64,000 bases of DNA, taken from contig NW_027191508.1 of assembly GCF_011745625.1 (NCBI RefSeq), forward strand, positions 1 through 64,000, given 5' to 3'. Source of the DNA: Cladosporium halotolerans (lineage: Eukaryota). The notes beneath the pieces were generated by a model. The model worked only from the letters and a program-made list of their open reading frames with translations, was not told where the DNA came from and made no database searches. The translations under genes were made by a program, and so were the position numbers. This document shows, piece by piece, positions 1 to 64,000 of the stretch (within the stretch, counting starts at the first letter, position 1; the number at the start of each line of letters is the position of its first letter).

Positions 1-765
1 CGGATTGTCGAGTTCTGTTACCAACACCAAGCCGTAGGGGCTGACCGCCGGTTGGAAGACGATACCTTGAGCAGGTGCGAATGGGATCAATTGGAACGAA
101 TCCGAGTACCAGATCGATCGTGGATCTGGAATCGAGGGACGGGTGTTCCCAGGTAATCGTTCCTTGCTTGAGGAGTGACTGGAGGCTTTCCTCGTGCATG
201 AAGCGCACGATCTGCCCTCCTTCTCTCACTCTTTCTTGGTGTTGTAGGGTGTCCTGTCCTCCCCAGATCGGGTGATACCGGTTCAGGTCGGCACATACAA
301 TAGTTTCGACTTTTCCCTTCACTCTCTCCTCTGCTCTTGTCTTTACCCTCTTGATGTTGTCGATCCTCCTCTCCAACTCTTCTGTCTTTTTTTCCTTCGT
401 GTCCTGGTTCCTCGGGTCGTAGCACGCTACTAGTAGTATGTCGTGATGGTCGATGTGTAGAACTACTGCAGTGGTTCGTGGCATTCGACTGGGATCTGGG
501 TGGCTTTTACCTTTGTATTGATCCATATTGCCGATCGGAATGCGTGCCTTGTTAGCGCGTCGTCGTTTTTTGTCGTGGGCTGGAAGATGTGCCATCTGTA
601 GTCGTGTGGTATCGTCGGTTTGTTATTGTCCGGGTTCGCGTAGATATACGGTTCGATAACCGAGATAGCGCTGAAGTCCTTAAGTGATGTGTCGTTTAGA
701 AGGCTGTTTTGAACTGTCCTTCTCTTCCCTACATTTAGATGGAGGACCTGGACCCTATTCATCAA
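1..765 (-). pseudogene. LINE ORF2 APE-endonuclease domain, frameshifted near 470
   Basis: LHLNV..., IEPY motifs in 463-765. After a frame change my translation continues ...VCADLNRYHPIWGG...TWEHPSLDSRSTIDLVLG (GDFN/TIDL-type motifs). Confidence 0.8.
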
Positions 766-2290
766 TGATCGTCGTTTCCGTGTCTCCCGTCATCTCGACT
801 TCTCGGGCGTATGCCGAGGCTGGTGTCCGCGGTTCTCTCTGTGGTCTAGCGCTGTTTGGGATTGTCTTTGCCAGTTCGACCGCCTTTTGCTTCGCAAGTA
901 TAGCCTCGCTGATCTTTGTGGTGCCGTTCTTGCTTTTTGGCTTCGCCTGATCGGCTTTCATTCTCCCGAGGTGTTTATAGTTATTCGGGTGGTGCGGGCA
1001 TTGCCAGTCCATAACACTATGGCCCTCGGTGCCGCACGACGGGCATCGGAGGGAGTCCTTTGGGCAGTTGTGTCAAGAGTGTTCCTTCGAGCACAATGCG
1101 CATCTGATCTTTGATTTGCACTCTGCTTGCTTGTGGCCGTATCTATTGCAGTTGAAACAGGGGAGCTCCTTCTCCCTTAGTTCCCATTTAGAGCAGTGGG
1201 CGCCTGTGGCTCCGAAGAGCGCCGTACCTGTGTCAATGAGGCGATCCGCAGCGAACTTACTCTTAAGCCAGATCACGAGCGACCTTACCTTCTTCTTGTA
1301 ATCCGCCTTGCTTAACCAGTGAACCTTTGTCGCAGTGAAGTCGATGCCATCGGCTATGTTTTCCTTACTGAAGTTGTGGCAGACAGTAGATTGAAGCGTC
1401 TTGCAGTCTGCCACTGATCTGTCGAGTACTGCTTGTTTCGCGACCATGTCGCACTTGACTGGGTACCATTTCTCGCCCTGAACGCGTGCGCCCTGGAGTT
1501 GTCCTGTTGCCCATTGCGTATGTTTCCTTGCTTTTTCTGCCTGTGCCTTGTTCTCGTTGTTCTCGAAGATAACCTCTATTCTTTCGCCTGGTCCCGGTCG
1601 GAGGAACTGGATCTTGAGACCCTTCGTTACGCCGGCTTTGTCGATTCCTTTTTGCAGCTTGTTCTTAATGTCCTTGTAGTCGGTCTCGCCGAGTTTGGCG
1701 CGGCCTGTGTCGATGCTAACGGCTCGCTCGTCGTGACGGGCGGACTGGGGGGCGGCAGAGTCCTTCTGGCTAGAAGATGTTGTTATCTTCTGCGCCTCTC
1801 TCGGCTGGATGATGCCAGTCTGAGCGATCTGGCTGCGGTTTCCTTACGTTTGCCTGGGAGAGCGCATGTAGCGCTTCAATTGTCCTGTTCTGTTTCTCTA
1901 CGATCTTCCTCATCTCTTGGAGTTCATTCCGAGACTCCCTCGATTCGGCCTGTTGATCCTGTAGCTGTCGGAGGATGGACTCGACGAGCGAGCGGAGGAA
2001 CGTGAGCTGGTCGCTCTGCGTAGCCTCTGCTACACTCCTTACTTCAGATTCCATCACTCTGACTACTGGCCTGGTCTGAGTAGCCCTCTTGGTGACTCTC
2101 AGGTTCATTGGCGAGCTCGTCGACCTCGTCTTTCTCCTCGTAGCCTTCGTATACCGGATTGCACGCCTGCATTCCCACCACCGCCGCCATCCTGCTGGAG
2201 CACGATATTTTCGGTGTCGCTTTCGTCGATGTTCATGTCGTTTTTTGTAGCTTGCTATGTTTCCGTCTGCTAGGCTACATAGCTCTCTAA
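1..2290 (-). mobile_element. Degenerate Tad-like LINE (5' part; runs off the window start)
   Basis: Broken gag ORF1 with zinc knuckles (CFNCNRYGHKQAEC, CALCSKEH; 1073-1447) followed by ORF2 starting MNRVQVLHLNVGK (765). The 5' boundary is approximate. Confidence 0.85.
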
Positions 2291-2294
2291 TTTG

Positions 2295-2326
2295 AACCCC
2301 TAACCCCAAACCCCTAAACTCCCTAA
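2295..2326 (+). repeat. Degenerate telomere-like (CCCTAA variant) tract, followed by (GAT)n microsatellite to ~2354
   Basis: aacccctaaccccaaacccctaaactccctaa then gatgatgatg... Confidence 0.6.
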
Positions 2327-2484
2327 TCGAGATGATGATGATGATGATAATGATTCTCATTCAGGCTATGCACGGAGACCGTATGAGCCATCCCTAATCG
2401 TTGCCTAACATTACAATGAACACCGCCTCAGCACTCATGACCCGAGAGATTAGCCAACACCTCACCCGACCCTCATGCCACCTC

Positions 2485-3100
2485 TTTTCGACTTTGTCAC
2501 GGACAAGGTCGGTTTTAGCATCATATTGAAGCACAACACAAGCTGAATAAGCGCACGTACTTGCCAACACCAGCGATTCGCTGGCGGCTATGCCACCACG
2601 CCGCAGAGGCGTCGCAGACCCCACCGGAGGTGAAGTCTTCACGGCCGGCAACAGCGCGGAAGCCACCGAACCAATCGGAGAGCTAGCCGAACACCACCTG
2701 TCCCCAAATAGAGTGCGATCTTGCGCAGGCGAGGACGGGACATGCGCGTTTGAACGCGTACCTCGCGAGGATCAACGTCGTTGAGGACAGCAAGTGCAGC
2801 TGTGGCGGCGGCGACGAGACTGTCAGCCACGTCCTACTGTGGTGCAAACGATGGAGTCCCCTGCGTGATGGACTCAGGGAGAAGGCTGGTCAGAGGTGGG
2901 GAGACGTTTCGTACCTTCTCGGAGGACGAAGCTCAAGGCGACACCCGAGTACTCGTCAATTGATGGACAAACCGGAAAAGTGGAGGCCAGATTGTAAGAT
3001 GGTGTGGGAAACGGTGCAATTTCTCAAAGCAACAGGACGTTTTCAGGCTCGCCCTCCAGGCGAGACTCACACTCACTAAGCGCGGTGTGATTTGAAAGAG
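2485..3100 (+). mobile_element. Internally deleted LINE remnant (5'-end-like hairpin joined to ORF2 C-terminus)
   Basis: gactttgtcacggacaaggtc matches the 5' end of the intact LINE at ~24813. 2740-3079 encodes the ORF2 C-terminal CCHC region (LNAYLARI...CSCG...ETVSHVLLWC). Confidence 0.65.
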
Positions 3101-3204
3101 CTCTCAAGGAGTGGCTACCCCTGTCCCACTTCGTTACGCAAATTCAGACTTGGGGAAATTTGTTTGAGTCGAGGCGATTACGAGAGCTTGATCGTTAGGT
3201 ACTG

Positions 3205-4540
3205 TTGGAATGCAGTCCCTTCCTGAGGCAGCCTTGCTTCTGCGACAAGCCACAGTTTCAGGAGGGCTACATATTTACAGTCTTTACTGCAGTGGATAGG
3301 AGAATACACAACTCCTCTCACACTTTCCCTCCAACAGGCCTTCCAACAGCACAAGGCTACAAAGATGAGACTGGCGAAGTCGAAGAGCCGGAGATGGAGG
3401 AGGGAGAAGATCCGCTGGAAGTCTCGGCGGGCAGGAGTTCGGCAACGGGCGTCAACAGGTACGCCGTCCGGAGCGATATCGTCAGACATCTCAGTCAACG
3501 AAACATCGACACTTTCAGGCCGCTCAGCGAGTCGTGGCACCGTTTTCTCGGGCTTCAGAGTCGGAATAGAACTTTGCAAACAAAGACCCAAAAACGGAAG
3601 GGAGGCGAAATGGAGACACCCGAAGCGAAAAAGACGAGCATCTCTTGGACAGGCGGGCTGATGACCCCGGCCGCAACGCTGGGCAGTCGCGCAACTTCGA
3701 AGCAGGGGCCGCTGGTGACGCCGTTCACTGCAATCACGGACTCGAGGAGGAGTGCACTCGTGCAGTCGTCGCCGTTGCAAGGGTTCGGCGCAACTGCACT
3801 TCCGTCGAGCCCACCGGTCGCATCAAGCCCGACGAGGTCGTCGAGGCCGGTCAGACTGAAGATCGGTCTTGAAGACCGGGAAAAGGCCGTACGGAAAGCT
3901 CTCGGTTTGGCCGAGATGACAACGGTGGCATACAAATCAGTCGAACAGGAGGAGGCGTTGGAGCGAATCATCAATGGCTCAGACTCCGCGCTCGCTGTTG
4001 TGCTGCCGACGGGAGGTGGCAAATCGCTTCTGTTCACAGCCCCCGCTTGCTTGGACGACCCGGGCATCACAATCGTCGTCGTGCCGTATCGACAGCTCAT
4101 AGAAGAGACTCTGAGCGACGCGAGAGATCGTGGCATCGACGCTGTCGAATGGAGTCGCGACTTGTCCGATCCGGCGGACATCGTCTTCATCAGCGCCGAC
4201 AAGCTTGGCGACACTTTCTTCGACTACTCCGCACGGATGGCAGGGAAGGGTCTGGTGCGACGGGTGTTCGTAGATGAGTGTCATCTGGCGATCACGGCAC
4301 ACAGCTGGCGGCCAAGACTGGTTTCGCTGGCGAGGCTGAGATGCATCGAGGCCCCGACGATCATGCTCACGGCAACACTACCGCTGCACATGGAGACAGA
4401 TCTGGAGACGACGATGAGATGCGAACTATCGCTCACGCTGATCAGGGCTTGCACCGCACGGAGGACGACGAGATACATCGTCAGAGCCGATGTCGAAGAC
4501 GGCAAGCTGATGCAAGAAGCGATCGAGGTCTGCAGCAAGC
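3205..4540 (+). pseudogene. Fragment of telomere-linked RecQ-like (DExH) helicase gene, truncated at both ends
   Basis: LPTGGGKS (motif I), VVVPY, VFVDECH (motif II), LTATLP (motif III). Upstream SAGRS...RYA...WHRFLG parallels the other copies. Ends at an LTR-like insertion. Confidence 0.85.
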
Positions 4541-4724
4541 TGTTAACAATAATAGATGAGTTGATTGATTCAGCTATCTGAGCAGACAGAAGGTGAGTAC
4601 ATATACCAGCATCCTCTAAAGGCTGAGAGGCTGGAGAGGCTGGGTGTCCCTGCATCCCAGCCTCCAGTACTCATTAGTAAGAGTTAGGTGAAGCTAGGGG
4701 TCTGAGCATCCTCAGCCTTCAACA
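4541..4724. mobile_element. Probable solo LTR (~184 bp)
   Basis: Bounded by TGTT...AACA and truncates the helicase ORF. No matching TSD seen. Confidence 0.5.
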
Positions 4725-5666
4725 CTGTAGACTCCTCGCCGGGCAGCCTATGCACTTGTCCCCTACTAACCTAGCTTGTGTCCACCTTTTCCTAGAACTG
4801 GCCTGTGACACTCCCTGCGCTTCGTATACAGCTGGCCTGTGTGCCCCTCCGCTCTGCCCTCCCTATAGTGGACTGTGACATCTCTTTTCTGCGCTGGACT
4901 GTGACCCCTCCCCTTCCTTGTCCGTAGATGGTAGTCGTGCCAGAGTACGGTAGTCGTATCAGGGAGGCCTTAACAGAGGCGCGAGAAGAGGGCTTAACAG
5001 TTCTCTAGAGCGGGTGCGCGGCGGGCGGCTTAACAAGGTCTGTATGCCTATTCGCAGTTAGCTTTAACAGGGTCCCTAGAAATCGGCTTGCAGTTCCCCT
5101 CGTCACGCCTTTCTCGCTGATCCGGCGTGTTCTCAGAGTAGTTCAAGCTCAGAGGTGTCCTGTCGCGCTCCTAGGGCTTCCACATTGCTGCAGCGAGTAG
5201 AACGCTACAGCGCGGGCTCTGCGCGCGACTGCAGAGTAGGAGCGCGTCGGGTGGTTTTCGTATCCAGTATCCTCTTGTCCTTCTTTAATGAGGGATTCCA
5301 TTCTTGACGAAGGGAGTAGCGTAATGGAGCAGTCACAGGGCGGCGTATAGTACTCCTGCCCCTGGACCTTCGCGACCGGTCGCGGCGTTCAGGCGGCGAC
5401 GGCGGCCATCCCTCATTGCCCCTACACTTAGCCAGCTCGTGGGTACGAGCTGTTTCCACCTGCGGCGGCGTGGACGCGTGTAGTAGGTCTTCGCAGGCAA
5501 GACTTGCAGCTCCGCTGAATATTTTTTTCTGTGCGCACCAACGAAAGATGCTTGAGCACATCTCTGGAATAGTCGACGGCTAATGATAGATATAAACTAC
5601 ATATGACGGTCGGGAGGTTGCGTAGGACATGAGACACAACGATTCACGTTTACTTTCCTAATTAGG

Positions 5667-5775
5667 CAGTGGAATCCTTTGGATTTGTTGGATTTGTTGG
5701 ATATCCACGAAGATATTGTTGGATGGATTGGATTGGGGGGTAAATCCAATCCAATCCAGTCCAATAACATCACTG
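5667..5775. repeat. Hairpin-rich (TTGGA/TCCAA) DNA-transposon end or MITE relic
   Basis: CAGTG...CACTG ends; internal ttggatggattggattgg / tccaatccaatccagtccaa inverted arrays. No TSD. Confidence 0.4.
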
Positions 5776-6327
5776 CCGGCGTACCTACGCACCGCATACT
5801 CCGCATCCTGCTCGTGACATATGATCAAGCAAACGCCCTTGCTGCCCCAACTAGATTATATAACGTATGCCAGAGAGAGGAAAAATTACCATGAAAGGCC
5901 AATGTTGGTTAACTATACAGGATTTTTATCTTCGCCTTGCAGGGGAAAGACAGAAGAAGAACAAGGAAAAATCCGTGCGAAGTGCAACGGAGACAGTTCG
6001 CGCGCGGATGTCCCAAAATGGTATCGCCCTTTTCCCGACGCTTTCACGGACGACATGATGTGGTTGTGTCCGAGGCCTTCTTTTGATACAATATTACCGG
6101 AAGACCAGAAAAGAAATGGTAGTCTCCAATCTGAGTTTAGTGAGTTACTACCACCCTCGCAAAGAACGAAGGTGTACCATGCTATTGAGGCTGCAAGGGT
6201 ACTTTGCTTGCCGTGAGCTGTGTTGGCCGTCGTTGTATGTTCATACTTCTGAACAGGATATGTTTCTAAAAATTCAATAACCAAGCGACGTTGAAGGAGA
6301 CACACCTGATCGACACTCGACAAAGTT

Positions 6328-7167
6328 TTAATCGAAGCAGCCAAGAGTGTTCAAGAAGTCGCGTGAGAAGTACGCAGCCTTGTCCTCGACTTTGCGGCGG
6401 TCGCCCGTCGTGCCGCCAGGCCCAATCTTGAGGACTTCCTCCATGCCCCAGTCCTTGCGGATGCGGTAGTAGACGCTGGTCAGTCCATCCTTGGTGCGGG
6501 GTTTGAAGAAGAGCGCGAAATTGTCCTCAACCTCGGGCCAGGACTGCTCCTTGATAACGCGGCAGTACATGATGAAGAACTTCTGCTCCTCGCTGTAGGA
6601 GGGGCGTGCCGGGGGCGATGTCTGGGCCAATGGCTCAGTGTGGTTGGGCTGGCCCTGCTGGTGGCGGGCGCGGGTGGCGTTGGTGCTTCTGAAGGAGTTG
6701 TTGGAGTGGTAGGAGGTGGCCGAGGGGCCGGGCTCCAAGTCCCATAGGCTGTCGTGGCGTTTGGCGGGGCTGGTTTTGATGCTAGAGAAGTTGCTGGCGC
6801 TCCTGGGACTGGAGGCATCGCAATCGGCCCAGCTGTTGGCGCTGGTGACGCTGTTGATGCTGTTGAGGCTGCTTAAGCTGCCGATGCGCGGAATTTGGGT
6901 TCTGGTGTGAGGAGAGCAGTGGAGGCGCAGCGAAAGAAGGGTGATGGGAGTCCTTGGTCGACGTTTAGGCTGGTAGCAAGGCATCTGGAAGATTGATGCA
7001 GCAAATCTTGGTACTGACGCTGGCACTGGTGCAAGAGCGAAGCAGTTGTCGGTCATCTCAGTGTCCATAGGCTCAGGTTCGCTGACATCGCCTGCCAGGA
7101 ACGCGATGCTCATCTTGTAGTGCTGTTGGAGGGCGCCCTCGAAGGGGACCGACTCAGTCAACGCCAT
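6328..7167 (-). CDS. Hypothetical protein with Ser/Pro-rich N-terminus and C-terminal Myb/HTH-like putative DNA-binding domain
   Basis: 279-aa ORF; C-terminal block YSEEQKFFIMY...SWPEVEDNF...RTKDGLTSVYYRIRKDWG. Confidence 0.65.
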   Translation of the reverse strand: MALTESVPFEGALQQHYKMSIAFLAGDVSEPEPMDTEMTDNCFALAPVPASVPRFAASIFQMPCYQPKRRPRTPITLLSLRLHCSPHTRTQIPRIGSLSSLNSINSVTSANSWADCDASSPRSASNFSSIKTSPAKRHDSLWDLEPGPSATSYHSNNSFRSTNATRARHQQGQPNHTEPLAQTSPPARPSYSEEQKFFIMYCRVIKEQSWPEVEDNFALFFKPRTKDGLTSVYYRIRKDWGMEEVLKIGPGGTTGDRRKVEDKAAYFSRDFLNTLGCFD

Positions 7168-8639
7168 GGTTGTGCTTGTCGGGGAGGCTCTGATACACGA
7201 TAATAGTCGCCGCGGACAACGAAGACGACGCCGTTACGGAGAGGTGTTTGTGCGCTGGAGACAGCGAGACGAAGTGATCGTTCGATCTGTTCCGAGAGCC
7301 GATTCATCAGGCTGATGTGATGAAATGTGATGAGTGAGACCAGCGTGAAGAGGGAGAATAATAGAGGCTGGTGAAAATCAGGGACGACCGTGACTAAAAA
7401 CGAGGCTCGAGTTCCCCCGTTTTCTTGAGACTGAGCTCACATGTGTGAGGGCCACGTCCCCGGATAGAATTAGACGATGTTTTGCCACTGCGACCAAAAA
7501 GGGAAAGACCAACTGGTCTCCTGCGTAGGACGCCTGCTCACGTAGGCCCAAGGTTTCCAGAGTCACACAGCGCAGTGAACAACAAGCCGGTACTAGCGAC
7601 TAGCTCTTGGGGCCCCGAGCTGAGGGGGATCGTGCCGGAATGATACCGAAGCGGAGAGGCTGATAGTGTATGCCAGTCACACCTTTACGTCGGGTTGCCT
7701 TAAGCCGATGAGACGGGCAAAAATTGACCTTCGTATTGCTTAGCTATCACGTACAGTAAGACGAGACTTGAAGTACGAAAATTGACGGCAGTTGACAAGC
7801 TTGAGTCTGCCCTGTCGTATGGACAGATCTTATTGCGAGTCAGCGGAAGCATGTCTCAATGCCAGCGGTGACGGACATTTACATCCTTCCAGGGCAACAT
7901 GTAACGGTCTGACCTAACTCCTAACGATGATACCTAAGGGCTTGGCTTTACGGAGTTCGTGAGGAGTTCACCGTGTTGGCTCGTTGCAATGACAAAAACT
8001 CGCAACCAGGAATGTTAGTACCTTGTACGGGAATGAGGCCATCTTTTGGAGCGCGTGGTGTGAAAGATAGCTTGCTGGGCTGTCAGCATTTATGCAGGCG
8101 CGCTATACCGTGCCCTGGCTGCTGAAGTCCTCTTGCATCTTTGGGCCATAGAGAATGCTCCGCGACACCAAAGCGCAGGCGACGTTACCTGGTCACAGGA
8201 ATACAATCGTAGCTTTGCGGCCCCAGCCCGAGGTTGAGCGCTGGTTTTCCGGCGAGACACCGGAATGGACAATCCGCCTGACGTCGTGCCGGTAGTGCAT
8301 TGCTTGCTTTATGCGGGGTACGCTCTTCCGGGGCTCACGGCCTAAATTCAAAGTTCGGAATCTTTCGATCCTCACTAACTCAAGAGACAATTGGAGTTCT
8401 ACGTAAGTTGAATTGAGAAACAGCCAATTTCGGTGAGAGCTTGGATTCGAAAGGCCGCGAGCGGGGCCAGATGCTGCATGGCATCTCCGCGGGCAAAGGC
8501 AATCACGGCGGTACCGGGTGGGCGGTGCGGACGGACGAATTCTAGATAGTTACAGATCCGCCGAAGGCCTGCGAACGCCGGTCAGTGGACATGCCCGAGC
8601 GCGGGATGTTACGCCCATCTTTAGCACCTGCCAACCGTG

Positions 8640-10241
8640 CAGCACGACGACGCGATCCTCGGCGGGGTACTGGGCCAACTTACCGTTGATGATGTGCCGC
8701 AACGTCTCCACCTCGCCGTCGTACGTGATCACGCTGTACCCGATGTTGGGTCGCACGGTGGACTCTCGTATCATGCGTACCTCGCTGGGCTCCATGTCCA
8801 TGGTCGACATGAACGCTGGCTCTCGCCGCGGCGGCAACGTTGCTGTCAAACACACCACCTGCGTCTGCCGACTGATCAATTCGCGTAACTGCAACACCTT
8901 GGAGCGAGTCATCATCGACGAGTGCCATTCCGTATTGCGAAACTTCTTCGTCGACTGTAATACGGAATGGCACTCGTCGATGATGACTCGCTCCAACTGC
9001 TGGTTCAACATCTTCGCGTTGACGAAATCCGCAAACGACTGTGACACGGCCGATTCGGCTATCACGAACACGATCTGTGCATCGTACGGCGGCGCTCGAC
9101 CGTCGCTCCAAATTGCACATCGGATTCCATCCTTGCGACACCGATCGGCCATGTCCTCTTGCAACATGATCTTCGGCATCACAACGATCGTGACCCCGTC
9201 TCGCGACGCTGCTGCTGGCAACATGAACAACAAACTCTTGCCACCGCCCGTCCGCATCACGACCACGATCCTGGGCTGGCCGCTGACGATGGCATCTAAT
9301 GCCTCTCGTTGCTTGCCACGAAATTGGGCTTGGGCTCCGTACATCTTCTTCAACTGCGCTTCCACGTCGATTTCCCGCATTTGCTGCCACCGTTCGAACT
9401 TCCGGCTACCCTGCTCCTGTTTGATCCTCCGCTTGATGTCGGGGCTGACATTCTGTACCTGGTATGATGACGGGAACTGCATGAACCGATGCCAATCCAC
9501 ACTCACCTCGCGGAATGCATCCTGCTCTCGCCTCATGGCGAACGGGTTCTGCTGCAACTGCCGCCCGTAAATGCTCTCTTCCATCTGCGGACTGTGGCCG
9601 GACTGCCTGGCGCGGATGGTCTCGCGCGTTTGCTCCTCGTCCATCGCCATCCCCTGCTTGAACGGATTCTCGTTGGCGTATATGCGATTTAATGTGCCCA
9701 CGACGTCCTGATTGACGGCGAACTCGCGGTGGATATCCGGGTACGCTTGTCGCCAATCCGATGTCCCAATGGGTACGCCAATCCGCTTCTCGCTCTCCCT
9801 GCGCATCACTCGGCGGATCCGGTTTGTCTCCCAAAACCCATCACAATTGCGCGCGACCATCGGCGTGGACCGTTGCTGGACGAAATGTGCTTCTGCGCTT
9901 CGGTCCTCGGGCATCTTGGGCAAATCCTTTTCCCCGTCCCCTTCATCTTCTTCTGCCCACTCTTCTTCCTCGTCTCCCCATTCCTCCTCTGGTGCTGGCT
10001 CCCACAACCACGGACTGGACGTCATCTGGCCGCGGCCGCTCTGTAAAATGCGAACGAATGGCTCGATCAACCATAAATAATAAATCACCAATTCTCCCAC
10101 CTCCTGCAGCACGAATCGATGTACGCACTTCTGGCTCTGGCTCGCACTGAACCCTTTGTGGTACGACGTGATGAATGTCACCATGCCCTGGTCGATCATC
10201 ACCCCGCGGTGACAACGTGCGTTCTCACCGTTGACTTGTTG
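8640..10241 (-). pseudogene. Truncated paralogue of the DUF3505/putative tyrosine recombinase/RecQ helicase gene
   Basis: Closely parallels 17471-21237 (SYHKG, WRQAY, QSGHS..IYGR, MRTGGGKS, IIDECH, LTATLP). 5' break abuts a CCCTAA tract; 3' break near EDRVV. Confidence 0.85.
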
Positions 10242-10264
10242 TAACCCTAACCCTAAAACCCTAA
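10242..10264 (+). repeat. Interstitial telomeric repeat tract
   Basis: taaccctaaccctaaaaccctaa. Confidence 0.8.
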
Positions 10265-10497
10265 GAAGGCTCCTTTTGATTTGATTCGATCCTAGTCAGT
10301 CGAAGACGGCAAGTCTTTCTCCGCTTGCAACAACAGAATGACAAACGACAGCACGTCGTTTGTGGGGGTATAATTTTTCTCTCATCTCACGCTCAAAGCC
10401 TCCACAGAATCACGAAAGGAAAGGGGAAGAAACCAGGGATGATAATCAAAAACCCGTGAGCGCGCAGCATCACCGGCGTTCCCTTTTCTCCTCCGAA

Positions 10498-11344
10498 TCA
10501 ACCCTTCCCGCCCGCCGCGGCAGCCGGAAAGTCCTCGAGCGGCCCGGAGGTTGCACTCATGCCCGGAGCGACGGGGTTGGCTGTGACGGCCGGTGGCGGC
10601 GGCTCCTCAGCGACGACGGGCATCTTATGGTCGCCGGCGGTGGCGGCGCCGACGACGACGTTCTCGCTAGACTCGCCCGGAGTATCAATCTTCTGCCAGC
10701 TCTCGGTCGAGGAAGCGGTGGCGACGTTTGGGTGGGCGGATGCAGCGGATGCCGGGGCGGGCTTGACGGCTGTGATAGGAGAGTTAGCTTGGTTTGGTGG
10801 TGGGATTAGGGGTTTGGTGGAGGGCGAGGGCGTACAAGAAGCCTCAGCATTGTTGACGGCGACAGGGTTGATTGGGGCTGGGAACGGCTTGATGTCCTGC
10901 TTCTTTTCAGCAGAGACGGCGGAGACCGGCTCAGAGGTGGCCGGCGCGGCCGGGGGCGCTGGGGTGGAGGAGGTCGAGGATGGGCGAGCGGGTGAGACAG
11001 CCATCGGAGTGGAGCCGGCGTCCTTGGTGTTCATGGTGTCCTGGGTGTCCTGGGTGTTCGTGGTCTCCTTCAGCGCATGGTCTGGAGTTTCAGTCGCGGC
11101 GACAGTAGCGGTCGGCGGGAGGGTCGGCGGGTTGTCCAGGGTGGCAGCCTGATGCTGCTGCTGCTGCTCCTGAGTCTGCTTGTCCTTGCGCTTCTTGCCG
11201 CCAGACTTAATCATCTCCTTCAAGGCCTCCTTGACCTTTTTGAACGCGTTAGGAGCTAGAGTGGAGATCTCAGTTAGCCAATGCGACAAAGCGAGGTAAA
11301 CATGCAGCGTGTGGGAATAAGGGCGACTTACGAACACCCGGCAT
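10498..11344 (-). CDS. Hypothetical Pro/Ala/Thr-rich protein (2 exons)
   Basis: ATG at 11344; intron GTAAGT...GCTAAC...TAG; spliced start MPGVPPNAFKKVKEALK; C-terminus APGMSATSGPLEDFP. Confidence 0.7.
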
Positions 11345-12062
11345 TGTGTCTGGATGCGCGGTTTGGTAATGTCGGTAGGTGGATAAGAGAGTGTGTGTGG
11401 GTGGTGGATGGTAGTGGCACAAGGTCGTGGAGTGAAGCTGCGTCAATGCGCGAGCGCGTGCTTGTGATCAGGTCGCCTCCAGGTACATAAATCCCTACTG
11501 AGCTCCTACCTACATGTATGTTCTCACCGCACCTACAGCTCCAAGCGTAGCGCGTGCACGAGACGCAGATGCTATTTTCAGCTCGAGGCGGGCGCCTTGG
11601 TATACAGGGCGCTTTCATAAATCCGCATGGCATCTACGTCACTGCCAAGGCGCCCTCCCCTTATCCCCGCGTGTTTCTAACATCGGCCGCGTGTCGGCTC
11701 GTAATTTCCTTGTTCTCGACCAAATTTAGTTTGCAGCACCGTTAGTCCTGGCGCTACCAACCAATCACGAGCGCAGATGGCTTCGGTCAATCTAGGCCTC
11801 GTGGTCGGACGTTCTCGGGTCCGTTGCGCGTGCACCCGGATTGCTAAGGTGTATGTATAAACACGTTGTTGATGGCAATTGTAGGCAACAACAGCGTCGC
11901 TCCGCTCAACAGTCTGAGAATTGCTGCCCATCTCCCGTGGCCGTGAGTGTTGCGTCCCGGTACCGCTGCCTTCGTCTTCGATACCGCAAGCCGTACATAC
12001 TCCGCTTCGCATCCGTCGCATTCAGCTGCTTCTTGGGCTAATAGTTCACGGGACTTGCACTA

Positions 12063-13924
12063 ACGTGGCTCATCAGTACCCCGCGCATACCAGTACCCCG
12101 CGCACTTTCTCGACGTGGCCGCACTTCCACGACCAAATTCACAACCACGGACGCTCATATTGATCAGAACATGCTCGTAACCTAGGCAGTAGGTAGTTCT
12201 ACTTCGAATTGGCACGTTCTTATATTATGACCTGGCTTTCCGCACTTGCGGCAGCGACGAATTGGCACCAGCCCTTCACTGCTGCGGCACTGATTTTCAA
12301 CTGCACCTTGCCCTTGCTGCTCTTCTCTGTGCTTCTGAGCCAAGATTCCTCTCGCACTCTGCGCGGTAAGCGTGCCTCCATGGCGGACACGAGATGTCTC
12401 AGCCCTCCGCCGCCTGCTAAGGGCTTGGTTGGCCTTCTGTAGAGTGCGGTTCTCTGCAGTCAGAAGGGTCACTGAGTGGGCCATCGCCTCAATTCCCTTC
12501 GCCATCTGCCTAACAACCGAGAAAATAGGTGTTGGAGAACTACCCTGGTGACCACTGATCTGAGACTTCACCAGCTCGGACTGTCAGATGGCTTCGGTGG
12601 GGTTGTGAGGTGTCTGAGAGACCCAAAGATTGGCCTCGGCCGCTGGAGATCTTGCCGGCGTTGGGGTTCGCAGCTTCACATCAAGCCTAGAAAGTACAAC
12701 TTGCGGATCAAATGGGACAAGACCGGCCCCACGGAAACCCCCGGCAATGTTGTTCGCAGTCATAGAAGCTATATACGCCGCTCGAAATGCCAGAAAGAAT
12801 TCGACCTTAGTGATGTGATTGATGTGTGCCCGGATGACAGTCCCAATTTCTTTGCCGTAAGCACTTTTGAGAGGGCTGAAGAGCCCGACATCGAGCGGCT
12901 GAGTGATGTGGGAGGAATGAGGTGGGAGGCAAACAGGGACAATGCTGTGATCCTTACAGTAAGCTTCGAACTCGACCGACTGATGGCTCCCGTGCCCGTC
13001 AAGTATTAGCATCCGATGACTACCCTTCGTGCGCGCTCTGGTATGCTTGTCGAAGTGTTTGATCCAGTCTAGGCCTGTTTCATTATCCGTCCACCCGTTG
13101 GAAGTGGGCTTGATGACCCAGGAGTCGGGGAGATCACCCTCGAAGTACCAATTCGCCAGGTGACAGGCGCCTTTGACGAGCAGAAATGGGGACACATCGA
13201 AACCGTCACCACTGATGCAGGCAATCGCGGTCGCCCATTCCCGGTTGCCAGGCTGCACAGCCTTGCCTCTCCCACGCCGATCAGAACGTGTAACGGCCAC
13301 CGAAGGGCATATGACACCCATCATGAAGCCTGTCTCGTCGAAGTTGTACAGATCGCAGTCGAGGATGCCAAATTTGCTTTTCATGTTAAAGAACAGGCGA
13401 AACCACGCGCCTACAAGATCAGGGTCTTCACAAAGGGCCCGCTGGAAGTCGTAGGCGCGCGAACACCGCGTGCGGAGTTCCTCCCTTCGCCGAACGAAGC
13501 GACAAGGCCACTGTTTTCCGACGCGTCGTGTGCCCCGCGACGCGAGGATGCGATTTGCCATCTCCCTCACGTCCTCCAGTGAGGGTGGAAATCCTCGCGC
13601 GTCCAAGTCCAGTATATACTGGACTACTGCTCTTTCTTCGGGCGCGGTCAGAACCTGAACAGAGGGCCGACGTTCGGCAATCGGAGTCGCGCCATTCATT
13701 CTGTCGCGGAGGGTTGTTTCGGGCACATTGTAGAGATTTGCAGCAGCCCGGCGGCTTAGGTTATCCGTTTTCTGGATAGCATCAATAGCCAAGATGACTC
13801 GTGCTTCAATGTTTCGGTCCCGCATCGTCTGTTGTAATGATATGGCGTGTTGAAGCTGGAGCATGGTGTCGCGTCGGGAAAGTGCGCGGGGTACTGGAAT
13901 GCGCGGGGTACTGATGAGCCACGT
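12063..13924 (-). mobile_element. Fot1/pogo (Tc1-mariner) DNA transposon
   Basis: TIRs acgtggctcatcagtaccccgcgca... at both ends, TA/TG flanks, transposase inside. Confidence 0.93.
12182..13864 (-). pseudogene. Fot1-like DDE transposase with an in-frame stop at ~12584
   Basis: HTH (RRAAANLYNVPETTLRDR), YNFDETGF, LILDGHGSH, QPLDVG, C-terminal CRKCGKPGHNIRTC in the downstream in-frame ORF. Confidence 0.9.
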
Positions 13925-14621
13925 TGGGTAATTTTGAGAGGTTCCGTTTGGTCTCTCTGAAAACTAATAGCTTCATCAATCTCCGCCTCAACCTGGTGGT
14001 ATTTAGACGCCATGGTGGTTGAATAGTTTAGGTGAAAAAGGAATAGACGCGTAGCTATACCACCATTTGCATTGAGCTGTGTTTTGCATTGAGCTGTGCG
14101 GCACTCGCTCGCGAGTCTGAGACGAGACGAGGGGTAGCGCACAAATAGCTCACATGAGACAGGGAGGAGGAGGAGGAGGGATTTATTCCGCCCGGCGCTA
14201 AGCACCTAAAGGGCAACACACTATTTACGTCACAAAGTTATATGCGTTCCGGTAAGGCTGAACCTAACAAAACTCTAAGCTCATTGTCCCTCAACACTGT
14301 AGATCATCCATCAGTGTGTATTGCTTTTATCCTTCGAGTGCTCGTGGTCAATGGTTGGCAGGTACTCTTGAAGCTGTGTTTCCAAGTGTTCATCGTCCTA
14401 TCTCCAGCAGATGAAGCGGGGTCCTGCCGTGTGCACGAGGGTGCATAGGGATGGTGCGGTATTGATGATTTATAGGGTGGATAGGCAGGGAGCCCGAGAC
14501 CTTGCTGGCTTAGCGCCGGCCCGCTTCCAGCTCTTGAGAGATCTGTTGACGCACAAATAGCGCGTACCCAGGCATGCCATCTACGGTGTAGTCCCGCTAG
14601 GCTCCAGAATTGCATCAGTCC

Positions 14622-17470
14622 CAGTGAACGAAATGGTCCGGTCAATCTGGTCTGAAGGGTCAGACCAGATTGACCATCCAAAGACTGAGGCTAGACCAAA
14701 AAGACCACGGTAGACCGTTTCCTAAAAAGGAAGGTCAAAGCGAAATGGTATAGCAGAGCGCTAACACGATTATTATGCTACCTCTTGTGCACATGTGGCA
14801 TCATAAGTTTGATCTGGGGATCTCCTACTGCCGTGGAATTCCTGCTCAATGGTATCCTCGTCGTCAAAGGCACTGTAGACTTCCGCTTTGCCAGGATCTG
14901 TCTTCAGAGGCCTGCCATACCAATTTCGAAGGCACTGTGTCGCTTCGATGATGTCGGCGGAAAGGCGATTGCGGCGGTAGGTAATGAGATCGCGACCGCT
15001 ACTAAAGGAGCGTTCGGCATCATCGCTCATGCAGGGGATGGCGAGGCAATCGAGCGCGAACTTGGCTAGCTGTGGTAATGTCTGTTGGCGCTCCAACCAA
15101 AAGGCAATCACATCAAATTCTTCGCTACGAGGCACTGTATCAGTGGCTAGGTATGCATCAAGCTGGTCGATAGGTTCCGAGGGGTCATTGAGCCGTCTTC
15201 GTTTGTGCATGTAATCGATACGGCGCTGCCGTGGGTCATCGGATATCTCTTGGGATACGGCGGTACGTCGCTGCGAAGCGTTGGCCACGGATGGTTTGTA
15301 TTGAGCTTGCCACAGAGCTTTCATCTGCCGCTCAACTTGTATGATCCAAGCCTGCTGCTCTGGCGTCCCGTGGCTCCATTCGTCTATAAACCACTGCTTC
15401 TTCTCCCTCGGATCAAGCATGATCGCAGCGTAAACGATAGGCGTGTCATCTGCGAGCCTGTAGTACTTTTCGGCCTTCTGCCAAGAAGCTTCACAGCATT
15501 TCGAAAGGAGCGCAAAGGTCTTATCCCCTACGGAGTCCTCTTCGAATTGTAACCGCCAATTATCAAGCTCATGCAAAAGCCACGACAGCGTCTGGAACCA
15601 TTCGGAAAAATAAGATCGATGGACCTGCGTGGTCGAGGAAGCGACCTCGAAAGTCTTGAGGCAGTCATGGATCTTATCGAGTTGGGTCCAGTGCTGGGCC
15701 GTCAAAAGGTCTCTCTTGACGCCGCCAGTAGGTCTGTCAGGTTTGTGGCGGCGACAGAAGAGGGCGATACGTTCTCTGACCGTCAAAGCACGCCCAATGG
15801 CGGTATAAAATGAGTTCCAGCGTGTCGCATTATCGGCTATCAGCTAAAGCAAAGTCAGACTACGGGCCGACAATGTGAGGGTCATGCAACACATGCAGCT
15901 GACTGATGGAGGCGATGACGTGAACACGAGTGAGATTGCTGTTCTTCTCCATGATTAGGCAGCCATGCTCTCCGTTGTGACGGGCGTCCATATATATCAC
16001 CAAACATGCAACTCGTCCACTTACCTCGAGGAGATCGAATTCTGCCAGCTCACCGCCCTTTATACACTCCATGAACTCTTGTCGCCTTTGAGGACTCCAT
16101 CGAATATACTTGATGATGTTGTGTAGTCTTCCTACCGGCCCACGACCCCGCCAGAGCTCATCACATCCCTCTGAATCGCCCTTGTTTGCCAGTCGATCTA
16201 GTTCCTTGTCGCCCCCTTTTTTACCGCCCCCAAATATCAGTGCATTCGCACACAGGTTGACAATGTGACCAAGGCATCTCAAGCGGCGGCCGGTTCGATC
16301 CTCTAGAGATAGTCCAGGGTACAGGCGGCTCAGGATGGTATGGGCAGCAGCGTCGTTCGACGAAATGTTATCCCCGATGATGTAGCCGACTCGATCTTCG
16401 AATTCGTACTCCCGGACGACGCTAATGACTATTTCGCCTTGATGCTCACCTGTATGCTTGCTGTAGACCCTTCGGAAGGCCAGAAGCTTGTTCTGTCGTG
16501 TCCCGGAGGGGCTGATCCAATGCCCAAAAACCGACAGTATGGCTATACCGTTCGGTGCCGTCCACATGTCAAACGAAAGATGTATGTCACTCTTAGCGAG
16601 TCGGAGCTCAGCCTTGACACCCTCCTTCTGCTCAGCGTATTCATCCATGATCCAACGACGAAGGGTAACGCCAGCGCGCGGCAAAAGGCCAGCAAGGCCA
16701 ATGTTTAAGAAAGCGACAAGCTCTCTGAAGTAGTCGTTCTCAAGCATAGCGAATGCAAGCTGACAATAAACGATCCAACGCAGGAAGAGGCGCTTGAATT
16801 TGTCGTAGTCGTAAGTTGAGACCATGGTAGCGAACGAGGTAAGTCGTCTCTGGGTCGCAGGTGCCTTTTCGACCTTGTTGCCCTCCCGATCGAAGCCATG
16901 CACGACCATGTGATCTATACCACCCTTTGTACCGCATAAGACCGGGAGCTTTTGAGGCTTCCTCTCGCTCTCACACAAATAGCAGTAGTATACCTCTTTC
17001 TGGTCACCCGCTCGTACCAATGCTTCACCGTACGCCCAGACTGGAGAATTCTTCTTCTTTGTTTTTCCCATCACTGCTATGGTGTTCTTTCTCCGGTATT
17101 GCTCGCCGTATAGTTTGAAGGTCTCGAGGCAGCGCTGGGGGTCGTATTGAGGGTTTCGAGGATACAGAGTCACCTGATCCGATGATTGAGAGCTGCTGAA
17201 AAGTGTTGATAGCATGGCGAAAGGTTTCGTGTACGTGTCTGTCACCCAAATACGCTGGAACGCGTGTTGATGTTCTAACACGCGTCTTTCCCGCGCCGAT
17301 ATGCAATGTGGCGCCACGGTCACACCACCATCCGAATTAGGAAGTGGTGACCATGGTGACCACGAGACCCAGACCATATTGACCATTTTCAGAATAAATG
17401 CCGACCAGATTGAACATTGACCGATCAAGGATTGACCAGACCAATATGGATTGGACCATTTCTTTCACTG
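14622..17470 (-). mobile_element. hAT DNA transposon
   Basis: TIRs CAGTGAA(C/A)GAAATGGTC, subterminal gacca/tggtc repeats. Flanks differ (no 8-bp TSD). Confidence 0.9.
14773..17215 (-). CDS. hAT transposase (one intron ~15846-16025)
   Basis: BED-like CYLC..H..H, HLSFDMWT, RLRCLGHIVNL, spliced LIADNATRWNS, dimerisation motif LAIPCMSDDAERSFS. Confidence 0.85.
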
Positions 17471-20400
17471 GTGCCGACGGCTCGCCAAAACCCCGTGTAA
17501 CCAAACGTGCTCGCCAAATGTCTGACCCGGTTGATGCTTGTGCAATACATCACGATCTTGTCCTCCGCCGGGTACTGCGCCTTTTTCTCCTCCACCAACG
17601 CATGGACCGCGTCGTCGCCTTCTCCGGCGTCGTAATTGCGGACGCTGTACGCGATGTTGGGCCGTGTCGTCGCCTCCCGCAACATCGCGACCTCCTTCTC
17701 GTCCAAATCCATCGCGGACATGAATTCGGCCTGCTTTGTTGGCGGCAATGTCGCCGTCAAACACACCACTTGCGTCGATCGACCGGCCAATGCCCGCAAC
17801 TCACGCACGTTTGGTCTCCACGTATCCGTGGACTGCATGATCGTGTGGCACTCGTCGATCACGATTCGCTCCAACCGCTGCGTGCTGCTTCTGGAATTGA
17901 TGAAATCCGCAAATGTCTTCGTCACGGCTGATTCGGCGATCGCGAACAAAATGCGCGCATCGTACGGCGGTGCCCGCTCTTCGCTCCATACGGCACACTT
18001 GATGCCGGCGTCGATGCATCGCTGCTTCATGTTGGCTTGTAACGCCCGCTTCGGTACGACCACGATTGTCAACCCGCCCTGGGACGCGGCCGCTGGCAAC
18101 ATGAACAACAAACTCTTGCCACCACCTGTCCGCATCACGACGACTACCCGGGGGTGGCCTTGCGTGATCATTTGCAATGCCTCGCCTTGCAATCCTCGGG
18201 ACTGGGCGCTGGGGTTGCTGTAAAATCGCCGCAACTCTGCCAACGGGTCGATCGCGCGCATCTGCTCGAACTGCCGAAATTTGGCGTCTCCCCGGTCTTG
18301 TTTGATGCGTCTTCGGACGTCGGGGTCGACTGATTCCTCGCTCCACGCCGACGGGAACCACAAAAATCGATGCCAATCGCGACTCACTCGACCGAACATC
18401 TCTTTCTCGGCGATTGTCGTAAATGGTGATTGCTGTGCTGATCGGCCGTAAATATCCTCTTCCATTTGGAAACTGTGTCCTGACTGCTCTGCGCGGATGA
18501 CGGCGATGTTGTCGTCCGCCACCGGATCGGGCGCCGCCTGTCGGTTGTCGTATATGCGGTCCAATGCTCCACGCGTCTCCTTGTCCGTGGCGAACTCGCG
18601 GTGGATGGCGGGATACACCTGTCGCCAATCGCTGATGCCTATGCGTACTCCAATCCGCCTCTCGGTCTCGCGCTGCATCACCCTCCTGGTGCGGTCGGTC
18701 GTCCAATAACCGTCGCAATTGCGGGCTTTCTGGCGTGGTCGGGTCGTGACGATGCTCCCGTGTCCCTCGGCGGCCTCGTCGTTCTCCTCATCGTCATCGA
18801 CCTCGTCTTCGGTGCGATCGGTGATTGCGGGGCACCCTTCTCGTTCTGAATCGTATCCCTCGTCCAAATGTTCGACGTCTGCGTCCGGCCAATCCTCCTC
18901 GGGCGCCGGCTCCCACAACCACGAACTGTACGTCTGCTGCCCATTCGCCCCGGCCTGGACGATCCGCTCAAATGGTTCGACCAACCACAAATAATAAATG
19001 ACGATCTCGCCGACTTCTCGCGGTACAAACCGATGGACGTTCTTCATGCTTTGGCTCGCGCTGTACCCTTTGTGGTACGTCGTCACAAACGCCACCAATC
19101 CGTTGTCCACGAACACGCCTCGTTGCGATCGCGCGTTCTGTCCGTTCACCCGTTGGATGCTCGTCAATTCGGTGGATCGGGCGGGCGCTCCGGCCGACAT
19201 GTGCACCAATACCATCAACTCCTCTTTGAACCTCGTGACCGCACGCAAATAATCCGCCACGGCATCCTTGTTCCAATCGATGGCGGCCGAACTTTCTTCC
19301 AACCCCTCGTCGACGTTGATGAACTTGGCTTCGATGTCGGGTTCGTGTAACGCACGCTGACCCATCCACGTCGCTCCGTCCACCGCCCACTCGTTACGCA
19401 CGTCGGCCAAAAAACTCCAACCCTCATCCATTATACTGTGGTTGTCGGCGATCTGCTTCAATTCGAACCGTGGTAACCCAATGGGCCTCCATCCGTTGGC
19501 ATTGGCTCGCTCCACCACGGGCAACATCAACAACTCTCCGATCAACCTCTGCCGCGCCGTGCTCAACAAACCGTGGACGACGGTGCGGACGTCACTCATG
19601 CTGAACTTGATCTTCCGGCACAAAACCGTGTCGTCTCCCTCCCACGATATCTGCCCTTCCGCCTTGGTGGTGTACCGGATCTTCATCCCGTACGTCTTCT
19701 GCGTGTAAATGGTGTTCAACGGCGTGGGTTGGCTGCCAAATACCGTCAACGTCATGAATTGGTGGACGGCCGCTTTCACCCCGTCGAACACGCTTGGTGC
19801 TTCTTCGCGGGCCTCATCCTCGGACACACCGGCTGCTGACTGATCTGAAATGTGCTGTCTCCGTTGGCACCACGCCCTGCGGATGACCATGGCTCGCATC
19901 GTTGTGATGATGGCCGCCAACGTGGGGGTGTAATTGATCGCGGGCATCCACCCTCCGTTGTCGCCGTCGGCTCCTAACACTGCCAATCCGCTCAAAATGG
20001 CGCTGTCGAACTCACGGTCGCCTAATCTGTGGTCGAACATTGCAATCCAAAATTCTAATGCAACTTTGATCGATTCGTCCTTCTGGCCGTTTGTCTTCGC
20101 GGCCTCTCGGCGGTAATCCTGCAACCTCGCCTGCTGTGAACGGGTCAATCGGTATTCCGGACGATCTTCCATGTGTTCCGTGCGCCAAACGTATCGTAAA
20201 ATCTTGACGAATTTCTCGGTGTACCGACGGATCGTTTGCACCTTCTGCTTGCTGTAAAATGGTCGGTCGTTGTTCGCTGCTCCCGCTTCGCGACGGTTGA
20301 CGTACTCCATTGCTGCGCGGCCAACGGTCTCCACTTGGCTGATTTTGAATGATCGCCGGATTAATATGCTTGTGGCCGCGCATGCCCTTCTCAATGCGTC

Positions 20401-21237
20401 TTCGCTCCTTTGGATCTCTGCTTCGTCACCTCGATCCGTTCCCTGGCTTGGGCTTGCGTCCGACGTCCTACCTCGTGCTTGATGCGTTTGGCCGTCCGTC
20501 TCATGCTCCCCTTCTATCGACGGCTGTATCATCCGTACTGCCCACTCCTTATGCACTCCTATGTGCTCCTCCCAACCGGTGTGCGTCAACCACGGACTGG
20601 CCTCGCACCTTCGTCGCTCGCTCATCTCTGTTTTCTTGCCCTCCTCTACCCATTCTAACAACCTCTTCAAATACCCTCCTCTGTGCTGCTTGACGGCTTT
20701 CGGGGCTCCTGTTTCTCTATCGATAATGTCGGCTGTGGGTGGCCTGACTGCGACGGCGAAATACTGCTGCCATTTACCGGTCTTGAAAAATCTTTGACAC
20801 GGCTGATCATCCTTCCACAATCGTGCGGCTTGCTCGGTGGTGGGATGTCTGGGACTTCTGCCTTGATTCCGCGGATTCTTCCATCCGTGTTCTTTTTCGC
20901 AATGCTGCTGGATTCCGGTCCTGTGGCAACAAACATAATTGCACGCGACTCCTTCTCGGATCGCAATGCAACGCTTTCCATTTTCCGCTACGGGTATCCA
21001 TCCCACCGGTTGGCTGCTCGAATCCGGGTACACCACCTCCTCGGGCGTCCACGCGACATCCGACATATGGCTGACTGCGTCGGCAATCGCACGGGCTTGT
21101 GATCTACTGATCGTTTTGCCATGCTTCGTCTTGATATGTCCTTCAACCTGCATGGGGATTACTGCGAATCTGCATCTTCTACAAATTATTACCTTATACT
21201 CTGGACAATGTACGAATAATTTGTTGAATTGCTCCAT
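17471..21237 (-). CDS. DUF3505-type zinc finger + putative tyrosine recombinase + RecQ-like DExH helicase (telomere-linked helicase family); C-terminus cut by hAT
   Basis: ICRRCRFAV...HIKTKH; GAPARSTE; TTYHKG; DWRQVY; QSGHS..IYGR; MRTGGGKS; VIDECH; LTATLP; VMYCTS. Confidence 0.85.
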
Positions 21238-21829
21238 GGCGGAATTGTGGGTCGGCGATTTATTGTCCGCCTTAACGGCTGTGTCGTATACCCCTTTCGC
21301 ATTTGCTACTGAACGTTCTGCTCCAAAACGCGCTGCGGCTGCGCCACGGTGTGGCGTGTGTGGCTTATGGGCGGAACTTCATTCTTCTCATGGCGCATTT
21401 TCCGACATCAAAATCCCAACACTCTGTATTGATCCATCTGGATATTTGGGTCCGATGGATACGAAATTGATCGGATTGCAATTCATAATTTTTTTGCGAT
21501 TTCCCAATCACGTTTTCCAACTGATATCGACTAACTGATATCGACTTCTTTTCCTACCCTAACGCTAGACGCTGCCATACAAATTAACCCTAATTTTACT
21601 GATATCGACTCGATATCATCTGGACATTGTGGGGCTGATTATTGGTGGCATCAAGATGAGTCAGTTGATGTTAAGTTCCTTCGTTTGACCGATAGTCTCC
21701 TCCCGTCAGTCCGGGAGACTATGACTTTAGATCTGGAATCTCTTGCTCCATAATCTCGGCTGCAAGGGAGGATCACTGTTTGGGGAAATGGTTTTTGAAC
21801 GAGTTTGAAAAGGTGCTAGACTTAGCGAA

Positions 21830-24561
21830 CTAGTATTCCCACACAGGGTCACTTGTCATGTTGGCCGCAGACTCTGTTCCTCTGCCTTCACTGCCTCGAG
21901 CTGCTTTCGAAATTCGCATGTTTGTCATCTCTTGTAGAGGTCTTTTCTTTCCAAGCGTTGGGTCGCTAAAACCGAGAAATGCGTGCCAGCTCCGGCTGAC
22001 CGCACGAAAGCCAGCCCTGCGTGCTTCGACATGCCCGGGAGCCTCCTCCAGCCCACGCGCATATAATCTCCCTGCTGTCCATGAGGTATGTGCCGTCTGC
22101 TGATCGCTACTGCTCTCACCGATATCGTAGTCTCGTTTGAATCCTCCTTGCGATAAGTGGCGGCGAGAAATCGCGATAGCTACATGGCGATATATGGGTA
22201 TCGTAAGTGGAACGTTGAACTGGGTACTCGTCTCTCTTTTGAGAACTTTTCCAAGACGGGAGCTTGACCACATCCCTTTCCCCTCTGGCCAAAGGAGCGA
22301 AGATAAAGCTGACTTCGTAGCCCCCACAAAACCAGTCCCACGGGCTTGATGGGCTTTAGCTGAAGTGGGCTCATGGGTGTGCTGTACGGATTGGAGTAGT
22401 TCTACTTTCTGAGCGAATGGAAGGATCAGCCAAAGGTAGTAAACAAGAAGCTCACTTATCTCCCGTGGCAGGTATCGGTGGATGATCTTCGTAGTGCCGG
22501 TGCAGGTATAACCTTTATGGTATGAAGTGACGAGCGCGACTAAGCCGTCCTCCACGAAAACATTCCGATGGAACAAATTGTTCGTATGCTGCAACCCCGT
22601 GATTTCTGTGCCACGAGCAGGTTGGCCTGCGGTCATATGAACGAGTAATAGCAGCGTCTCCAAGAAGCTGTCGACCTGTGAACGATACCATTGAACCTCT
22701 CTGCTGTCCCATTCCACGCCATGGGAGCCACGAACAGAGCAGAATCTGTCCCGGAGCCTGTCGAGCTGAAGGACCCTCCTCAAGAGCCAGGTATCGCCAG
22801 GAGGCAACGTGTCTTTATTTCGCTTATCCTTCGTGAAATTCCAACCCTGTGTGACGACAGTAGGATTGTCGTGGATGCGATGAAGTGCAACCCGAGGGAC
22901 GACTTCAGCCCTTTCCTCGTCCCTCCCGAGCAGGAACAACGTTTCCATTTGTTGCTGTGCCTTGTGCACTTGTTCAAGTACAAATTGCCGGAATGATGTT
23001 ATGGGCAGCTCAAGATCACGATAATGGATGGTCTGCGCATCTTCCGACCACCGCATGTAACCCAAAGACGTCGTGCTATCGCGAATCTGTTTGCCGTATG
23101 ATCGCATATGGAGAGCCCACGTGAATGGCGTCGTGTTGTTCAGTGTCATAAAGCGCTCGCGCATCTCGTCGAGAGGGTCGAGCGGATCTTGAGCCAGACC
23201 ATCCTCGGCCATCATGACAGCCTTCTGGAGCACTAACAGCTGAGCAATCTTGATAAACGCGGAAAGCTTCGGTGTGTAATTTGGAGCCTCATAAAGTGTT
23301 CCATTCGCTTCGTCAATTCCGAGCACTGCCAGGAAGCCCACTATGGGGCTTTGAAAAACATTCCCACGAAGAGGTTGTTCGAGTAGCGACAGACAGAAAT
23401 CCAAGCACACGCGGTCCAAAGGCTCGAATGCCACAGAGGGTCTTGTGACTCTCGCGGCACTGTGCGCAAGTAGACTGTCGAGGAGGGCAGTCTGTTTGCT
23501 GTTGAGAACATGTTGGAATCGCAGGTGTTGATCTGGGTCGTGTGTGCGGCATATGAAAGCCAGAGCTCGCTTCCAGGATTGTTTGTATTGCTTGTACGTG
23601 GACTTTTGGAGTTTATAGACAAGTGGACGGCTGTAGACTTCCTTGCCAGGCAGGAAAGAAGAGATGCGCCTTTGTCCGAAGAAATTGACTTTTTCAGTGC
23701 ACAGAGAATTGTGGGCGGCTTCCACTAGTCGGTCAATCGCCATCCCGAGTTCGTCGAGGAGTGGTTCGTCGAGTCGATGCGGCAGTCTGACGAGTTTAGC
23801 AGCCTCGTTCAATGGTATGTCCTCTAGGTAGTGCAGCCAGCGAGTCCTCTCGAGCCAGGGAGATACCTGACAGTGCGTGACCTCGGTGGAGATAGCGAGG
23901 TCCTCTCGTAGCTGAGACGCTTCCAATGCGGCCAGATCATTGAGGACCACGTCGGCAACGAGCTCGCGATCACCAGATCCGATGTACTCGTGGTCCCTTT
24001 CAGGCCACAGGCTATCTCTCGCGCCCACCGGTTTTTTCACCCGGAAGGAAACACTGCCTCCGACACCAGCAGTGAAAAGTCGCTGGTAAAACGCCGGCAC
24101 GTAAGGTGGCTGTCCACCATGATGCTCTCGATCGAGACGCTGTCGCAGTGCACCCTTGGCTTTTGACACTGCACCGGGCTCACGTCTGACAGGTGCATGC
24201 CTCGAGTTATAGTGTCTACTCGCATTGTCCTCTCGCTTGGTTACGAATTGGCAGTGAGTGCAGCCGTAGCCAGTGTGCACTTTCAGCGCAGGAAGTGCTT
24301 CTTCGTCCGGAGGCGGTATAGGCAAATCGTCAATAGAAGGATTCATGGGCTTACGAGGCAATGAGGGAAGCAACACGCCTTGCACCCAATCTGTGGTGGA
24401 CCGCTTCGTCCGGAAGTCACTGCTATAGTGACGATGGTTGCTGCGGATGGGGTTATGAGATGCTTAGGGACGACGCCGGCAGCGCAGGGCTTGCAAACCA
24501 AGATCCTTTGTTCGACCAAGAAGTGGAACAGCCCTGGCTCCGTACAGTTTTCCGCGGACAT
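21830..24561 (-). pseudogene. DUF3505-type zinc finger + putative tyrosine recombinase, no helicase; frameshift near 24450
   Basis: N-terminus LVCKPCAAGV..HL in ORF 24343-24561, then 851-aa ORF with CTHC..H...H, GQPARGTE, SYHKGY, IYRHVA, QTAHTS..RLYAR. Confidence 0.8.
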
Positions 24562-25215
24562 CTTTCGAAAGTTTGAGGTAAATTATAGTATAACTTAAGG
24601 TTAGTGGCTACTGAGACAACGCGGGAGGAACGAGTGAGACACGAACAGGAACGCGTGAAGCTAAACGGGTCTAGCGCAAGGGTTAGGCGTGCGGGGTGGC
24701 TTCTGATTGGCTGCTTAAAGATAACGAGTCGATATTTTTATAGCATGTGTATCCAGCTTGTGTTGGTCATGGAATATAAAATGGGGGAAGAACCAACAGT
24801 GAGACTCGTTTACGACTTTGTCACGGACAAAGTCAATTTTTACATCATTGTGAAGCGCGAAGCAAGGAGAGGAGAGCGACATCATCAAGGCACCTGCTGC
24901 CATGCAGGCGGGAGTGCTATCGCCTGGCAAAGGTGGAGCAGGACCCCCTCGGCACGACGTTCATGGAATTCTTGCGAACGCGGGGTCGGCCCAACCAATC
25001 AAAGACCCTTGTGAGGAACGAATTACCCCTGGAACAGCTCATACGGGTGTCGAACCTGTGCATAGCTTAACAGATCAATCAATCAATCAATCAATCAATC
25101 GATCAATCGATCCGGATGGGGAGACCATGAAGAGGCCAGACAAACTCCAAATGGAGCGAGCGCGGTTAGGCCAACCTTCAGAAGCCCGAAGAAACGTCGT
25201 GCGGATGAAGGCTCG

Positions 25216-26778
25216 GTGCTCGACTTCCCCATCGGTGACATTGCGCAAGTAGTAGAGGTGGTGATCGACGAGGCACTTGCCACACCTCTGAACAGCATAC
25301 AATGTGCCCGCGAGGAACTGAAAGATTGGATAGCCCAGTCTCAGATACAGATGACGAAGATGATGAAGGAGGTGATGGAAATGATCCAGGGCAAAGCCGA
25401 AAAGCGAGAGGAGATTTTACTCCAGAAACTCCTTGAGCAGTCGTCTAAGACGGTGCCTAGATGCTTGAAGTGCAGCAACAAGGCAGTGCCTGACCCACAA
25501 CAGGCGAGGTCAGAAACACAGTCTACTTCACAGCCAAATGATATCCCCAGCCAAACCTGGGCGGCCAGGCTCAGCGGTACAACGCATAAGACGAATGAGT
25601 GGACGACGGTCAGCGGACGGAGAAAAACTCCAGCGGCGAAGAAGACGCCCAAGAAACACCCTATGGACCAAAGACGAGTACTACTACTGAGACAGGTCCA
25701 GATCGAGCAAGATCGAGCCCAGCAGACAGACCCAAGAGATGTGATGCTTGCCGTAAACAAAGCACTTGCCCAGGGTGGAACAGATGTGTCAACGCGACTT
25801 GCAGGACTAAGGTACACAAGAAGAGGTCACCTGTCAGGGCTCACGTCCGAATATGCGAGCGCTGATGACATGCTCGAGCACGCAGTTGTAGTGACAGCGG
25901 CAGCTCGCAAGCTTGACCCGGCTGTGGTCAAGCTCGAAAAGACCGAAAAGTGGCGCAAGCTGCGTGTGCACGGAGTGTCGCTAGACCGCTACCTGGGAGA
26001 CGGAGGTCTCGACTTAGCGAAGGAAGAGATCGAACTGATGACCGGCGCGTCGTTACCGTACGCACCTCGGTGGATCAGGGCTGAGGGATTGGAAGAAAGG
26101 TATCACAGTGAAGAAGTCACCCGCTCGACGTTGGTAGTGACTGTGAAAAGTAAGAATGCCGCCGACACCATCCTGGCCAAGGGCCTCTCGTTCGGAGGCA
26201 GACGGCATGAGGCCGAGAAATTCTGGACGAAGGGAGAAGGAGGGATATGTATGCAATGTTGCGGGCACGATCACTTCGGCAAGTGCAAAGAAGCAGCAAA
26301 ATGCTACGTCTGCGCGGGAGAGCACGAAGGAACGGAACATCGCTGTCAGGTGAAGGGCTGCGAAAAGAAGTCGGCGCCATGCGAGCACCACGCCGCAAAG
26401 TGCGTGAACTGTGGAGGCAAGCATATGGCGACTTCGAAGGGTTGTCCTGAAAAGTGGCAGCAACGACAACGTAAAAGAACCGAAGCGACAGAAGGACAAA
26501 GCCCGCTTCAGAAAGCCCCAGAGGAGGCAATATGCTCTGATATTACGGAGGGGCACGCACGAAACTCGGGTCATCCCGACCGACCTAGCGAGCCAAGATC
26601 GACCCCATCGCTGCCAAAGACACCGGTAGTGAACCCACCCGCCCCGGCGGCAGGGTGGAATGGAGAATCTCTGGCCTTCGAGATGGACATCGGATCGGAC
26701 GTCGAGTCTTCCTCCCCGACTCCGAGACAGCGAAGAATCACCCCAATGACTATTAGTGATGATAGTGCTACAACATAA
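25216..26778 (+). CDS. LINE ORF1 (gag-like, zinc knuckles); start uncertain
   Basis: CMQCCGHDHFGKC, CYVCAGEH..HRC, CVNCGGKH..C. Confidence 0.85.
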   Translation: MLDFPIGDIAQVVEVVIDEALATPLNSIQCAREELKDWIAQSQIQMTKMMKEVMEMIQGKAEKREEILLQKLLEQSSKTVPRCLKCSNKAVPDPQQARSETQSTSQPNDIPSQTWAARLSGTTHKTNEWTTVSGRRKTPAAKKTPKKHPMDQRRVLLLRQVQIEQDRAQQTDPRDVMLAVNKALAQGGTDVSTRLAGLRYTRRGHLSGLTSEYASADDMLEHAVVVTAAARKLDPAVVKLEKTEKWRKLRVHGVSLDRYLGDGGLDLAKEEIELMTGASLPYAPRWIRAEGLEERYHSEEVTRSTLVVTVKSKNAADTILAKGLSFGGRRHEAEKFWTKGEGGICMQCCGHDHFGKCKEAAKCYVCAGEHEGTEHRCQVKGCEKKSAPCEHHAAKCVNCGGKHMATSKGCPEKWQQRQRKRTEATEGQSPLQKAPEEAICSDITEGHARNSGHPDRPSEPRSTPSLPKTPVVNPPAPAAGWNGESLAFEMDIGSDVESSSPTPRQRRITPMTISDDSATT

Positions 26779-29700
26779 TTGTAATAGCACGGCAGTAACA
26801 ACGACGGCAGCCCTTGAAGCAGCCATCGAACGATGGGCCGAGGTGGTGATCTTGCAAGAACCATACGTTGGCCGAAAACATCAGATCAGCCACCCCGGCT
26901 TCCAGATACGTTGGCCGGAAGGCGAGAATAGAGAGATAAGGGTGGCGCTGGCTATCCGTGTAGACGTACTGGACAGGTACGTTTTCGAAGAAAGAACCGA
27001 CCTTGTCGACCACCCGTGTGTGCAGTGCTTAGACATCTGGGAAACGCAGCGCCGGCAGAAGGTGCGAATGACAAGGGTGGTGAACATATACAACAGAGCA
27101 AGAATGGATGGCGGCGGGTATGCGATCAACCGCATCGACTTCCGACGGCTGATCCAAGGAAGGACGATTCTGGCAGGCGACTTCAACTCCCGAAGTCCCG
27201 CGTGGGACCCTTGGGTAGAGGGCCGTCACAACGCCGGCGCCACCGAAGGCCTCATCGGAGATTACAGCCTGATCGTGAACAACACCGACCAGCCGACAAG
27301 ATGCGGCCCAAGGAGCAAGTCAGTAATTGACCTGACACTCAGCACGCCGAGTGTTGGGGCGCTGCAGACGTGGTACATTGACGAGGATTTTGCGACACCT
27401 TCAGATCATGCGGTCATAATCTTCTCGTGGAGCCCACTCAGCTCACAGGCAAGCGGACTAGAAGCGAGACCGATGTCGAGCTGGAACATCGACGAGCTTT
27501 GCGCCGATAAAGAGAGACTCGAGCAAGCAGCCGACCACTGGAAGCAGATCTCCGAGAGCAGACGACACGTTTCGGCAGAGTCAAAGGAAGAAGACCTCGA
27601 GGCTGAGGCGCAGTGGATACAAGACAGCCTGACATGCGTCTTGAACAGACACGCGCCGCCGAAACCGGTGCACGCACGTTCAAAGCGGTGGTGGTCCGAC
27701 GCAGTCAAGAAAGGGAGGAAGAAGTTCAACTTAGCAAAACGAGCGCTACGAGAGGGCCTCTCCTCACAGCCGGAGTACCGCCGGATCAGAAACGACTACT
27801 ACAGCTGTATCCGACGCGCGAAACGAGAGGCTTGGGAACGCTTCTTGGAAGGAGTGCTACCGACCGACGAAGAGGCTCAAGCTACGGTTGACAGCGATCG
27901 GTGTTGGCGTGCGCTCCGGTACACCAAACCGCAAACGCCTTCGTACACCCCAGCAATCAAGATAATTGGGGATGATGGAGAGCTGATCGGCATGGCGGCG
28001 TCAGCAGAAGAGAAAGAAGAGATCTTCATGAAACAAGCCTTCCCTTTTCAAGCGAGCACGAACGCCGACAACCTCATTCCAAACACAATCGCGGAGGTCG
28101 GAAGAAGAGACGTGCAAGAAGCGCTCTTCGCACAGTCGGTCAAGAAAGCACCGGGTGTCGACAAGCTCGGGTCTCGCGCGCTCAGATTGCTGTGGCAGTG
28201 GGATGCCGATAGAGTAGTGGCCCTCATCAGAGGGTGCATTAGCGCAGGATACCACCCACACTGCTGGAAGATTGCCAAAGGTATCCTGCTGCGAAAGCAG
28301 GGCAAGCCTACTTACACCGTCGCAAGAGCCTACCGCGTTATCAGCCTGCTGAACTGCCTGGGGAAAGTGGTAGAGAAGGTAGCGGCTACGTGGATCACAT
28401 CTTACTGCGAGAAGAATGAGGTTTTTCACCAAGGACAGTTTGGCTGCCGTCACGGCAGAAGCACTTCCGACGCTGTCGCAAGACTAGTGTCATTCGTGGA
28501 AGATGCGTGGGAACGGAAGCAGACAGTGCTCACCCTACTGCTGGACGTCAAAGGCGCCTTTGACCGAGTGAACAAGCAACGTCTGCTCGAGCGTCTGATC
28601 GAAGTTGGCATCGCTGGCAACATCGTCCGCTGGGTCAACTCTTTCTTGTCTGACAGACGAGCGATGCTAGTCGTCGACGGCAGAACGGGGAAGACGCACG
28701 ACATCCAGGCTGGCCTGCCACAGGGCTCACCAGCTTCGCCAGTATTGTTCAACTTATCGATAAGCGCGATGTTCCCGTGGCTCGAAGAGATGCATCCAAG
28801 TTTGGAAGCGATCTCATTCGTAGACGACATAGGCCTTGTCTTGAAGTGCAACAAGCTGCGCGAAGGCGCGAGAGAGCTCGAGAGCATTACGCAATATGCA
28901 GTCGAGTGGGGAGACCGCAACAAAGTCGAGTTCGAAATCAGCAAGACAGAAGTCGTCGTCTTCAGCAAGCAGCGCAAAGTGCTACAAGAAAGCAGAGAAA
29001 CGTCGTTGCGTATCGGACAACACGGGCTTCCCATCAACTGCGGGGCGACTAAATGGCTAGGCTTCTGGCTAGACCCGAAGCTATCTTTTATGTCACACTT
29101 CGATAAGAGACTGGCGAGTGCCAAAGGTGCCTTGCAAAGGATAAAGGGCCTCAGTGGCAGTCGTGGTGGCTTACCCATGCGACTGATGCGGAGAGTAGTG
29201 GTGGCAGTCGTCAACTCGGTCGCACTTTACGGAGCTGAGGTGTGGTGGAGGGGACAGCAAGACCGTTCCAAGCGTCTGCAACTACTGCTGAACAGGCAAG
29301 CACGAGCTATCACTGGTATGCTGTCGTCTACACCGATCCCCACCCTGCTCGCGGCAGCTTGCTTGCCACGTGCTGGAGAACTGCTGGACTATCGCCAAAC
29401 GCGGTTTGCCGTGCGAGCTCTTTCTGCCGCACAAGACCATCCGACACATCAGCTGTTGCCCCCGAACTTTCGGATGGGCCAGTTGTACAGACACGAAGGA
29501 GCCGTAGACCGCTTGTCAAGCGTCGGCTGGCTCAGCCCCGACAAAACGCACCGTACACTCGGAGGCAGGCTGGCGCAGCAAATAGCTAAGAAGCTGGCCT
29601 ACGACACTGAATACGGGTTCGGCCTCCTCGAAGATCTGGGCTCGGCGGAAGCAGACATCGATGTCAGGGTTCGCGGCCCGGACATTACAACGACACAACG

Positions 29701-30637
29701 GAGGAGTGAGGAACAGCCAGAACAGCTCACGTTGTTCGCAAGGACCATAGACGGTACCGCCGAAGGCAACAGCTTCGGAGCGGGCGTCGTGTGGGAAGCG
29801 CAAGGCTGCTGGAGAAGAAAGGCAGCGTCACTCGGCAGATATCTAACCGTCGTGGATGCAGATCTGTTCGCTGTCAGCATGGCGGTGGAAGAAGCTTGCT
29901 CGAGCCTGCATAAGACGGGAAAGCGAAACGCAGAGATTGTGACGAATTCGCGAGAAGCTGTCATAGCGGTCACCAGGCTCACGCGGTGGATGCCATCGCT
30001 GGTGAAGCAGATCTTAAGCCAAATCAAGCAGCTTAAAGCGCGAGGATACGGTTTGACACTGTCATCAATCTCTGTCGACGCAGAGGCTGAAGGGGCGAGT
30101 ATTGCCGAGGCTTTGGCAAGTCGGGCAGCACGACAACAACCGCGACACATGCGTTCCGCATCGATCTCCTACGCGCAACAATGTGTGAAGGTAAGCGGGA
30201 GGCAATCACCCAAGCTGAACAAGCACATCAGAGACGCGAACAAAGCGGTAGCAACGCGATACCTACAGTTGAAGTCGGGCCACGCCGTGACAGGCGTGCA
30301 TCTGATGAGAACAAAGAGAGTGCAAAACACCCGATGCTGGTGGTGTGATGACAGCAGACAGAGCGTGGCACATCTGATGCTCAAGTGTCGCAAATGGAGA
30401 AGAGAGCGAGAGCAGATGCTGCGTGCCCTAGAAGCGAAGAAGATCAAGATATCGGCTAGAAGGAACGAGCAAGACGTACTGGTCCTGTTCGGGGAGACAG
30501 CTGTCGAGGCAGTATTGCGGTTCATCGAATGCACAGCAGTCGGCAAAAGGGCAGAGGCGAACAGCACACAAGGACTAGATGAGTGGGACATTGGTCTGCT
30601 CGACCGGGAAGGCACGGACGATGAGAGAGCACTTTAG
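26756..30637 (+). CDS. LINE ORF2: APE endonuclease, reverse transcriptase, RNase H-like, C-terminal CCHC
   Basis: LQHNCN, LQEP, AGDFN, SDH; KAPGVD, YRVISLLN, LDVKGAFD, GLPQGSP, FVDD, WLGF; CWWC...HLMLKC. Uninterrupted 1293 aa. Confidence 0.96.
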   Translation: MMIVLQHNCNSTAVTTTAALEAAIERWAEVVILQEPYVGRKHQISHPGFQIRWPEGENREIRVALAIRVDVLDRYVFEERTDLVDHPCVQCLDIWETQRRQKVRMTRVVNIYNRARMDGGGYAINRIDFRRLIQGRTILAGDFNSRSPAWDPWVEGRHNAGATEGLIGDYSLIVNNTDQPTRCGPRSKSVIDLTLSTPSVGALQTWYIDEDFATPSDHAVIIFSWSPLSSQASGLEARPMSSWNIDELCADKERLEQAADHWKQISESRRHVSAESKEEDLEAEAQWIQDSLTCVLNRHAPPKPVHARSKRWWSDAVKKGRKKFNLAKRALREGLSSQPEYRRIRNDYYSCIRRAKREAWERFLEGVLPTDEEAQATVDSDRCWRALRYTKPQTPSYTPAIKIIGDDGELIGMAASAEEKEEIFMKQAFPFQASTNADNLIPNTIAEVGRRDVQEALFAQSVKKAPGVDKLGSRALRLLWQWDADRVVALIRGCISAGYHPHCWKIAKGILLRKQGKPTYTVARAYRVISLLNCLGKVVEKVAATWITSYCEKNEVFHQGQFGCRHGRSTSDAVARLVSFVEDAWERKQTVLTLLLDVKGAFDRVNKQRLLERLIEVGIAGNIVRWVNSFLSDRRAMLVVDGRTGKTHDIQAGLPQGSPASPVLFNLSISAMFPWLEEMHPSLEAISFVDDIGLVLKCNKLREGARELESITQYAVEWGDRNKVEFEISKTEVVVFSKQRKVLQESRETSLRIGQHGLPINCGATKWLGFWLDPKLSFMSHFDKRLASAKGALQRIKGLSGSRGGLPMRLMRRVVVAVVNSVALYGAEVWWRGQQDRSKRLQLLLNRQARAITGMLSSTPIPTLLAAACLPRAGELLDYRQTRFAVRALSAAQDHPTHQLLPPNFRMGQLYRHEGAVDRLSSVGWLSPDKTHRTLGGRLAQQIAKKLAYDTEYGFGLLEDLGSAEADIDVRVRGPDITTTQRRSEEQPEQLTLFARTIDGTAEGNSFGAGVVWEAQGCWRRKAASLGRYLTVVDADLFAVSMAVEEACSSLHKTGKRNAEIVTNSREAVIAVTRLTRWMPSLVKQILSQIKQLKARGYGLTLSSISVDAEAEGASIAEALASRAARQQPRHMRSASISYAQQCVKVSGRQSPKLNKHIRDANKAVATRYLQLKSGHAVTGVHLMRTKRVQNTRCWWCDDSRQSVAHLMLKCRKWRREREQMLRALEAKKIKISARRNEQDVLVLFGETAVEAVLRFIECTAVGKRAEANSTQGLDEWDIGLLDREGTDDERAL

Positions 30638-30889
30638 CAGGGAGGAAGCGAGATGAGTGCAGACGCCGAGGGAGGACGTGGCAAAACCAAAGACAAGCTA
30701 GTATGAGGGCGCTGAGCCCAAAAGCCGTGGCGACTTGACTAAGTCGGGATGGCGAGCAGGATCGAAGGAATAACACCAACGCAGGAGCACAGATAGAAGA
30801 CCAAGAGGTTCGTCTAGGGATTAGCCCGGGCTTGTCATAAGCTGAACAGCTTGTATACAATATGATTACAAAAAAAAAAAAAATGGGGG

Positions 30890-31790
30890 ACAGTGTGACG
30901 TACACCACAAGAAGTGCACCCACACTTTCCATTGCAACCGCTGCCTCCACAGCAGGTCTTGCACTCGCAGCTTGCCATTTTGTCAGGATTGATGATTGAC
31001 TTGCGCCTCTTTTGTTGAGAAAGATTCTGATAGAACATGATCTATTATCCGTCAAAATTTGATGATGGAGGAATTCATTGGGAAAAAGTTGTTTCGAACA
31101 AGCATATGAGCTCCTATTTGTACCAGTTACTATCTGACTCGAAACAGGAATGGCAAAGCTGACCGCGGTCAATACGCGATAATATCGGACGATGGTAGTT
31201 GCTATGACGGAGCAGCGTATGCGGGGTAGGCCAAGGCTGGGACAGCCTATGAAGGCTGCCAATCACGATTGGCGGAGTTGTATGTCCAGCCGTCAGATCC
31301 GCAAATCATGCTAACAAGAGATGAGAACAGTGTATTCCGATCGATTCAGTGTGTACTGCGCTATATCCGCCACATCGGAATGATTTCCAACTGTTTCGCA
31401 AAGGAAAAGCGATAGAAAGGATTCGGGCGGAGCTCGCGTATCACGGACAATGGAAACACCCCACGCCCGCATTCTAGAAGTGCAGACGCCCTGCCTGTTT
31501 CTTCTTGGACGGAAACATGATCAATTTCGCGCGCGACTTTGGTGCTTGAGCACTCAACCCTGGCAATCAAACGACTTTACGTGGCCGGGTCCTTCCCGTA
31601 GAACCGGTGTGGGTCACCCAAGCACTTTCAGCCGCCATGATCTGATTTCCTGGATATTGTCGACCTTTCTTTTGCTATGAGGTTAGCCATGTAGAGGTGG
31701 TGCATAATGGCCAGGTCAAATACAAGAAGTGTGACAAGGAATGGGTCTACACATCGGCGTCTTTGCCTCCTCATCTCTGCTTGAAAAATC
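30890..31790. repeat. Diverged direct duplication of metallothionein exon 1 and upstream region (partner ~60860-61800)
   Basis: Shared blocks, e.g. gctgccaatcacgattggcggagt, ggagctcgcgtatcacg, cacccaagcactttcagccgc, tcggcgtctttgcc. Confidence 0.85.
30904..30978 (-). pseudogene. Copper metallothionein copy 1, exon 1 (intron interrupted by LINE; exon 2 not found)
   Basis: MASCECKTCCGGSGCNGKCGCTSCG followed by GTACGT donor. Confidence 0.85.
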
Positions 31791-32582
31791 AACCTTTGAC
31801 GTCGTTAGCCTGCATGTGAGGAAACAAAATATCAATATCGAGCTAAGGTGGCTCGAATAACCCATGACCAGGTCTTGAGCTCGGCTACTAGTCAAAACCT
31901 TTGCCGATACGGTACTTCAGTTGTCTAGAGCAGCCACGATAATTGTGTTCCAAATCACGCGGTAGCTTGCGAAACGTCGCTATGACTAGTCGATGACATG
32001 TCATACTTTAACGGGCGGAGCTGGGCGTCCGAAGAAAACAGGGATGAGATTTTATGTTCTGTAAGAAACACAGCAAAGAGCTCCATCCGTCGAACCTTTT
32101 CTTGAAGATCATTACCTGTGACGGAGCTAGAGCCCCAGGCTGCCGGGATCTTCCGAGCAAAGGAATAGCCTTTCACAGCACATGTCTGCTTGCCTCATGT
32201 CTTTGGAATCTTATTAAACTGCCGCAGTACGAACGGTTTTCAAAGTTGTGCTACCACTTACTGTTCGGGTTCGCATAGCTTCTTATCTATTCCCCAGCAA
32301 CGATGAGCAAGACTCACCAACCCAACTTGCCTGCTATATTGTACATCTCCATTGTATCGTCCAGAAGCGAAGCTCCGTTGGTCTCAAGCTGGACACTCGG
32401 ACGCTAACGTCATTCAAAGTTCGCATTCAAGTAAGACACCAAAGAAAGCTGGGTGGTTTCCACATCGACACTGGACGCACACGTCACTCAAACCCTGCTC
32501 TCCCTTCCCTTGCCGGTCTTCCGGCTACTATGAAAAATAGAAAAGCTATAAGACATCCTCAGACCGTCCTTCGTGAATACCA

Positions 32583-34076
32583 ATGGCTTCACTGGTTCCC
32601 TTTCATCTTACAATGTCTCCCCTTTTGAGATTTCTCTTGACCATCGCCCTGCCGTTTTGTGTGGTCGCGACGCCCATCGACCCCCACGAAACTCGCGATG
32701 CGTCGCTCTCAGCTTGTGCGGCATCTATGAATGGAATTTTACCCTCCCCTACCCCTTCCGGATATGTCTTCAGCGGCAACATTCGCAAATACTATGTCGC
32801 TGCCGAAGAGGTAGAATGGAACTACGCGCCCACAGGGTGGGACAATTGGCTCGGAGTTAGTGCTTGTTCTCACTAGTAACGTAATCTTCGACTGACGTGG
32901 TCAATCAGGTCCCTCTCAACATCTCCCCACGAGCCCAGATGTCCGGTATGACGGCCCATGGTACGACTTGGTTGAAAGCACTATACAGGGGGTATACTGA
33001 TGCTACGTTCACCACCGAGTCCCCGCAGCCACCGTGGCAGGGTACTTTGGGTCCGACATTGCGGTCCGAGGTGGGCGATCTGGTCGAAATCATGTTCGTG
33101 AATCGGCTTTCACAGAACTACGCCAGCATGCATTCCATGGGTCTCTCCTATACCAAATACGACGAAGGCTCCGCTTATCCAAACAATACCGTTCCTGGCC
33201 AAGAAGTCAACTTGCCAAACGCTGAAGCGGTGCCTCCGGGGGGTTGCGTAATCTACAAATGGTTCGTTGATGAGGTATCTGGTCCGCCGGCAGGCCAACC
33301 AGCTGTCGCGCGTAGCTACCACTCGTATGTTGCTCTGCAACAGGACACGAACGCGGGCTTGATTGGGCCGCAAATCGTATATGCACCTGGTCAGATGGCC
33401 GCAACAATGGCCAACTATCGCGAATTTCCTCTGCTCTACATGATCTACAATGAGGGGGACTCTTTTCTCTCTGGCCAAAATGCTGCTGCCTTGGAAAGCG
33501 GTTACTCGTCTTCTGAGAATTCATCATATCTGTCTGGCTCTGGCGTCGTGTCCAGCCACGGACCCTACAAACCCAGCCAAGGTGGGAATGTAGGTAGCGT
33601 CAACTCTGACATTCTCAACCTAGGCAACAAATCAGTCTGGCAACCCCAATTTACGAATATTGCAGGCGCCAATCGTTTCGATGGCGCGCCGTCAGTCCAC
33701 ACCATGAACGGGTACATCTTTGCGAACAACCCCATGTTCGAGATGTGCCTTGGCGACAACGTGATCTGGTATACCATGTCGTACGGGAGTATGAGTCACG
33801 TCTTCCACATGCACGGCAACAGTTTTCGTTACAACGGCATAGGAACACCGTCAATCAGTGAGTATCTCGTCGTTTACTCTGTAGTGTGTTAAGTACTGAC
33901 CGTATGCCCTCACAGGTATCAACGATGGCGAGCATAGGACTCTTTTCATGAATGCTACTGGAGCTGGACTTTGGCAAGTCCTATGTCACGTCAATATGCA
34001 TCAATCAATGGGCATGGTCAGTAATTACCAAGTGTACTTTGCCGGACAATGCCCATTGTCGACACTGGGCTCATAG
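32583..34076 (+). CDS. Secreted two-domain ceruloplasmin/hephaestin-like cupredoxin (multicopper oxidase family), 3 exons; start 32583 or 32613
   Basis: Signal peptide; YYVAAEEVEWNYAP, GTLGPTLRSEVGD, YHSY..DTNAGLIGP, HVFHMHG, WQVLCHVNMHQSMGM. Introns ~32856-32909 and ~33858-33915. Confidence 0.88.
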
Positions 34077-34546
34077 ACCGTCATCTGCCTACTGGAGCGA
34101 GCGGGTAGCGCTGGACGGTAAGTCTACAAAGGGACGAAGTTTAGACACGTTCCTGTTTGCAAGCATTGCGCGACAACTGCGGAGTAATCAAATTGGTGAT
34201 CATGGATGTGCTCGCGCCGAACACGTCGGAAATCGTTAGCGTAGAAGATTTCCTGAACCCTTTCTTAGATAATGAGCAATCAAATCTTTTCTACTTTGTC
34301 ATGGACCAATTCATCACTAGGGCCGAAGCGCTAATCGAGCGAAATACGGCGGCAGTATTGTTGCACCCAGCCTTACGCAGGCGGGCATGCTACTGTTCTG
34401 CAAAGGCGACGCAGGCGCCTCCCTGGCGGACGTCCTTGCGTAGTTCTACAGCGCAAGCGCGGGGACTGTCGAGTCAATCGGCAGCTATTCGGCAGCTCAC
34501 TACTATGGCCAACGTCGAGGCGCGTCTTCTCCTGGAACGGCCACCA

Positions 34547-34797
34547 CCTCCCCTGGTCCAGAGGTTTGTACCCTGTCCAGCCCCACACCAAAATTTGGTA
34601 GGAGCTGAGACAGCTGGTGAACTAGTCCACAGAGGGACCTCAGGGCCTCGTGTCATTTCAATTTGGTGTAATTTGGTGAAGGATTGGTAGTGTAATGAAT
34701 TTTTGAAGATTGGTAGTGGAATGGTGATGAGAAGGGATATGACGAATTGACACTGCGGGAGCATCCGAGAGGGTACAAACCTCCGGACCAGGGGAGG
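34547..34797. repeat. 28-bp inverted repeat pair enclosing ~195 bp (MITE or element terminus)
   Basis: cctcccctggtccagaggtttgtaccct / agggtacaaacctccggaccaggggagg, 1 mismatch. Confidence 0.8.
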
Positions 34798-34869
34798 CAT
34801 ATTGCGAGGACCCTAACCCTAAAAACCCATTGTCTCAGATCTTCTCCCGGTCTTGCCTTGCCGCGGGAA

Positions 34870-35140
34870 ATGGGCTTATTCGAACGTCTTCCAGACTACA
34901 AAGTGCTGGTCTGTCGGCTCTGCAAATTTACAGTGCCTCCGAAGTCCCTGAAACCACACCTACAAGGCAGACACAAAGAGGATGATTACGACCTTCGCGG
35001 CAAGAATGGACCTGCAGATATCGCCCGAAAGCTCCTATCGCAGCATGAAATGCCTTTGCTTGTGATGCGGGTTGTTTTGGTCGGACACCACAAGCTTGGT
35101 TCCCTACCTATCAGTAATGACTGTCTTTACATACGGTGCT
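34870..35140 (+). pseudogene. 5' fragment of another DUF3505-type gene
   Basis: MGLFERLPDYKVLVCRLCKFTVPPKSLKPHLQGRH; preceded by ccctaaccctaa (34811-34822); truncated by a retroelement. Confidence 0.7.
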
Positions 35141-35142
35141 TC

Positions 35143-35215
35143 GCCGGACGGAGAGCGCACACCTTCACGGGGTGTCCGGTGTGAGTAGCTGCTATGCAGT
35201 GAAACCAAGTGCGCT
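35143..35215 (+). ncRNA. HDV-like ribozyme fold (family A)
   Basis: P1 GCCGGAC/GUCCGGU, P2 AGCGCAC/GUGCGCU, P3 ACC/GGU, L3 UUCACGG, J4/2 CCAA. Confidence 0.75.
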
Positions 35216-35905
35216 ACAAAACAGCCATAAGAGCGATGAGCCCACGCGGAAGTCTCGCAAGAAGCCATCACTTGACGACCCTACCCGTCGACAACACCTG
35301 ACATGGTCGACGTGGCCGCCCCGACCTCGCCGCCCTACCGTCGGGAAACCCTGACACGACACGACACGACACGACAAAGCCTGTGCCGACCGCTCGCCTG
35401 CAGGCAACACGACGCTACAGCCGGCGACGCCGCCGCTAACGCCGACTCAACATCGAAGATGACCAAGAGTCGGAATAACACGCAACGTGACAAGCACGGC
35501 AGACGCAACGCGTCAGCACACAGCATGAACAAGCCCGCAGGCCAGCTTGCACAACAGACGGAAAGAGGCGGACAACAAATGAACACAAGCCAGGGATATG
35601 CAACAGCCTGGGCCGTTCAACTTCGCAATACAAGAAAGAAGCAAGCTCATTCAGAGTAACGGGCCCGCAAAAGACAAGCGCCACGTAGCTTAGGCTGCGA
35701 CCACATGGACAACGCATGAGCTTCCCGCTACGAAGAAGCAGAAGCTTGTAACACGGACAAGACAGCGTGCACCTCTGGTACTCGAGGTGCCCAGCCTGTA
35801 AGATGTGGGAAGGAGAGGAGAGGTGAGGTGGAGAAGGGAGAAGGGAGAAGGGAGAAGGGTCGGTAGTTGCAACCACACGCAAGAGCCAGTAGGAGGGCGC
35901 TGAGC
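35143..35905 (+). mobile_element. Non-autonomous SINE-like retroelement, family A, copy 1 (3' truncated)
   Basis: Head shared with 39521, 59114(-) and 61846; ends in gagggcgctgagc as in the LINE 3' UTR. Confidence 0.8.
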
Positions 35906-36282
35906 TACCTACAATTCTTAACTGTGATCGACTCGATCCCATTTCTTGACTAACGTTAACCGAAAACGGTTCGGGTTCATACCCTAAGACGGTCGATCCC
36001 ATTTAGTCGATCCCATTTTAACGCCGACGAGCAATAATTTCGAGGTTGGTATGGCATTGTAGAGCGGATAGTTGCAACGAACCCGAATATGTTTTTTCCC
36101 CGAAAAGTCGTGGTTGTGCATATCGTCGTCGCCGCCGAAGATAAGTGGAAATATAGTGAAGTTTGCGCATAGACCACCCAACACGGCCAGTGCACACGCG
36201 CGAAAGTCGCGACCGTTTTCCCATGTTTAACGCGAGACATACCGGCATAAGAGACAAGTATTATTATACACAGCACCACACG

Positions 36283-36400
36283 ATGGATATATTCGAGAAA
36301 TTATTCATACATCACCGAGAATGTCAGGTTGTCATATGTAAGCGATGCCAGTTCGCCGTCAACCCAGCCAGCGTGAGGGGCCATATCCAGAGCAAGCATA
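36283..36400 (+). pseudogene. 5' fragment of a DUF3505-type gene, paralogous to the ORF starting at 21237
   Basis: MDIFEKLFIHHRECQVVICKRCQFAVNPASVRGHIQSKH versus MEQFNKLFVHCPEYKVIICRRCRFAV. Confidence 0.75.
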
Positions 36401-36747
36401 AGTGGCACGGGCTCAAGTAAGATGTTTTTCACAAAGTACTTGGCTACAGTACGTCGCTGTTGATGCGCGCGTTGATCGAACATGCTTCCGCGCAGATCGC
36501 TCGCCCGAACAATTTCCCCGACATCGCGGTCTCAGGGTAAGGGTTGTGATGGCGCTCAGGATTAACGTATCATCAACGACGTATCGTCACAAGCACGCGA
36601 ATTGAGGCTTGCCCGACGCACTGCTGGTAGACTATACGTTGTGTCACAGTGTCCAATAGTCACACGTCCTGTTCTGTTCACTACCCTTTAAGAAATCGCC
36701 TGTTCGAACAGGGTTCCCTTTAGTGTTCGTACCATTGGCAAGCTTGG
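36400..36747 (-). mobile_element. Partial copy of the hAT MITE at 59615-60088
   Basis: ccctttagtgttcgtaccattggcaagcttg is the reverse complement of the MITE left end. Left boundary approximate. Confidence 0.7.
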
Positions 36748-37769
36748 AGAAAGTGATGGCTTTTGATTTTTCCAGGTGTAAACGGCCTGAGATGAAGTAG
36801 CAGATGCTCAGAACATCTGGTACTGTAGCGAGGTGGCTTATATATATATCAATGAGATCTCAGTGTGCTCGACGTGCAGGTGAAGGCGCCTAGTAGCTTA
36901 GTCCTCTCTATCTATTGGCGGCTAGTGGACCGAGGCACGCGTCGAGGCGCATAGTCACATTATCCGGGATTCCCTCACTGTGTCAATCGGATGTGACCAT
37001 TGGTGGTGTAAGCGCCCGATCGAACGCAGGCAGGCGGTGTTGTACGAATTGAATCAGCTGCAGTAGAGAGGCGAGGCTTCTAGCCGCCGCGAATGGCACT
37101 CTGTCCAAGCCATTGGTGCCCACTGTACCTAGCTGCTATGGCGAAGGAGCTTCCGCACATGCCACGACTAAGAGTAGTGTACATTGGCATCTGTTTCAAG
37201 TGGTACTCTGCACATGCCACTGCTACCTGGCGCTGTCAGCAGCCATAGTCGGTGCTTATGACGGTGGCACATGGAACGTATGCCATGAGCGCCTCCGCCA
37301 GCGAGGCGGGATCCTCCGGCGTTGCTCCCGGCTGCGACTCTTGTTTAACGCGTCGGGCCAAACAGGTTTAGCGGGAAGCGGGGAGGCCATCGCAAGTTTT
37401 GATTGGCTGTTCAAAGATAACGGGTCGATATCTTTTGTTGCACGAGAGGGCGACCTCTCGTTGATGTGAATATTTGTGGGTTGATTGATTGTTCTTGTTC
37501 AAGCGCGCGGTCTGGTAGACCGGGCCTTTGTATCTAGTGTCTTGGCAAGCTAATCCTGCGATCTGCGACTTGGATTCCCAAAGTGCCTCGGCCTGCGACA
37601 TCTTTACAGCATGAGTATCCAGAGTCGTTTGAAGTGCATACGCGAATAAACGCATATACGTGAGCTTTTCGTGACATCTAATTTTGCTTCCTCTTATGGT
37701 AAGGCGTTGTTTGCCAGACCGTGAAATCAGGCATCTGTTTGTTTGCTGATCACCCTGAGCGAGGCACAC

Positions 37770-39023
37770 TCAAGCCCACTTCCCAAGTAACGCCATCAGG
37801 AATGCGCCGACCGCCATAGTTACCACAGCACCTACCACCTCTCTCAAAGGCGCCCGCTGCATGTCTCCACTGAAAATGAATTCACGAGCGATGAGTTCCA
37901 CAAGACCTGTGTAGATTAAGATGCCCGCCGAGATTGAATCAAATACACCGTACACAATCAAAGTCGTCTGGCTTCCAGGAGCGAAACTTCGCCTCATACC
38001 TAATCCAATCGAGATGGCGATGGGCGTAGAAATGGCGTAACCTAAGCCAAGCCAGTACGGCGTCCAGCGCTTGGACTTCGGCCATTCAACAACCGCGAGT
38101 CGGCTACCGAGCGCGAAGCCTTCGAAAGTCTGGTGGAAGACGAGCACGACATAGAGGATGGGGAATTCTTCGCCAGCAACGGCGAGGGTCAGACCGATGA
38201 AGACGGAGTGGAAGATTACGCCGAATTCGAGGATTGCAATGGAGGTGATCTGGGCGGCGTAGGAGTCGGGGTCGAAGGTCCTGGTGCGGATTTGCGCGTG
38301 GGTTGAGGTAGGCGACTGATCGCGGGCGTGCGAGAAGTGATCATCTCCGGGCACTTGAGGACCGGCTGGGCTGGCCGATGGATGGCCGTAAAGGGAGTCT
38401 CGGAGAAGGATACCGACTGGTTCGTGTACGGCGCCGGTAGCACCCTTGCCTTTCAATGGCTCGTCGTGGTATCCTAAGCTGTTTTCGGTGTCTGGAGTGT
38501 GATTTCTGTGCAACTGTCAGCACACTGATGAGGTATTTCCACCACGTGGGGGACTCGAGACTCAACTTACACTGGACGGCGTTCCACATCGTGGTCATGG
38601 TTGTGCAAGTGTCCAAATCGCGCAAACCGCATGGTCATGAGCTCAACGACGAACAAAGCAAACACGGCCATGAGAGAAATGCCTTCAACCCATGGGTATT
38701 GTATTATCGCACCAGTGAGGCATTCATCACTCAGCGCCTCATGTGCGGGAGCCAGCAGCTATTGAATGTCAGTATCTGCCACCACAAGATCGAAACCTAT
38801 CCGAGGAACGACATACATGTATGAATGCCGTGGCAATGATGACTCCGGACCCGAAGAATTTCGCAACGAAGAACATCCATGACGGAACTCCTACGCCACG
38901 GTGCCTCGCCGCAAACACTGGGAACCATGCACCCAGGGACGAGCCGACAAGAATGACAAAAATGGAGGAGACGCGCACACCCAGGCGGCCATCGAAATCG
39001 TTATTGGTGGGGCAGTCCGACAT
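37770..39023 (-). CDS. ZIP-family (Zrt1-like) zinc/iron permease, 3 exons
   Basis: RVSSIFVIL, KFFGSGVIIATAFIH, ILEFGVIFHSVFIGL, FHQTFEG, DSISAGILIYTGLVEL, LMALLGKWA. Confidence 0.93.
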
Positions 39024-39339
39024 AGCCACCGGAGGTGCAGGAGATTGATGTCGTTGGGCAAATTGGCTGGGAGGCGGCTTCCGATAAAGAGTTCGAGGTC
39101 AGACACTGAAGATTGGGAGCTACACAGCGAAGAAATTGATGGCAGTGTGGTGGCGGCGCCAGTATATAACGCAGCGGTGGTTCGCTTCCCCAGGAACTAC
39201 GTTGTACTCACGAACCGTGCACTCAAAGTAGGCAAGCACCCCGATGGTTGGCCAGACCACAGTGGTGCCGTGTGCTGAACACACGCGAGTTATTGGCTCA
39301 ACGAATTATTAGCTTCCAATAGTAGCACTAACCAGCTCC

Positions 39340-39520
39340 CACTTTCGGCTCTTGGCGGTACCTTGATGGAAGGCTACTAGAGTGGCCCACCTCATGCTCG
39401 AATGTCGTAAATGGAGAAGAGAGCGGGAGACGATGCTGGCAAGGCTTGGAGCCAAGAGAAAGAATATCAGCGAGAAAGTATGGTGGTAACCAACTGATCC
39501 TGTTCGGCGAGTCGGTGGTA
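39340..39520 (+). pseudogene. LINE ORF2 C-terminal fragment
   Basis: Translates to HLMLECRKWRRERETML, matching HLMLKCRKWRREREQML of the intact LINE. Confidence 0.7.
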
Positions 39521-39593
39521 GCCGGACAGAGAGCGCACGCCTTCACGTGGTGTCCGGTGTGAGTAGCTGCTATGCAGTGAAACCAAGTGCGCT
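39521..39593 (+). ncRNA. HDV-like ribozyme fold (family A, best-preserved copy)
   Basis: P1 GCCGGAC/GUCCGGU (G1-U wobble), P2 AGCGCAC/GUGCGCU, P3 GCC/GGU, L3 UUCACGU, J1/4 GU, J4/2 CCAA. Confidence 0.8.
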
Positions 39594-39915
39594 ACAAAAC
39601 AGCCAGAAGAGCGATGAGCCCACGTGGCAGTCTCGCAAAAAGTCATCACTTGACGACCCTACCTCTCGACAACGCCCGACATGGTCGACGTGGCCGCCCA
39701 CCTCGCCTTCCTACCGTTGGGAATCCCCTGACACGACACGACAAAGCCTGCGCCAACAGCCAGCGGGCAACACGACCCTACCGCCGCCGACGCGGCCGCC
39801 AACGCCGACTCGACATTGAAGATGAGCAAGAGTCGGGAAAACACGCACAAAACGCACAGGAGCGCGATGAGCCTGCCAGCTCTTGCAGGAAGACCAATAC
39901 ACCGGCTCATGACAT
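39521..39915 (+). mobile_element. SINE-like family A, copy 2 (3' truncated)
   Basis: Same head and body as 35143. Confidence 0.8.
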
Positions 39916-39919
39916 GAGA

Positions 39920-40127
39920 TGACTTCCATCTTCTGCTGAGAGTCGTACGCTTGACCCCATACTTTCTAGCAACAGCAGCTATACAAGGTGACTGTGACAA
40001 GTTTAATTCTGCAAGCGCTGCCTCCATTGGTGCGATGCTGGTGGGATGATAAGTAATTGAACGCGTGTTGTGTACGACGCGCGACGCGTGCATTGACTGT
40101 CCGCGTGCACGGACTATCCAAGACTTC
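39920..40127 (-). mobile_element. 5' end of a pogo-like transposon (TIR + HTH start)
   Basis: MEAALAELNLSQSPCIAAVARKYGVKRTTLSRRWK; end aagacttc-TA resembles the TIR of the MITE at 40297. Confidence 0.7.
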
Positions 40128-40296
40128 TAACGATTACATTGACGTTAAGCAAGCTACCGTATGATCTAGAGCACATTAACCATACAACCGTTCGAAATAG
40201 TTTAGTCACAATAAGCCTGCGGTGACGCAGGATTCCAACTCTGTTGGTGTTATGTACAACCATTGCCGGAGTAGGCAAAGTTGTTGTGAATGACTA

Positions 40297-40448
40297 GAAG
40301 TCTTCCCCCACTTGTGCACATCCCTGGCTCGTGCACACTTTCACAGCTCATTAACAACACCCTTTCACACGCGATATCTCCACAACCATGGCTTCTATCG
40401 AATACAGTGTGCACGAGCCAGGGATGTGCACGAGTGGCGGAAGACTTC
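40297..40448. mobile_element. Tc1/pogo-type MITE with TA target duplication
   Basis: ~45-bp TIRs gaagtcttcc..gtgcacatccctggctcgtgcacac, flanked by TA on both sides. Confidence 0.9.
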
Positions 40449-40760
40449 TACGTCGCCGTCACCGCCTATTAGACGCCCCCACCGACCATCTGCTTATGCC
40501 GTAGGTGCTTCTCTACGTTCTCAGGCCCGCTCCCTGCGCCGGCACCTTTGTATGTTATCATGCCCTCAGAGCCCTGAGGTATTGTGCTAGTACCTCACCG
40601 GATCTATCCTAACGCAGATATCTGGGTGCTTCCTTAAATGTTTTACTTTCCAGCATGTCTGGCTTGGGGTATGTACATGTTCACATACATTCTGGTATTA
40701 CTGAACCTTTGCCTACATTACTGCGCTAGCCTCTATTTACACCGATTTTTGCAAGCGAAA

Positions 40761-43700
40761 CTACTCACGAAAACCAATGCCGGGGATGCGAGTCCGCAAC
40801 AGTAGACTGCTCGCGACAACGCTGATGCTGCTAAGCGCCATTGCAAGCGCGGCCCAAGCTGGATCAAGCCGGACACGAGACCCACCACTCGTCTGGATTG
40901 GATACAAGACCCCTGCAGCAACGGGCAAGGCAATCATGTTGTAGAGAGCTGCCCAAAAAAAGTTGAGGATAACGCGTCGAAAAACCACACGGCTGAGAGT
41001 CACCAAGGTAAGCACCGCACGGAGATCCGACTGCACCAGCACGAAAGCGGCAGACTGCACGGCTACGTCTGAGCCGGACGCGACAGCAATTCCGACGTCC
41101 GCGGCAGCCAAAGCAGGCGCGTCATTGATGCCGTCGCCGACCATGGCGATGGTCGCACGGCTTCGTTTGTTGGTCAAGGCGCTCTGGAAACCTCCACCGC
41201 GTCTTGGCTCGAGCGATTGCTGTAAATATCTCACTCTCTCCGCTTTTTGGGCAGGCAACACCCCGGCAATGATATTACCAGGCGGTATGCCGACGTGGCT
41301 ACCAACGGCGTTCGCGGTCTTGGAATTGTCTCCGGAAAGCATCCAAACATCGACACCCCGATTTTGTAACAACCTCACAACTTCTGCCGCTTCCGGACGA
41401 AGAGGGTCTGATGCAGCCAAGATAGCGCCCAGTCGCCATTTCTCTCCTGAGAAGCGGCAGGCCAAGAGCATCACCGAGTAGCCAGATATTTTCCATGAGT
41501 CCATAAGATCAATGTCTTCTTGCGGCACTTCTACGCCATAGTCCAGGAGCAAGGCTTCGTTACCGACCAAAGCTTCGTATCGGCCTCCAACGTAGCCATG
41601 TGCCGGTTCAATCATGGCTTTGAGACCTTTGCCTGCGATTTCTTCTAAAGCAGAGGTTCGCACCACTGCTGCGCCTTCTGATGTTGCAAAATTAACAGCG
41701 GCTCGTGCAAGCGGATGGCTGCTGTTCTCTTCCACGCCTTTGAGCATTCCAAAGATAGTTGACTGTTCAAGCCCGGCAACACCGGTAAATACTTTGTGTT
41801 GCACAATCCTCGGCTCAGCACCTTCTGTGAGGGTGCCGGTCTTGTCGAAGACGACGGCATCCAAATTGCTCGCTTCTTGGAAAGCTTCTCCGCCACCCTT
41901 GACCAGGATTCCGCGTTTCGCGGCCAGTCCACCGCCGACGAAGAGAGCGGTCGGTGCTGCCAGACCTAGGCCACAAGGGCAGGCAATGACGAATACGGCA
42001 ATCGCGAATTGTAATGACCAAAATGGCCAACCGCCGATGTTGTTGTCCAGGTAACTTAGTGGAAGCGCTCCTGAGAGACCGAGGGAAAGCCAAATGATCC
42101 AGGTCGTAACGGCGATGATAACAACTACAGGCACAAAGTATGCCGTAAGCAGATCTGCAATGCGCTCCACAGGAGCACGCTTGGACTGGCCCTCACGGAC
42201 GATCTGAATGATTGAGTCCAACATTGACGCACCAGCGGGGCCCGTGACTTTGATCGTAATTGCCTGGCCTTGGTTGATCGTGCCAGAGAAGATCGCATCG
42301 CCCTTTTGCTTCCCGGCCAGGCGAGATTCCCCCGTCAGACTTGACTCGTCAAAATCGGCCGACTCGTCTAGCAATGTCCCGTCGCATGGAGGGCTAGAGC
42401 CGTGCGGGATCCTGACCAGATCTCCAGTATCAATGAGATCCACGCTCACACGTTCCACAGCAGAATTACCATCCCTGTCATTCTGCACAACTAGACTCGC
42501 CTCTGCGGGCCTCAATTTGCCCAGTGCTGAGATCGCGTCGCCTGACTTTGCTTTCATACGGGCTTCTGCTAGCCGGCCTATAAGCAGAAACATCGTAAGG
42601 AATACGACAGAGTCAAAGTATGATTGCTTCGAGCTCTCAACCATATCCTTGGAAGGGTCCGAGGCGGCCACTATCAACTCCGCCAAAGACGAAAAATATG
42701 CGATGGTCGTTCCTAAACTGATGAGCATGTTCATGCTGCCGAAGCGGTACAACCTTTTCGCGATCGGGACCGAACTTCGGGGCCGCCAGAGTGCGTAGAC
42801 CTCTTTTAGCATTCGCCTGTGGAAGTGGTCTGCTGCAAGGAAGTAAACCGGAGTCGCCATGATGAAATTGGCCCACTCCGCCCGGCTGACGCCATGCAAG
42901 GGGTGCATCAGATACATGTAGCCTGGGTCGTGCTTGGAGACGAGGTTCATGTAAACCACGCCAACGATCAGGGAGGGGATAGCAGTGAGGATGGACAGTA
43001 TTGCACGTAGAAATATTGCCCTTTGTTCTTTCACGAGCATTTCTCGAGAACGCTGCTCGACAGAGATCGCTTTGTGAATGCCAACAGTGAACGAATCGTC
43101 GAGTGCACTGAGGTCGTCTATGATCCGCCGTACCGTCAACTTCGGGGCGTCCGGAATGTACGAGATAGTAAGGGTGGGATAATCCAGCGTCGGCGCCTTT
43201 TGTATATCGGCCTGTAGCCCCCGAACAGTTTCAGAGACGCGCTTCGGGCATTGGGGACAATGCATGCCATGGATCCGCAGTGATATCGTCCTGGACGCAG
43301 CTACATCTCGTTTCGCAAGTGGCTTAAGGTCAACGAGTGTGGTTTTGTAGCCAACCTTATTGATCGCGTTGAGAACAAGGGCCTCGTGGTTCTTGCCACT
43401 GAATGTCACTGAACCCGTATGCGCAACGAGGTTGACTTCGGCTCGTTCCACGAACGGGAGCTCCTTGATGGCGGAGGAAACCTTGCCAACGCAGGAGCTG
43501 CAAGTCATGCCCTCAATCGCATATGTCGCCTCCCAGGAGCCACTCTTGTCCCCGACCTCCTTTTCACCTGCTGTTGCAGGGACGTAGGTCACTTCCATCA
43601 ACCGAGCATCATACCCTGCGTCTTCAGCAGCTCGTATCAATTCGAACGTGACGCTCTCGGCCTCGTTGGTCCTGAAATGCACGTTGGCGCTGCGACCAAC

Positions 43701-44285
43701 GAGGGATACGTCCGCACGGTCCACGGTACTGACATTCTGCAGGGCTTTCGTGACGTTCCCAACGCACGAACTGCAAGTCATACCATCGATCGACAGCGTT
43801 GCCAGATATAGCGGTATTGCGTCGACAGCATCGGATATAGCGACAGACTCCAGAACTTCTGGCCCTTTCGCGGTTTTGCCATACGCGGCGCACACCTGGC
43901 AATTAGCGTCGTGCATCAGACGAGTGGACCCATCCATTTGCGAATGTCGTTTCGGATCCCATCGCTGCACCGCTTCTTCCAGATGGGCGTCAGGGCCAGC
44001 CTGCGCCGGGAGCTTCTCACTTGACGCGGGATCAGCAATTATGTCGAATACCTCGTAGCCAGCTGATGTGAGCACGTCGCTTAACGAGATAGCTGGTAAC
44101 GCGTTCTCGTGGGCGATGGTGACGATGTGGTTGATGATGGAGATGTTTTTGATGACCGGTGCAGGGGTGAAACCGTCCATGAGAGAGGTAATATGACTGA
44201 CGCATGTAGGGCAGTGAAGATTGGGAACCAGGAAGGACGTCTGCAAAAGTGCAACGGGGGCACTGGGGTCTGAGCATTTCTCCAT
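40761..44285 (-). CDS. P1B-type copper-exporting ATPase (CrpA/CRD1-like)
   Basis: Four HMA motifs (LHCPTC, GMTCSSC x2, GMHCPQC), TGES, CPC, DKTGT, SSHP, GDGINDAP, YN and MALSS Cu(I) signatures; intronless 1174 aa. Confidence 0.96.
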   Translation of the reverse strand: MEKCSDPSAPVALLQTSFLVPNLHCPTCVSHITSLMDGFTPAPVIKNISIINHIVTIAHENALPAISLSDVLTSAGYEVFDIIADPASSEKLPAQAGPDAHLEEAVQRWDPKRHSQMDGSTRLMHDANCQVCAAYGKTAKGPEVLESVAISDAVDAIPLYLATLSIDGMTCSSCVGNVTKALQNVSTVDRADVSLVGRSANVHFRTNEAESVTFELIRAAEDAGYDARLMEVTYVPATAGEKEVGDKSGSWEATYAIEGMTCSSCVGKVSSAIKELPFVERAEVNLVAHTGSVTFSGKNHEALVLNAINKVGYKTTLVDLKPLAKRDVAASRTISLRIHGMHCPQCPKRVSETVRGLQADIQKAPTLDYPTLTISYIPDAPKLTVRRIIDDLSALDDSFTVGIHKAISVEQRSREMLVKEQRAIFLRAILSILTAIPSLIVGVVYMNLVSKHDPGYMYLMHPLHGVSRAEWANFIMATPVYFLAADHFHRRMLKEVYALWRPRSSVPIAKRLYRFGSMNMLISLGTTIAYFSSLAELIVAASDPSKDMVESSKQSYFDSVVFLTMFLLIGRLAEARMKAKSGDAISALGKLRPAEASLVVQNDRDGNSAVERVSVDLIDTGDLVRIPHGSSPPCDGTLLDESADFDESSLTGESRLAGKQKGDAIFSGTINQGQAITIKVTGPAGASMLDSIIQIVREGQSKRAPVERIADLLTAYFVPVVVIIAVTTWIIWLSLGLSGALPLSYLDNNIGGWPFWSLQFAIAVFVIACPCGLGLAAPTALFVGGGLAAKRGILVKGGGEAFQEASNLDAVVFDKTGTLTEGAEPRIVQHKVFTGVAGLEQSTIFGMLKGVEENSSHPLARAAVNFATSEGAAVVRTSALEEIAGKGLKAMIEPAHGYVGGRYEALVGNEALLLDYGVEVPQEDIDLMDSWKISGYSVMLLACRFSGEKWRLGAILAASDPLRPEAAEVVRLLQNRGVDVWMLSGDNSKTANAVGSHVGIPPGNIIAGVLPAQKAERVRYLQQSLEPRRGGGFQSALTNKRSRATIAMVGDGINDAPALAAADVGIAVASGSDVAVQSAAFVLVQSDLRAVLTLVTLSRVVFRRVILNFFWAALYNMIALPVAAGVLYPIQTSGGSRVRLDPAWAALAMALSSISVVASSLLLRTRIPGIGFRE

Positions 44286-44939
44286 TGTGGGCTGGTAGAC
44301 GATTAAGTCACAAGTATGATTGCTGGACTTGTAAGGGATAACATGCTCCTTCTACAGCATATTTATTTGCGAACATATAGCGGCATTTGTGCGTCGCACG
44401 TTCACGTAAGGCTAGCGTTCCCCGGCGTGGCGAGAAGGATCGACGCTTTGGCTAGTGACATATGACAAACCTCGCGCCGAGACCATACCGACACCTTGTC
44501 TCTTAGCTCCCGTGTGTTCCTGACCACTGGCTTCGACGCGCAAGTCGCGCATGAAGACGCAAAACCACTTTGGTGGTCTGGCGCACAAACCGCGCACGCC
44601 CGAGCTTCTACTCGGCGACCTCGCCACTTGCTAGAACTTGAAACTTTGTTGATTTGTACCTTCTACAGCTGCAGTGACAAACATCAAGCATTGCCTGGAT
44701 CAATTCGCTAGAGTTGCAGTAGTTCTAGGATCCTAAGGAACCAGATATTGTCTTTTACATCGGCACGATTTCCCCCGTCACGAATCGAAATCCCTCGCCA
44801 ATTATACTGTTGGCCCCCAGCCTTTACACTTCTGCATCGAAGCGCAGCACTCGGAGGGCTGAGAGCATGACGTGTTCAAATAAGCACTTATAAGTTAGCG
44901 ATCATCTTTGTGACAATGCTGTGGAAAAAACATCCAAGA

Positions 44940-45802
44940 CCATCGGTCAACGGGCCCAGCGCCGCTTCAAGACGAAAGGCAACATCTCTGTGCGACAGAT
45001 CGACCATTTCCGGAGAAGAGCCAAAACGATACAGCAGCAATCGTACCTCACTGGACGTGGCGAAAGCAAAACGGTTATCGGGAGAGAGATCGAAGACGTC
45101 TGGACAGCCAGATAGGCTAGAACTAAGTACAAGGAGCAAACGCGGGCGCTAGCGAAAGAAGATGACAATATAGCGGTTGCAGCGGCAATGGAGTGGACTC
45201 GAAGACTACGAGCGAATGAGAGCCTCACGAGAGCCGAGAGCACAGCCGCAACGTTACTACGGACCGAACATATTGGGTTGAACGACTACCTGTTTCGACG
45301 GCGGGGCTTCGGGCTCAAAGCCAGACTGCGATTGTGGCTGGCCGAGACAGACTCCAAAGCACATCATCCTGTTCTGTCCTGCGCACACGCCAGGACGCGC
45401 AGATATGCTTGCAGAGGCAAAGACGACCGACTATACCAAGCTGCTATCGATCGAGGCAGGCTTGCGCGCGGTGACGAGGTGGTTCCTGCAACGAGACGTC
45501 CTCGCCCAGTTCTCGCTGGCAAGGACTATGGACGATGCGAAATCAAGGCGAAGGGGGCGAAGGCCGGGGACGTACGTGGATGAGGATGATGGCGACCGCT
45601 GAAGCGCGTGTAAGATGCACAGCTACCGCTCACTGTATCATAGCCTCACTGACGGAAGGACATGGGCTACTCGTTGCAGAGGAAGGAGTTTTCACCCGGG
45701 TTACCACCACGGTTTTTCTCCTTGATAGCATACATAGCAACAGCCCGCATGGACCCGTAAGGGAGCTGCACCGGGATAATGGAATATCAAATCAATCAAT
45801 CG
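44940..45802 (+). mobile_element. 5'-truncated LINE remnant with (TCAA)n tail
   Basis: LLRTEHIGLNDYLFRR then CDCGWPRQTPKHIILFC in an adjacent frame; 3' tail 45690-45802 repeated at ~47050-47182. Confidence 0.75.
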
Positions 45803-45806
45803 ACCA

Positions 45807-45888
45807 GGCCAGCGAAGGGAGTCCACCTGTACGTGGTGCTGGCTACGAACCTCTCCTGCCGTATTAATGAGAGAGCCGAGAGACTCCC
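45807..45888 (+). ncRNA. HDV-like ribozyme fold (family B)
   Basis: P1 GGCCAGC/GCUGGCU, P2 GGGAGUC/GACUCCC, P3 ACC/GGU, L3 UGUACGU, P1.1 GU/AC, P4 CUCUC/GAGAG. Confidence 0.72.
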
Positions 45889-46594
45889 ACGCCACAGATG
45901 CCGACAGCAAACAATCAAGACAGAGCAAAAGCGACCTGGAGCGCCCAGCGCGGTCTTTCATCATCAGCTCCTCTAAGCAGTCGCAGACACGCCGACAAAC
46001 CGAGACACAGCCCGCGACGCCGATTTCACCACCTACAGTCAACTGGCTCACCTACCTCCCGCCCGCCTACAAAACCCTTGGTCGTTCCGTCACGAGACGG
46101 AAGTGCGGGTTTGGTATCCCCGCAACCGTAGCTGCCGTACAGTCGGGTTTGGTTAAGAACGAGAGGGCGGAAGAGACGGGTAGACAGGAGGATAGAGGCC
46201 GTTTGAAAACCATGGTACGCTGGACATTGCGACGAAGGGGTGCGTGAAAGGATGCTGGACGGACAGACTCCACTGCTTGAAAGGCCTGCTATGCTGGGGC
46301 TCCAAGTAAGGGTATGCTTGAGGCGCATCAACAGGAATCAACACCAAGCATAGGCAAGAAAGCTGCCGAGGGAACGCATCGAGGAGGATAGCGCAGGTGG
46401 AATGGGTTGACTGGAGGGGACGCCAGCCTCGCCTTGTATTCGCACGCGGTACCTGATCTCATCACGACAACAGAGTCACGCTACATCTGCAGGAGACACG
46501 AGGGGATAGAGCTTTTCGTCGCAGCTGTCACGGTCAGGATCTGGGATCCCTGTCAAGTACGCAGATAATTGGTCATAGAATGAATGAATGAATG
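45807..46594 (+). mobile_element. Putative non-autonomous retroelement, family B
   Basis: Ribozyme-like head, no credible ORF, (GAAT)n tail at ~46578-46594. No TSD seen. Confidence 0.5.
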
Positions 46595-47289
46595 GTCCTA
46601 TCTAAGGCTGCTCGGCATTCAGCCATCTCTATAGCCGCAACTCGGCAATGTGCGGAGGTGCTTGGCAATGGTCACCTGACTCAGCAGCATAGCTACTGAC
46701 TCAGTCGAATTACCACAATCCCCGTAACACCGCACGTGATCGCTGGGAAGGCAGGTAAGCCGGGCTTCGGCTTCACCTGCGCTTCTCTCTTGCAGCTTGT
46801 TCGTAGCATCATCATTATCATCATCATCATCATCATCATTGTTCGTAGCTCTTCGAGCTACGTCCTCGTCATCTAAGCAGCCACTGGGTTGTAACCGAGA
46901 CCGTACATAGCTCTGTATCTGATCTGATTGGCAACCATACCCACGCACTGCATACACCGAGTCACCGACACCCGCCCGTGACAGCAGCACCTTCTTACTG
47001 TACTGCAGAATCACTGGTAGCAGGGCGGCGGCCACTCATCTCAGAAGAAGTTTTCACCCGGGTGGAGGCTGATGCCGGAAACCACGGTTTTCCTCCTTGA
47101 ATACCATACATACCAGCAGCCTGCATGGATCCGTAAGGCTAAGTTACACCAGGATAATGGAATATCAAATCAAATCAATCGACGGATCTCTCTGATTGAA
47201 TTGACCCACTTTAAATTACAGGTCTGATTGATTGATTGATCAATCAATAACGATAGAATTGAATTGAAGTGATTGATTGCTGGACACAC

Positions 47290-47631
47290 TGGTTCCTCGA
47301 GACTACGGCAGTGGGGAAGAGGGCAGAAGTCGGAGAGCCGAGAGCGGGACAAGCTCGACGAGTGGGACATTGACCGACTTGATCAAGAATACGAGAAAGA
47401 ATGTGTGGGAGTTGGGGAGGACGGCTGAGGAAGGGAGGCGATGATACGAACTGACAGGACAGTATGAGGCGTCAAGGCCCAAAAGCCGTGGCGTGTCGAT
47501 GAAGCCGGGATGGCGAGTAGGAGCGCAAGAGATGGTGCAGAGCAAGAGCATAACTGAGGATCAAAAAGCCTTCTAGGGACTAGCTGGTTGTGTCATAAGC
47601 TAAATAGCTTGCATACAATATGATTCAAAAG
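47290..47631 (+). mobile_element. 3' end fragment of the Tad-like LINE family
   Basis: gacgagtgggacatt, cccaaaagccgtggc, gtcataagct..atacaatatgatt + A-rich end match 30580-30880. Confidence 0.8.
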
Positions 47632-47947
47632 AATTGTGCGGGGAATGGTGCAGATGACAGCATCCCGGTGATGGCTCTCGCTTAGCTGTTCAACAGCAGC
47701 TGCAGATGGCCGATCCTGAACGGAAGTAGTAAGCAGTCGGGGTGATTCTTCTGATACCTACTGATGAACCATGTTACGCGTAGATCTAAGTAATAAATTT
47801 CGCTCGAAGCTAACCACGTGCCTTTACTGCCCGGAATCTTAACTATCATTATTCTAAGCGTTTCGAGAAATCTACGTGCCTTCTGAGCTCTTCCGCTATG
47901 TTAAAAATGACCGCGATAAGGAATTAGACAGCTCAATATGGGCACTG

Positions 47948-48886
47948 TTACGGGCCGGCATCTTCCGAGTTGCTAGGGGAGCGAAATCGTAAGCGAAAGA
48001 TAGGATGTAGAAAGAGAAAATGAACGCGATTGCTAATATGCGTCAGCGCAGCCATTGTATTTCAGGGCATCACAAGAGAAGTGGACACTTACTCCACTCA
48101 ACAGCAGCTGCAGCGTTCCTCTTAGTGTCCATAAGCGAGGCAAACGCGACGACGAGTAGTGCTTCAAGGACGGTGAATGTGACTTTGACTGCTAAACTTG
48201 TCCGCAGATCGCTTGCCTGCCTGTGAGGTCTCCAAAGCCGCAGGTAGATTAGGCAGTAGCAGATCGCGCTTGCAAGGTAGCCTAGACTGAATAACAGTCA
48301 GCGAAGGCCTTTAGGTAGCTTCCAAGCGGGACACGTCCTCGCTGGTGAACTTACATGAAGATGAAAAGGAAAACATTGTGCGCAGTCTCGTGATTAGCAG
48401 TATCGAAGATCGATAGCAAAATCAGACCTAAAGCGCCACAAGAGGCAAAGGTCTGTGAAAGAATGGACGTATACTTGGAGTGCGTCCCAGACCCTTGTCC
48501 AAGTAAACCCTTACGCCGAAAGTGGCATTCGGAGGCAATGGCGGTATTGAAGAGTAACGTCGTGACGATACATCCTGTAACGAACAACGCTTTCAGTCGT
48601 TGGGCTCCGATATCTGAGATGTATCTTTTCGTCCAATCAGTTAGGAAACCCGTTATTTGAACTGTCAAGTCCTTTGACTTACGCGAGGTGTTGATTGTCT
48701 GCCATGCTATAATATTTGGGGTGGCCGTCGGAGAACCATGCGACAAGCATCCCTATAAGCATACCTTAAGATGAAAGAGCGATTAGCCGCTGCGAACACG
48801 AAAAGTATGGTGGATTAGATCGCCAACATACCAGACCACATACAAGCCGAGACGATCGGAAGCCCTATAAGGGCGAGGTACAGCAT
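47948..48886 (-). CDS. Frag1/DRAM/Sfk1-family membrane protein (5 exons)
   Basis: Spliced translation LPIVSACMWSGMLIGML...GHPKYYSM..YISDIGAQRLKALFVTG...LILLSIFDT..H..H...AAAAVEWTIAFIFSFYILSF. Confidence 0.82.
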
Positions 48887-49329
48887 CGGTGTCACGCTAC
48901 TGTCTGGCATCCTATTGAAACCCCAATAGTACAGATAAGCGGGAAGGCTAGACGGTTTCCTAGTTTGAAGGACGAATGAAACTGCGAAGATCGTATTCCC
49001 GACTGACAAGAAGAGAGTGATGTCAAAGCTGTAGTGGTAAGGTGTAGAGTTTTGAGAATAAGATCGATTCCACGTGAGCGTGCACGGGAGAGACATGGCA
49101 ACAAAACGTGTAGAGGCTCCATGCCTGGACGAGGAAGCAAAGCATGTTGCAAGCGTAAGTGTTATGTTTGAGTTTGGCTCCTCCAGCATGACGCCACACG
49201 GCGGCATGGGATGGCCACGTAAGCTACAGAGGGGGGCACGAATGGATGGGCCCCCCCGCTGGTCTCCCAAGCTCCTGCGAACGAAACACCAATCATAAGA
49301 TACATCAAGGCAGAGAAAGCCACCCATGA

Positions 49330-49620
49330 TCGCTTGAAATTCACGCTGCTTGTCAAGACCCGAGGTCCAGCTATCCGTACAAAGCTGAATCACGCTCTGA
49401 CCTTGGTGCAAGGCCTCCATTAGAGCGGGCGTCGAAATTCGAAATTGGAGGCAATGCGCCGAGGTATAGACGAATGGTGAGGAAATAAGGGCGTGCTCAG
49501 CCTCGTAATTGAGGGTTAGGCACATAGCCCGAAACTTTTTCGACTCAACAACATTGTGAGCAAGACTTTGGCGCGCAATTAAGCGTGCAACCGCATTGCG
49601 GAAGTTTTTCTTGTCATAAG
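49330..49620 (-). pseudogene. hAT transposase relic
   Basis: FRNAVARLIARQSLAHNVVESKKFRAM...IQLCTDSWTS..FQAI. Confidence 0.65.
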
Positions 49621-49945
49621 CGTCTGAGCCCTTCTCCATGTGGGCTGGTACAAGGCTAAGTCACACGTTCGTTCGCTTTGCGTGCGGAGCTGACAACAGT
49701 CTCCTCATACACGCAACGCTAGCGTTCCCCGGCGTGGAGGCGGCGAGAAGGATCGACGTTTTGGCTAGCGGCAGATGACCAAGCTGGCGCCAAGAACATA
49801 CCGAAACCTTTTCTGTTACGGTAGCTCCCGTGTCACCCTCACGACTGGCTTTGACGCGCAAATCGCGCATGAAGACAGAGGACCGCTCTGGTGGTCCGGC
49901 GCACAAACCGCGCAGGCTCGAGCTTCTCCTCGGCGACCTCGCCGC
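49621..49945. repeat. Diverged copy of the Cu-ATPase start codon region and upstream sequence (partner 44268-44630)
   Basis: ttctccat(t)gtgggctggta; gctagcgttccccggcgtgg; gcgagaaggatcgacg; ggcgcacaaaccgcgca; ctcggcgacctcgcc. Confidence 0.85.
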
Positions 49946-50228
49946 CTGCTATGATGCTTGGTTGGTTTGAAATTCCTGAGCACGACCTAGCGCCGCAGAA
50001 GGCTGCATGTCTCAATTCGGATTGATGCGCGGTCCGCCCTGTGCTGCGCGACTTCTGCGGTGGCGCCATACCAGGGCTGGAACGTCTGTGCCGCGGGGCT
50101 AGACGATATGTGGCAGTGTATGTCCAACTGACAAGTATATAGGCTCTTCAGGAGGCGCTTTCCACCGGCCACTATATATCGCCCCTACGCAGTCGATTTG
50201 AATCGACTCGTATCTTGCCCACGCGACC

Positions 50229-52834
50229 ATGTTCTGTCTCGTAGGCCTCTCGCTGCTCAGCCTTCTCACTGCGTCCACTTTGGCAGAAGTGCGATCCTAC
50301 AACTTCACTGTCCACGAGGGAGAGGCGGCGCCCGGTTCGTAGAAGCGGCCACATGGTCGAGTCCATCATTAACGGCGTTACAGATGGATTCTCCCGCCCG
50401 GTCTATTTGATCAACGGTCAGCATCCTGCTCCGCTCATCGAAGCCAACGAGGACGACACCCTCGAGGTTTTCGTGAAGAACGATCTCCCCGTCGAAACCA
50501 CCATCCACTGGCACGGCACGTCGCATCTCCTCGTTGTCAGCCGCTCTTTGCTAATCAGAGCTCTACAGGCATCCTTCAACGTGGAACACCGCACATGGAC
50601 GGTGTGCCTGGTGTCACCCAGGTTAGATCGTCCTAGCTTTGCGGTTCCGCATTCCCTGCAGGTAGCTAACCTCTGTCTCAGTACCCTATCGCCCCCGGAG
50701 GCAACTTCACGTATCGATTCGATCTGTCAAACGAGTACGGTTTCTACTGGTATCACTCCCATTTCCGCGCCTATTACAATGATGCGATCCGCGGGCCTTT
50801 GAACATCCACCCCAAGCGATCCCGCTCCCGCCCCTTCGAGTCGCTTGCCTCAAGTGACGGCGAAGCTGAGGCCTTACTTCAGGCGGAGCGAGATGCTTTC
50901 CCAGTCCTTCTCACGGATTGGTATCATGAGGTCTCGGATACGGTATTGCGAGAATACAACCGCACGGGTGTGTTTCCGCATTGCGTGAACAGCCTGCTTG
51001 CCAATGGCTTGGGCAGAGTGCAGTGCTTGCCGCAGGCAGTCCTGGATTGCGGGCCGAGTTTGTGCTTGGGGTCTGATGATTCTAGTTCGATGTCCATGGA
51101 ATCCTCAGACACCACGTCGACGTCAATGGCATCCTCTGACACAGTTCCGATGTCGATGGCACCCGACGAGAGTATGTCGATGTTCATGCCGCCTTCTGAC
51201 ACTGCCGAATTGTCCAGGTCATCTTCTGCTGCATCGATGGACATGGCCTTGATGGATGGTATGGCGGATGAATCATCTACAACCGACGAAATGTCAATGA
51301 CAATGTCAGCACTTCCGAGTTCTACTGCGCACCCAATGCGACAGCAAAAGAGACAGATGATGGACATGTCGAGCATGGACATGTCCCTTGGTCCTCGTGG
51401 TTGTATGCCGCCCACAATGTTCAGGCCTGGCTTTAATGCGAGTGATCTCCCTCCGGAGACCTGCACCGAGACCATGGCGCCTTTGCTTACGATCCCCGCG
51501 AATTTCTCTTCAGGCTGGCTGGCCCTCAACCTTGTGAATGCTGGTTCCACCACCAAGTTGACGGTGTCGTTGGACTCGCATACGATGTACGTATATGCGG
51601 CGGACGGACTCTTTGTCAAAATGCAAGAGGTTGAGGTAAGTTTGGATATTCACTCGCAAACTTGGCATCGCTGATTGTCAAAGGTATTGCCAATGAGTCT
51701 TGGCGAGCGCTACTCAGTGATGATCAAGCTCGATCAGACGCCTGGCGATTACGCTCTACGCTTCGCTTCGATTCCCGTCGGGGACATGCAACAAGTTATC
51801 GAAGACCTCGCGGTGGTACGTTATGCGCGCGGCGTCAATGAGAGCTCTATGAGTGCTATGGAATCACCACCTCCCAGGCCGAAGAACAATCAGACCATGT
51901 CGATGCTTGGAGATGAGACAAGTGACGTTCACATGCTGGTGAATGGCTCTGCTAAGTCCACGGCGTCCACTCTACGGCCGCAGAACCTTGGGCCCTTTGA
52001 TCTCATTGCGCCTCCACGCCACAATAACGTCGCCACGAGAGTCCTCAACATCAACCAAACTGGAGTCGTCTCTTGGGTCGTCGACAAGTACTCGTATTCT
52101 GAACCCAAGGTGCCAGTGATCTATGGGAACATTTCGGACGGATGGAATGCCAGCACTACGATGTTCATGCCCTTCAACACAACTATTGATCTGATCATGA
52201 GAGTTGCCCCTGACTCTATGGACACGGTATGCCTAGAGATATGCTTTCAAACAGTCGTCCTCGGCTAATTCAGTTACAGATGGGCCATCCTATGCATCTC
52301 CACGGCCACAAGTTCTGGATCCTGGGCAGCGGCGAGGGAGAATTCCCGTACTCATCAGTTCAAGATGTGCCAAGTTCCCTAGTCAATCTGGATGACCCTC
52401 CCTACCGTGACACGGTTGAGTTGCCTGCCTCAGGCTGGGCAGTCATACGGTTAGTCTTCCCGCGTGATCATGAAGAGAGTTTGACCTTGCTGACGCTTTG
52501 CATTCTAGATACGTGTCTGACAACCCGGGTGCGTGGCTTTTTCACTGTCATATACAGTGGCATCTTTTGGTGAGTCTACACGATGTTCTCATATTGCAAA
52601 CGCTGACCTCTTCGGTGATAGAGCGGGATGGCATTAGTGCTCGTTGAGGGAGAAGATCGTCTCCCCGCTCTACTCGGCTCCACTAATCTGACGTGGTTGG
52701 GAAATTCGAGTAATGTTCCTAGTTCGTCGTCCGGCACCACCGCTCAAACGAGCTCTCCCGCGTATAGACTATCCCCTGGTCCCCAACTCTTGGAAGCGGT
52801 TTTGATCGTCGCTTTCTCCGCCTTTTTGGTGTGA
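50229..52834 (+). CDS. Laccase-like three-domain multicopper oxidase with Met/Ser-rich insert and probable GPI anchor (multi-exon)
   Basis: Signal peptide; [27 protein letters not shown]; Ser/Thr-rich linker plus hydrophobic C-terminus. Confidence 0.92.
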
Positions 52835-53650
52835 GCACGGGGTTTCCGTATGCCGAAATAAAACGCATTAACTATGACGCGAGGATTAAAAGATTAGGTT
52901 GGGAAGCTATTGGATCTTACGATCGCTAGTATAGTACGAAACACATAAAGAAAGCATGGCGAGACAAAACGTATCATGAACCTCACTTGGCGCTCTCTAA
53001 TTGGATGAACAGTTTGGGTTCCGACGTTATACTGCAGCGTCGAAGCAATTTTCGTCTCTGGGAAAGGTTCTAGCACCCTCATTAGATAGCGGGCCGAGTG
53101 TAGCGTCGAGGACCTTGAAGAGTCAAGCTTAATCAAGTCGGCGACTGAAATTGCAGAGATAGAGCGATCATGCGCGACCGCTGACAGTATGGTCAAAGAT
53201 GGAAATACTCTAGACCAATGGGTTGGTTGTAGGCTTGTAGCTCCCCCTTTGAAGGTTGTCCGCCACCGGGGAAGCGAAGAGAATCTGTGGTGCAACATGC
53301 TAACAGGAACAAATTGCTCCCGAGAGCAGAATAGTCAGCCTTTCAATCAGGTGATAGACAATCCGCCCTCTGTGGTGTCGTGACGAGCATTCTATCCCTG
53401 TACCACGAAGCGCGTCGTGGAAATGATGCCCGCTGCCTCCTGTCTTACCCACAATAGTCAGCCGCTCACGGTGGCACATGCATGTAGCATCGCCACGGCG
53501 CCGTTCTATTGTCCTTCTCCTCTCCTGATGTCGGACTTTCGGCCGCCCGTCCTCTTCCACGCCTTCGCTGGCGTGCTCTCGATCCTGCGGAATGGATGTT
53601 CAGGCTGTGAATGAAGATAGCGGTAATGTCGCCGTCTGTCATACCAACTA

Positions 53651-55544
53651 CAGTCAAAGCTCGTTAGAACAATATCCGATATTGCAATAATCTCGTTAGT
53701 GTAATGCCCTCGTCTGGCCCCGTCTTGGGGCCCACACAAAATAGCAATAATCTCGTTTGTTGAATATTGCTATCGTTCTGGAATACCTCTGGTGAGGTAT
53801 TGCTGTACAGCGAGATAATGCCACCCAAACGCACTGCCTTCACCGTGATTGAGAAGCAGTCGCTTCGCTCTTATCATGCACAGCATCCTCATCTCAATCA
53901 ACAGGAGCTCCGCGCGTGGTTTGAGAGCCAATTTGGCAAGCCTATCACGCAGGGGTCCGTCAGTCAGTTTCTCGGATCCAGCTATAGTCATCTCGACAGC
54001 GCTGAGGCAGCACCTATTCGCCAACCTGACCGTAAACGCAACGGTATCAGGCCTATCCGGACCTCGAAAAGGCGTTATACGGCTTCTTCCTTCACGAACA
54101 GAAAAACCTTATCATCACCGGCGAGGTGGTAAGGATGCAGGCGCGCTTCTTTTGGAACCACCTACCTCAATACAAGGACCTACCTGTGCCGCCATTCAGC
54201 GACGGCTGGTTAGGCAACTTCAAACAGAGGCACGGCATCAGGTCGTTCAGACAACACGGCGAAGCTGGCGGTATTGACGAGGCAAGCATGGCTGCTGATC
54301 TGGCTCGGATCCAGGCGCGTGTTGCTCAGTATGCTCCTGAAGATCAGTATAACTGTGATGAGACTGGCCTCTTTTGGAAGATGTTACCAGATCGGAGCCT
54401 CTCGACTGAACGGCTACCTGGCTGCCCTGGCATGAAGAAGACAAAGAACAGGATAACTATACACCATTGTACAGACGCGACCGGCTCTCACAAACTGCCT
54501 ATGTGGATTATTGGCAAATATAAGAAGCCACGTTGCTTCAAAGCAGCTGGAGTGGAGGACGTTGAGCGACTTGGTATCAAATGGAGAGCGAACAAGAAGG
54601 CATGGATGGTTACGGATATCATGGTGGCATGGTTGCGGTGGTTCGACAATACTGTGGCCGGCCGTAAGGTTATCCTATTGCTGGATAACTTCAGTGCTCA
54701 CCAAAGCGCTGCTGCGCTGTTGCTGAGCTCGAGGCATTACCACTAGGCTCAGGGTTAGTTAATACCGAGATCTGCTGGCTACCACCGAATACCACGAGCA
54801 AGCTCCAGCCGCTGGATCAAGGTATTATCGCTGCCTTCAAAGCACGCTACCGCAGGAGGTGGATCAGCTATATGCTTTCACAGAACGCTGTCGGATTGAA
54901 CGCCCTTGATACCATGAACGTCCTCAAGGCGATTCAGTACTCTGTTCACGCATGGGATGAGGTTACTAGCACAGCAATCACCAACTGCTGGGCTCACTCC
55001 AAGATCAACCTGAATCCTTCAATAACACCACCTCCTTCGGAGGTTACGGACGTGAGAAGTGAGCTTCAATCTGACCTTATACAGCTCGAGAGGCAGCAAC
55101 GGATCCAGCAGTTGATGAGCGTGGATCAGCTCCTCAATTTGGATGAAGAGGAGGTTACGGATGACATAGATGATCTCAATACACACCTAATAGAGGTGTT
55201 CAGCCCTGTTGAAGAGGAGGAATCAGATAATGAGGGCGTGGAGGTCCTGCCAACAGTGTCACCAATGCAGGTCTTCAGGCTTTTGGAGAGTATCGAGATT
55301 GGTGAGATACAATCAGAGCATTGTGAGGCCTCGTATATTAGCTGGATTGAGAGGTACGAGAAGGTGGTGCGCAAGAGGCATCTTGACAGCCTCAAAACAG
55401 TCAGCTAATGAGGCCTACTTTACACCAAATAATGAATAGGTATTTTCTTTGGTGTGAGCACGTGACCGTTCGATAGAGCAATGCTCGCGATAGTACAATA
55501 CACCTCCGTGTCACCGAGCATATTGTTGTAACGAGCTTTGACTG
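53651..55544 (+). mobile_element. pogo/Tigger-like (CENP-B HTH + DDE) transposon, transposase disrupted
   Basis: TIRs cagtcaaagctcgtta..aacaatat, TA flanks; FSDGWLGNFKQRH, YNCDETGLFW, LLLDNFSAH, QPLDQG; frameshift ~54040 and stop ~54745. Confidence 0.93.
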
Positions 55545-55728
55545 TACTCCTCTTCTCACGGCGAAACAATCGCTGGGCCTTGCGCAAGGTTCGGAAAACA
55601 TCGCCTTCGGGGGTAGAATAGCAGAGTAGGCGGTACAGTACATCATGCCTCTTCCACGGAAAAACAACAAACCGTGCACTAGTCATTGCGAGCACGTCGC
55701 GTTCCCGCGTTATCAGAAAACGACAACA

Positions 55729-57087
55729 TTAATTACTTCGAAAAATCCTTTCCAATTCTCCGCACGCGCGCAGATAATATTCGCGCACGTCACGCGCCGG
55801 GTGGAAAGGATTTGGCGCCTTATCCCAGCCATGCGGCACACCCTCAACTAGAATGTAAGAGAGGCGCTTATCAATCTCAGGCGAGAGCAGGCGATCACGG
55901 AAGTCCAGGCCCTCAGCCAGCAGCATGTCCCACTCGCAGCAGAGCATGATTATGTCGTTGGGCAAACCCTCTTTCAGCAGTGCCGTTGGCGCGACACCTG
56001 GGCTCAGGTAGGGCGACTCAAGTGCAATGGAGTCCGGTGGATACAAATAGCTTCCGTCGAACAGGTTGGTGAAGAGTGAAGACAGCTCTTGATCTTTCCT
56101 GAAGCAGGTCGCGCGCCGCTGTTCGCGAGTCCGCGTGTAATCTATGCTGGGATACCAGGCGACGACTGCACGGAGAGCAATGGGGAACGGCCCAGTAGAT
56201 GTGACGTTGTGGGAAGTGGTGGTAGTGTCGGCATTGGGTGGAGAGGAAATATGCTCTGAGAGTTCCAGCGGATCAACGAAGCCGGCATGGCCATTTGGGC
56301 TGGCTTTTGTCGGCAACGAGGGATGCGAGATGGAGCTTTGACACCTTGACTCCGCGTTGAAGCGAGAAGGGTGGTTTTGCTTGGGCAAAGAACCCATCAT
56401 ATAATCATGTAGGCGTAACGATACTGTGAAGGCCATATTGCCACCAGAGCTGAAGCCGGATATCGCGATCTTTTCCCTGTCAATCCCAAGGTCCACAGCG
56501 TGCTTGTGTACCCAGATTACGGCATCTACGCCGTCTTCCACTGCATTTGGGAATGGGTATTCCGGCGCAAGACGGTAGCCCACGCTCACGACGACAGCCC
56601 CACATTCGTCAGCGACAGTGGTGCACCAGCGAGCATCATCTGTGGGCGCACCGAGCGTGAAACCTCCGCCGTGAAAGTTGATCACGACAGGATAAGAACA
56701 CTGTGCTTGAGTGCTTTGAGTGCATGGGCGGGCCGTCTGTGCAACTCGTCCGCTGCTGCTTGTCCGCTGGTAGACTGCCTTCCTGATATTACCGGTATCA
56801 ATGTTTTGTTCATAGTTCCTTATGTCGTTGAAAATTTTACCCTGTCTCTCGTACTGTGGTGGCACATAGAAGTACAAGTAGATCTGTCCCTGCGTCTTAC
56901 TAATTGTTGACTGAATGGTCTTCTTGAATGCCGGTTGCCGTGGGCGGGGAGGCGTGAGCCTTTGAAAGAACATGCCCAGATCCATCAGCACCCGCCAAAA
57001 CTGTGCTTGTATGTGTAAAACCCATCGTAATCGCGGCATACTTCTGTCGTCGGGATTGAAACGGGGCTGAGCTTGGCTGCGAAACAT
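55729..57087 (-). CDS. Alpha/beta hydrolase (hormone-sensitive-lipase-like esterase)
   Basis: NFHGGGF, YRLAPEYPFP, GFSSGG nucleophile elbow, EWDML, HGWD. Confidence 0.9.
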   Translation of the reverse strand: MFRSQAQPRFNPDDRSMPRLRWVLHIQAQFWRVLMDLGMFFQRLTPPRPRQPAFKKTIQSTISKTQGQIYLYFYVPPQYERQGKIFNDIRNYEQNIDTGNIRKAVYQRTSSSGRVAQTARPCTQSTQAQCSYPVVINFHGGGFTLGAPTDDARWCTTVADECGAVVVSVGYRLAPEYPFPNAVEDGVDAVIWVHKHAVDLGIDREKIAISGFSSGGNMAFTVSLRLHDYMMGSLPKQNHPSRFNAESRCQSSISHPSLPTKASPNGHAGFVDPLELSEHISSPPNADTTTTSHNVTSTGPFPIALRAVVAWYPSIDYTRTREQRRATCFRKDQELSSLFTNLFDGSYLYPPDSIALESPYLSPGVAPTALLKEGLPNDIIMLCCEWDMLLAEGLDFRDRLLSPEIDKRLSYILVEGVPHGWDKAPNPFHPARDVREYYLRACGELERIFRSN

Positions 57088-58333
57088 AAAAGGAAGAGAA
57101 TGAAAGCTTCTTTCCCTTCAGGCTGGCCGCGCTCGTTTTAGTGCCGCGAGTCTTAGTGTCGGCCTGCCTTATGCAAGAGATCCCCTGTGGCAGTAAGCCT
57201 CTTCGGCCGCGGAATAAAAGCAAGACCTGGAAGCCCGGATGCGATATCTGTATGCTCCCTCTACCCAACAGCCCTCGTGGCGCGGTTGCCGGCCTTGGTT
57301 GCTCCCGAAGACGACGAATCAAGGATGATGTCGAAGACCTCGGGGTCTGCTGAAGCATGTGTTTCACCTATTGACGAGGCAAGGAGCGCTGTGCCGTGTT
57401 GCACTGTAACGCTGAGAGACCATGGAGATACTCGGGAACTTGGGCGCAAGATAGAGACTAGCGATATGTGATTTCGTTCTAGTGACGCGAGTAGTGAAAA
57501 GTGCAAGTCGGAACAAGGAAGGTCTCTTAGAATCGCGAACGCTTCCTGCGTGCGACAGCCGTGCATCCCTAGCCAGCCGATGCGACATTTGTGCGGAATC
57601 CCTGGGCGTTTCGCGGGCTGTTTGCCGACAACGTGAGCCATTTGCGCGCCTTTCACCTTGGCACACAAATGCCGCGAGCGCCTTCGAAGAACTCGCCTTA
57701 CGCCGCTGACGTGCGACCACCGTGCTCTGGCATTTCCGCTTCTCGCTCGCTTTAGAGGGCGCGAATCATGGGTGCATGGTCACCATGCTCCAGAGCTGCA
57801 TTGCGAGCAGCTGCGCGCGAGTTCGAAATACCGAGAAACTACCTTGGCCTTTGGCAACATCACGCGCGACCCAGCTTGGCGGATCGATCTTCTACTGCAG
57901 CGCCCGCCAGTTCATGCCCGCACGTGAGCTTGAGACAATGACACAACCGAGCTCGGCGACCCCCGAAACCGCCAATGGCGGCCGTCGCTCGCTGATTGAA
58001 ACTGCGAAGAATCCCAAGTCCTAAGCTCACCGGGTGTCGACTGGCGGCGCGTCAAAGGGTACAAGGCGGCTTGTCATACCAAAAGGCATCCCTGTGATGA
58101 AATTTGGTGTGAAAGAGTTGGTTCAGTTGTGTATCTACTGCTGGGGCCATCCACTGCTTTATACCTTGCGTGGGTCTGTGTCGGTCTGGATCTCTTGTCC
58201 GGCAATATTCAACACCCTGGATAGGCAGCACGGCTATCGACTGTGGAACGAGGACGAGAGTTGTGAATAAGCAGGTTGCTTGTTCATACGATTGGTTCCT
58301 GCTCCAATACTGCTGCTTAGAAGGATTGTTGTT

Positions 58334-59114
58334 GTTTCTTTATTTTTCTTTATTCAACCATACTGTATTCAAGCTGTATAGCTTATGACAGGCCTGGGCT
58401 AAGTCACAGGTATTTCTAGGTCTTCTATCTGTGCTCTCGCCTTGATCCTTTACCGTACAATCCTGCTCGCCATCCCGCCTTCATCAAGGCGCCACGGCTT
58501 TTTGGGCTCAATGCCCTCCTACTTGCTTGTCTTGGTGGTCGCAACTGCTGACCTTCATCTCCTTCTCTCTGCCTCGCTCCTCTATTCTCCACGTACCACA
58601 GGCTGGACATCTCCAGTGCTGGAGGTGTACGCTGTCTTGTCCATGCTGCTTGCCTCCCGGGAAGTGCCTGCCGAGGCCGAGGCACATACCCGTGCTGACT
58701 TTCTTGCTGTCCGCCTCTTTCCCTCTCGTGTGCGAGGTACAAGAAGCTCGTTTTCACTCCCTGCTGACACGTAGCGTCTGCTGTGCTTGCCGTGTTGTCT
58801 CCGGCTGGTCGAGCCCATTAGGCGCTCGTGCTGGGCTTTTGTCCGATGTGACTCATGTCATGACATGAGCCGGTGTTTTGGTCTTTCTGCGCGAGCTGGC
58901 GGGCTCATCGCGCTCCAGTGCACTTTGTGCGTCTTCATTCCAACTCTTGCTCATCGACAATGTCGGGCGTTTTCGATGGGTAGGTGTCATCGAGTGATGA
59001 CTTTGTTGCAAGACTGCCACGTGGGATCATCGCTCTTCTGTAGCGCACTTGATTTCACTGCATAGCAGCTACTCACACCGGACATCACGTGAAGGTGTGC
59101 GCTCTCCGTCCGGC
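58334..59114 (-). mobile_element. SINE-like family A, full-length copy with 12-bp TSD
   Basis: TSD aggattgttgtt at 58322-58333 and 59115-59126; A-rich tail; 3' ~200 nt resemble the LINE 3' UTR. Confidence 0.9.
59042..59114 (-). ncRNA. HDV-like ribozyme fold (family A; P3 mismatch and C>U at presumed catalytic C)
   Basis: Reverse complement gccggacggagagcgcacaccttcacgtgatgtccggtgt...gaaatcaagtgcgct. Confidence 0.7.
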
Positions 59115-59614
59115 AGGATTGTTGTTACCTAAACGGCATGTATTATATATATATGACTGTCATTACCTCAAGTATGAAATAGGGATGACACTGCGCACAA
59201 AGCTACTGATCGGAATTGATCAACAACGAGCATGAATTTTGGCTCTGCAGGCGTTGTCACCATTGATATGTGACCACTTGGCTAGTAAGGCTAAACCCAA
59301 GATGGCAGTAGAATTGGTGTCGCGACGATGTCACGCTCACGCGTAGAACCCGACAAGAGATGGTTTAGAATAAAATATCGGTTCATATGGAACACCGGAT
59401 CTCAGTAGTGTTGTTTATAGACGTGGAACTCATGCTGACTTCCCTTTCGGCCTCAACGCGTGAACGCGGCAGTCTCGCGACATCAATACTGCTTCCCCTC
59501 TAGGTCTAGCGCTTACTTGCCAAGTGTCGGCATCGACTGAAGTCAGGTGCTTTCCCAGTGATGTTGTCTTTGTCTTACAGCGACCGGTTTCTGTCGCAGG
59601 CCGAGGCACTTTGG

Positions 59615-60088
59615 CAAGCTTGTCAATGGTACGAACACTAAAGGGTACCCTGTGCGGGTAGAGATTTTCTTAAAGGGTAGGGAATTGAACAAGGAATTTT
59701 CTTAACGAACAGTATGACACAACGTAGTACCTCTGGCAAGCCTGGTTTTGTGCGCGTCCGAGCATGTTTGGTCATAACTTAAATGCCGAATTCGAGCATT
59801 GCCCCAACCCCTACCCTGAGGCCATCATGCCGGGGAAAACATTCGGCCGAGAAATCCACGACGAAGCGCGTCCGGTCGACGCGTACTTCGAGAGAGAGAG
59901 AGAGCTGCAGCAGGAGCCTGGAGTACTTTACGATGATGTCGATGAGCACTCTAGTATAATATCACGTGATTGCCAAGACTCCCTATGGCACACCCGAACA
60001 GCCAAAAGGCTTAACGAACAGCGTTTTTCTTAAAGGGTACGAACAGAATAGGGTCCCTTATTGGGTATGCGTACCATTGCCAAGCTTG
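59615..60088. mobile_element. hAT-type MITE with 8-bp TSD
   Basis: TIRs caagcttg(t/g)caatggtacg; TSD cactttgg; an uninterrupted paralogous site exists at ~37560-37600. Confidence 0.92.
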
Positions 60089-60690
60089 CACTTTGGGAAT
60101 CCAAGTCGCAGATCGCAGGATTAGCTTGCCAAGACACTAGATCGAAAGGCCCGGTCTACCAGGCCGCGCGCCTAAACAAGAACAACAACCTATCTACCCA
60201 CAAATTTATACAAACGAGAGGTGACCCTCTCGTGCAACAGTTTCTTTCCACACGATGCCTGCTCCGTCCTTGGAGTCGAAGGCTCCGTTAGCAAACAACG
60301 TGAATCTGTTGGTCGCTTGACGTTCATCGGTTGGAGCCCGTGGTTAGGGTCATCTATCCAACCGTCTCTAGAAGCTTCGTCCGTACGCAGTTAGTCGCAT
60401 GCATTGGTGGAACATACTTTGGAACATCCATGTCAAAGCGAACGACATCACTATGAGAATTGAGATACGTGTGACATGCCAAAGGATTTCAACAGTGGTT
60501 TCATTTGACTGTTTCCTATTAAGTCAACCATAACTGGAACCCCCGATCGACCCGGGCCTCCCTGAACGACCGTGCTCGCCCATTTCCACTTCACAAATCC
60601 TCCACAGTGTGACTTGGATGTCAACAAGAGGCGGAGGCCTGGTTGGCTAAAAGATACCTTGCATCGAGATCGAGATTTGGAAGGATTGGT

Positions 60691-60952
60691 TTACTTGCAC
60701 TGGATGTCAGGGTCAGCTAGCTAGACTCGCGAAGACTGAAACCCAACAGCCGCTACCATCAAGGTAGCTGGCCATCGAGGTAGCCGTCCATCAAGGTAGC
60801 CGTCCATCAAGGTAGCCGTCCATCAAGGTAGCTCTTGGTAACCATCAAAATATAAAAAGGGGGTTATGGTGACATACACCGCAAGAGGTGCATCCGCACT
60901 TTCCATTGCAACCGTTCCCGCCACAGCAGGTCTTGCATTCGCAGCTTGCCAT
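60691..60952 (-). CDS. Copper metallothionein copy 2 (predicted 27 aa, 2 exons)
   Basis: Exon 1 60878-60952 MASCECKTCCGGNGCNGKCGCTSCG; GTATGT...GCTGAC..CAG intron; exon 2 TGC AAG TAA (60691-60699). Confidence 0.85.
60756..60832. repeat. 16-bp minisatellite (~4.8 copies) in the metallothionein intron
   Basis: (ccatcaaggtagccgt)n. Confidence 0.9.
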
Positions 60953-61845
60953 CTTATTGGAGGTCGGATTCGATTTGTGCCTGAAAATTAAGAAGCTTTC
61001 TAAATAATATTCGGCTTTTCTCTGTGAAGGTACGATAAAATTTCTTTCAGGTAAGAACACGAGCTCCTACTTGTACTCTTCGACTGGATGCTGAAATGGC
61101 AGAGCTGGGCTGAGCTCACGATGACGCCCATCGTGTCTGCGGGGTGCTTTCGTCACTCACTTGGCGCAGAGGATTCGTCATACCGGGTTCTCGCGGTCGA
61201 TACTGGATCATACTGGACGATGGTTATTCCTATGACCCAGCAGCATGTGCGGGGTTGGCCACGCTAGGACAGCTCCATGAAAGCTGCCAATCACGATTGG
61301 CGGAGTGGCATGTTCAGCCGTCGCGCCCAATGAATATGCCAGCAAGAGGTGGGGTCGACATATTCCGATAGATTCCGTGCATACTTGTGCTAATACCAGA
61401 ACATAGGGCTTCCGCCTTTTCACAAAGGATAACGTTAAGCGCTAGAAAACATGCAGACGGAGCTCGCGTATCACGAACGTGGAGACACCGTACGCCCCGC
61501 ATTTTAGAAATCCAGGCGCCTGCCTATTGCTTTTTTTGGATGGGAACGGGATCACCGCCGCGCGCGACCTTGGTGTTTGAGCACTTGGTCCTGGCATCCG
61601 AACTTACGTAGCCTGCTCCTTCCCGCACAATGGTGCGAGCCACCCAAGCACTTTCAGCCGCGATAATCTGGTTTCCTGGATAAAGCTGACCTCTTTTTGA
61701 CTGTAACATTGTCAACCAACTTAGAGAGGTGTTGCGTAATGGCCAGGTTATATTCAAGATCTGTGACTGGGAATGAGTCTACAACCTCGGCGTCTTTGCC
61801 CTATAGAGTGAGAAGAGACAGGCTTCTTCTCCATTTGAACGGCGT

Positions 61846-62766
61846 GGCGGACGGAGAACGCACACCTTCACGTGATGTCTGGTGTGAGTAACTGTAAACG
61901 CAGTGAAACCAAGATGCGCTCAAAAACAGTCAGAAGCGATGAGCCACAAGGCAGTTTCGCAACGAGTGATCACTTGACGACCTAGCCCCAGCGACGACGC
62001 CCGAGACGGCCGCCGTCCACCCGTCGGAAGAGTTGACACGACACGACCAAGCCTGCGCGCACCGCACGCCAACAAGCAATACGCCCACTGCCGCCGACGC
62101 GGCCGCCAATGCGACTCAACATCCATGATGAGCAAGAGTTGGACAACGCGCACAACAAGCACACGAGCATTGTAGCTCTCGAAGGAAGATCCATATGTAG
62201 GCTCGCAAACGAGGCGAGTCCCCAGATAAACACCCTGTCCCCATGGGCTCGCCCAGTCTAATACAACACGACAAGCATGCCAGGCGCGGCACGCCAGCAC
62301 CTACAACCACAGTCGAGTCCTTATACCTCGCACATGGGTTGAGAAAGAGGCGGACAACAAGTAACACACCGAGGGAAGGCAGCTGCTTTATGTAAGCACC
62401 CCCTCACCAGACGCGCATGCTAGCACGTTCTTTAACCGAGCACACGACGATAAGCCTCGCACAGCCCAGGTTGCGGCAAAAAGGGTAACGCCTGTGTCTC
62501 TTATACGAGCAAGAGGCGCCAGAGAGAGAGACAAGACAGCACAGTTTTTCAGTATCGGAGGCCGCCGGCCTGTGACGCAGGAGAGAGGAAGAGAAGCGGA
62601 GAGGAGGAGAGGAGGGCACCGAGCCCAAAAGCCGTGGCTTGGCCAAGCCGAGATGGCGAGCAGGATAGCATGGAGTGATAAAGCAGGAGCTAAGATGGAA
62701 GATCAAGAAAATGTCTGCAAATCACCAAGCCTGGGATAAGGCTTAAACCAAATAGCTTGAATGCAG
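61846..62766 (+). mobile_element. SINE-like family A, older diverged copy
   Basis: Degenerate ribozyme head (61846-61920) and LINE-like 3' part gagcccaaaagccgtggc...gatggcgagcaggat. Confidence 0.78.
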
Positions 62767-62768
62767 TA

Positions 62769-64000
62769 GAAGTCTTCCCTGACTCGTGCACATCCCTGGC
62801 TCGTGCACACTGCTTTCACATCATGACCATCACCTTCGCAGCACTACATCTCGATGTAAACACATTCGCTTGAAGTGCCAAATAGCTCGTTGCAGCCGTG
62901 GTAGGTTTCTCTGTAATTCTATATACTTAGATATCATCAAAGAACCTTGGTCGCTTGACAGCCCTGCCAGTTCTTGACCTCGGCTGTTCTGGCACTATTT
63001 CAGCTTCTGGCTCAGTAGCAACTGCGACAGGTTCTTCAGACTGTTTCCGCTTCACCGGCCTTCCTCTTGGTCGTTTACTGGAGGCCCTAGACTTTGTTCG
63101 AAGTTGTTCCACACCCTTTTTAGCTAGCCTGTCACGCTCCTTTTGGGCCTTGTCAAGAGCCTTCTTGGTCTTCCTTGCGGCAGCTTTGATAGCTCTATCC
63201 TCGCGCTTCTGCTGAGCCTCCAACTCCCTGTGAGCCTTAAGCTGAGCTCTATCTTGGGCTTGGAGCAATCGATCGAGCGCCTCGTCGTCTTTAGAAGCTT
63301 TCCCCACCTCAGGCACGTCCACACCTCAGGCACGCTTGACGGGCCCGGTGTCGAGGAGCTTCCACTACTTGTATCTCACACATCAACAACTCAATCCAGC
63401 TGAAAACATATCATCAAGAAGCTACAGTACCACTCTACAAGTCTGCAACAAATTTATGTTCTGAACCGGGCTGGTCGGCGCACTGGCCGGCCTTTCGCCG
63501 TGGTCGCCTGCTCTACAGGCTCAATGACTACTGGCTCTCGTAGAGTGTTTGAAACACTCTCAGCAGCTGGTTGTTTCTTTGAGAAGCTTTGCAGTCGCCT
63601 GCTCGCAGCCCTCGATTTCATGTCATTCAGTTTCTGAGCTTTCCTAGCCTCTCGTGACGCCTGTGCTGCGGCCTTCTTCTGGGCTGCAGCTGTCTTGCGA
63701 GCAAAAGCAGCTGCAGCTCGTTCATCTCGTTTCCTCTGCGCCTCTACCTCCTTCTGCGCCTTCTTCTCAGCTCGTTCTTGAGCCCTGACCTCTTTTTCTT
63801 GCTGCGACTTCTCCTTCTCTCGCTCTCTGCTCGATGCAATGTCTCGCGTCTTCTGGATTTTGGAAGGGCTCATGAACAGCGTCCCAGATGGGCCAGAGGC
63901 CCTTAACTCGTCTATAACCTTCCTCTTCCTCTTCTTCCGCTTTTCCTCTTCGTGAATAGGCCCACTTAACTGCTTCACCTTCAGATTTGATAACACAAGC
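62769..64000 (-). mobile_element. 3' end of a pogo-like transposon (same TIR as the 40297 MITE), with two basic C-terminal ORF remnants
   Basis: TA-gaagtcttcc..gtgcacatccctggctcgtgcacac; ORFs 62927-63322 and 63454-63996 end in similar GR.V.RP.RF motifs. Confidence 0.72.

Follow-up and report, generated by a model that had tools for sequence, protein, structure and literature searches.

Iterated sites at the 5' ends of telomere-linked helicase elements of Cladosporium halotolerans: candidate recognition modules for an element-encoded recombinase-like protein

Results

Genes and palindromic sites in the window

The DNA analysed here (the window) is a 64,000-nucleotide stretch of contig NW_027191508.1 of Cladosporium halotolerans. 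It contains two elements on the minus strand, A and B, arranged head to tail, and a plus-strand fragment, C3, each with a palindromic site upstream of its coding sequence (Table 1). Judged by sequence, the genes are members of the fungal telomere-linked helicase (TLH) family, whose proteins combine OrsD/C2H2 fingers with a central TLH domain and a RecQ helicase. TLH elements are about 6-8 kb long and have a single ORF, whose protein carries two C2H2 (OrsD/DUF3505) fingers, the TLH domain and the helicase; shorter relatives have no helicase. One homologue bears the name tlh1, and proteins from Fusarium and Colletotrichum match the TLH domain. Related metagenome loci L008, L034, L054, L070 and L074 run downstream into (TTAGGG)n on the gene strand, the gene being directed outward; the copies in the window itself are internal and not at a telomere array. 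The gene of A is cut off near 17449, at residue ~1277 of ~1670 (tblastn with the 1673-aa homologue P0005), and the window copy of B has a 1-nt frameshift near 24449. The original prediction of three DUF3505-tyrosine recombinase genes holds for two, a recombinase-like domain being found at 17425-21237 and 21830-24561, but the third is a 498-nt 5' fragment (35905-36402) that encodes ~40 residues. A further module with its own site word lies at ~34.6 kb, and the window also contains a copy that lacks its 5' part and is joined to interstitial telomere repeats.

Table 1. Coordinates of elements A and B, fragment C3 and adjoining features in the window
Feature	Position	Strand	Description and basis
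hAT-family transposase ORFs	14773..17428	-	immediately downstream of the point where gene A is truncated; Pfam Dimer_Tnp_hAT, translation
Element A, gene	17425..21237	-	OrsD/C2H2 fingers, TLH domain, RecQ helicase N-lobe; Pfam, PDB sequence search, tblastn
Element A, TLH domain (predicted tyrosine-recombinase fold)	18283..19380	-	residues 620-985; alignments A3 and A4, AlphaFold2 model, VIA-align search
Element A, sites 2 and 3	21519..21546	-	two tandem 14-mers, AGTCGATATCAGTT in gene orientation
Element A, spacer from site 1 to sites 2/3	21554..21597	-	two telomere-repeat-like motifs, TTAGGGTTA and GTTAGGGTA (gene orientation)
Element A, palindrome	21600..21618	.	inner arm (21597-21608) constitutes site 1 of the three; kept in L001-L004, centre base G or C
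Element A, 5' terminal motif (remnant)	21626..21634	-	reads CCCCACAAT against family consensus CTAYCYACAAT; alignment to L001-L004
Element B, body with helicase-less gene	21635..24561	-	C2H2 fingers and recombinase-fold domain; ATG 24561, stop 21830, 3' boundary 21635
Element B, imperfect palindrome	24720..24736	.	AATATCGA-C-TCGTTATC in gene orientation, +21 to +37 from terminus
Element B, 5' terminus	24745..24756	-	CTGGATACACAT in gene orientation
Fragment C3, canonical terminal motif	35905..35915	+	CTACCTACAAT; match to L005/L006-type elements begins exactly here
Fragment C3, palindrome and site 1	35926..35944	+	GATCGA-C-TCGATC; site 1 (TCGATCCCATTT) at 35933-35944
Fragment C3, sites 2 and 3	35992..36018	+	GTCGATCCCATTT twice
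Fragment C3, coding start	36283..36402	+	start codon and ~40 residues of first zinc finger; match to full elements stops ~36402

The three motifs first described are all present, with small corrections. Site A reads GATATCGACTCGATATC at 21601-21617; its palindrome can be extended to 9-nt arms (TGATATCGA-C-TCGATATCA), and AACTGATATCGACT occurs twice in tandem at sites 2 and 3. Site C3 reads GATCGACTCGATC at 35926-35938, the copies of GTCGATCCCATTT (35992-36004 and 36006-36018) being separated by one A, which gives a period of 14 nt. Site B (GATAACGAGTCGATATT) is an imperfect palindrome in which 6 of 8 arm positions pair; locus L032 has the same palindrome with G as centre base. The palindromes lie 364-380 nt (A), 159-175 nt (B, from the true ATG) and 345-357 nt (C3) from the respective start codons. 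No clear direct repeats were found after the palindrome of B.

The inner arm and flank of each perfect palindrome (A and C3) constitute a third copy of the direct repeat. Allowing one mismatch, TCGATATCAGTT starts at 21608, 21544 and 21530 on the minus strand and TCGATCCCATTT at 35933, 35993 and 36007, with no further match to either in the 64 kb. The tandem repeats, once taken for separate arm-type sites, thus repeat the word of the inner palindrome arm, unlike those of lambda attP. Palindromes with arms of at least 8 nt number 6 in the window against 1-5 in shuffled sequences, and a single one is unremarkable. The composite (a palindrome whose arms measure 6 nt or more, accompanied within 130 nt by two or more additional near-copies of its half-site) was found at 21600, at 35926 and in one microsatellite (25098), and in none of 30 dinucleotide shuffles.

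A conserved terminal motif marks the left boundary

The window was compared with 80 related metagenome loci (539,511 nt in all, both strands scanned). Full-length copies start with a family-wide 11-nt motif, CTAYCYACAAT. The pattern CTA[CTA]C[CT]ACAAT had 37 matches, distributed over 29 loci and the window, where ~1.5 would be expected under uniform base composition; all 37 were on the gene strand. Homology between copies stops at this motif, 17-27 nt outside the palindrome. The alignment of element A with loci L001-L004 starts at the terminal motif and continues inward, the sequences outside it being different; in an all-against-all blastn comparison, homology begins at the motif in L005, L007-L013, L015, L017 and L018, the flanks, where present, being unlike. 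Element B shows the same boundary behaviour, its homology to L032 and to contigs of sequencing runs X2 and X3 stopping at 24756. In element A, homology to other copies ends at the remnant of the motif, and the 3' end of B (whose 3' flank was aligned with L032) abuts directly on it at 21635. Contigs from two other sequencing runs depart from the window at 21630 and 24756; the run X3 contig departs at 21630 and continues as canonical CTATCTACAAT with a different flank. Altogether, homology ends at the conserved motif in at least 15 unlike flanks.

The motifs therefore lie at a real element boundary, as had been proposed. Alignment of copies had been expected to show homology ending at the palindrome; instead, it runs through and ends at the separate CTAYCYACAAT motif, and the palindrome is thus not the crossover point. 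The 21601 and 24720 sites had also been read as bracketing the helicase-less gene. They are the 5' modules of two separate elements, that at 21601 being the 5' end of A and not the 3' end of B.

Terminal units are stacked at L003/L004 (68 nt), L010 (~45 nt), L026 (194 nt), L039/L063 (76 nt) and L046, and in run X3 an A-type unit is followed by a foreign terminal motif. This stacking suggests repeated exchange at the terminal motif. On the 3' side of the elements, neither matching sites nor a sharp end were found, and because of this a complete transposition cycle cannot be drawn; no target motif or short flanking repeat could be shown at the elements.

The layout of the sites is kept while their sequence changes

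Three direct copies of a subfamily-specific 12-14-mer lie at about +28, +82 and +96 from the element start. The first often has an inverted partner, forming a palindrome whose arms are just 1-5 nt apart; L073 and L079 keep the three direct sites without the partner. As anticipated, the architecture is conserved and the repeat sequence copy-specific: the layout is kept in at least nine site-sequence types, with the words TCGATATCA, TCGATCAC, TCAATCAC, TCAATCCC, TCAACCAC, GTCGGATTC, TTCATTTGTTTG, GCAATTCCATTT and GCATGAGGATTT at ~28/82/96, and across proteins that are ~30-50% identical. A word of at least 9 nt is repeated within 175 nt in 27 of 29 termini, the exceptions being element B of the window and one microsatellite case; in L039 the repeat is the duplicated terminal unit. 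An exactly repeated 10-mer was found between -450 and -200 in 34 of 48 loci, which are not independent of one another, against 0-5 of 48 in equal coding windows; none was found in that interval in the other 14. TTAGGG- or CCCTAA-like words between site 1 and sites 2/3 occur in other subfamilies besides that of A.

The sites had been thought to mark element "ends". With up to one mismatch, the 12-mer is confined to its own 5' module in 18 loci and the window, with a single exception (one mismatch, in L011), so that only the 5' end is marked. Different site words coexist in the window (A, C3 and the module at ~34.6 kb), which argues for an element-encoded factor over a shared host factor.

A predicted tyrosine-recombinase fold in the TLH domain

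The AlphaFold2 model of the TLH domain has a pLDDT of 69 and a pTM of 0.70, the segment bearing the tyrosine having a pLDDT below 50. In a VIA-align search the model matched XerA (Z 10.2, rmsd 3.7, 154 aligned), XerH (8.6) and XerA again (8.5); type IB topoisomerases scored 5.2-6.2 and Flp 5.4. The first 30 matches are without exception tyrosine recombinases, type IB topoisomerases, Ndc10, a protelomerase or other proteins with the tyrosine-recombinase fold; unrelated proteins appear from Z 3.3. Arginine, lysine, arginine, histidine and tyrosine residues (R687, K723, R872, H921 and Y930 in A; alignments A3 and A4) are invariant in 27 and in 49 aligned sequences, with an H-to-Y spacing of 9; conservation does not extend to the histidine of the usual HxxR motif. 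Pfam gave no match of the domain to Phage_integrase at E values up to 10, a PDB profile search found no recombinase, and Foldseek returned nothing better than E 0.46 for the model. The recombinase-like nature ascribed to the central domain is borne out at the level of a predicted fold, that of a tyrosine recombinase with an intact R-K-R-H-Y set.

Discussion

The sharp boundary, the fixed layout with diverging words, the confinement of the sites to the 5' side, the fold with its R-K-R-H-Y set and the adjacency to telomeres are directly supported. It seems somewhat more probable than the opposite (roughly 0.55) that the motifs are 5'-terminal recognition modules, that is, arrays of binding sites for the element's own protein that define the left end for recombination. 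The protein would bind the three (or four) half-sites, perhaps through its recombinase-like domain or else through its C2H2 fingers, and build a complex on the left end. This complex would set the recombinase-fold domain, if catalytically active, at the terminal motif; cleavage and strand exchange there might join the element to a new flank, possibly a chromosome end or another copy. These sites may in addition control transcription of the gene. As the large TLH protein also carries a domain with a predicted recombinase-like fold, these long-puzzling genes of chromosome ends may move themselves.

Several observations weigh against this reading. The sites lie where the promoter of the gene must be, a position that a purely regulatory role fits equally well. 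The boundary is outside the palindrome, whose arms are separated by 1-5 nt, whereas the crossover region of classical recombinase core sites measures 6-8 bp. The missing 3' sites, the negative profile and Foldseek searches, the unconserved HxxR histidine, the low pLDDT around the tyrosine, the lack of clear direct repeats in B and the 14 loci without a repeated 10-mer point the same way. Moreover, homologous recombination, by which subtelomeric elements are known to spread, requires no recombinase.

It is conceivable, if rather unlikely, that the sites are promoter or operator elements only, bound by the C2H2 fingers of the element's protein or by a host factor that switches the TLH gene on or off, for example in telomere crisis. 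The recombinase-fold domain would then be idle at the sites, and the sharp boundary would be the edge of a unit copied between chromosome ends. The sites, 160-380 nt upstream of the start codon, fall within the one stretch able to hold the element's own promoter, the fingers are N-terminal in the protein, a telomere-repeat-like word stands among the sites, and TLH genes are described, in the published passages available, as silent and induced upon telomere failure. This leaves unexplained, however, why homology should end at one conserved 11-nt motif in so many unlike flanks and why terminal units are stacked in tandem. A host factor would not be expected to use different site words within the window, but autoregulation of each element by its own fingers could account for them.

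Less probable still is an entry site for replication or repair, at which the inverted pair and iterated half-sites would load the RecQ helicase as at a viral or plasmid origin, with the domain acting as a type IB topoisomerase and break-induced or rolling replication carrying copies of the element to chromosome ends. A palindrome with iterons is the classic layout of an origin, and the R-K-R-H-Y set fits type IB topoisomerases as well (here Z 5.2-6.2). The protein has a RecQ helicase, and the 5'-truncated copy joined to interstitial telomere repeats is what replication would be expected to leave if primed at a chromosome end. Yet helicase-less elements such as B retain terminus and palindrome, the recombinases score higher (Z 8.5-10.2, against at most 6.2 for topoisomerases), and no evidence for extrachromosomal copies was found.

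An inverted pair with direct repeats nearby, beside a gene with a recombinase fold, recalls a lambda-type attachment site, the palindrome being the strand-crossing core and the tandem repeats the arm-type sites of a separate domain. This core/arm reading, put forward in the original prediction, is only partly supported, and we consider it very improbable: it is already contradicted by the position of the boundary, the direct repeats have the word of the inner arm, the arms lie 1-5 nt from one another, and several subfamilies (L073, L079) have three direct sites without an inverted partner. Chance or neutral repeats without function are scarcely credible: single palindromes of such size are common, but the composite is absent from the shuffles, the layout persists with changed words in divergent proteins and the 37 motif matches on one strand already contradict it.

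The recognition-module reading can be set against several known systems. Fungal TLH genes (Magnaporthe, Fusarium, Botrytis, Colletotrichum and fission yeast tlh1/2) are described on the same plan, with two N-terminal C2H2 fingers, the TLH domain and then RecQ motifs; arrays and interstitial telomere repeats reported in TLH-containing regions of Fusarium are also seen here. In the published portions available, the TLH domain has no assigned function and the terminal motif and site array are not described; two papers on TLH genes that name the TLH domain do not use the word "recombinase", and a search of the available literature found nothing joining "telomere-linked helicase" with "tyrosine recombinase".

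QRICH1, whose fold is presumably Crypton-derived, and Ndc10 are among the structural matches of the TLH domain. Like Cryptons of fungi, algae and animals, the present elements are DNA elements with one large ORF of tyrosine-recombinase fold and no terminal inverted repeats. They differ in having C2H2 fingers and mostly RecQ fused to it and in being telomere-linked, and a Pfam search did not find the GCR1_C domain. To our knowledge, a three-site array with fixed spacing has not been described for Cryptons. In Cryptons, as here, a short motif sets one terminus; an active element of this kind in Chlamydomonas terminates in CACCG and has CAYCG as its target.

As in Starships, a gene with the recombinase fold comes first; it lies a few hundred bases in from the 5' boundary and reads inward. 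In Starships this first gene is the captain, a DUF3435 tyrosine recombinase; Pfam searches gave no DUF3435 match here, and the present elements, unlike Starships, measure 3-8 kb and have neither cargo nor a defined 3' end. FRT of the yeast 2-micron plasmid, the target of Flp, likewise uses one word three times, two inverted and one direct. Exchange at FRT takes place in the 8-bp spacer between the inverted pair, whereas here the arms are nearly adjacent, the boundary is outside them and the extra copies are ~54 nt away. Unlike in lambda attP, the arm is the core word, the sites are one-sided and the inverted pair does not contain the boundary; in both, several sites related to the recombinase cluster to one side of the point of exchange.

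TLH genes and fragments in the window

For more than 20 years, telomere-linked helicase (TLH) genes have been recorded at the chromosome ends of fungi. The minus-strand gene of element A (gene A) has their plan, with OrsD (DUF3505), a central domain and a RecQ-like DEAD helicase in one protein: Pfam assigns residues 6-118 to OrsD and residues 1016-1168 to DEAD, and a search of PDB sequences gave RecQ5 and RecQ as the closest solved relatives of the helicase. Homologues run to 1600-1700 residues and contain Helicase_C too; one of them is called tlh1. The match of gene A to a 1673-residue homologue ends at residue ~1277, and hAT transposase ORFs come next. Passages of a Fusarium preprint (10.1101/2024.02.27.582403) describe the TLH protein as C2H2 motifs, a ~250-residue "TLH domain" and RecQ motifs, report that "TLH-containing regions" occur alone or as arrays, flanked on both sides by telomere repeats, and call the function and spread of TLH genes undetermined; passages of PMC5576322 (Colletotrichum) and 10.1101/2023.02.05.527183 (Fusarium) report DUF3505-plus-helicase repeats at subtelomeres. 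The central domain is matched by proteins of Fusarium solani and Colletotrichum. From the domain plan, these descriptions and these matches, the elements in the window are taken to be TLH elements, though internal ones.

The window is a fungal region rich in transposons (see table). Gene B, in element B next to element A, is a helicase-less distant paralogue (~27% identity) with its true ATG at 24561. In the window copy the frame is shifted by one base near 24449, between the first zinc finger and the remaining ORF; contigs from two other sequencing runs (X2 and X3) have one extra base there and read through, and an alignment with L032, one of the related metagenome loci, shows the lost base. 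Either the window copy is a pseudogene, or the assembly is in error at this point. What the original prediction had counted as a third gene does carry the motif at its start, and proved to be merely a 498-nt 5' fragment (C3, 35905-36402). A fourth 5' module, from another subfamily, leads to an OrsD zinc-finger fragment with its ATG at 34870, cut at about 35143 by another repeat; this module has no nucleotide-level relative among the 80 metagenome loci compared. More zinc-finger fragments of the family occur elsewhere in the window. The 5'-truncated TLH copy is joined directly to CTTAGGGTTTTAGGGTTAGGGTTAC at 10245-10270 (minus strand), interstitial telomere repeats in gene orientation, and looks as if it had been added onto a chromosome end.

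Features of the window, and stacked terminal units at metagenome loci (locus coordinates)
Feature	Position	Strand	Remarks
Gene A	21237 to 17425	-	OrsD/DUF3505 zinc-finger region, long central part blank in Pfam, first lobe of DEAD-type helicase
5'-truncated TLH copy	10244-8643	-	starts at about residue 694
Fourth 5' module, another subfamily	34581-34730, 34811-34822, 34870-35140	+	AATTTGGTG x2, GATTGGTAGTG x2, then CCCTAACCCTAA
Tc5/pogo-type DDE_1 transposon	12062-13925		54-nt terminal inverted repeats, 96% complementary
Second DDE_1 gene	54036-55408		broken
Non-LTR retrotransposon	about 24800-30640	+	ORF1 25216-26778; endonuclease and reverse transcriptase 26756-30637
Metal-handling genes amid transposons	32897-33892, 37770-38516, 40761-44285, 50670-51674		heavy-metal P-type ATPase (three HMA domains), ZIP transporter, two multicopper-oxidase fragments
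Stacked units, L003/L004	1-260		unit of 68 nt
Stacked units, L010	1-90		unit of ~45 nt
Stacked units, L026	2100-2640		unit of 194 nt
Stacked units, L039	2305-2430		unit of 76 nt
Stacked units, L063	1329-1417		unit of 76 nt
Stacked units, L046	upstream region

A palindrome and direct repeats built from one word

The three motifs of the original prediction are present in the window as described, and the first palindrome, that of element A, reaches 9-nt arms (21600-21618). A palindrome of such size is by itself nothing unusual. In both perfect palindromes the inner arm and the flank next to it repeat the tandem direct repeat a third time, so that each module holds one 12-mer as three direct copies and one inverted copy. 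The 12-mers of these two modules are absent from the rest of the 64 kb. The composite of a palindrome with two more half-site copies within 130 nt occurs in the 64-kb window at 21600, at 35926 and in one microsatellite, and was found in none of 30 dinucleotide shuffles. In element B, whose palindrome is imperfect, inspection by eye gave just weak TCGTT-like words as direct repeats, and none is claimed.

The base at the centre of the palindrome is G or C in near-identical copies (window 21609 and L001-L004; window 24728 and L032), the two forms being each other's reverse complement. A flip-flop inversion of the centre, GATCAACTCGATC in L005 versus GATCGAGTTGATC in L067, is not claimed, since two CpG transitions and a centre change account for it equally well.

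A common 5' terminus outside the palindrome

The comparison set consisted of 80 metagenome loci encoding relatives, used in place of a genome-wide census; many of the contigs begin 360-600 nt upstream of the start codon. Upstream of gene A, homology with L001-L004 runs from the ATG through the repeats and the palindrome and stops ~17 nt beyond it, at ...CTAYCCACAATGTCCAGAT, past which the sequences are unrelated. For a second clade the starting points of homology are L008:32, L005:8, L011:455, L009:99, L007:1, L013:18, L015:2, L017:4 and L018:20-27, all of which fall at one and the same word. The match between fragment C3 and elements of the L005/L006 type begins exactly at this terminal word, at 35905. 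A scan of both strands over 539,511 nt found the motif CTA[CTA]C[CT]ACAAT 37 times, distributed over 29 loci and the window and each time on the gene strand; the match at L033:1961 lies inside a microsatellite and may be due to chance.

Element B and a 91%-identical relative in L032 have sequence in common from CTGGATAC (window 24756) inward only. This boundary is 20 nt outside the imperfect palindrome, and contigs from runs X2 and X3 depart from the window at the same position. An X3 contig departs from the window at 21630, too, and continues as CTATCTACAAT with a different flank. On its 3' side the homology of element B ends at 21635, adjoining the terminus of A, which makes A and B two elements arranged head to tail; an A-type gene start follows B in L032 as well. 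The non-LTR retrotransposon sits just outside the 5' terminus of B, and 58 nt of its upstream region are repeated at 2485-2542.

No consensus target word was found among the 5' flanks of the loci. At L073:3216 and L046:7898 a resident TLH gene adjoins the terminal motif of a new element. Both junctions come directly after the stretch coding for the helicase Walker-A motif (MRTGGGKSLFF...), and in homologous sequence they are offset by 11 nt. TTTATAAYC closes the flank of L039 as well as that of L073. These junctions and this common flank may reflect a preferred target.

An array of fixed geometry at the 5' end

Counted from the terminal motif, the site word stands at ~+28, +82 and +96 in most subfamilies, the third copy being at ~+105 in some. 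The positions are constant while the word itself varies by subfamily: TCGATATCA, TCGATCAC, TCGATCCC, TCAATCAC and TCAATCCC and, at the same positions, TCAACCAC, GTCGGATTC, TTCATTTGTTTG, GCAATTCCATTT and GCATGAGGATTT. Of 29 termini examined, 27 repeat a word of 9 nt or more, the exceptions being element B of the window and the microsatellite case. The inverted partner of site 1, which completes the palindrome, is found in many subfamilies and is missing from L073- and L079-type ends. Between site 1 and sites 2 and 3, many subfamilies have a TTAGGG- or CCCTAA-like word.

An exactly repeated 10-mer lies between -450 and -200 in 34 of the 48 loci with enough upstream sequence, which are not independent of one another; windows of equal size within the gene contained one in 0-5 of 48. 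With a single exception, the 5' module is the one place where an element's word occurs, as seen for 18 loci and the window. The terminal unit, either the terminal motif with site 1 or the entire module, is often stacked in two to four tandem copies whose length is subfamily-specific (see table), and run X3 contains an A-type 65-nt unit followed by terminal motifs of other subfamilies.

On their 3' side, L008 and L005 have 6.3 kb in common and split at L008:6367; other pairs end elsewhere, the distal 1.8 kb of L008 being unique. The loci compared yielded neither a 3' terminus nor 3' sites, the loci examined no downstream copy of the site word, and no locus an inverted copy of the 5' module on its other side. 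At the end of five of the 80 loci (L008, L034, L054, L070 and L074) the gene strand reads (TTAGGG)n, so that the gene is directed towards the chromosome end, with the module facing inward; in L057 a degenerate array is found at the end. The window copies are internal, with just short interstitial repeats at 10245-10270, 34811-34822 and 2286-2326. The last of these is a degenerate CCCTAA-like run (CCCCTAACCCCAAACCCCTAAACTCCCTAA), followed by an ATG-rich microsatellite.

A predicted recombinase fold in the TLH domain

In an alignment of 27 sequences of the central domain (residues 620-985 of gene A) and in 49 diverse sequences, the invariant residues include R687, K723, R872, H921 and Y930, the last two being 9 residues apart. 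This R-K-R-H-Y order and the H-Y spacing are those of the active sites of tyrosine recombinases and type IB topoisomerases (Cre, XerD, lambda Int, vaccinia topoisomerase). The catalytic roles of the five residues are putative, assigned by order and spacing rather than by superposition. The His of HxxR is not kept, position 3 before the invariant Arg being S, A, I, C or P.

An AlphaFold2 model of residues 620-985 (pLDDT 69, pTM 0.70) was compared with 48,161 representative chains by VIA-align. XerA headed the matches (Z 10.2, rmsd 3.7, 154 aligned), ahead of XerH (8.6) and XerA (8.5) and then XerD, Cre, phage and transposon integrases, IntI, Flp, type IB topoisomerases, Ndc10 and a protelomerase. 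The first 30 matches all have the tyrosine-recombinase/type IB topoisomerase fold, and the next ones reach Z 3.3 or less. The model, in which the segment with the catalytic-candidate tyrosine is of low confidence, predicts that the TLH domain has the fold of the tyrosine recombinase/type IB topoisomerase catalytic domain.

Between residues 280 and 1000 Pfam gave no family at E up to 10, Phage_integrase and relatives included, and a profile of one protein alignment (A4) found no recombinase among PDB sequences. Foldseek gave nothing better than E 0.46, though Xer and Cre chains lead its list; a language-model search returned NDC10_II, Phage_integrase and Integrase_2 clusters at just 0.83-0.84, a lead only. 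The central region is matched by 2448 cluster representatives at E up to 0.001. In the literature searched, which did not extend to the original TLH-domain paper (the domain was defined in 2009, according to citing passages), no paper was found that links TLH proteins to tyrosine recombinases.

A proposed recognition module for the element's own protein

The elements have a sequence-defined 5' end, found in many unlike contexts. Only at that end do they have a self-specific array of sites, in fixed geometry. Their terminal units occur in stacks, and the adjacent gene encodes a protein with a predicted recombinase-fold domain and an intact catalytic set. Together, these facts fit best with a recognition module for the element's own protein at the left end. 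The protein would mark this end through the module and act on the terminal motif in a Crypton-like manner; the binding domain, cleavage by the tyrosine, the position of the cut and the resolution of the 3' side are parts of the scheme that we infer. It is conceivable, with a probability of roughly one in three, that TLH genes, rather than being ordinary genes of subtelomeres, are the enzymes of a widespread but unrecognised superfamily of self-mobilising elements in which a Crypton-like recombinase (the TLH domain) is fused to C2H2 fingers and RecQ. Each element would recognise its left end by its own triple array, be cut at CTAYCYACAAT and be joined to chromosome ends or resident copies, thereby generating telomeric TLH arrays.

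A serious rival is that the sites are regulatory. They lie where the promoter must be, and a regulatory role may therefore coexist with one in recognition. Should they turn out to be just regulatory, the finding would still describe the control region of TLH genes precisely and in a portable form.

The original prediction had read the palindrome and repeats as core- and arm-type recombinase sites marking element ends. The observation is confirmed, the combination being family-wide near the genes of relatives among the 80 metagenome loci, and the interpretation is partly supported. Taken in the style of lambda, it fails on two points: homology between copies goes on for 17-27 nt past the palindrome, the actual end being the terminal motif outside it, and the direct repeats cast as distinct arm sites are the inner palindrome arm with its flank. 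A Helitron-like reading, suggested for TLH flanks in passages of work on Botrytis and hinted at by "DHX" labels in passages of PMC5576322 on Colletotrichum, was rejected for these elements as they have no Rep domain.

With a predicted recombinase fold and an intact catalytic set, a sharp 5' end and a self-specific array, both the role of the TLH domain and the spread of these genes become testable. If the elements move themselves, they would be DNA elements of eukaryotes that target chromosome ends or build them; this would bear on telomerase-independent end maintenance, on subtelomere plasticity and on how thousands of "RecQ helicase" genes in fungi are annotated.

Comparison with known elements

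TLH elements resemble Cryptons in having a predicted recombinase as the element's enzyme and no terminal inverted repeats. They differ in that GCR1_C, a DNA-binding domain that is a feature of fungal CryptonF, is absent from genes A and B in Pfam searches. In passages of PMC9977147, an active Crypton is described whose terminal sequence is a short motif in agreement with the target. TLH elements, too, have a terminal motif, but their 5' flanks share no clear word. The recombinase-fold gene at the 5' end recalls the captain of Starships, which sits at the 5' end of the element; no match to DUF3435, the domain of the captain, was found in the ORFs scanned. From Cryptons and Starships alike, TLH elements are set apart by their fused fingers and helicase and by their telomere link.

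Follow-up and report, generated by a model that had tools for sequence, protein, structure and literature searches.

The 82 bases at positions 45807 to 45888 on the plus strand of the window, the 64,000-nt stretch of Cladosporium halotolerans DNA that was analysed, most likely encode an HDV-like self-cleaving ribozyme that belongs to a large subfamily in fungi and is intact in this copy. Judged from the letters, they probably make up the 5′ end of a non-autonomous non-LTR retroelement of ~790 nt, which is non-coding and has a (GAAT)n tail. The bases are arranged as a nested double pseudoknot (P1/P1.1/P2/P3/P4) with the following elements:

45807–45813 with 45838–45844, plus strand: P1, GGCCAGC with GCTGGCT, with a G1-U pair at the helix base, read from the sequence
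45807, plus strand: G1, the predicted first base of the cleaved RNA, where homology between copies begins
45814–45816, plus strand: J1/2, GAA, preceding the 5′ strand of P2
45817–45823 with 45882–45888, plus strand: P2, GGGAGTC with GACTCCC, the ribozyme ending at 45888
45824, plus strand: unpaired C between P2 and P3, a C in 90/90 sequences
45825–45827 with 45835–45837, plus strand: P3, ACC with GGT, read from the sequence
45828–45834, plus strand: L3, TGTACGT, read from the sequence
45845–45846, plus strand: AC able to pair with G45829 and U45830 as P1.1 (U45830-A45845 and G45829-C45846)
from 45847, plus strand: GAAC before P4, near-invariant among the 90 sequences
45851–45855 with 45869–45873, plus strand: P4 hairpin, CTCTC with GAGAG, closing a 13-nt loop
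45874–45881, plus strand: J4/2, AGCCGAGA, which holds C45876 and C45877

An earlier note, made from the letters alone, had proposed P1, P2, P3, L3 and the pairing of AC with L3, and all of these are present in the sequence at the positions it gave. When the window copy is aligned with 89 distinct metagenome sequences, it has the majority letter wherever an unpaired position of the resulting 90-sequence alignment is near-invariant. The cleavage-site pair at the base of P1 is G-U in 87 of the 90 sequences and A-U in the other three. Either C45876 or C45877 in J4/2 is the candidate catalytic cytosine; each is replaced by T in 11–12 of the 90 sequences, never both at once, and at least one C is retained in all 90. 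Many of the differences in P1 and P2 among metagenome loci L008–L127 are likewise C-to-T or G-to-A changes, and the two patterns together are compatible with repeat-induced point mutation or with either cytosine being usable. At the base of P4 the alignment conserves an asymmetric internal loop in which GAAC lies opposite AGCC; the AGUA opposite GAA that is the signature motif of an E-loop is absent.

Relatives were gathered from a metagenome collection with a 21-base pattern that comprised P3, L3, P3′ and P1′ of the candidate, with one position given as Y. The pattern matched at least 120 metagenome loci, a count that is inflated because ~100 of the 120 come from one related assembly series, duplicates included. 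In viral contigs, a 17-base core gave seven matches, none with the fold. Outside the searched pattern, all of the metagenome loci follow the same plan, with a 7-base P1 starting GG, a 3-base linker and a P2 of 6–8 bp on the 5′ side and, on the 3′ side, a conserved ACGAAC, a hairpin variable in length and sequence, a conserved AGCC(A/G)AGA and then P2′. A covariance model, R1, built from the 89 metagenome sequences only and with the window left out, returned one match over the window, which spans 45807–45888 end to end at 74.5 bits (E 2.2e-18).

The pairing across these sequences was evaluated over 23 pairs in the 90 distinct sequences (89 metagenome plus window). Standard pairs are formed in 98.5% of the cells, which count sequences and not events, compared with 41–58% in a slid control in which the 3′ partners were moved by 1–3 columns. 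Both sides change in 10 of the 23 pairs, and the covariation score was reached by none of 500 shuffles. In P2 all six aligned pairs display changes on both sides, with compensating versions that include GAGATC/GATCTC, GGGATC/GATCCC, GAGGAT/ATCCTC, GGGACC/GGTCCC and TTGAAC/GGTTCA among others. P1 is 99.5% paired, and its position 5 changes on both sides (G-C in 70 sequences, A-U in 18), while the outer pairs of P4 are 95.3% paired with three of five covarying. The 3′ side of P1.1, the AC that lies outside the search pattern, is A in 90/90 and C in 89/90 sequences, and the single exception, a T, makes a G-U pair. Because the relatives were collected with a candidate-derived pattern that fixes P3, L3, P3′ and most of P1′, the P3-L3-P3′ columns are uninformative within the family; every helix that is free to vary is backed by covariation, which supports the proposed structure.

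Other scans of the window give a mixed picture. A compact HDV descriptor, which was tuned after the candidates had been seen, finds four matches in the window (35143, 39521 and 45807 on the plus strand and 5498 on the minus strand) against a mean of 0.39 and a maximum of two per shuffle in 100 dinucleotide shuffles; at the candidate's own stringency the expectation falls to 0.05 per shuffle, with 5 of the 100 shuffles holding a match. The plain minimum-free-energy fold of the candidate is unremarkable (z −0.37), as would be expected of a pseudoknot. Rfam 15 produced no matches at the gathering threshold over the whole window and, at E≤10 across 45700–46000, noise only and no HDV-type match. 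On the covariation and the R1 match, the HDV-type fold at 45807–45888 is confirmed as real.

What such a ribozyme heads is evident from its relatives. Their upstream flanks are unrelated to each other, and in pairwise BLAST comparisons the homology begins exactly at G1 in 2307 pairs and at position −1 in 800, among the 4654 pairs in which 60 nt or more of upstream sequence were available (4754 pairs when shorter flanks are admitted); 45 pairs with common flanks are attributable to the same locus having been assembled twice. For the commonest relatives, homology stops ~1.14–1.19 kb downstream, giving units of ~1.15 kb in which no ORF kept between copies was found, and a Pfam search of 40 downstream frames returned nothing above threshold, with zf-C2H2 and SPT16 as sub-threshold hits only. 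The units end in (TCAAA)n, (TCAA)n or (ATTAC)n microsatellites. Exact target-site duplications of 9–16 nt flank 24 of 27 distinct insertions, and the upstream copy of the duplication ends at the base before G1 in 19 of these 24, whereas mismatched-flank controls gave no duplications of 9 nt or more in 35 comparisons. The insertion sites are many, unrelated and mostly AT-rich. Over their last ~150 nt the relatives resemble the 3′UTR of a LINE whose truncated copy immediately precedes the candidate in the window (local score 22, z 8.9), and a 3′ end in common with a LINE is the usual sign of a SINE-like element that uses the LINE reverse transcriptase. From the boundary at G1, the duplications and the tails we therefore conclude that the relatives are retrotransposed non-autonomous units starting at the base predicted for the cleavage product. 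The proposal of the earlier note that the ribozyme heads a retroelement family is thus supported, as evidenced in the relatives by the sharp G1 boundary, the microsatellite tails and the target-site duplications.

The unit in the window has the same layout:

45807–46594, plus strand: the unit, ~790 nt, consisting of ribozyme, ~690-nt body and tail
45889–46577, plus strand: the body, with no similarity to the relatives' bodies or elsewhere in the window
46578–46593, plus strand: the 3′ tail, (GAAT)4, plus a G to 46594, read from the sequence

The earlier note had described ~790 bp of non-coding sequence ending in (GAAT)n; the (GAAT)4 is present at 46578–46593, and the longest stop-to-stop frame overlapping this putatively non-coding unit is 155 aa (45780–46247). 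The unit has no similarity to the LINE ORFs of the window and so, by that comparison, no reverse transcriptase ORF. Beyond the ribozyme, its body shows no similarity to those of the relatives. Its last 165 nt do not resemble the LINE 3′UTR (z 0.02), and its 3′ end is also not significantly like that of the relatives (z ~0).

The putative mechanism of propagation begins with transcription of the unit, which carries no recognised promoter and would be read through from upstream. The first 82 nt of its RNA would then fold into the nested double pseudoknot, as the covariation in the relatives indicates. By analogy, a J4/2 cytosine (C45876 or C45877) would catalyse attack by the 2′-OH of A45806 on the A45806–G45807 linkage, and the released RNA would start with G45807 bearing a 5′-OH; the chemistry of cleavage by a J4/2 cytosine, which leaves a 5′-OH, is established for the HDV class. 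Supplied in trans, a LINE reverse transcriptase would prime on the microsatellite tail and copy the RNA to its very first base, and because copying would extend to that base, new DNA copies would begin at G1. These copies would be flanked by target-site duplications, an end state that is seen in the relatives and presumed for the window copy.

The window copy itself has an intact ribozyme at all conserved positions, yet it is a poor specimen as a retroelement. Read depth was taken from X1, a source-like run that holds 99% of the window's words. The body has a depth of ~34 in X1 against 30–34 in unique flanks and is thus about single-copy there; the upstream LINE part reaches a depth of 160–545 in the same run. 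Extra contigs occur only over 46210–46317 and over the ribozyme core. One X11 contig, accompanied by a shorter X1 trace, has other flanks, starts GGCCGGCGACGAG and after 45852 continues GTCACTGGCAACAGTTG; these letters are those of the L065-type metagenome subfamily, so that those genomes contain at least one further member of the ribozyme family. No target-site duplication was found around the window unit. The copies and duplications of 45807–46594 that the earlier note had suggested looking for are accordingly lacking in what was searched, the unit being about single-copy in X1 and unduplicated at its ends. Contigs of an RNA (metatranscriptome) library, X6, match the body over 45905–46438 at 99–100%, a match that signifies presence in an RNA library and not a transcript end, with DNA carry-over possible and 45796–45904 having no X6 contig. 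Contigs from the runs of other organisms are nearly identical to the window across the same 3′ junction (X8 over 46445–46603 and X11 over 46289–46596). The window copy looks like an old, single insertion.

These properties raise the alternative that the copy is an inert fossil, which has inherited the fold from a once-mobile element but has since lost transcription, cleavage and copying and now serves no role. A body that is about single-copy in X1, the missing target-site duplication and a surrounding region that is a pile of truncated repeats would all be expected of such a relic, and the X8 and X11 contigs over the same 3′ junction fit one old insertion common to them. Against this stand the intactness of every conserved ribozyme position and, with the proviso of possible DNA carry-over, the near-identical contigs in the RNA library, and on balance we consider the fossil rather unlikely. 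It overlaps with the retroelement reading given at the outset because it concerns present mobility and not the identity of the sequence.

A second alternative arises from the sequence that abuts the ribozyme on its 5′ side:

45116–45806, plus strand: a 5′-truncated LINE, outside the unit, comprising a frameshifted ORF2 C-terminus, 3′UTR and tail, then GACCA
45600–45602, plus strand: the LINE ORF2 stop, at the end of the frameshifted C-terminus
45787–45801, plus strand: the (TCAA)n-type tail of the LINE, followed by the 5 nt GACCA and then G45807

The 3′UTR of this LINE recurs at 46985–47183 with 73% identity, and the LINE is multi-copy, its other copies diverging after ~45795. The plus-strand stretch at 46985–47183 represents another truncated copy of this (TCAA)n-tailed LINE 3′UTR, and it is followed by a patch of GATT, TCAA and GAATT microsatellites at 47160–47285 (plus strand). 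Direct repeats of ~205 nt (44429–44633 and 49742–49951, plus strand), 84–85% identical and 5.3 kb apart, bracket the LINE fragment together with the ribozyme unit.

The LINE fragment and the unit might be one chimeric insertion, in which the reverse transcriptase jumped from the ribozyme-made 5′ end of the unit to the 3′ end of a LINE RNA; in a related version, the ribozyme would act on transcripts that read through from the upstream LINE and trim them. For R2-type reverse transcriptases, end-to-end template jumping is established, which counts for the proposal, and a jump would explain why a mere GACCA separates the LINE tail, ending at 45801, from G1 at 45807. It would also accommodate two further observations, namely that the LINE 3′UTR is a genuine repeat, with the other copies diverging after ~45795, and that the unit alone lacks a duplication. 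The composite, however, is also without a flanking duplication, as no 8-mer or longer word from the 30 nt after the tail recurs in the 2.3 kb upstream, and the 8-mer ATCGACCA, present at 44999 and 45799, is at chance level. Nor do the upstream flanks listed for the relatives show a LINE-type tail beside G1, in an inspection made by eye and uncounted, and the adjacency of LINE tail and G1 is for this reason a single case. The junction can alternatively be read as chance nesting within the repeat pile, and we keep the chimeric insertion, which is improbable, as a minor rival.

That the structure is a chance look-alike of the HDV topology without biological meaning, as might be argued from the dozens of matches per strand that a loose descriptor yields, the minimum-free-energy z of only −0.37 and the lack of an Rfam match, is already contradicted by the R1 E-value of 2.2e-18, by a core common to at least 120 loci with compensating changes in P1, P2 and P4, by the 5′ boundary and target-site duplications of the relatives that fall at G1, and by four compact-descriptor matches where 0.39 are expected, and it retains a negligible probability.

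The retroelement reading remains the preferred one for 45807, and the ribozyme there can be compared with other HDV-like sequences in the window:

35143–35215, 39521–39593 and 61846–~61920, plus strand: family A ribozymes, P1 GCCGGAC, L3 TTCACGT or TTCACGG
5498–5422, minus strand: an HDV-like candidate different from both families, from descriptor scans, P1 GCCTGCG, L3 TCCACGC

Family A shares with 45807 its topology, the P3 ACC/GGT, an extra base between P2 and P3 and a sharp 5′ boundary. It differs in P1, P2, P4 and body, which are unrelated, and in having AGUA opposite GAA at the base of P4, and its P1.1 has one C-G pair. Behind their sharp 5′ boundary the family A copies have only ~340 nt in common, and the third copy has a P1 mismatch. 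The minus-strand candidate at 5498 displays the canonical two G-C pairs in P1.1, an 8-bp P4 and GCTAA before P2′. P1.1 accordingly consists of U-A and G-C at 45807, of C-G and U.U in family A and of two C-G pairs at 5498 on the minus strand.

Run over the family A copies, R1 gave no match at E≤10, and the bodies are without similarity, in agreement with the claim of the earlier note that the helices differ from those of family A and the topology is the same. In the P1.1 that the note had called covarying, both sides differ from family A and from the 5498 candidate. The L3 of family A differs from that of 45807 at two of seven bases, and over the whole P3-L3-P3′ core the two differ at only two of 13 bases; the cores may therefore have common ancestry. 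The independence of the two families that the note had postulated is consequently relative. A strategy that recurs, as the note had also suggested, is seen within the window in three copies of family A, one of 45807 and the further candidate at 5498.

Several of these ribozymes have LINE sequence nearby. An ORF2-like LINE piece (residues 1204–1233, 73% at the protein level) lies at 39379–39471 on the plus strand, ~50 nt upstream of the family A copy at 39521. A second copy of the 3′UTR of the window's full-length LINE, at 60847–61802 (plus strand), ends 44 nt before the family A copy at 61846. Three of the four plus-strand ribozymes (45807, 39521 and 61846) thus sit 5 to ~50 nt after a LINE fragment.

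The window as a whole is repeat-rich and, by its protein domains, looks fungal, with several copies of ORFs that have OrsD-domain and DEAD-helicase features and a Tc5/pogo-type transposase, in addition to the following:

40761–44285, minus strand: copper P-type ATPase, from its ORF domain
25216–31768, plus strand: full-length LINE, with ORF1 at 25216–26778 and ORF2 at 26756–30637 (endonuclease and reverse transcriptase)

The full-length LINE has a ~1.1-kb 3′UTR and is without a simple-repeat tail, and no ribozyme was found at its head. A small MITE-like element of ~157 bp, bounded by terminal inverted repeats of ~45 bp, occurs at 40295–40451 and 62766–62834.

Ribozymes of this kind have precedents in fungi. 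Li and Breaker (2017, BMC Genomics 18:785; PMC5640933) reported 230 variant HDV ribozymes from 26 fungal species, mostly Eurotiomycetes, which typically have (i) C-G as the cleavage-site pair, (ii) an E-loop that partly replaces P4 and (iii) an extra nucleotide, usually C, between P2 and P3. Representatives from Penicillium chrysogenum and Aspergillus niger cleave in vitro at the base of P1, and the variants are described as having 'widely variable gene associations' and many copies per genome (PMC5640933). In the text of that article the word retrotransposon does not occur, and motif searches in three of its supplements gave no match. The present subfamily resembles these variants, as they are described there, in its filamentous-fungus setting, its HDV double pseudoknot, its extra C (45824; 90/90) and its many copies with variable neighbours, and differs from them in the cleavage-site pair, which is C-G in theirs and G-U here (87/90). 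Since the published description says 'typically', the G-U pair does not exclude membership (PMC5640933). A canonical form of the E-loop as described there is not evident in the present subfamily, and family A fits that feature better.

Precedents for the role come from outside the fungi. HDV-like ribozymes have been described at the 5′ ends of R2, L1Tc, RTE and baggins, and ORF-less parasites of R2 are known as well (PMC6765202). By that description, R2 and its SIDEs are like the present elements in that a ribozyme constitutes the 5′ end of a non-LTR element co-transcribed with upstream sequence and that ORF-less derivatives spread in trans, whereas R2 is site-specific in 28S rDNA and the present relatives have microsatellite tails and occupy many unrelated, mostly AT-rich sites, a comparison made by description (PMC6765202). 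In the L1Tc element of Trypanosoma cruzi, too, the ribozyme takes up the initial ~77 nt of the RNA of a dispersed LINE and co-transcriptionally frees the element from longer transcripts, but L1Tc belongs to another kingdom, is autonomous and has an internal promoter, in contrast to the non-coding unit described here (PMC3185411, PMC6765202). A literature search, conducted mostly by title and the start of the abstract and covering few subscription journals, found no description of ribozyme-headed non-autonomous retroelements in fungi.

Taken with these precedents, the ribozyme at 45807 is a new member, and possibly represents a new subfamily, of a kind that is known and has been validated biochemically, and it is set apart from the PMC5640933 variants by their description in the text and not by alignment. 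As a broader proposal, which we advance tentatively and judge somewhat less probable than its negation, SINE-like retroelements of 0.8–1.2 kb may be a widespread class in fungi that has so far escaped annotation, with their first base set by a distinct HDV-like subfamily (G-U cleavage site, extra C after P2, P1.1 of U-A and G-C) and their 3′ ends borrowed from LINEs with (TCAA)n-type tails; the 5-nt junction between LINE tail and G45807 would then be the relic of a jump of the reverse transcriptase from the ribozyme-made 5′-OH end to another template.

The advance lies in scope and not in kind, because the concept is already established in animals and trypanosomes; the naturally occurring U-A/G-C P1.1 is a useful detail and no surprise, as is the support that the duplications lend to a ribozyme-defined 5′ end. 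The covariance model, together with the natural variants of P1, P2, P4 and P1.1, is usable for annotating fungal elements that Rfam 15 does not detect. For the fungal HDV variants, the finding supplies a concrete job, namely marking and producing the precise 5′ terminus of non-autonomous retroelements. The evidence for this job is direct and comes from DNA, as in 19 of 24 cases the target-site duplication lies immediately next to G1.
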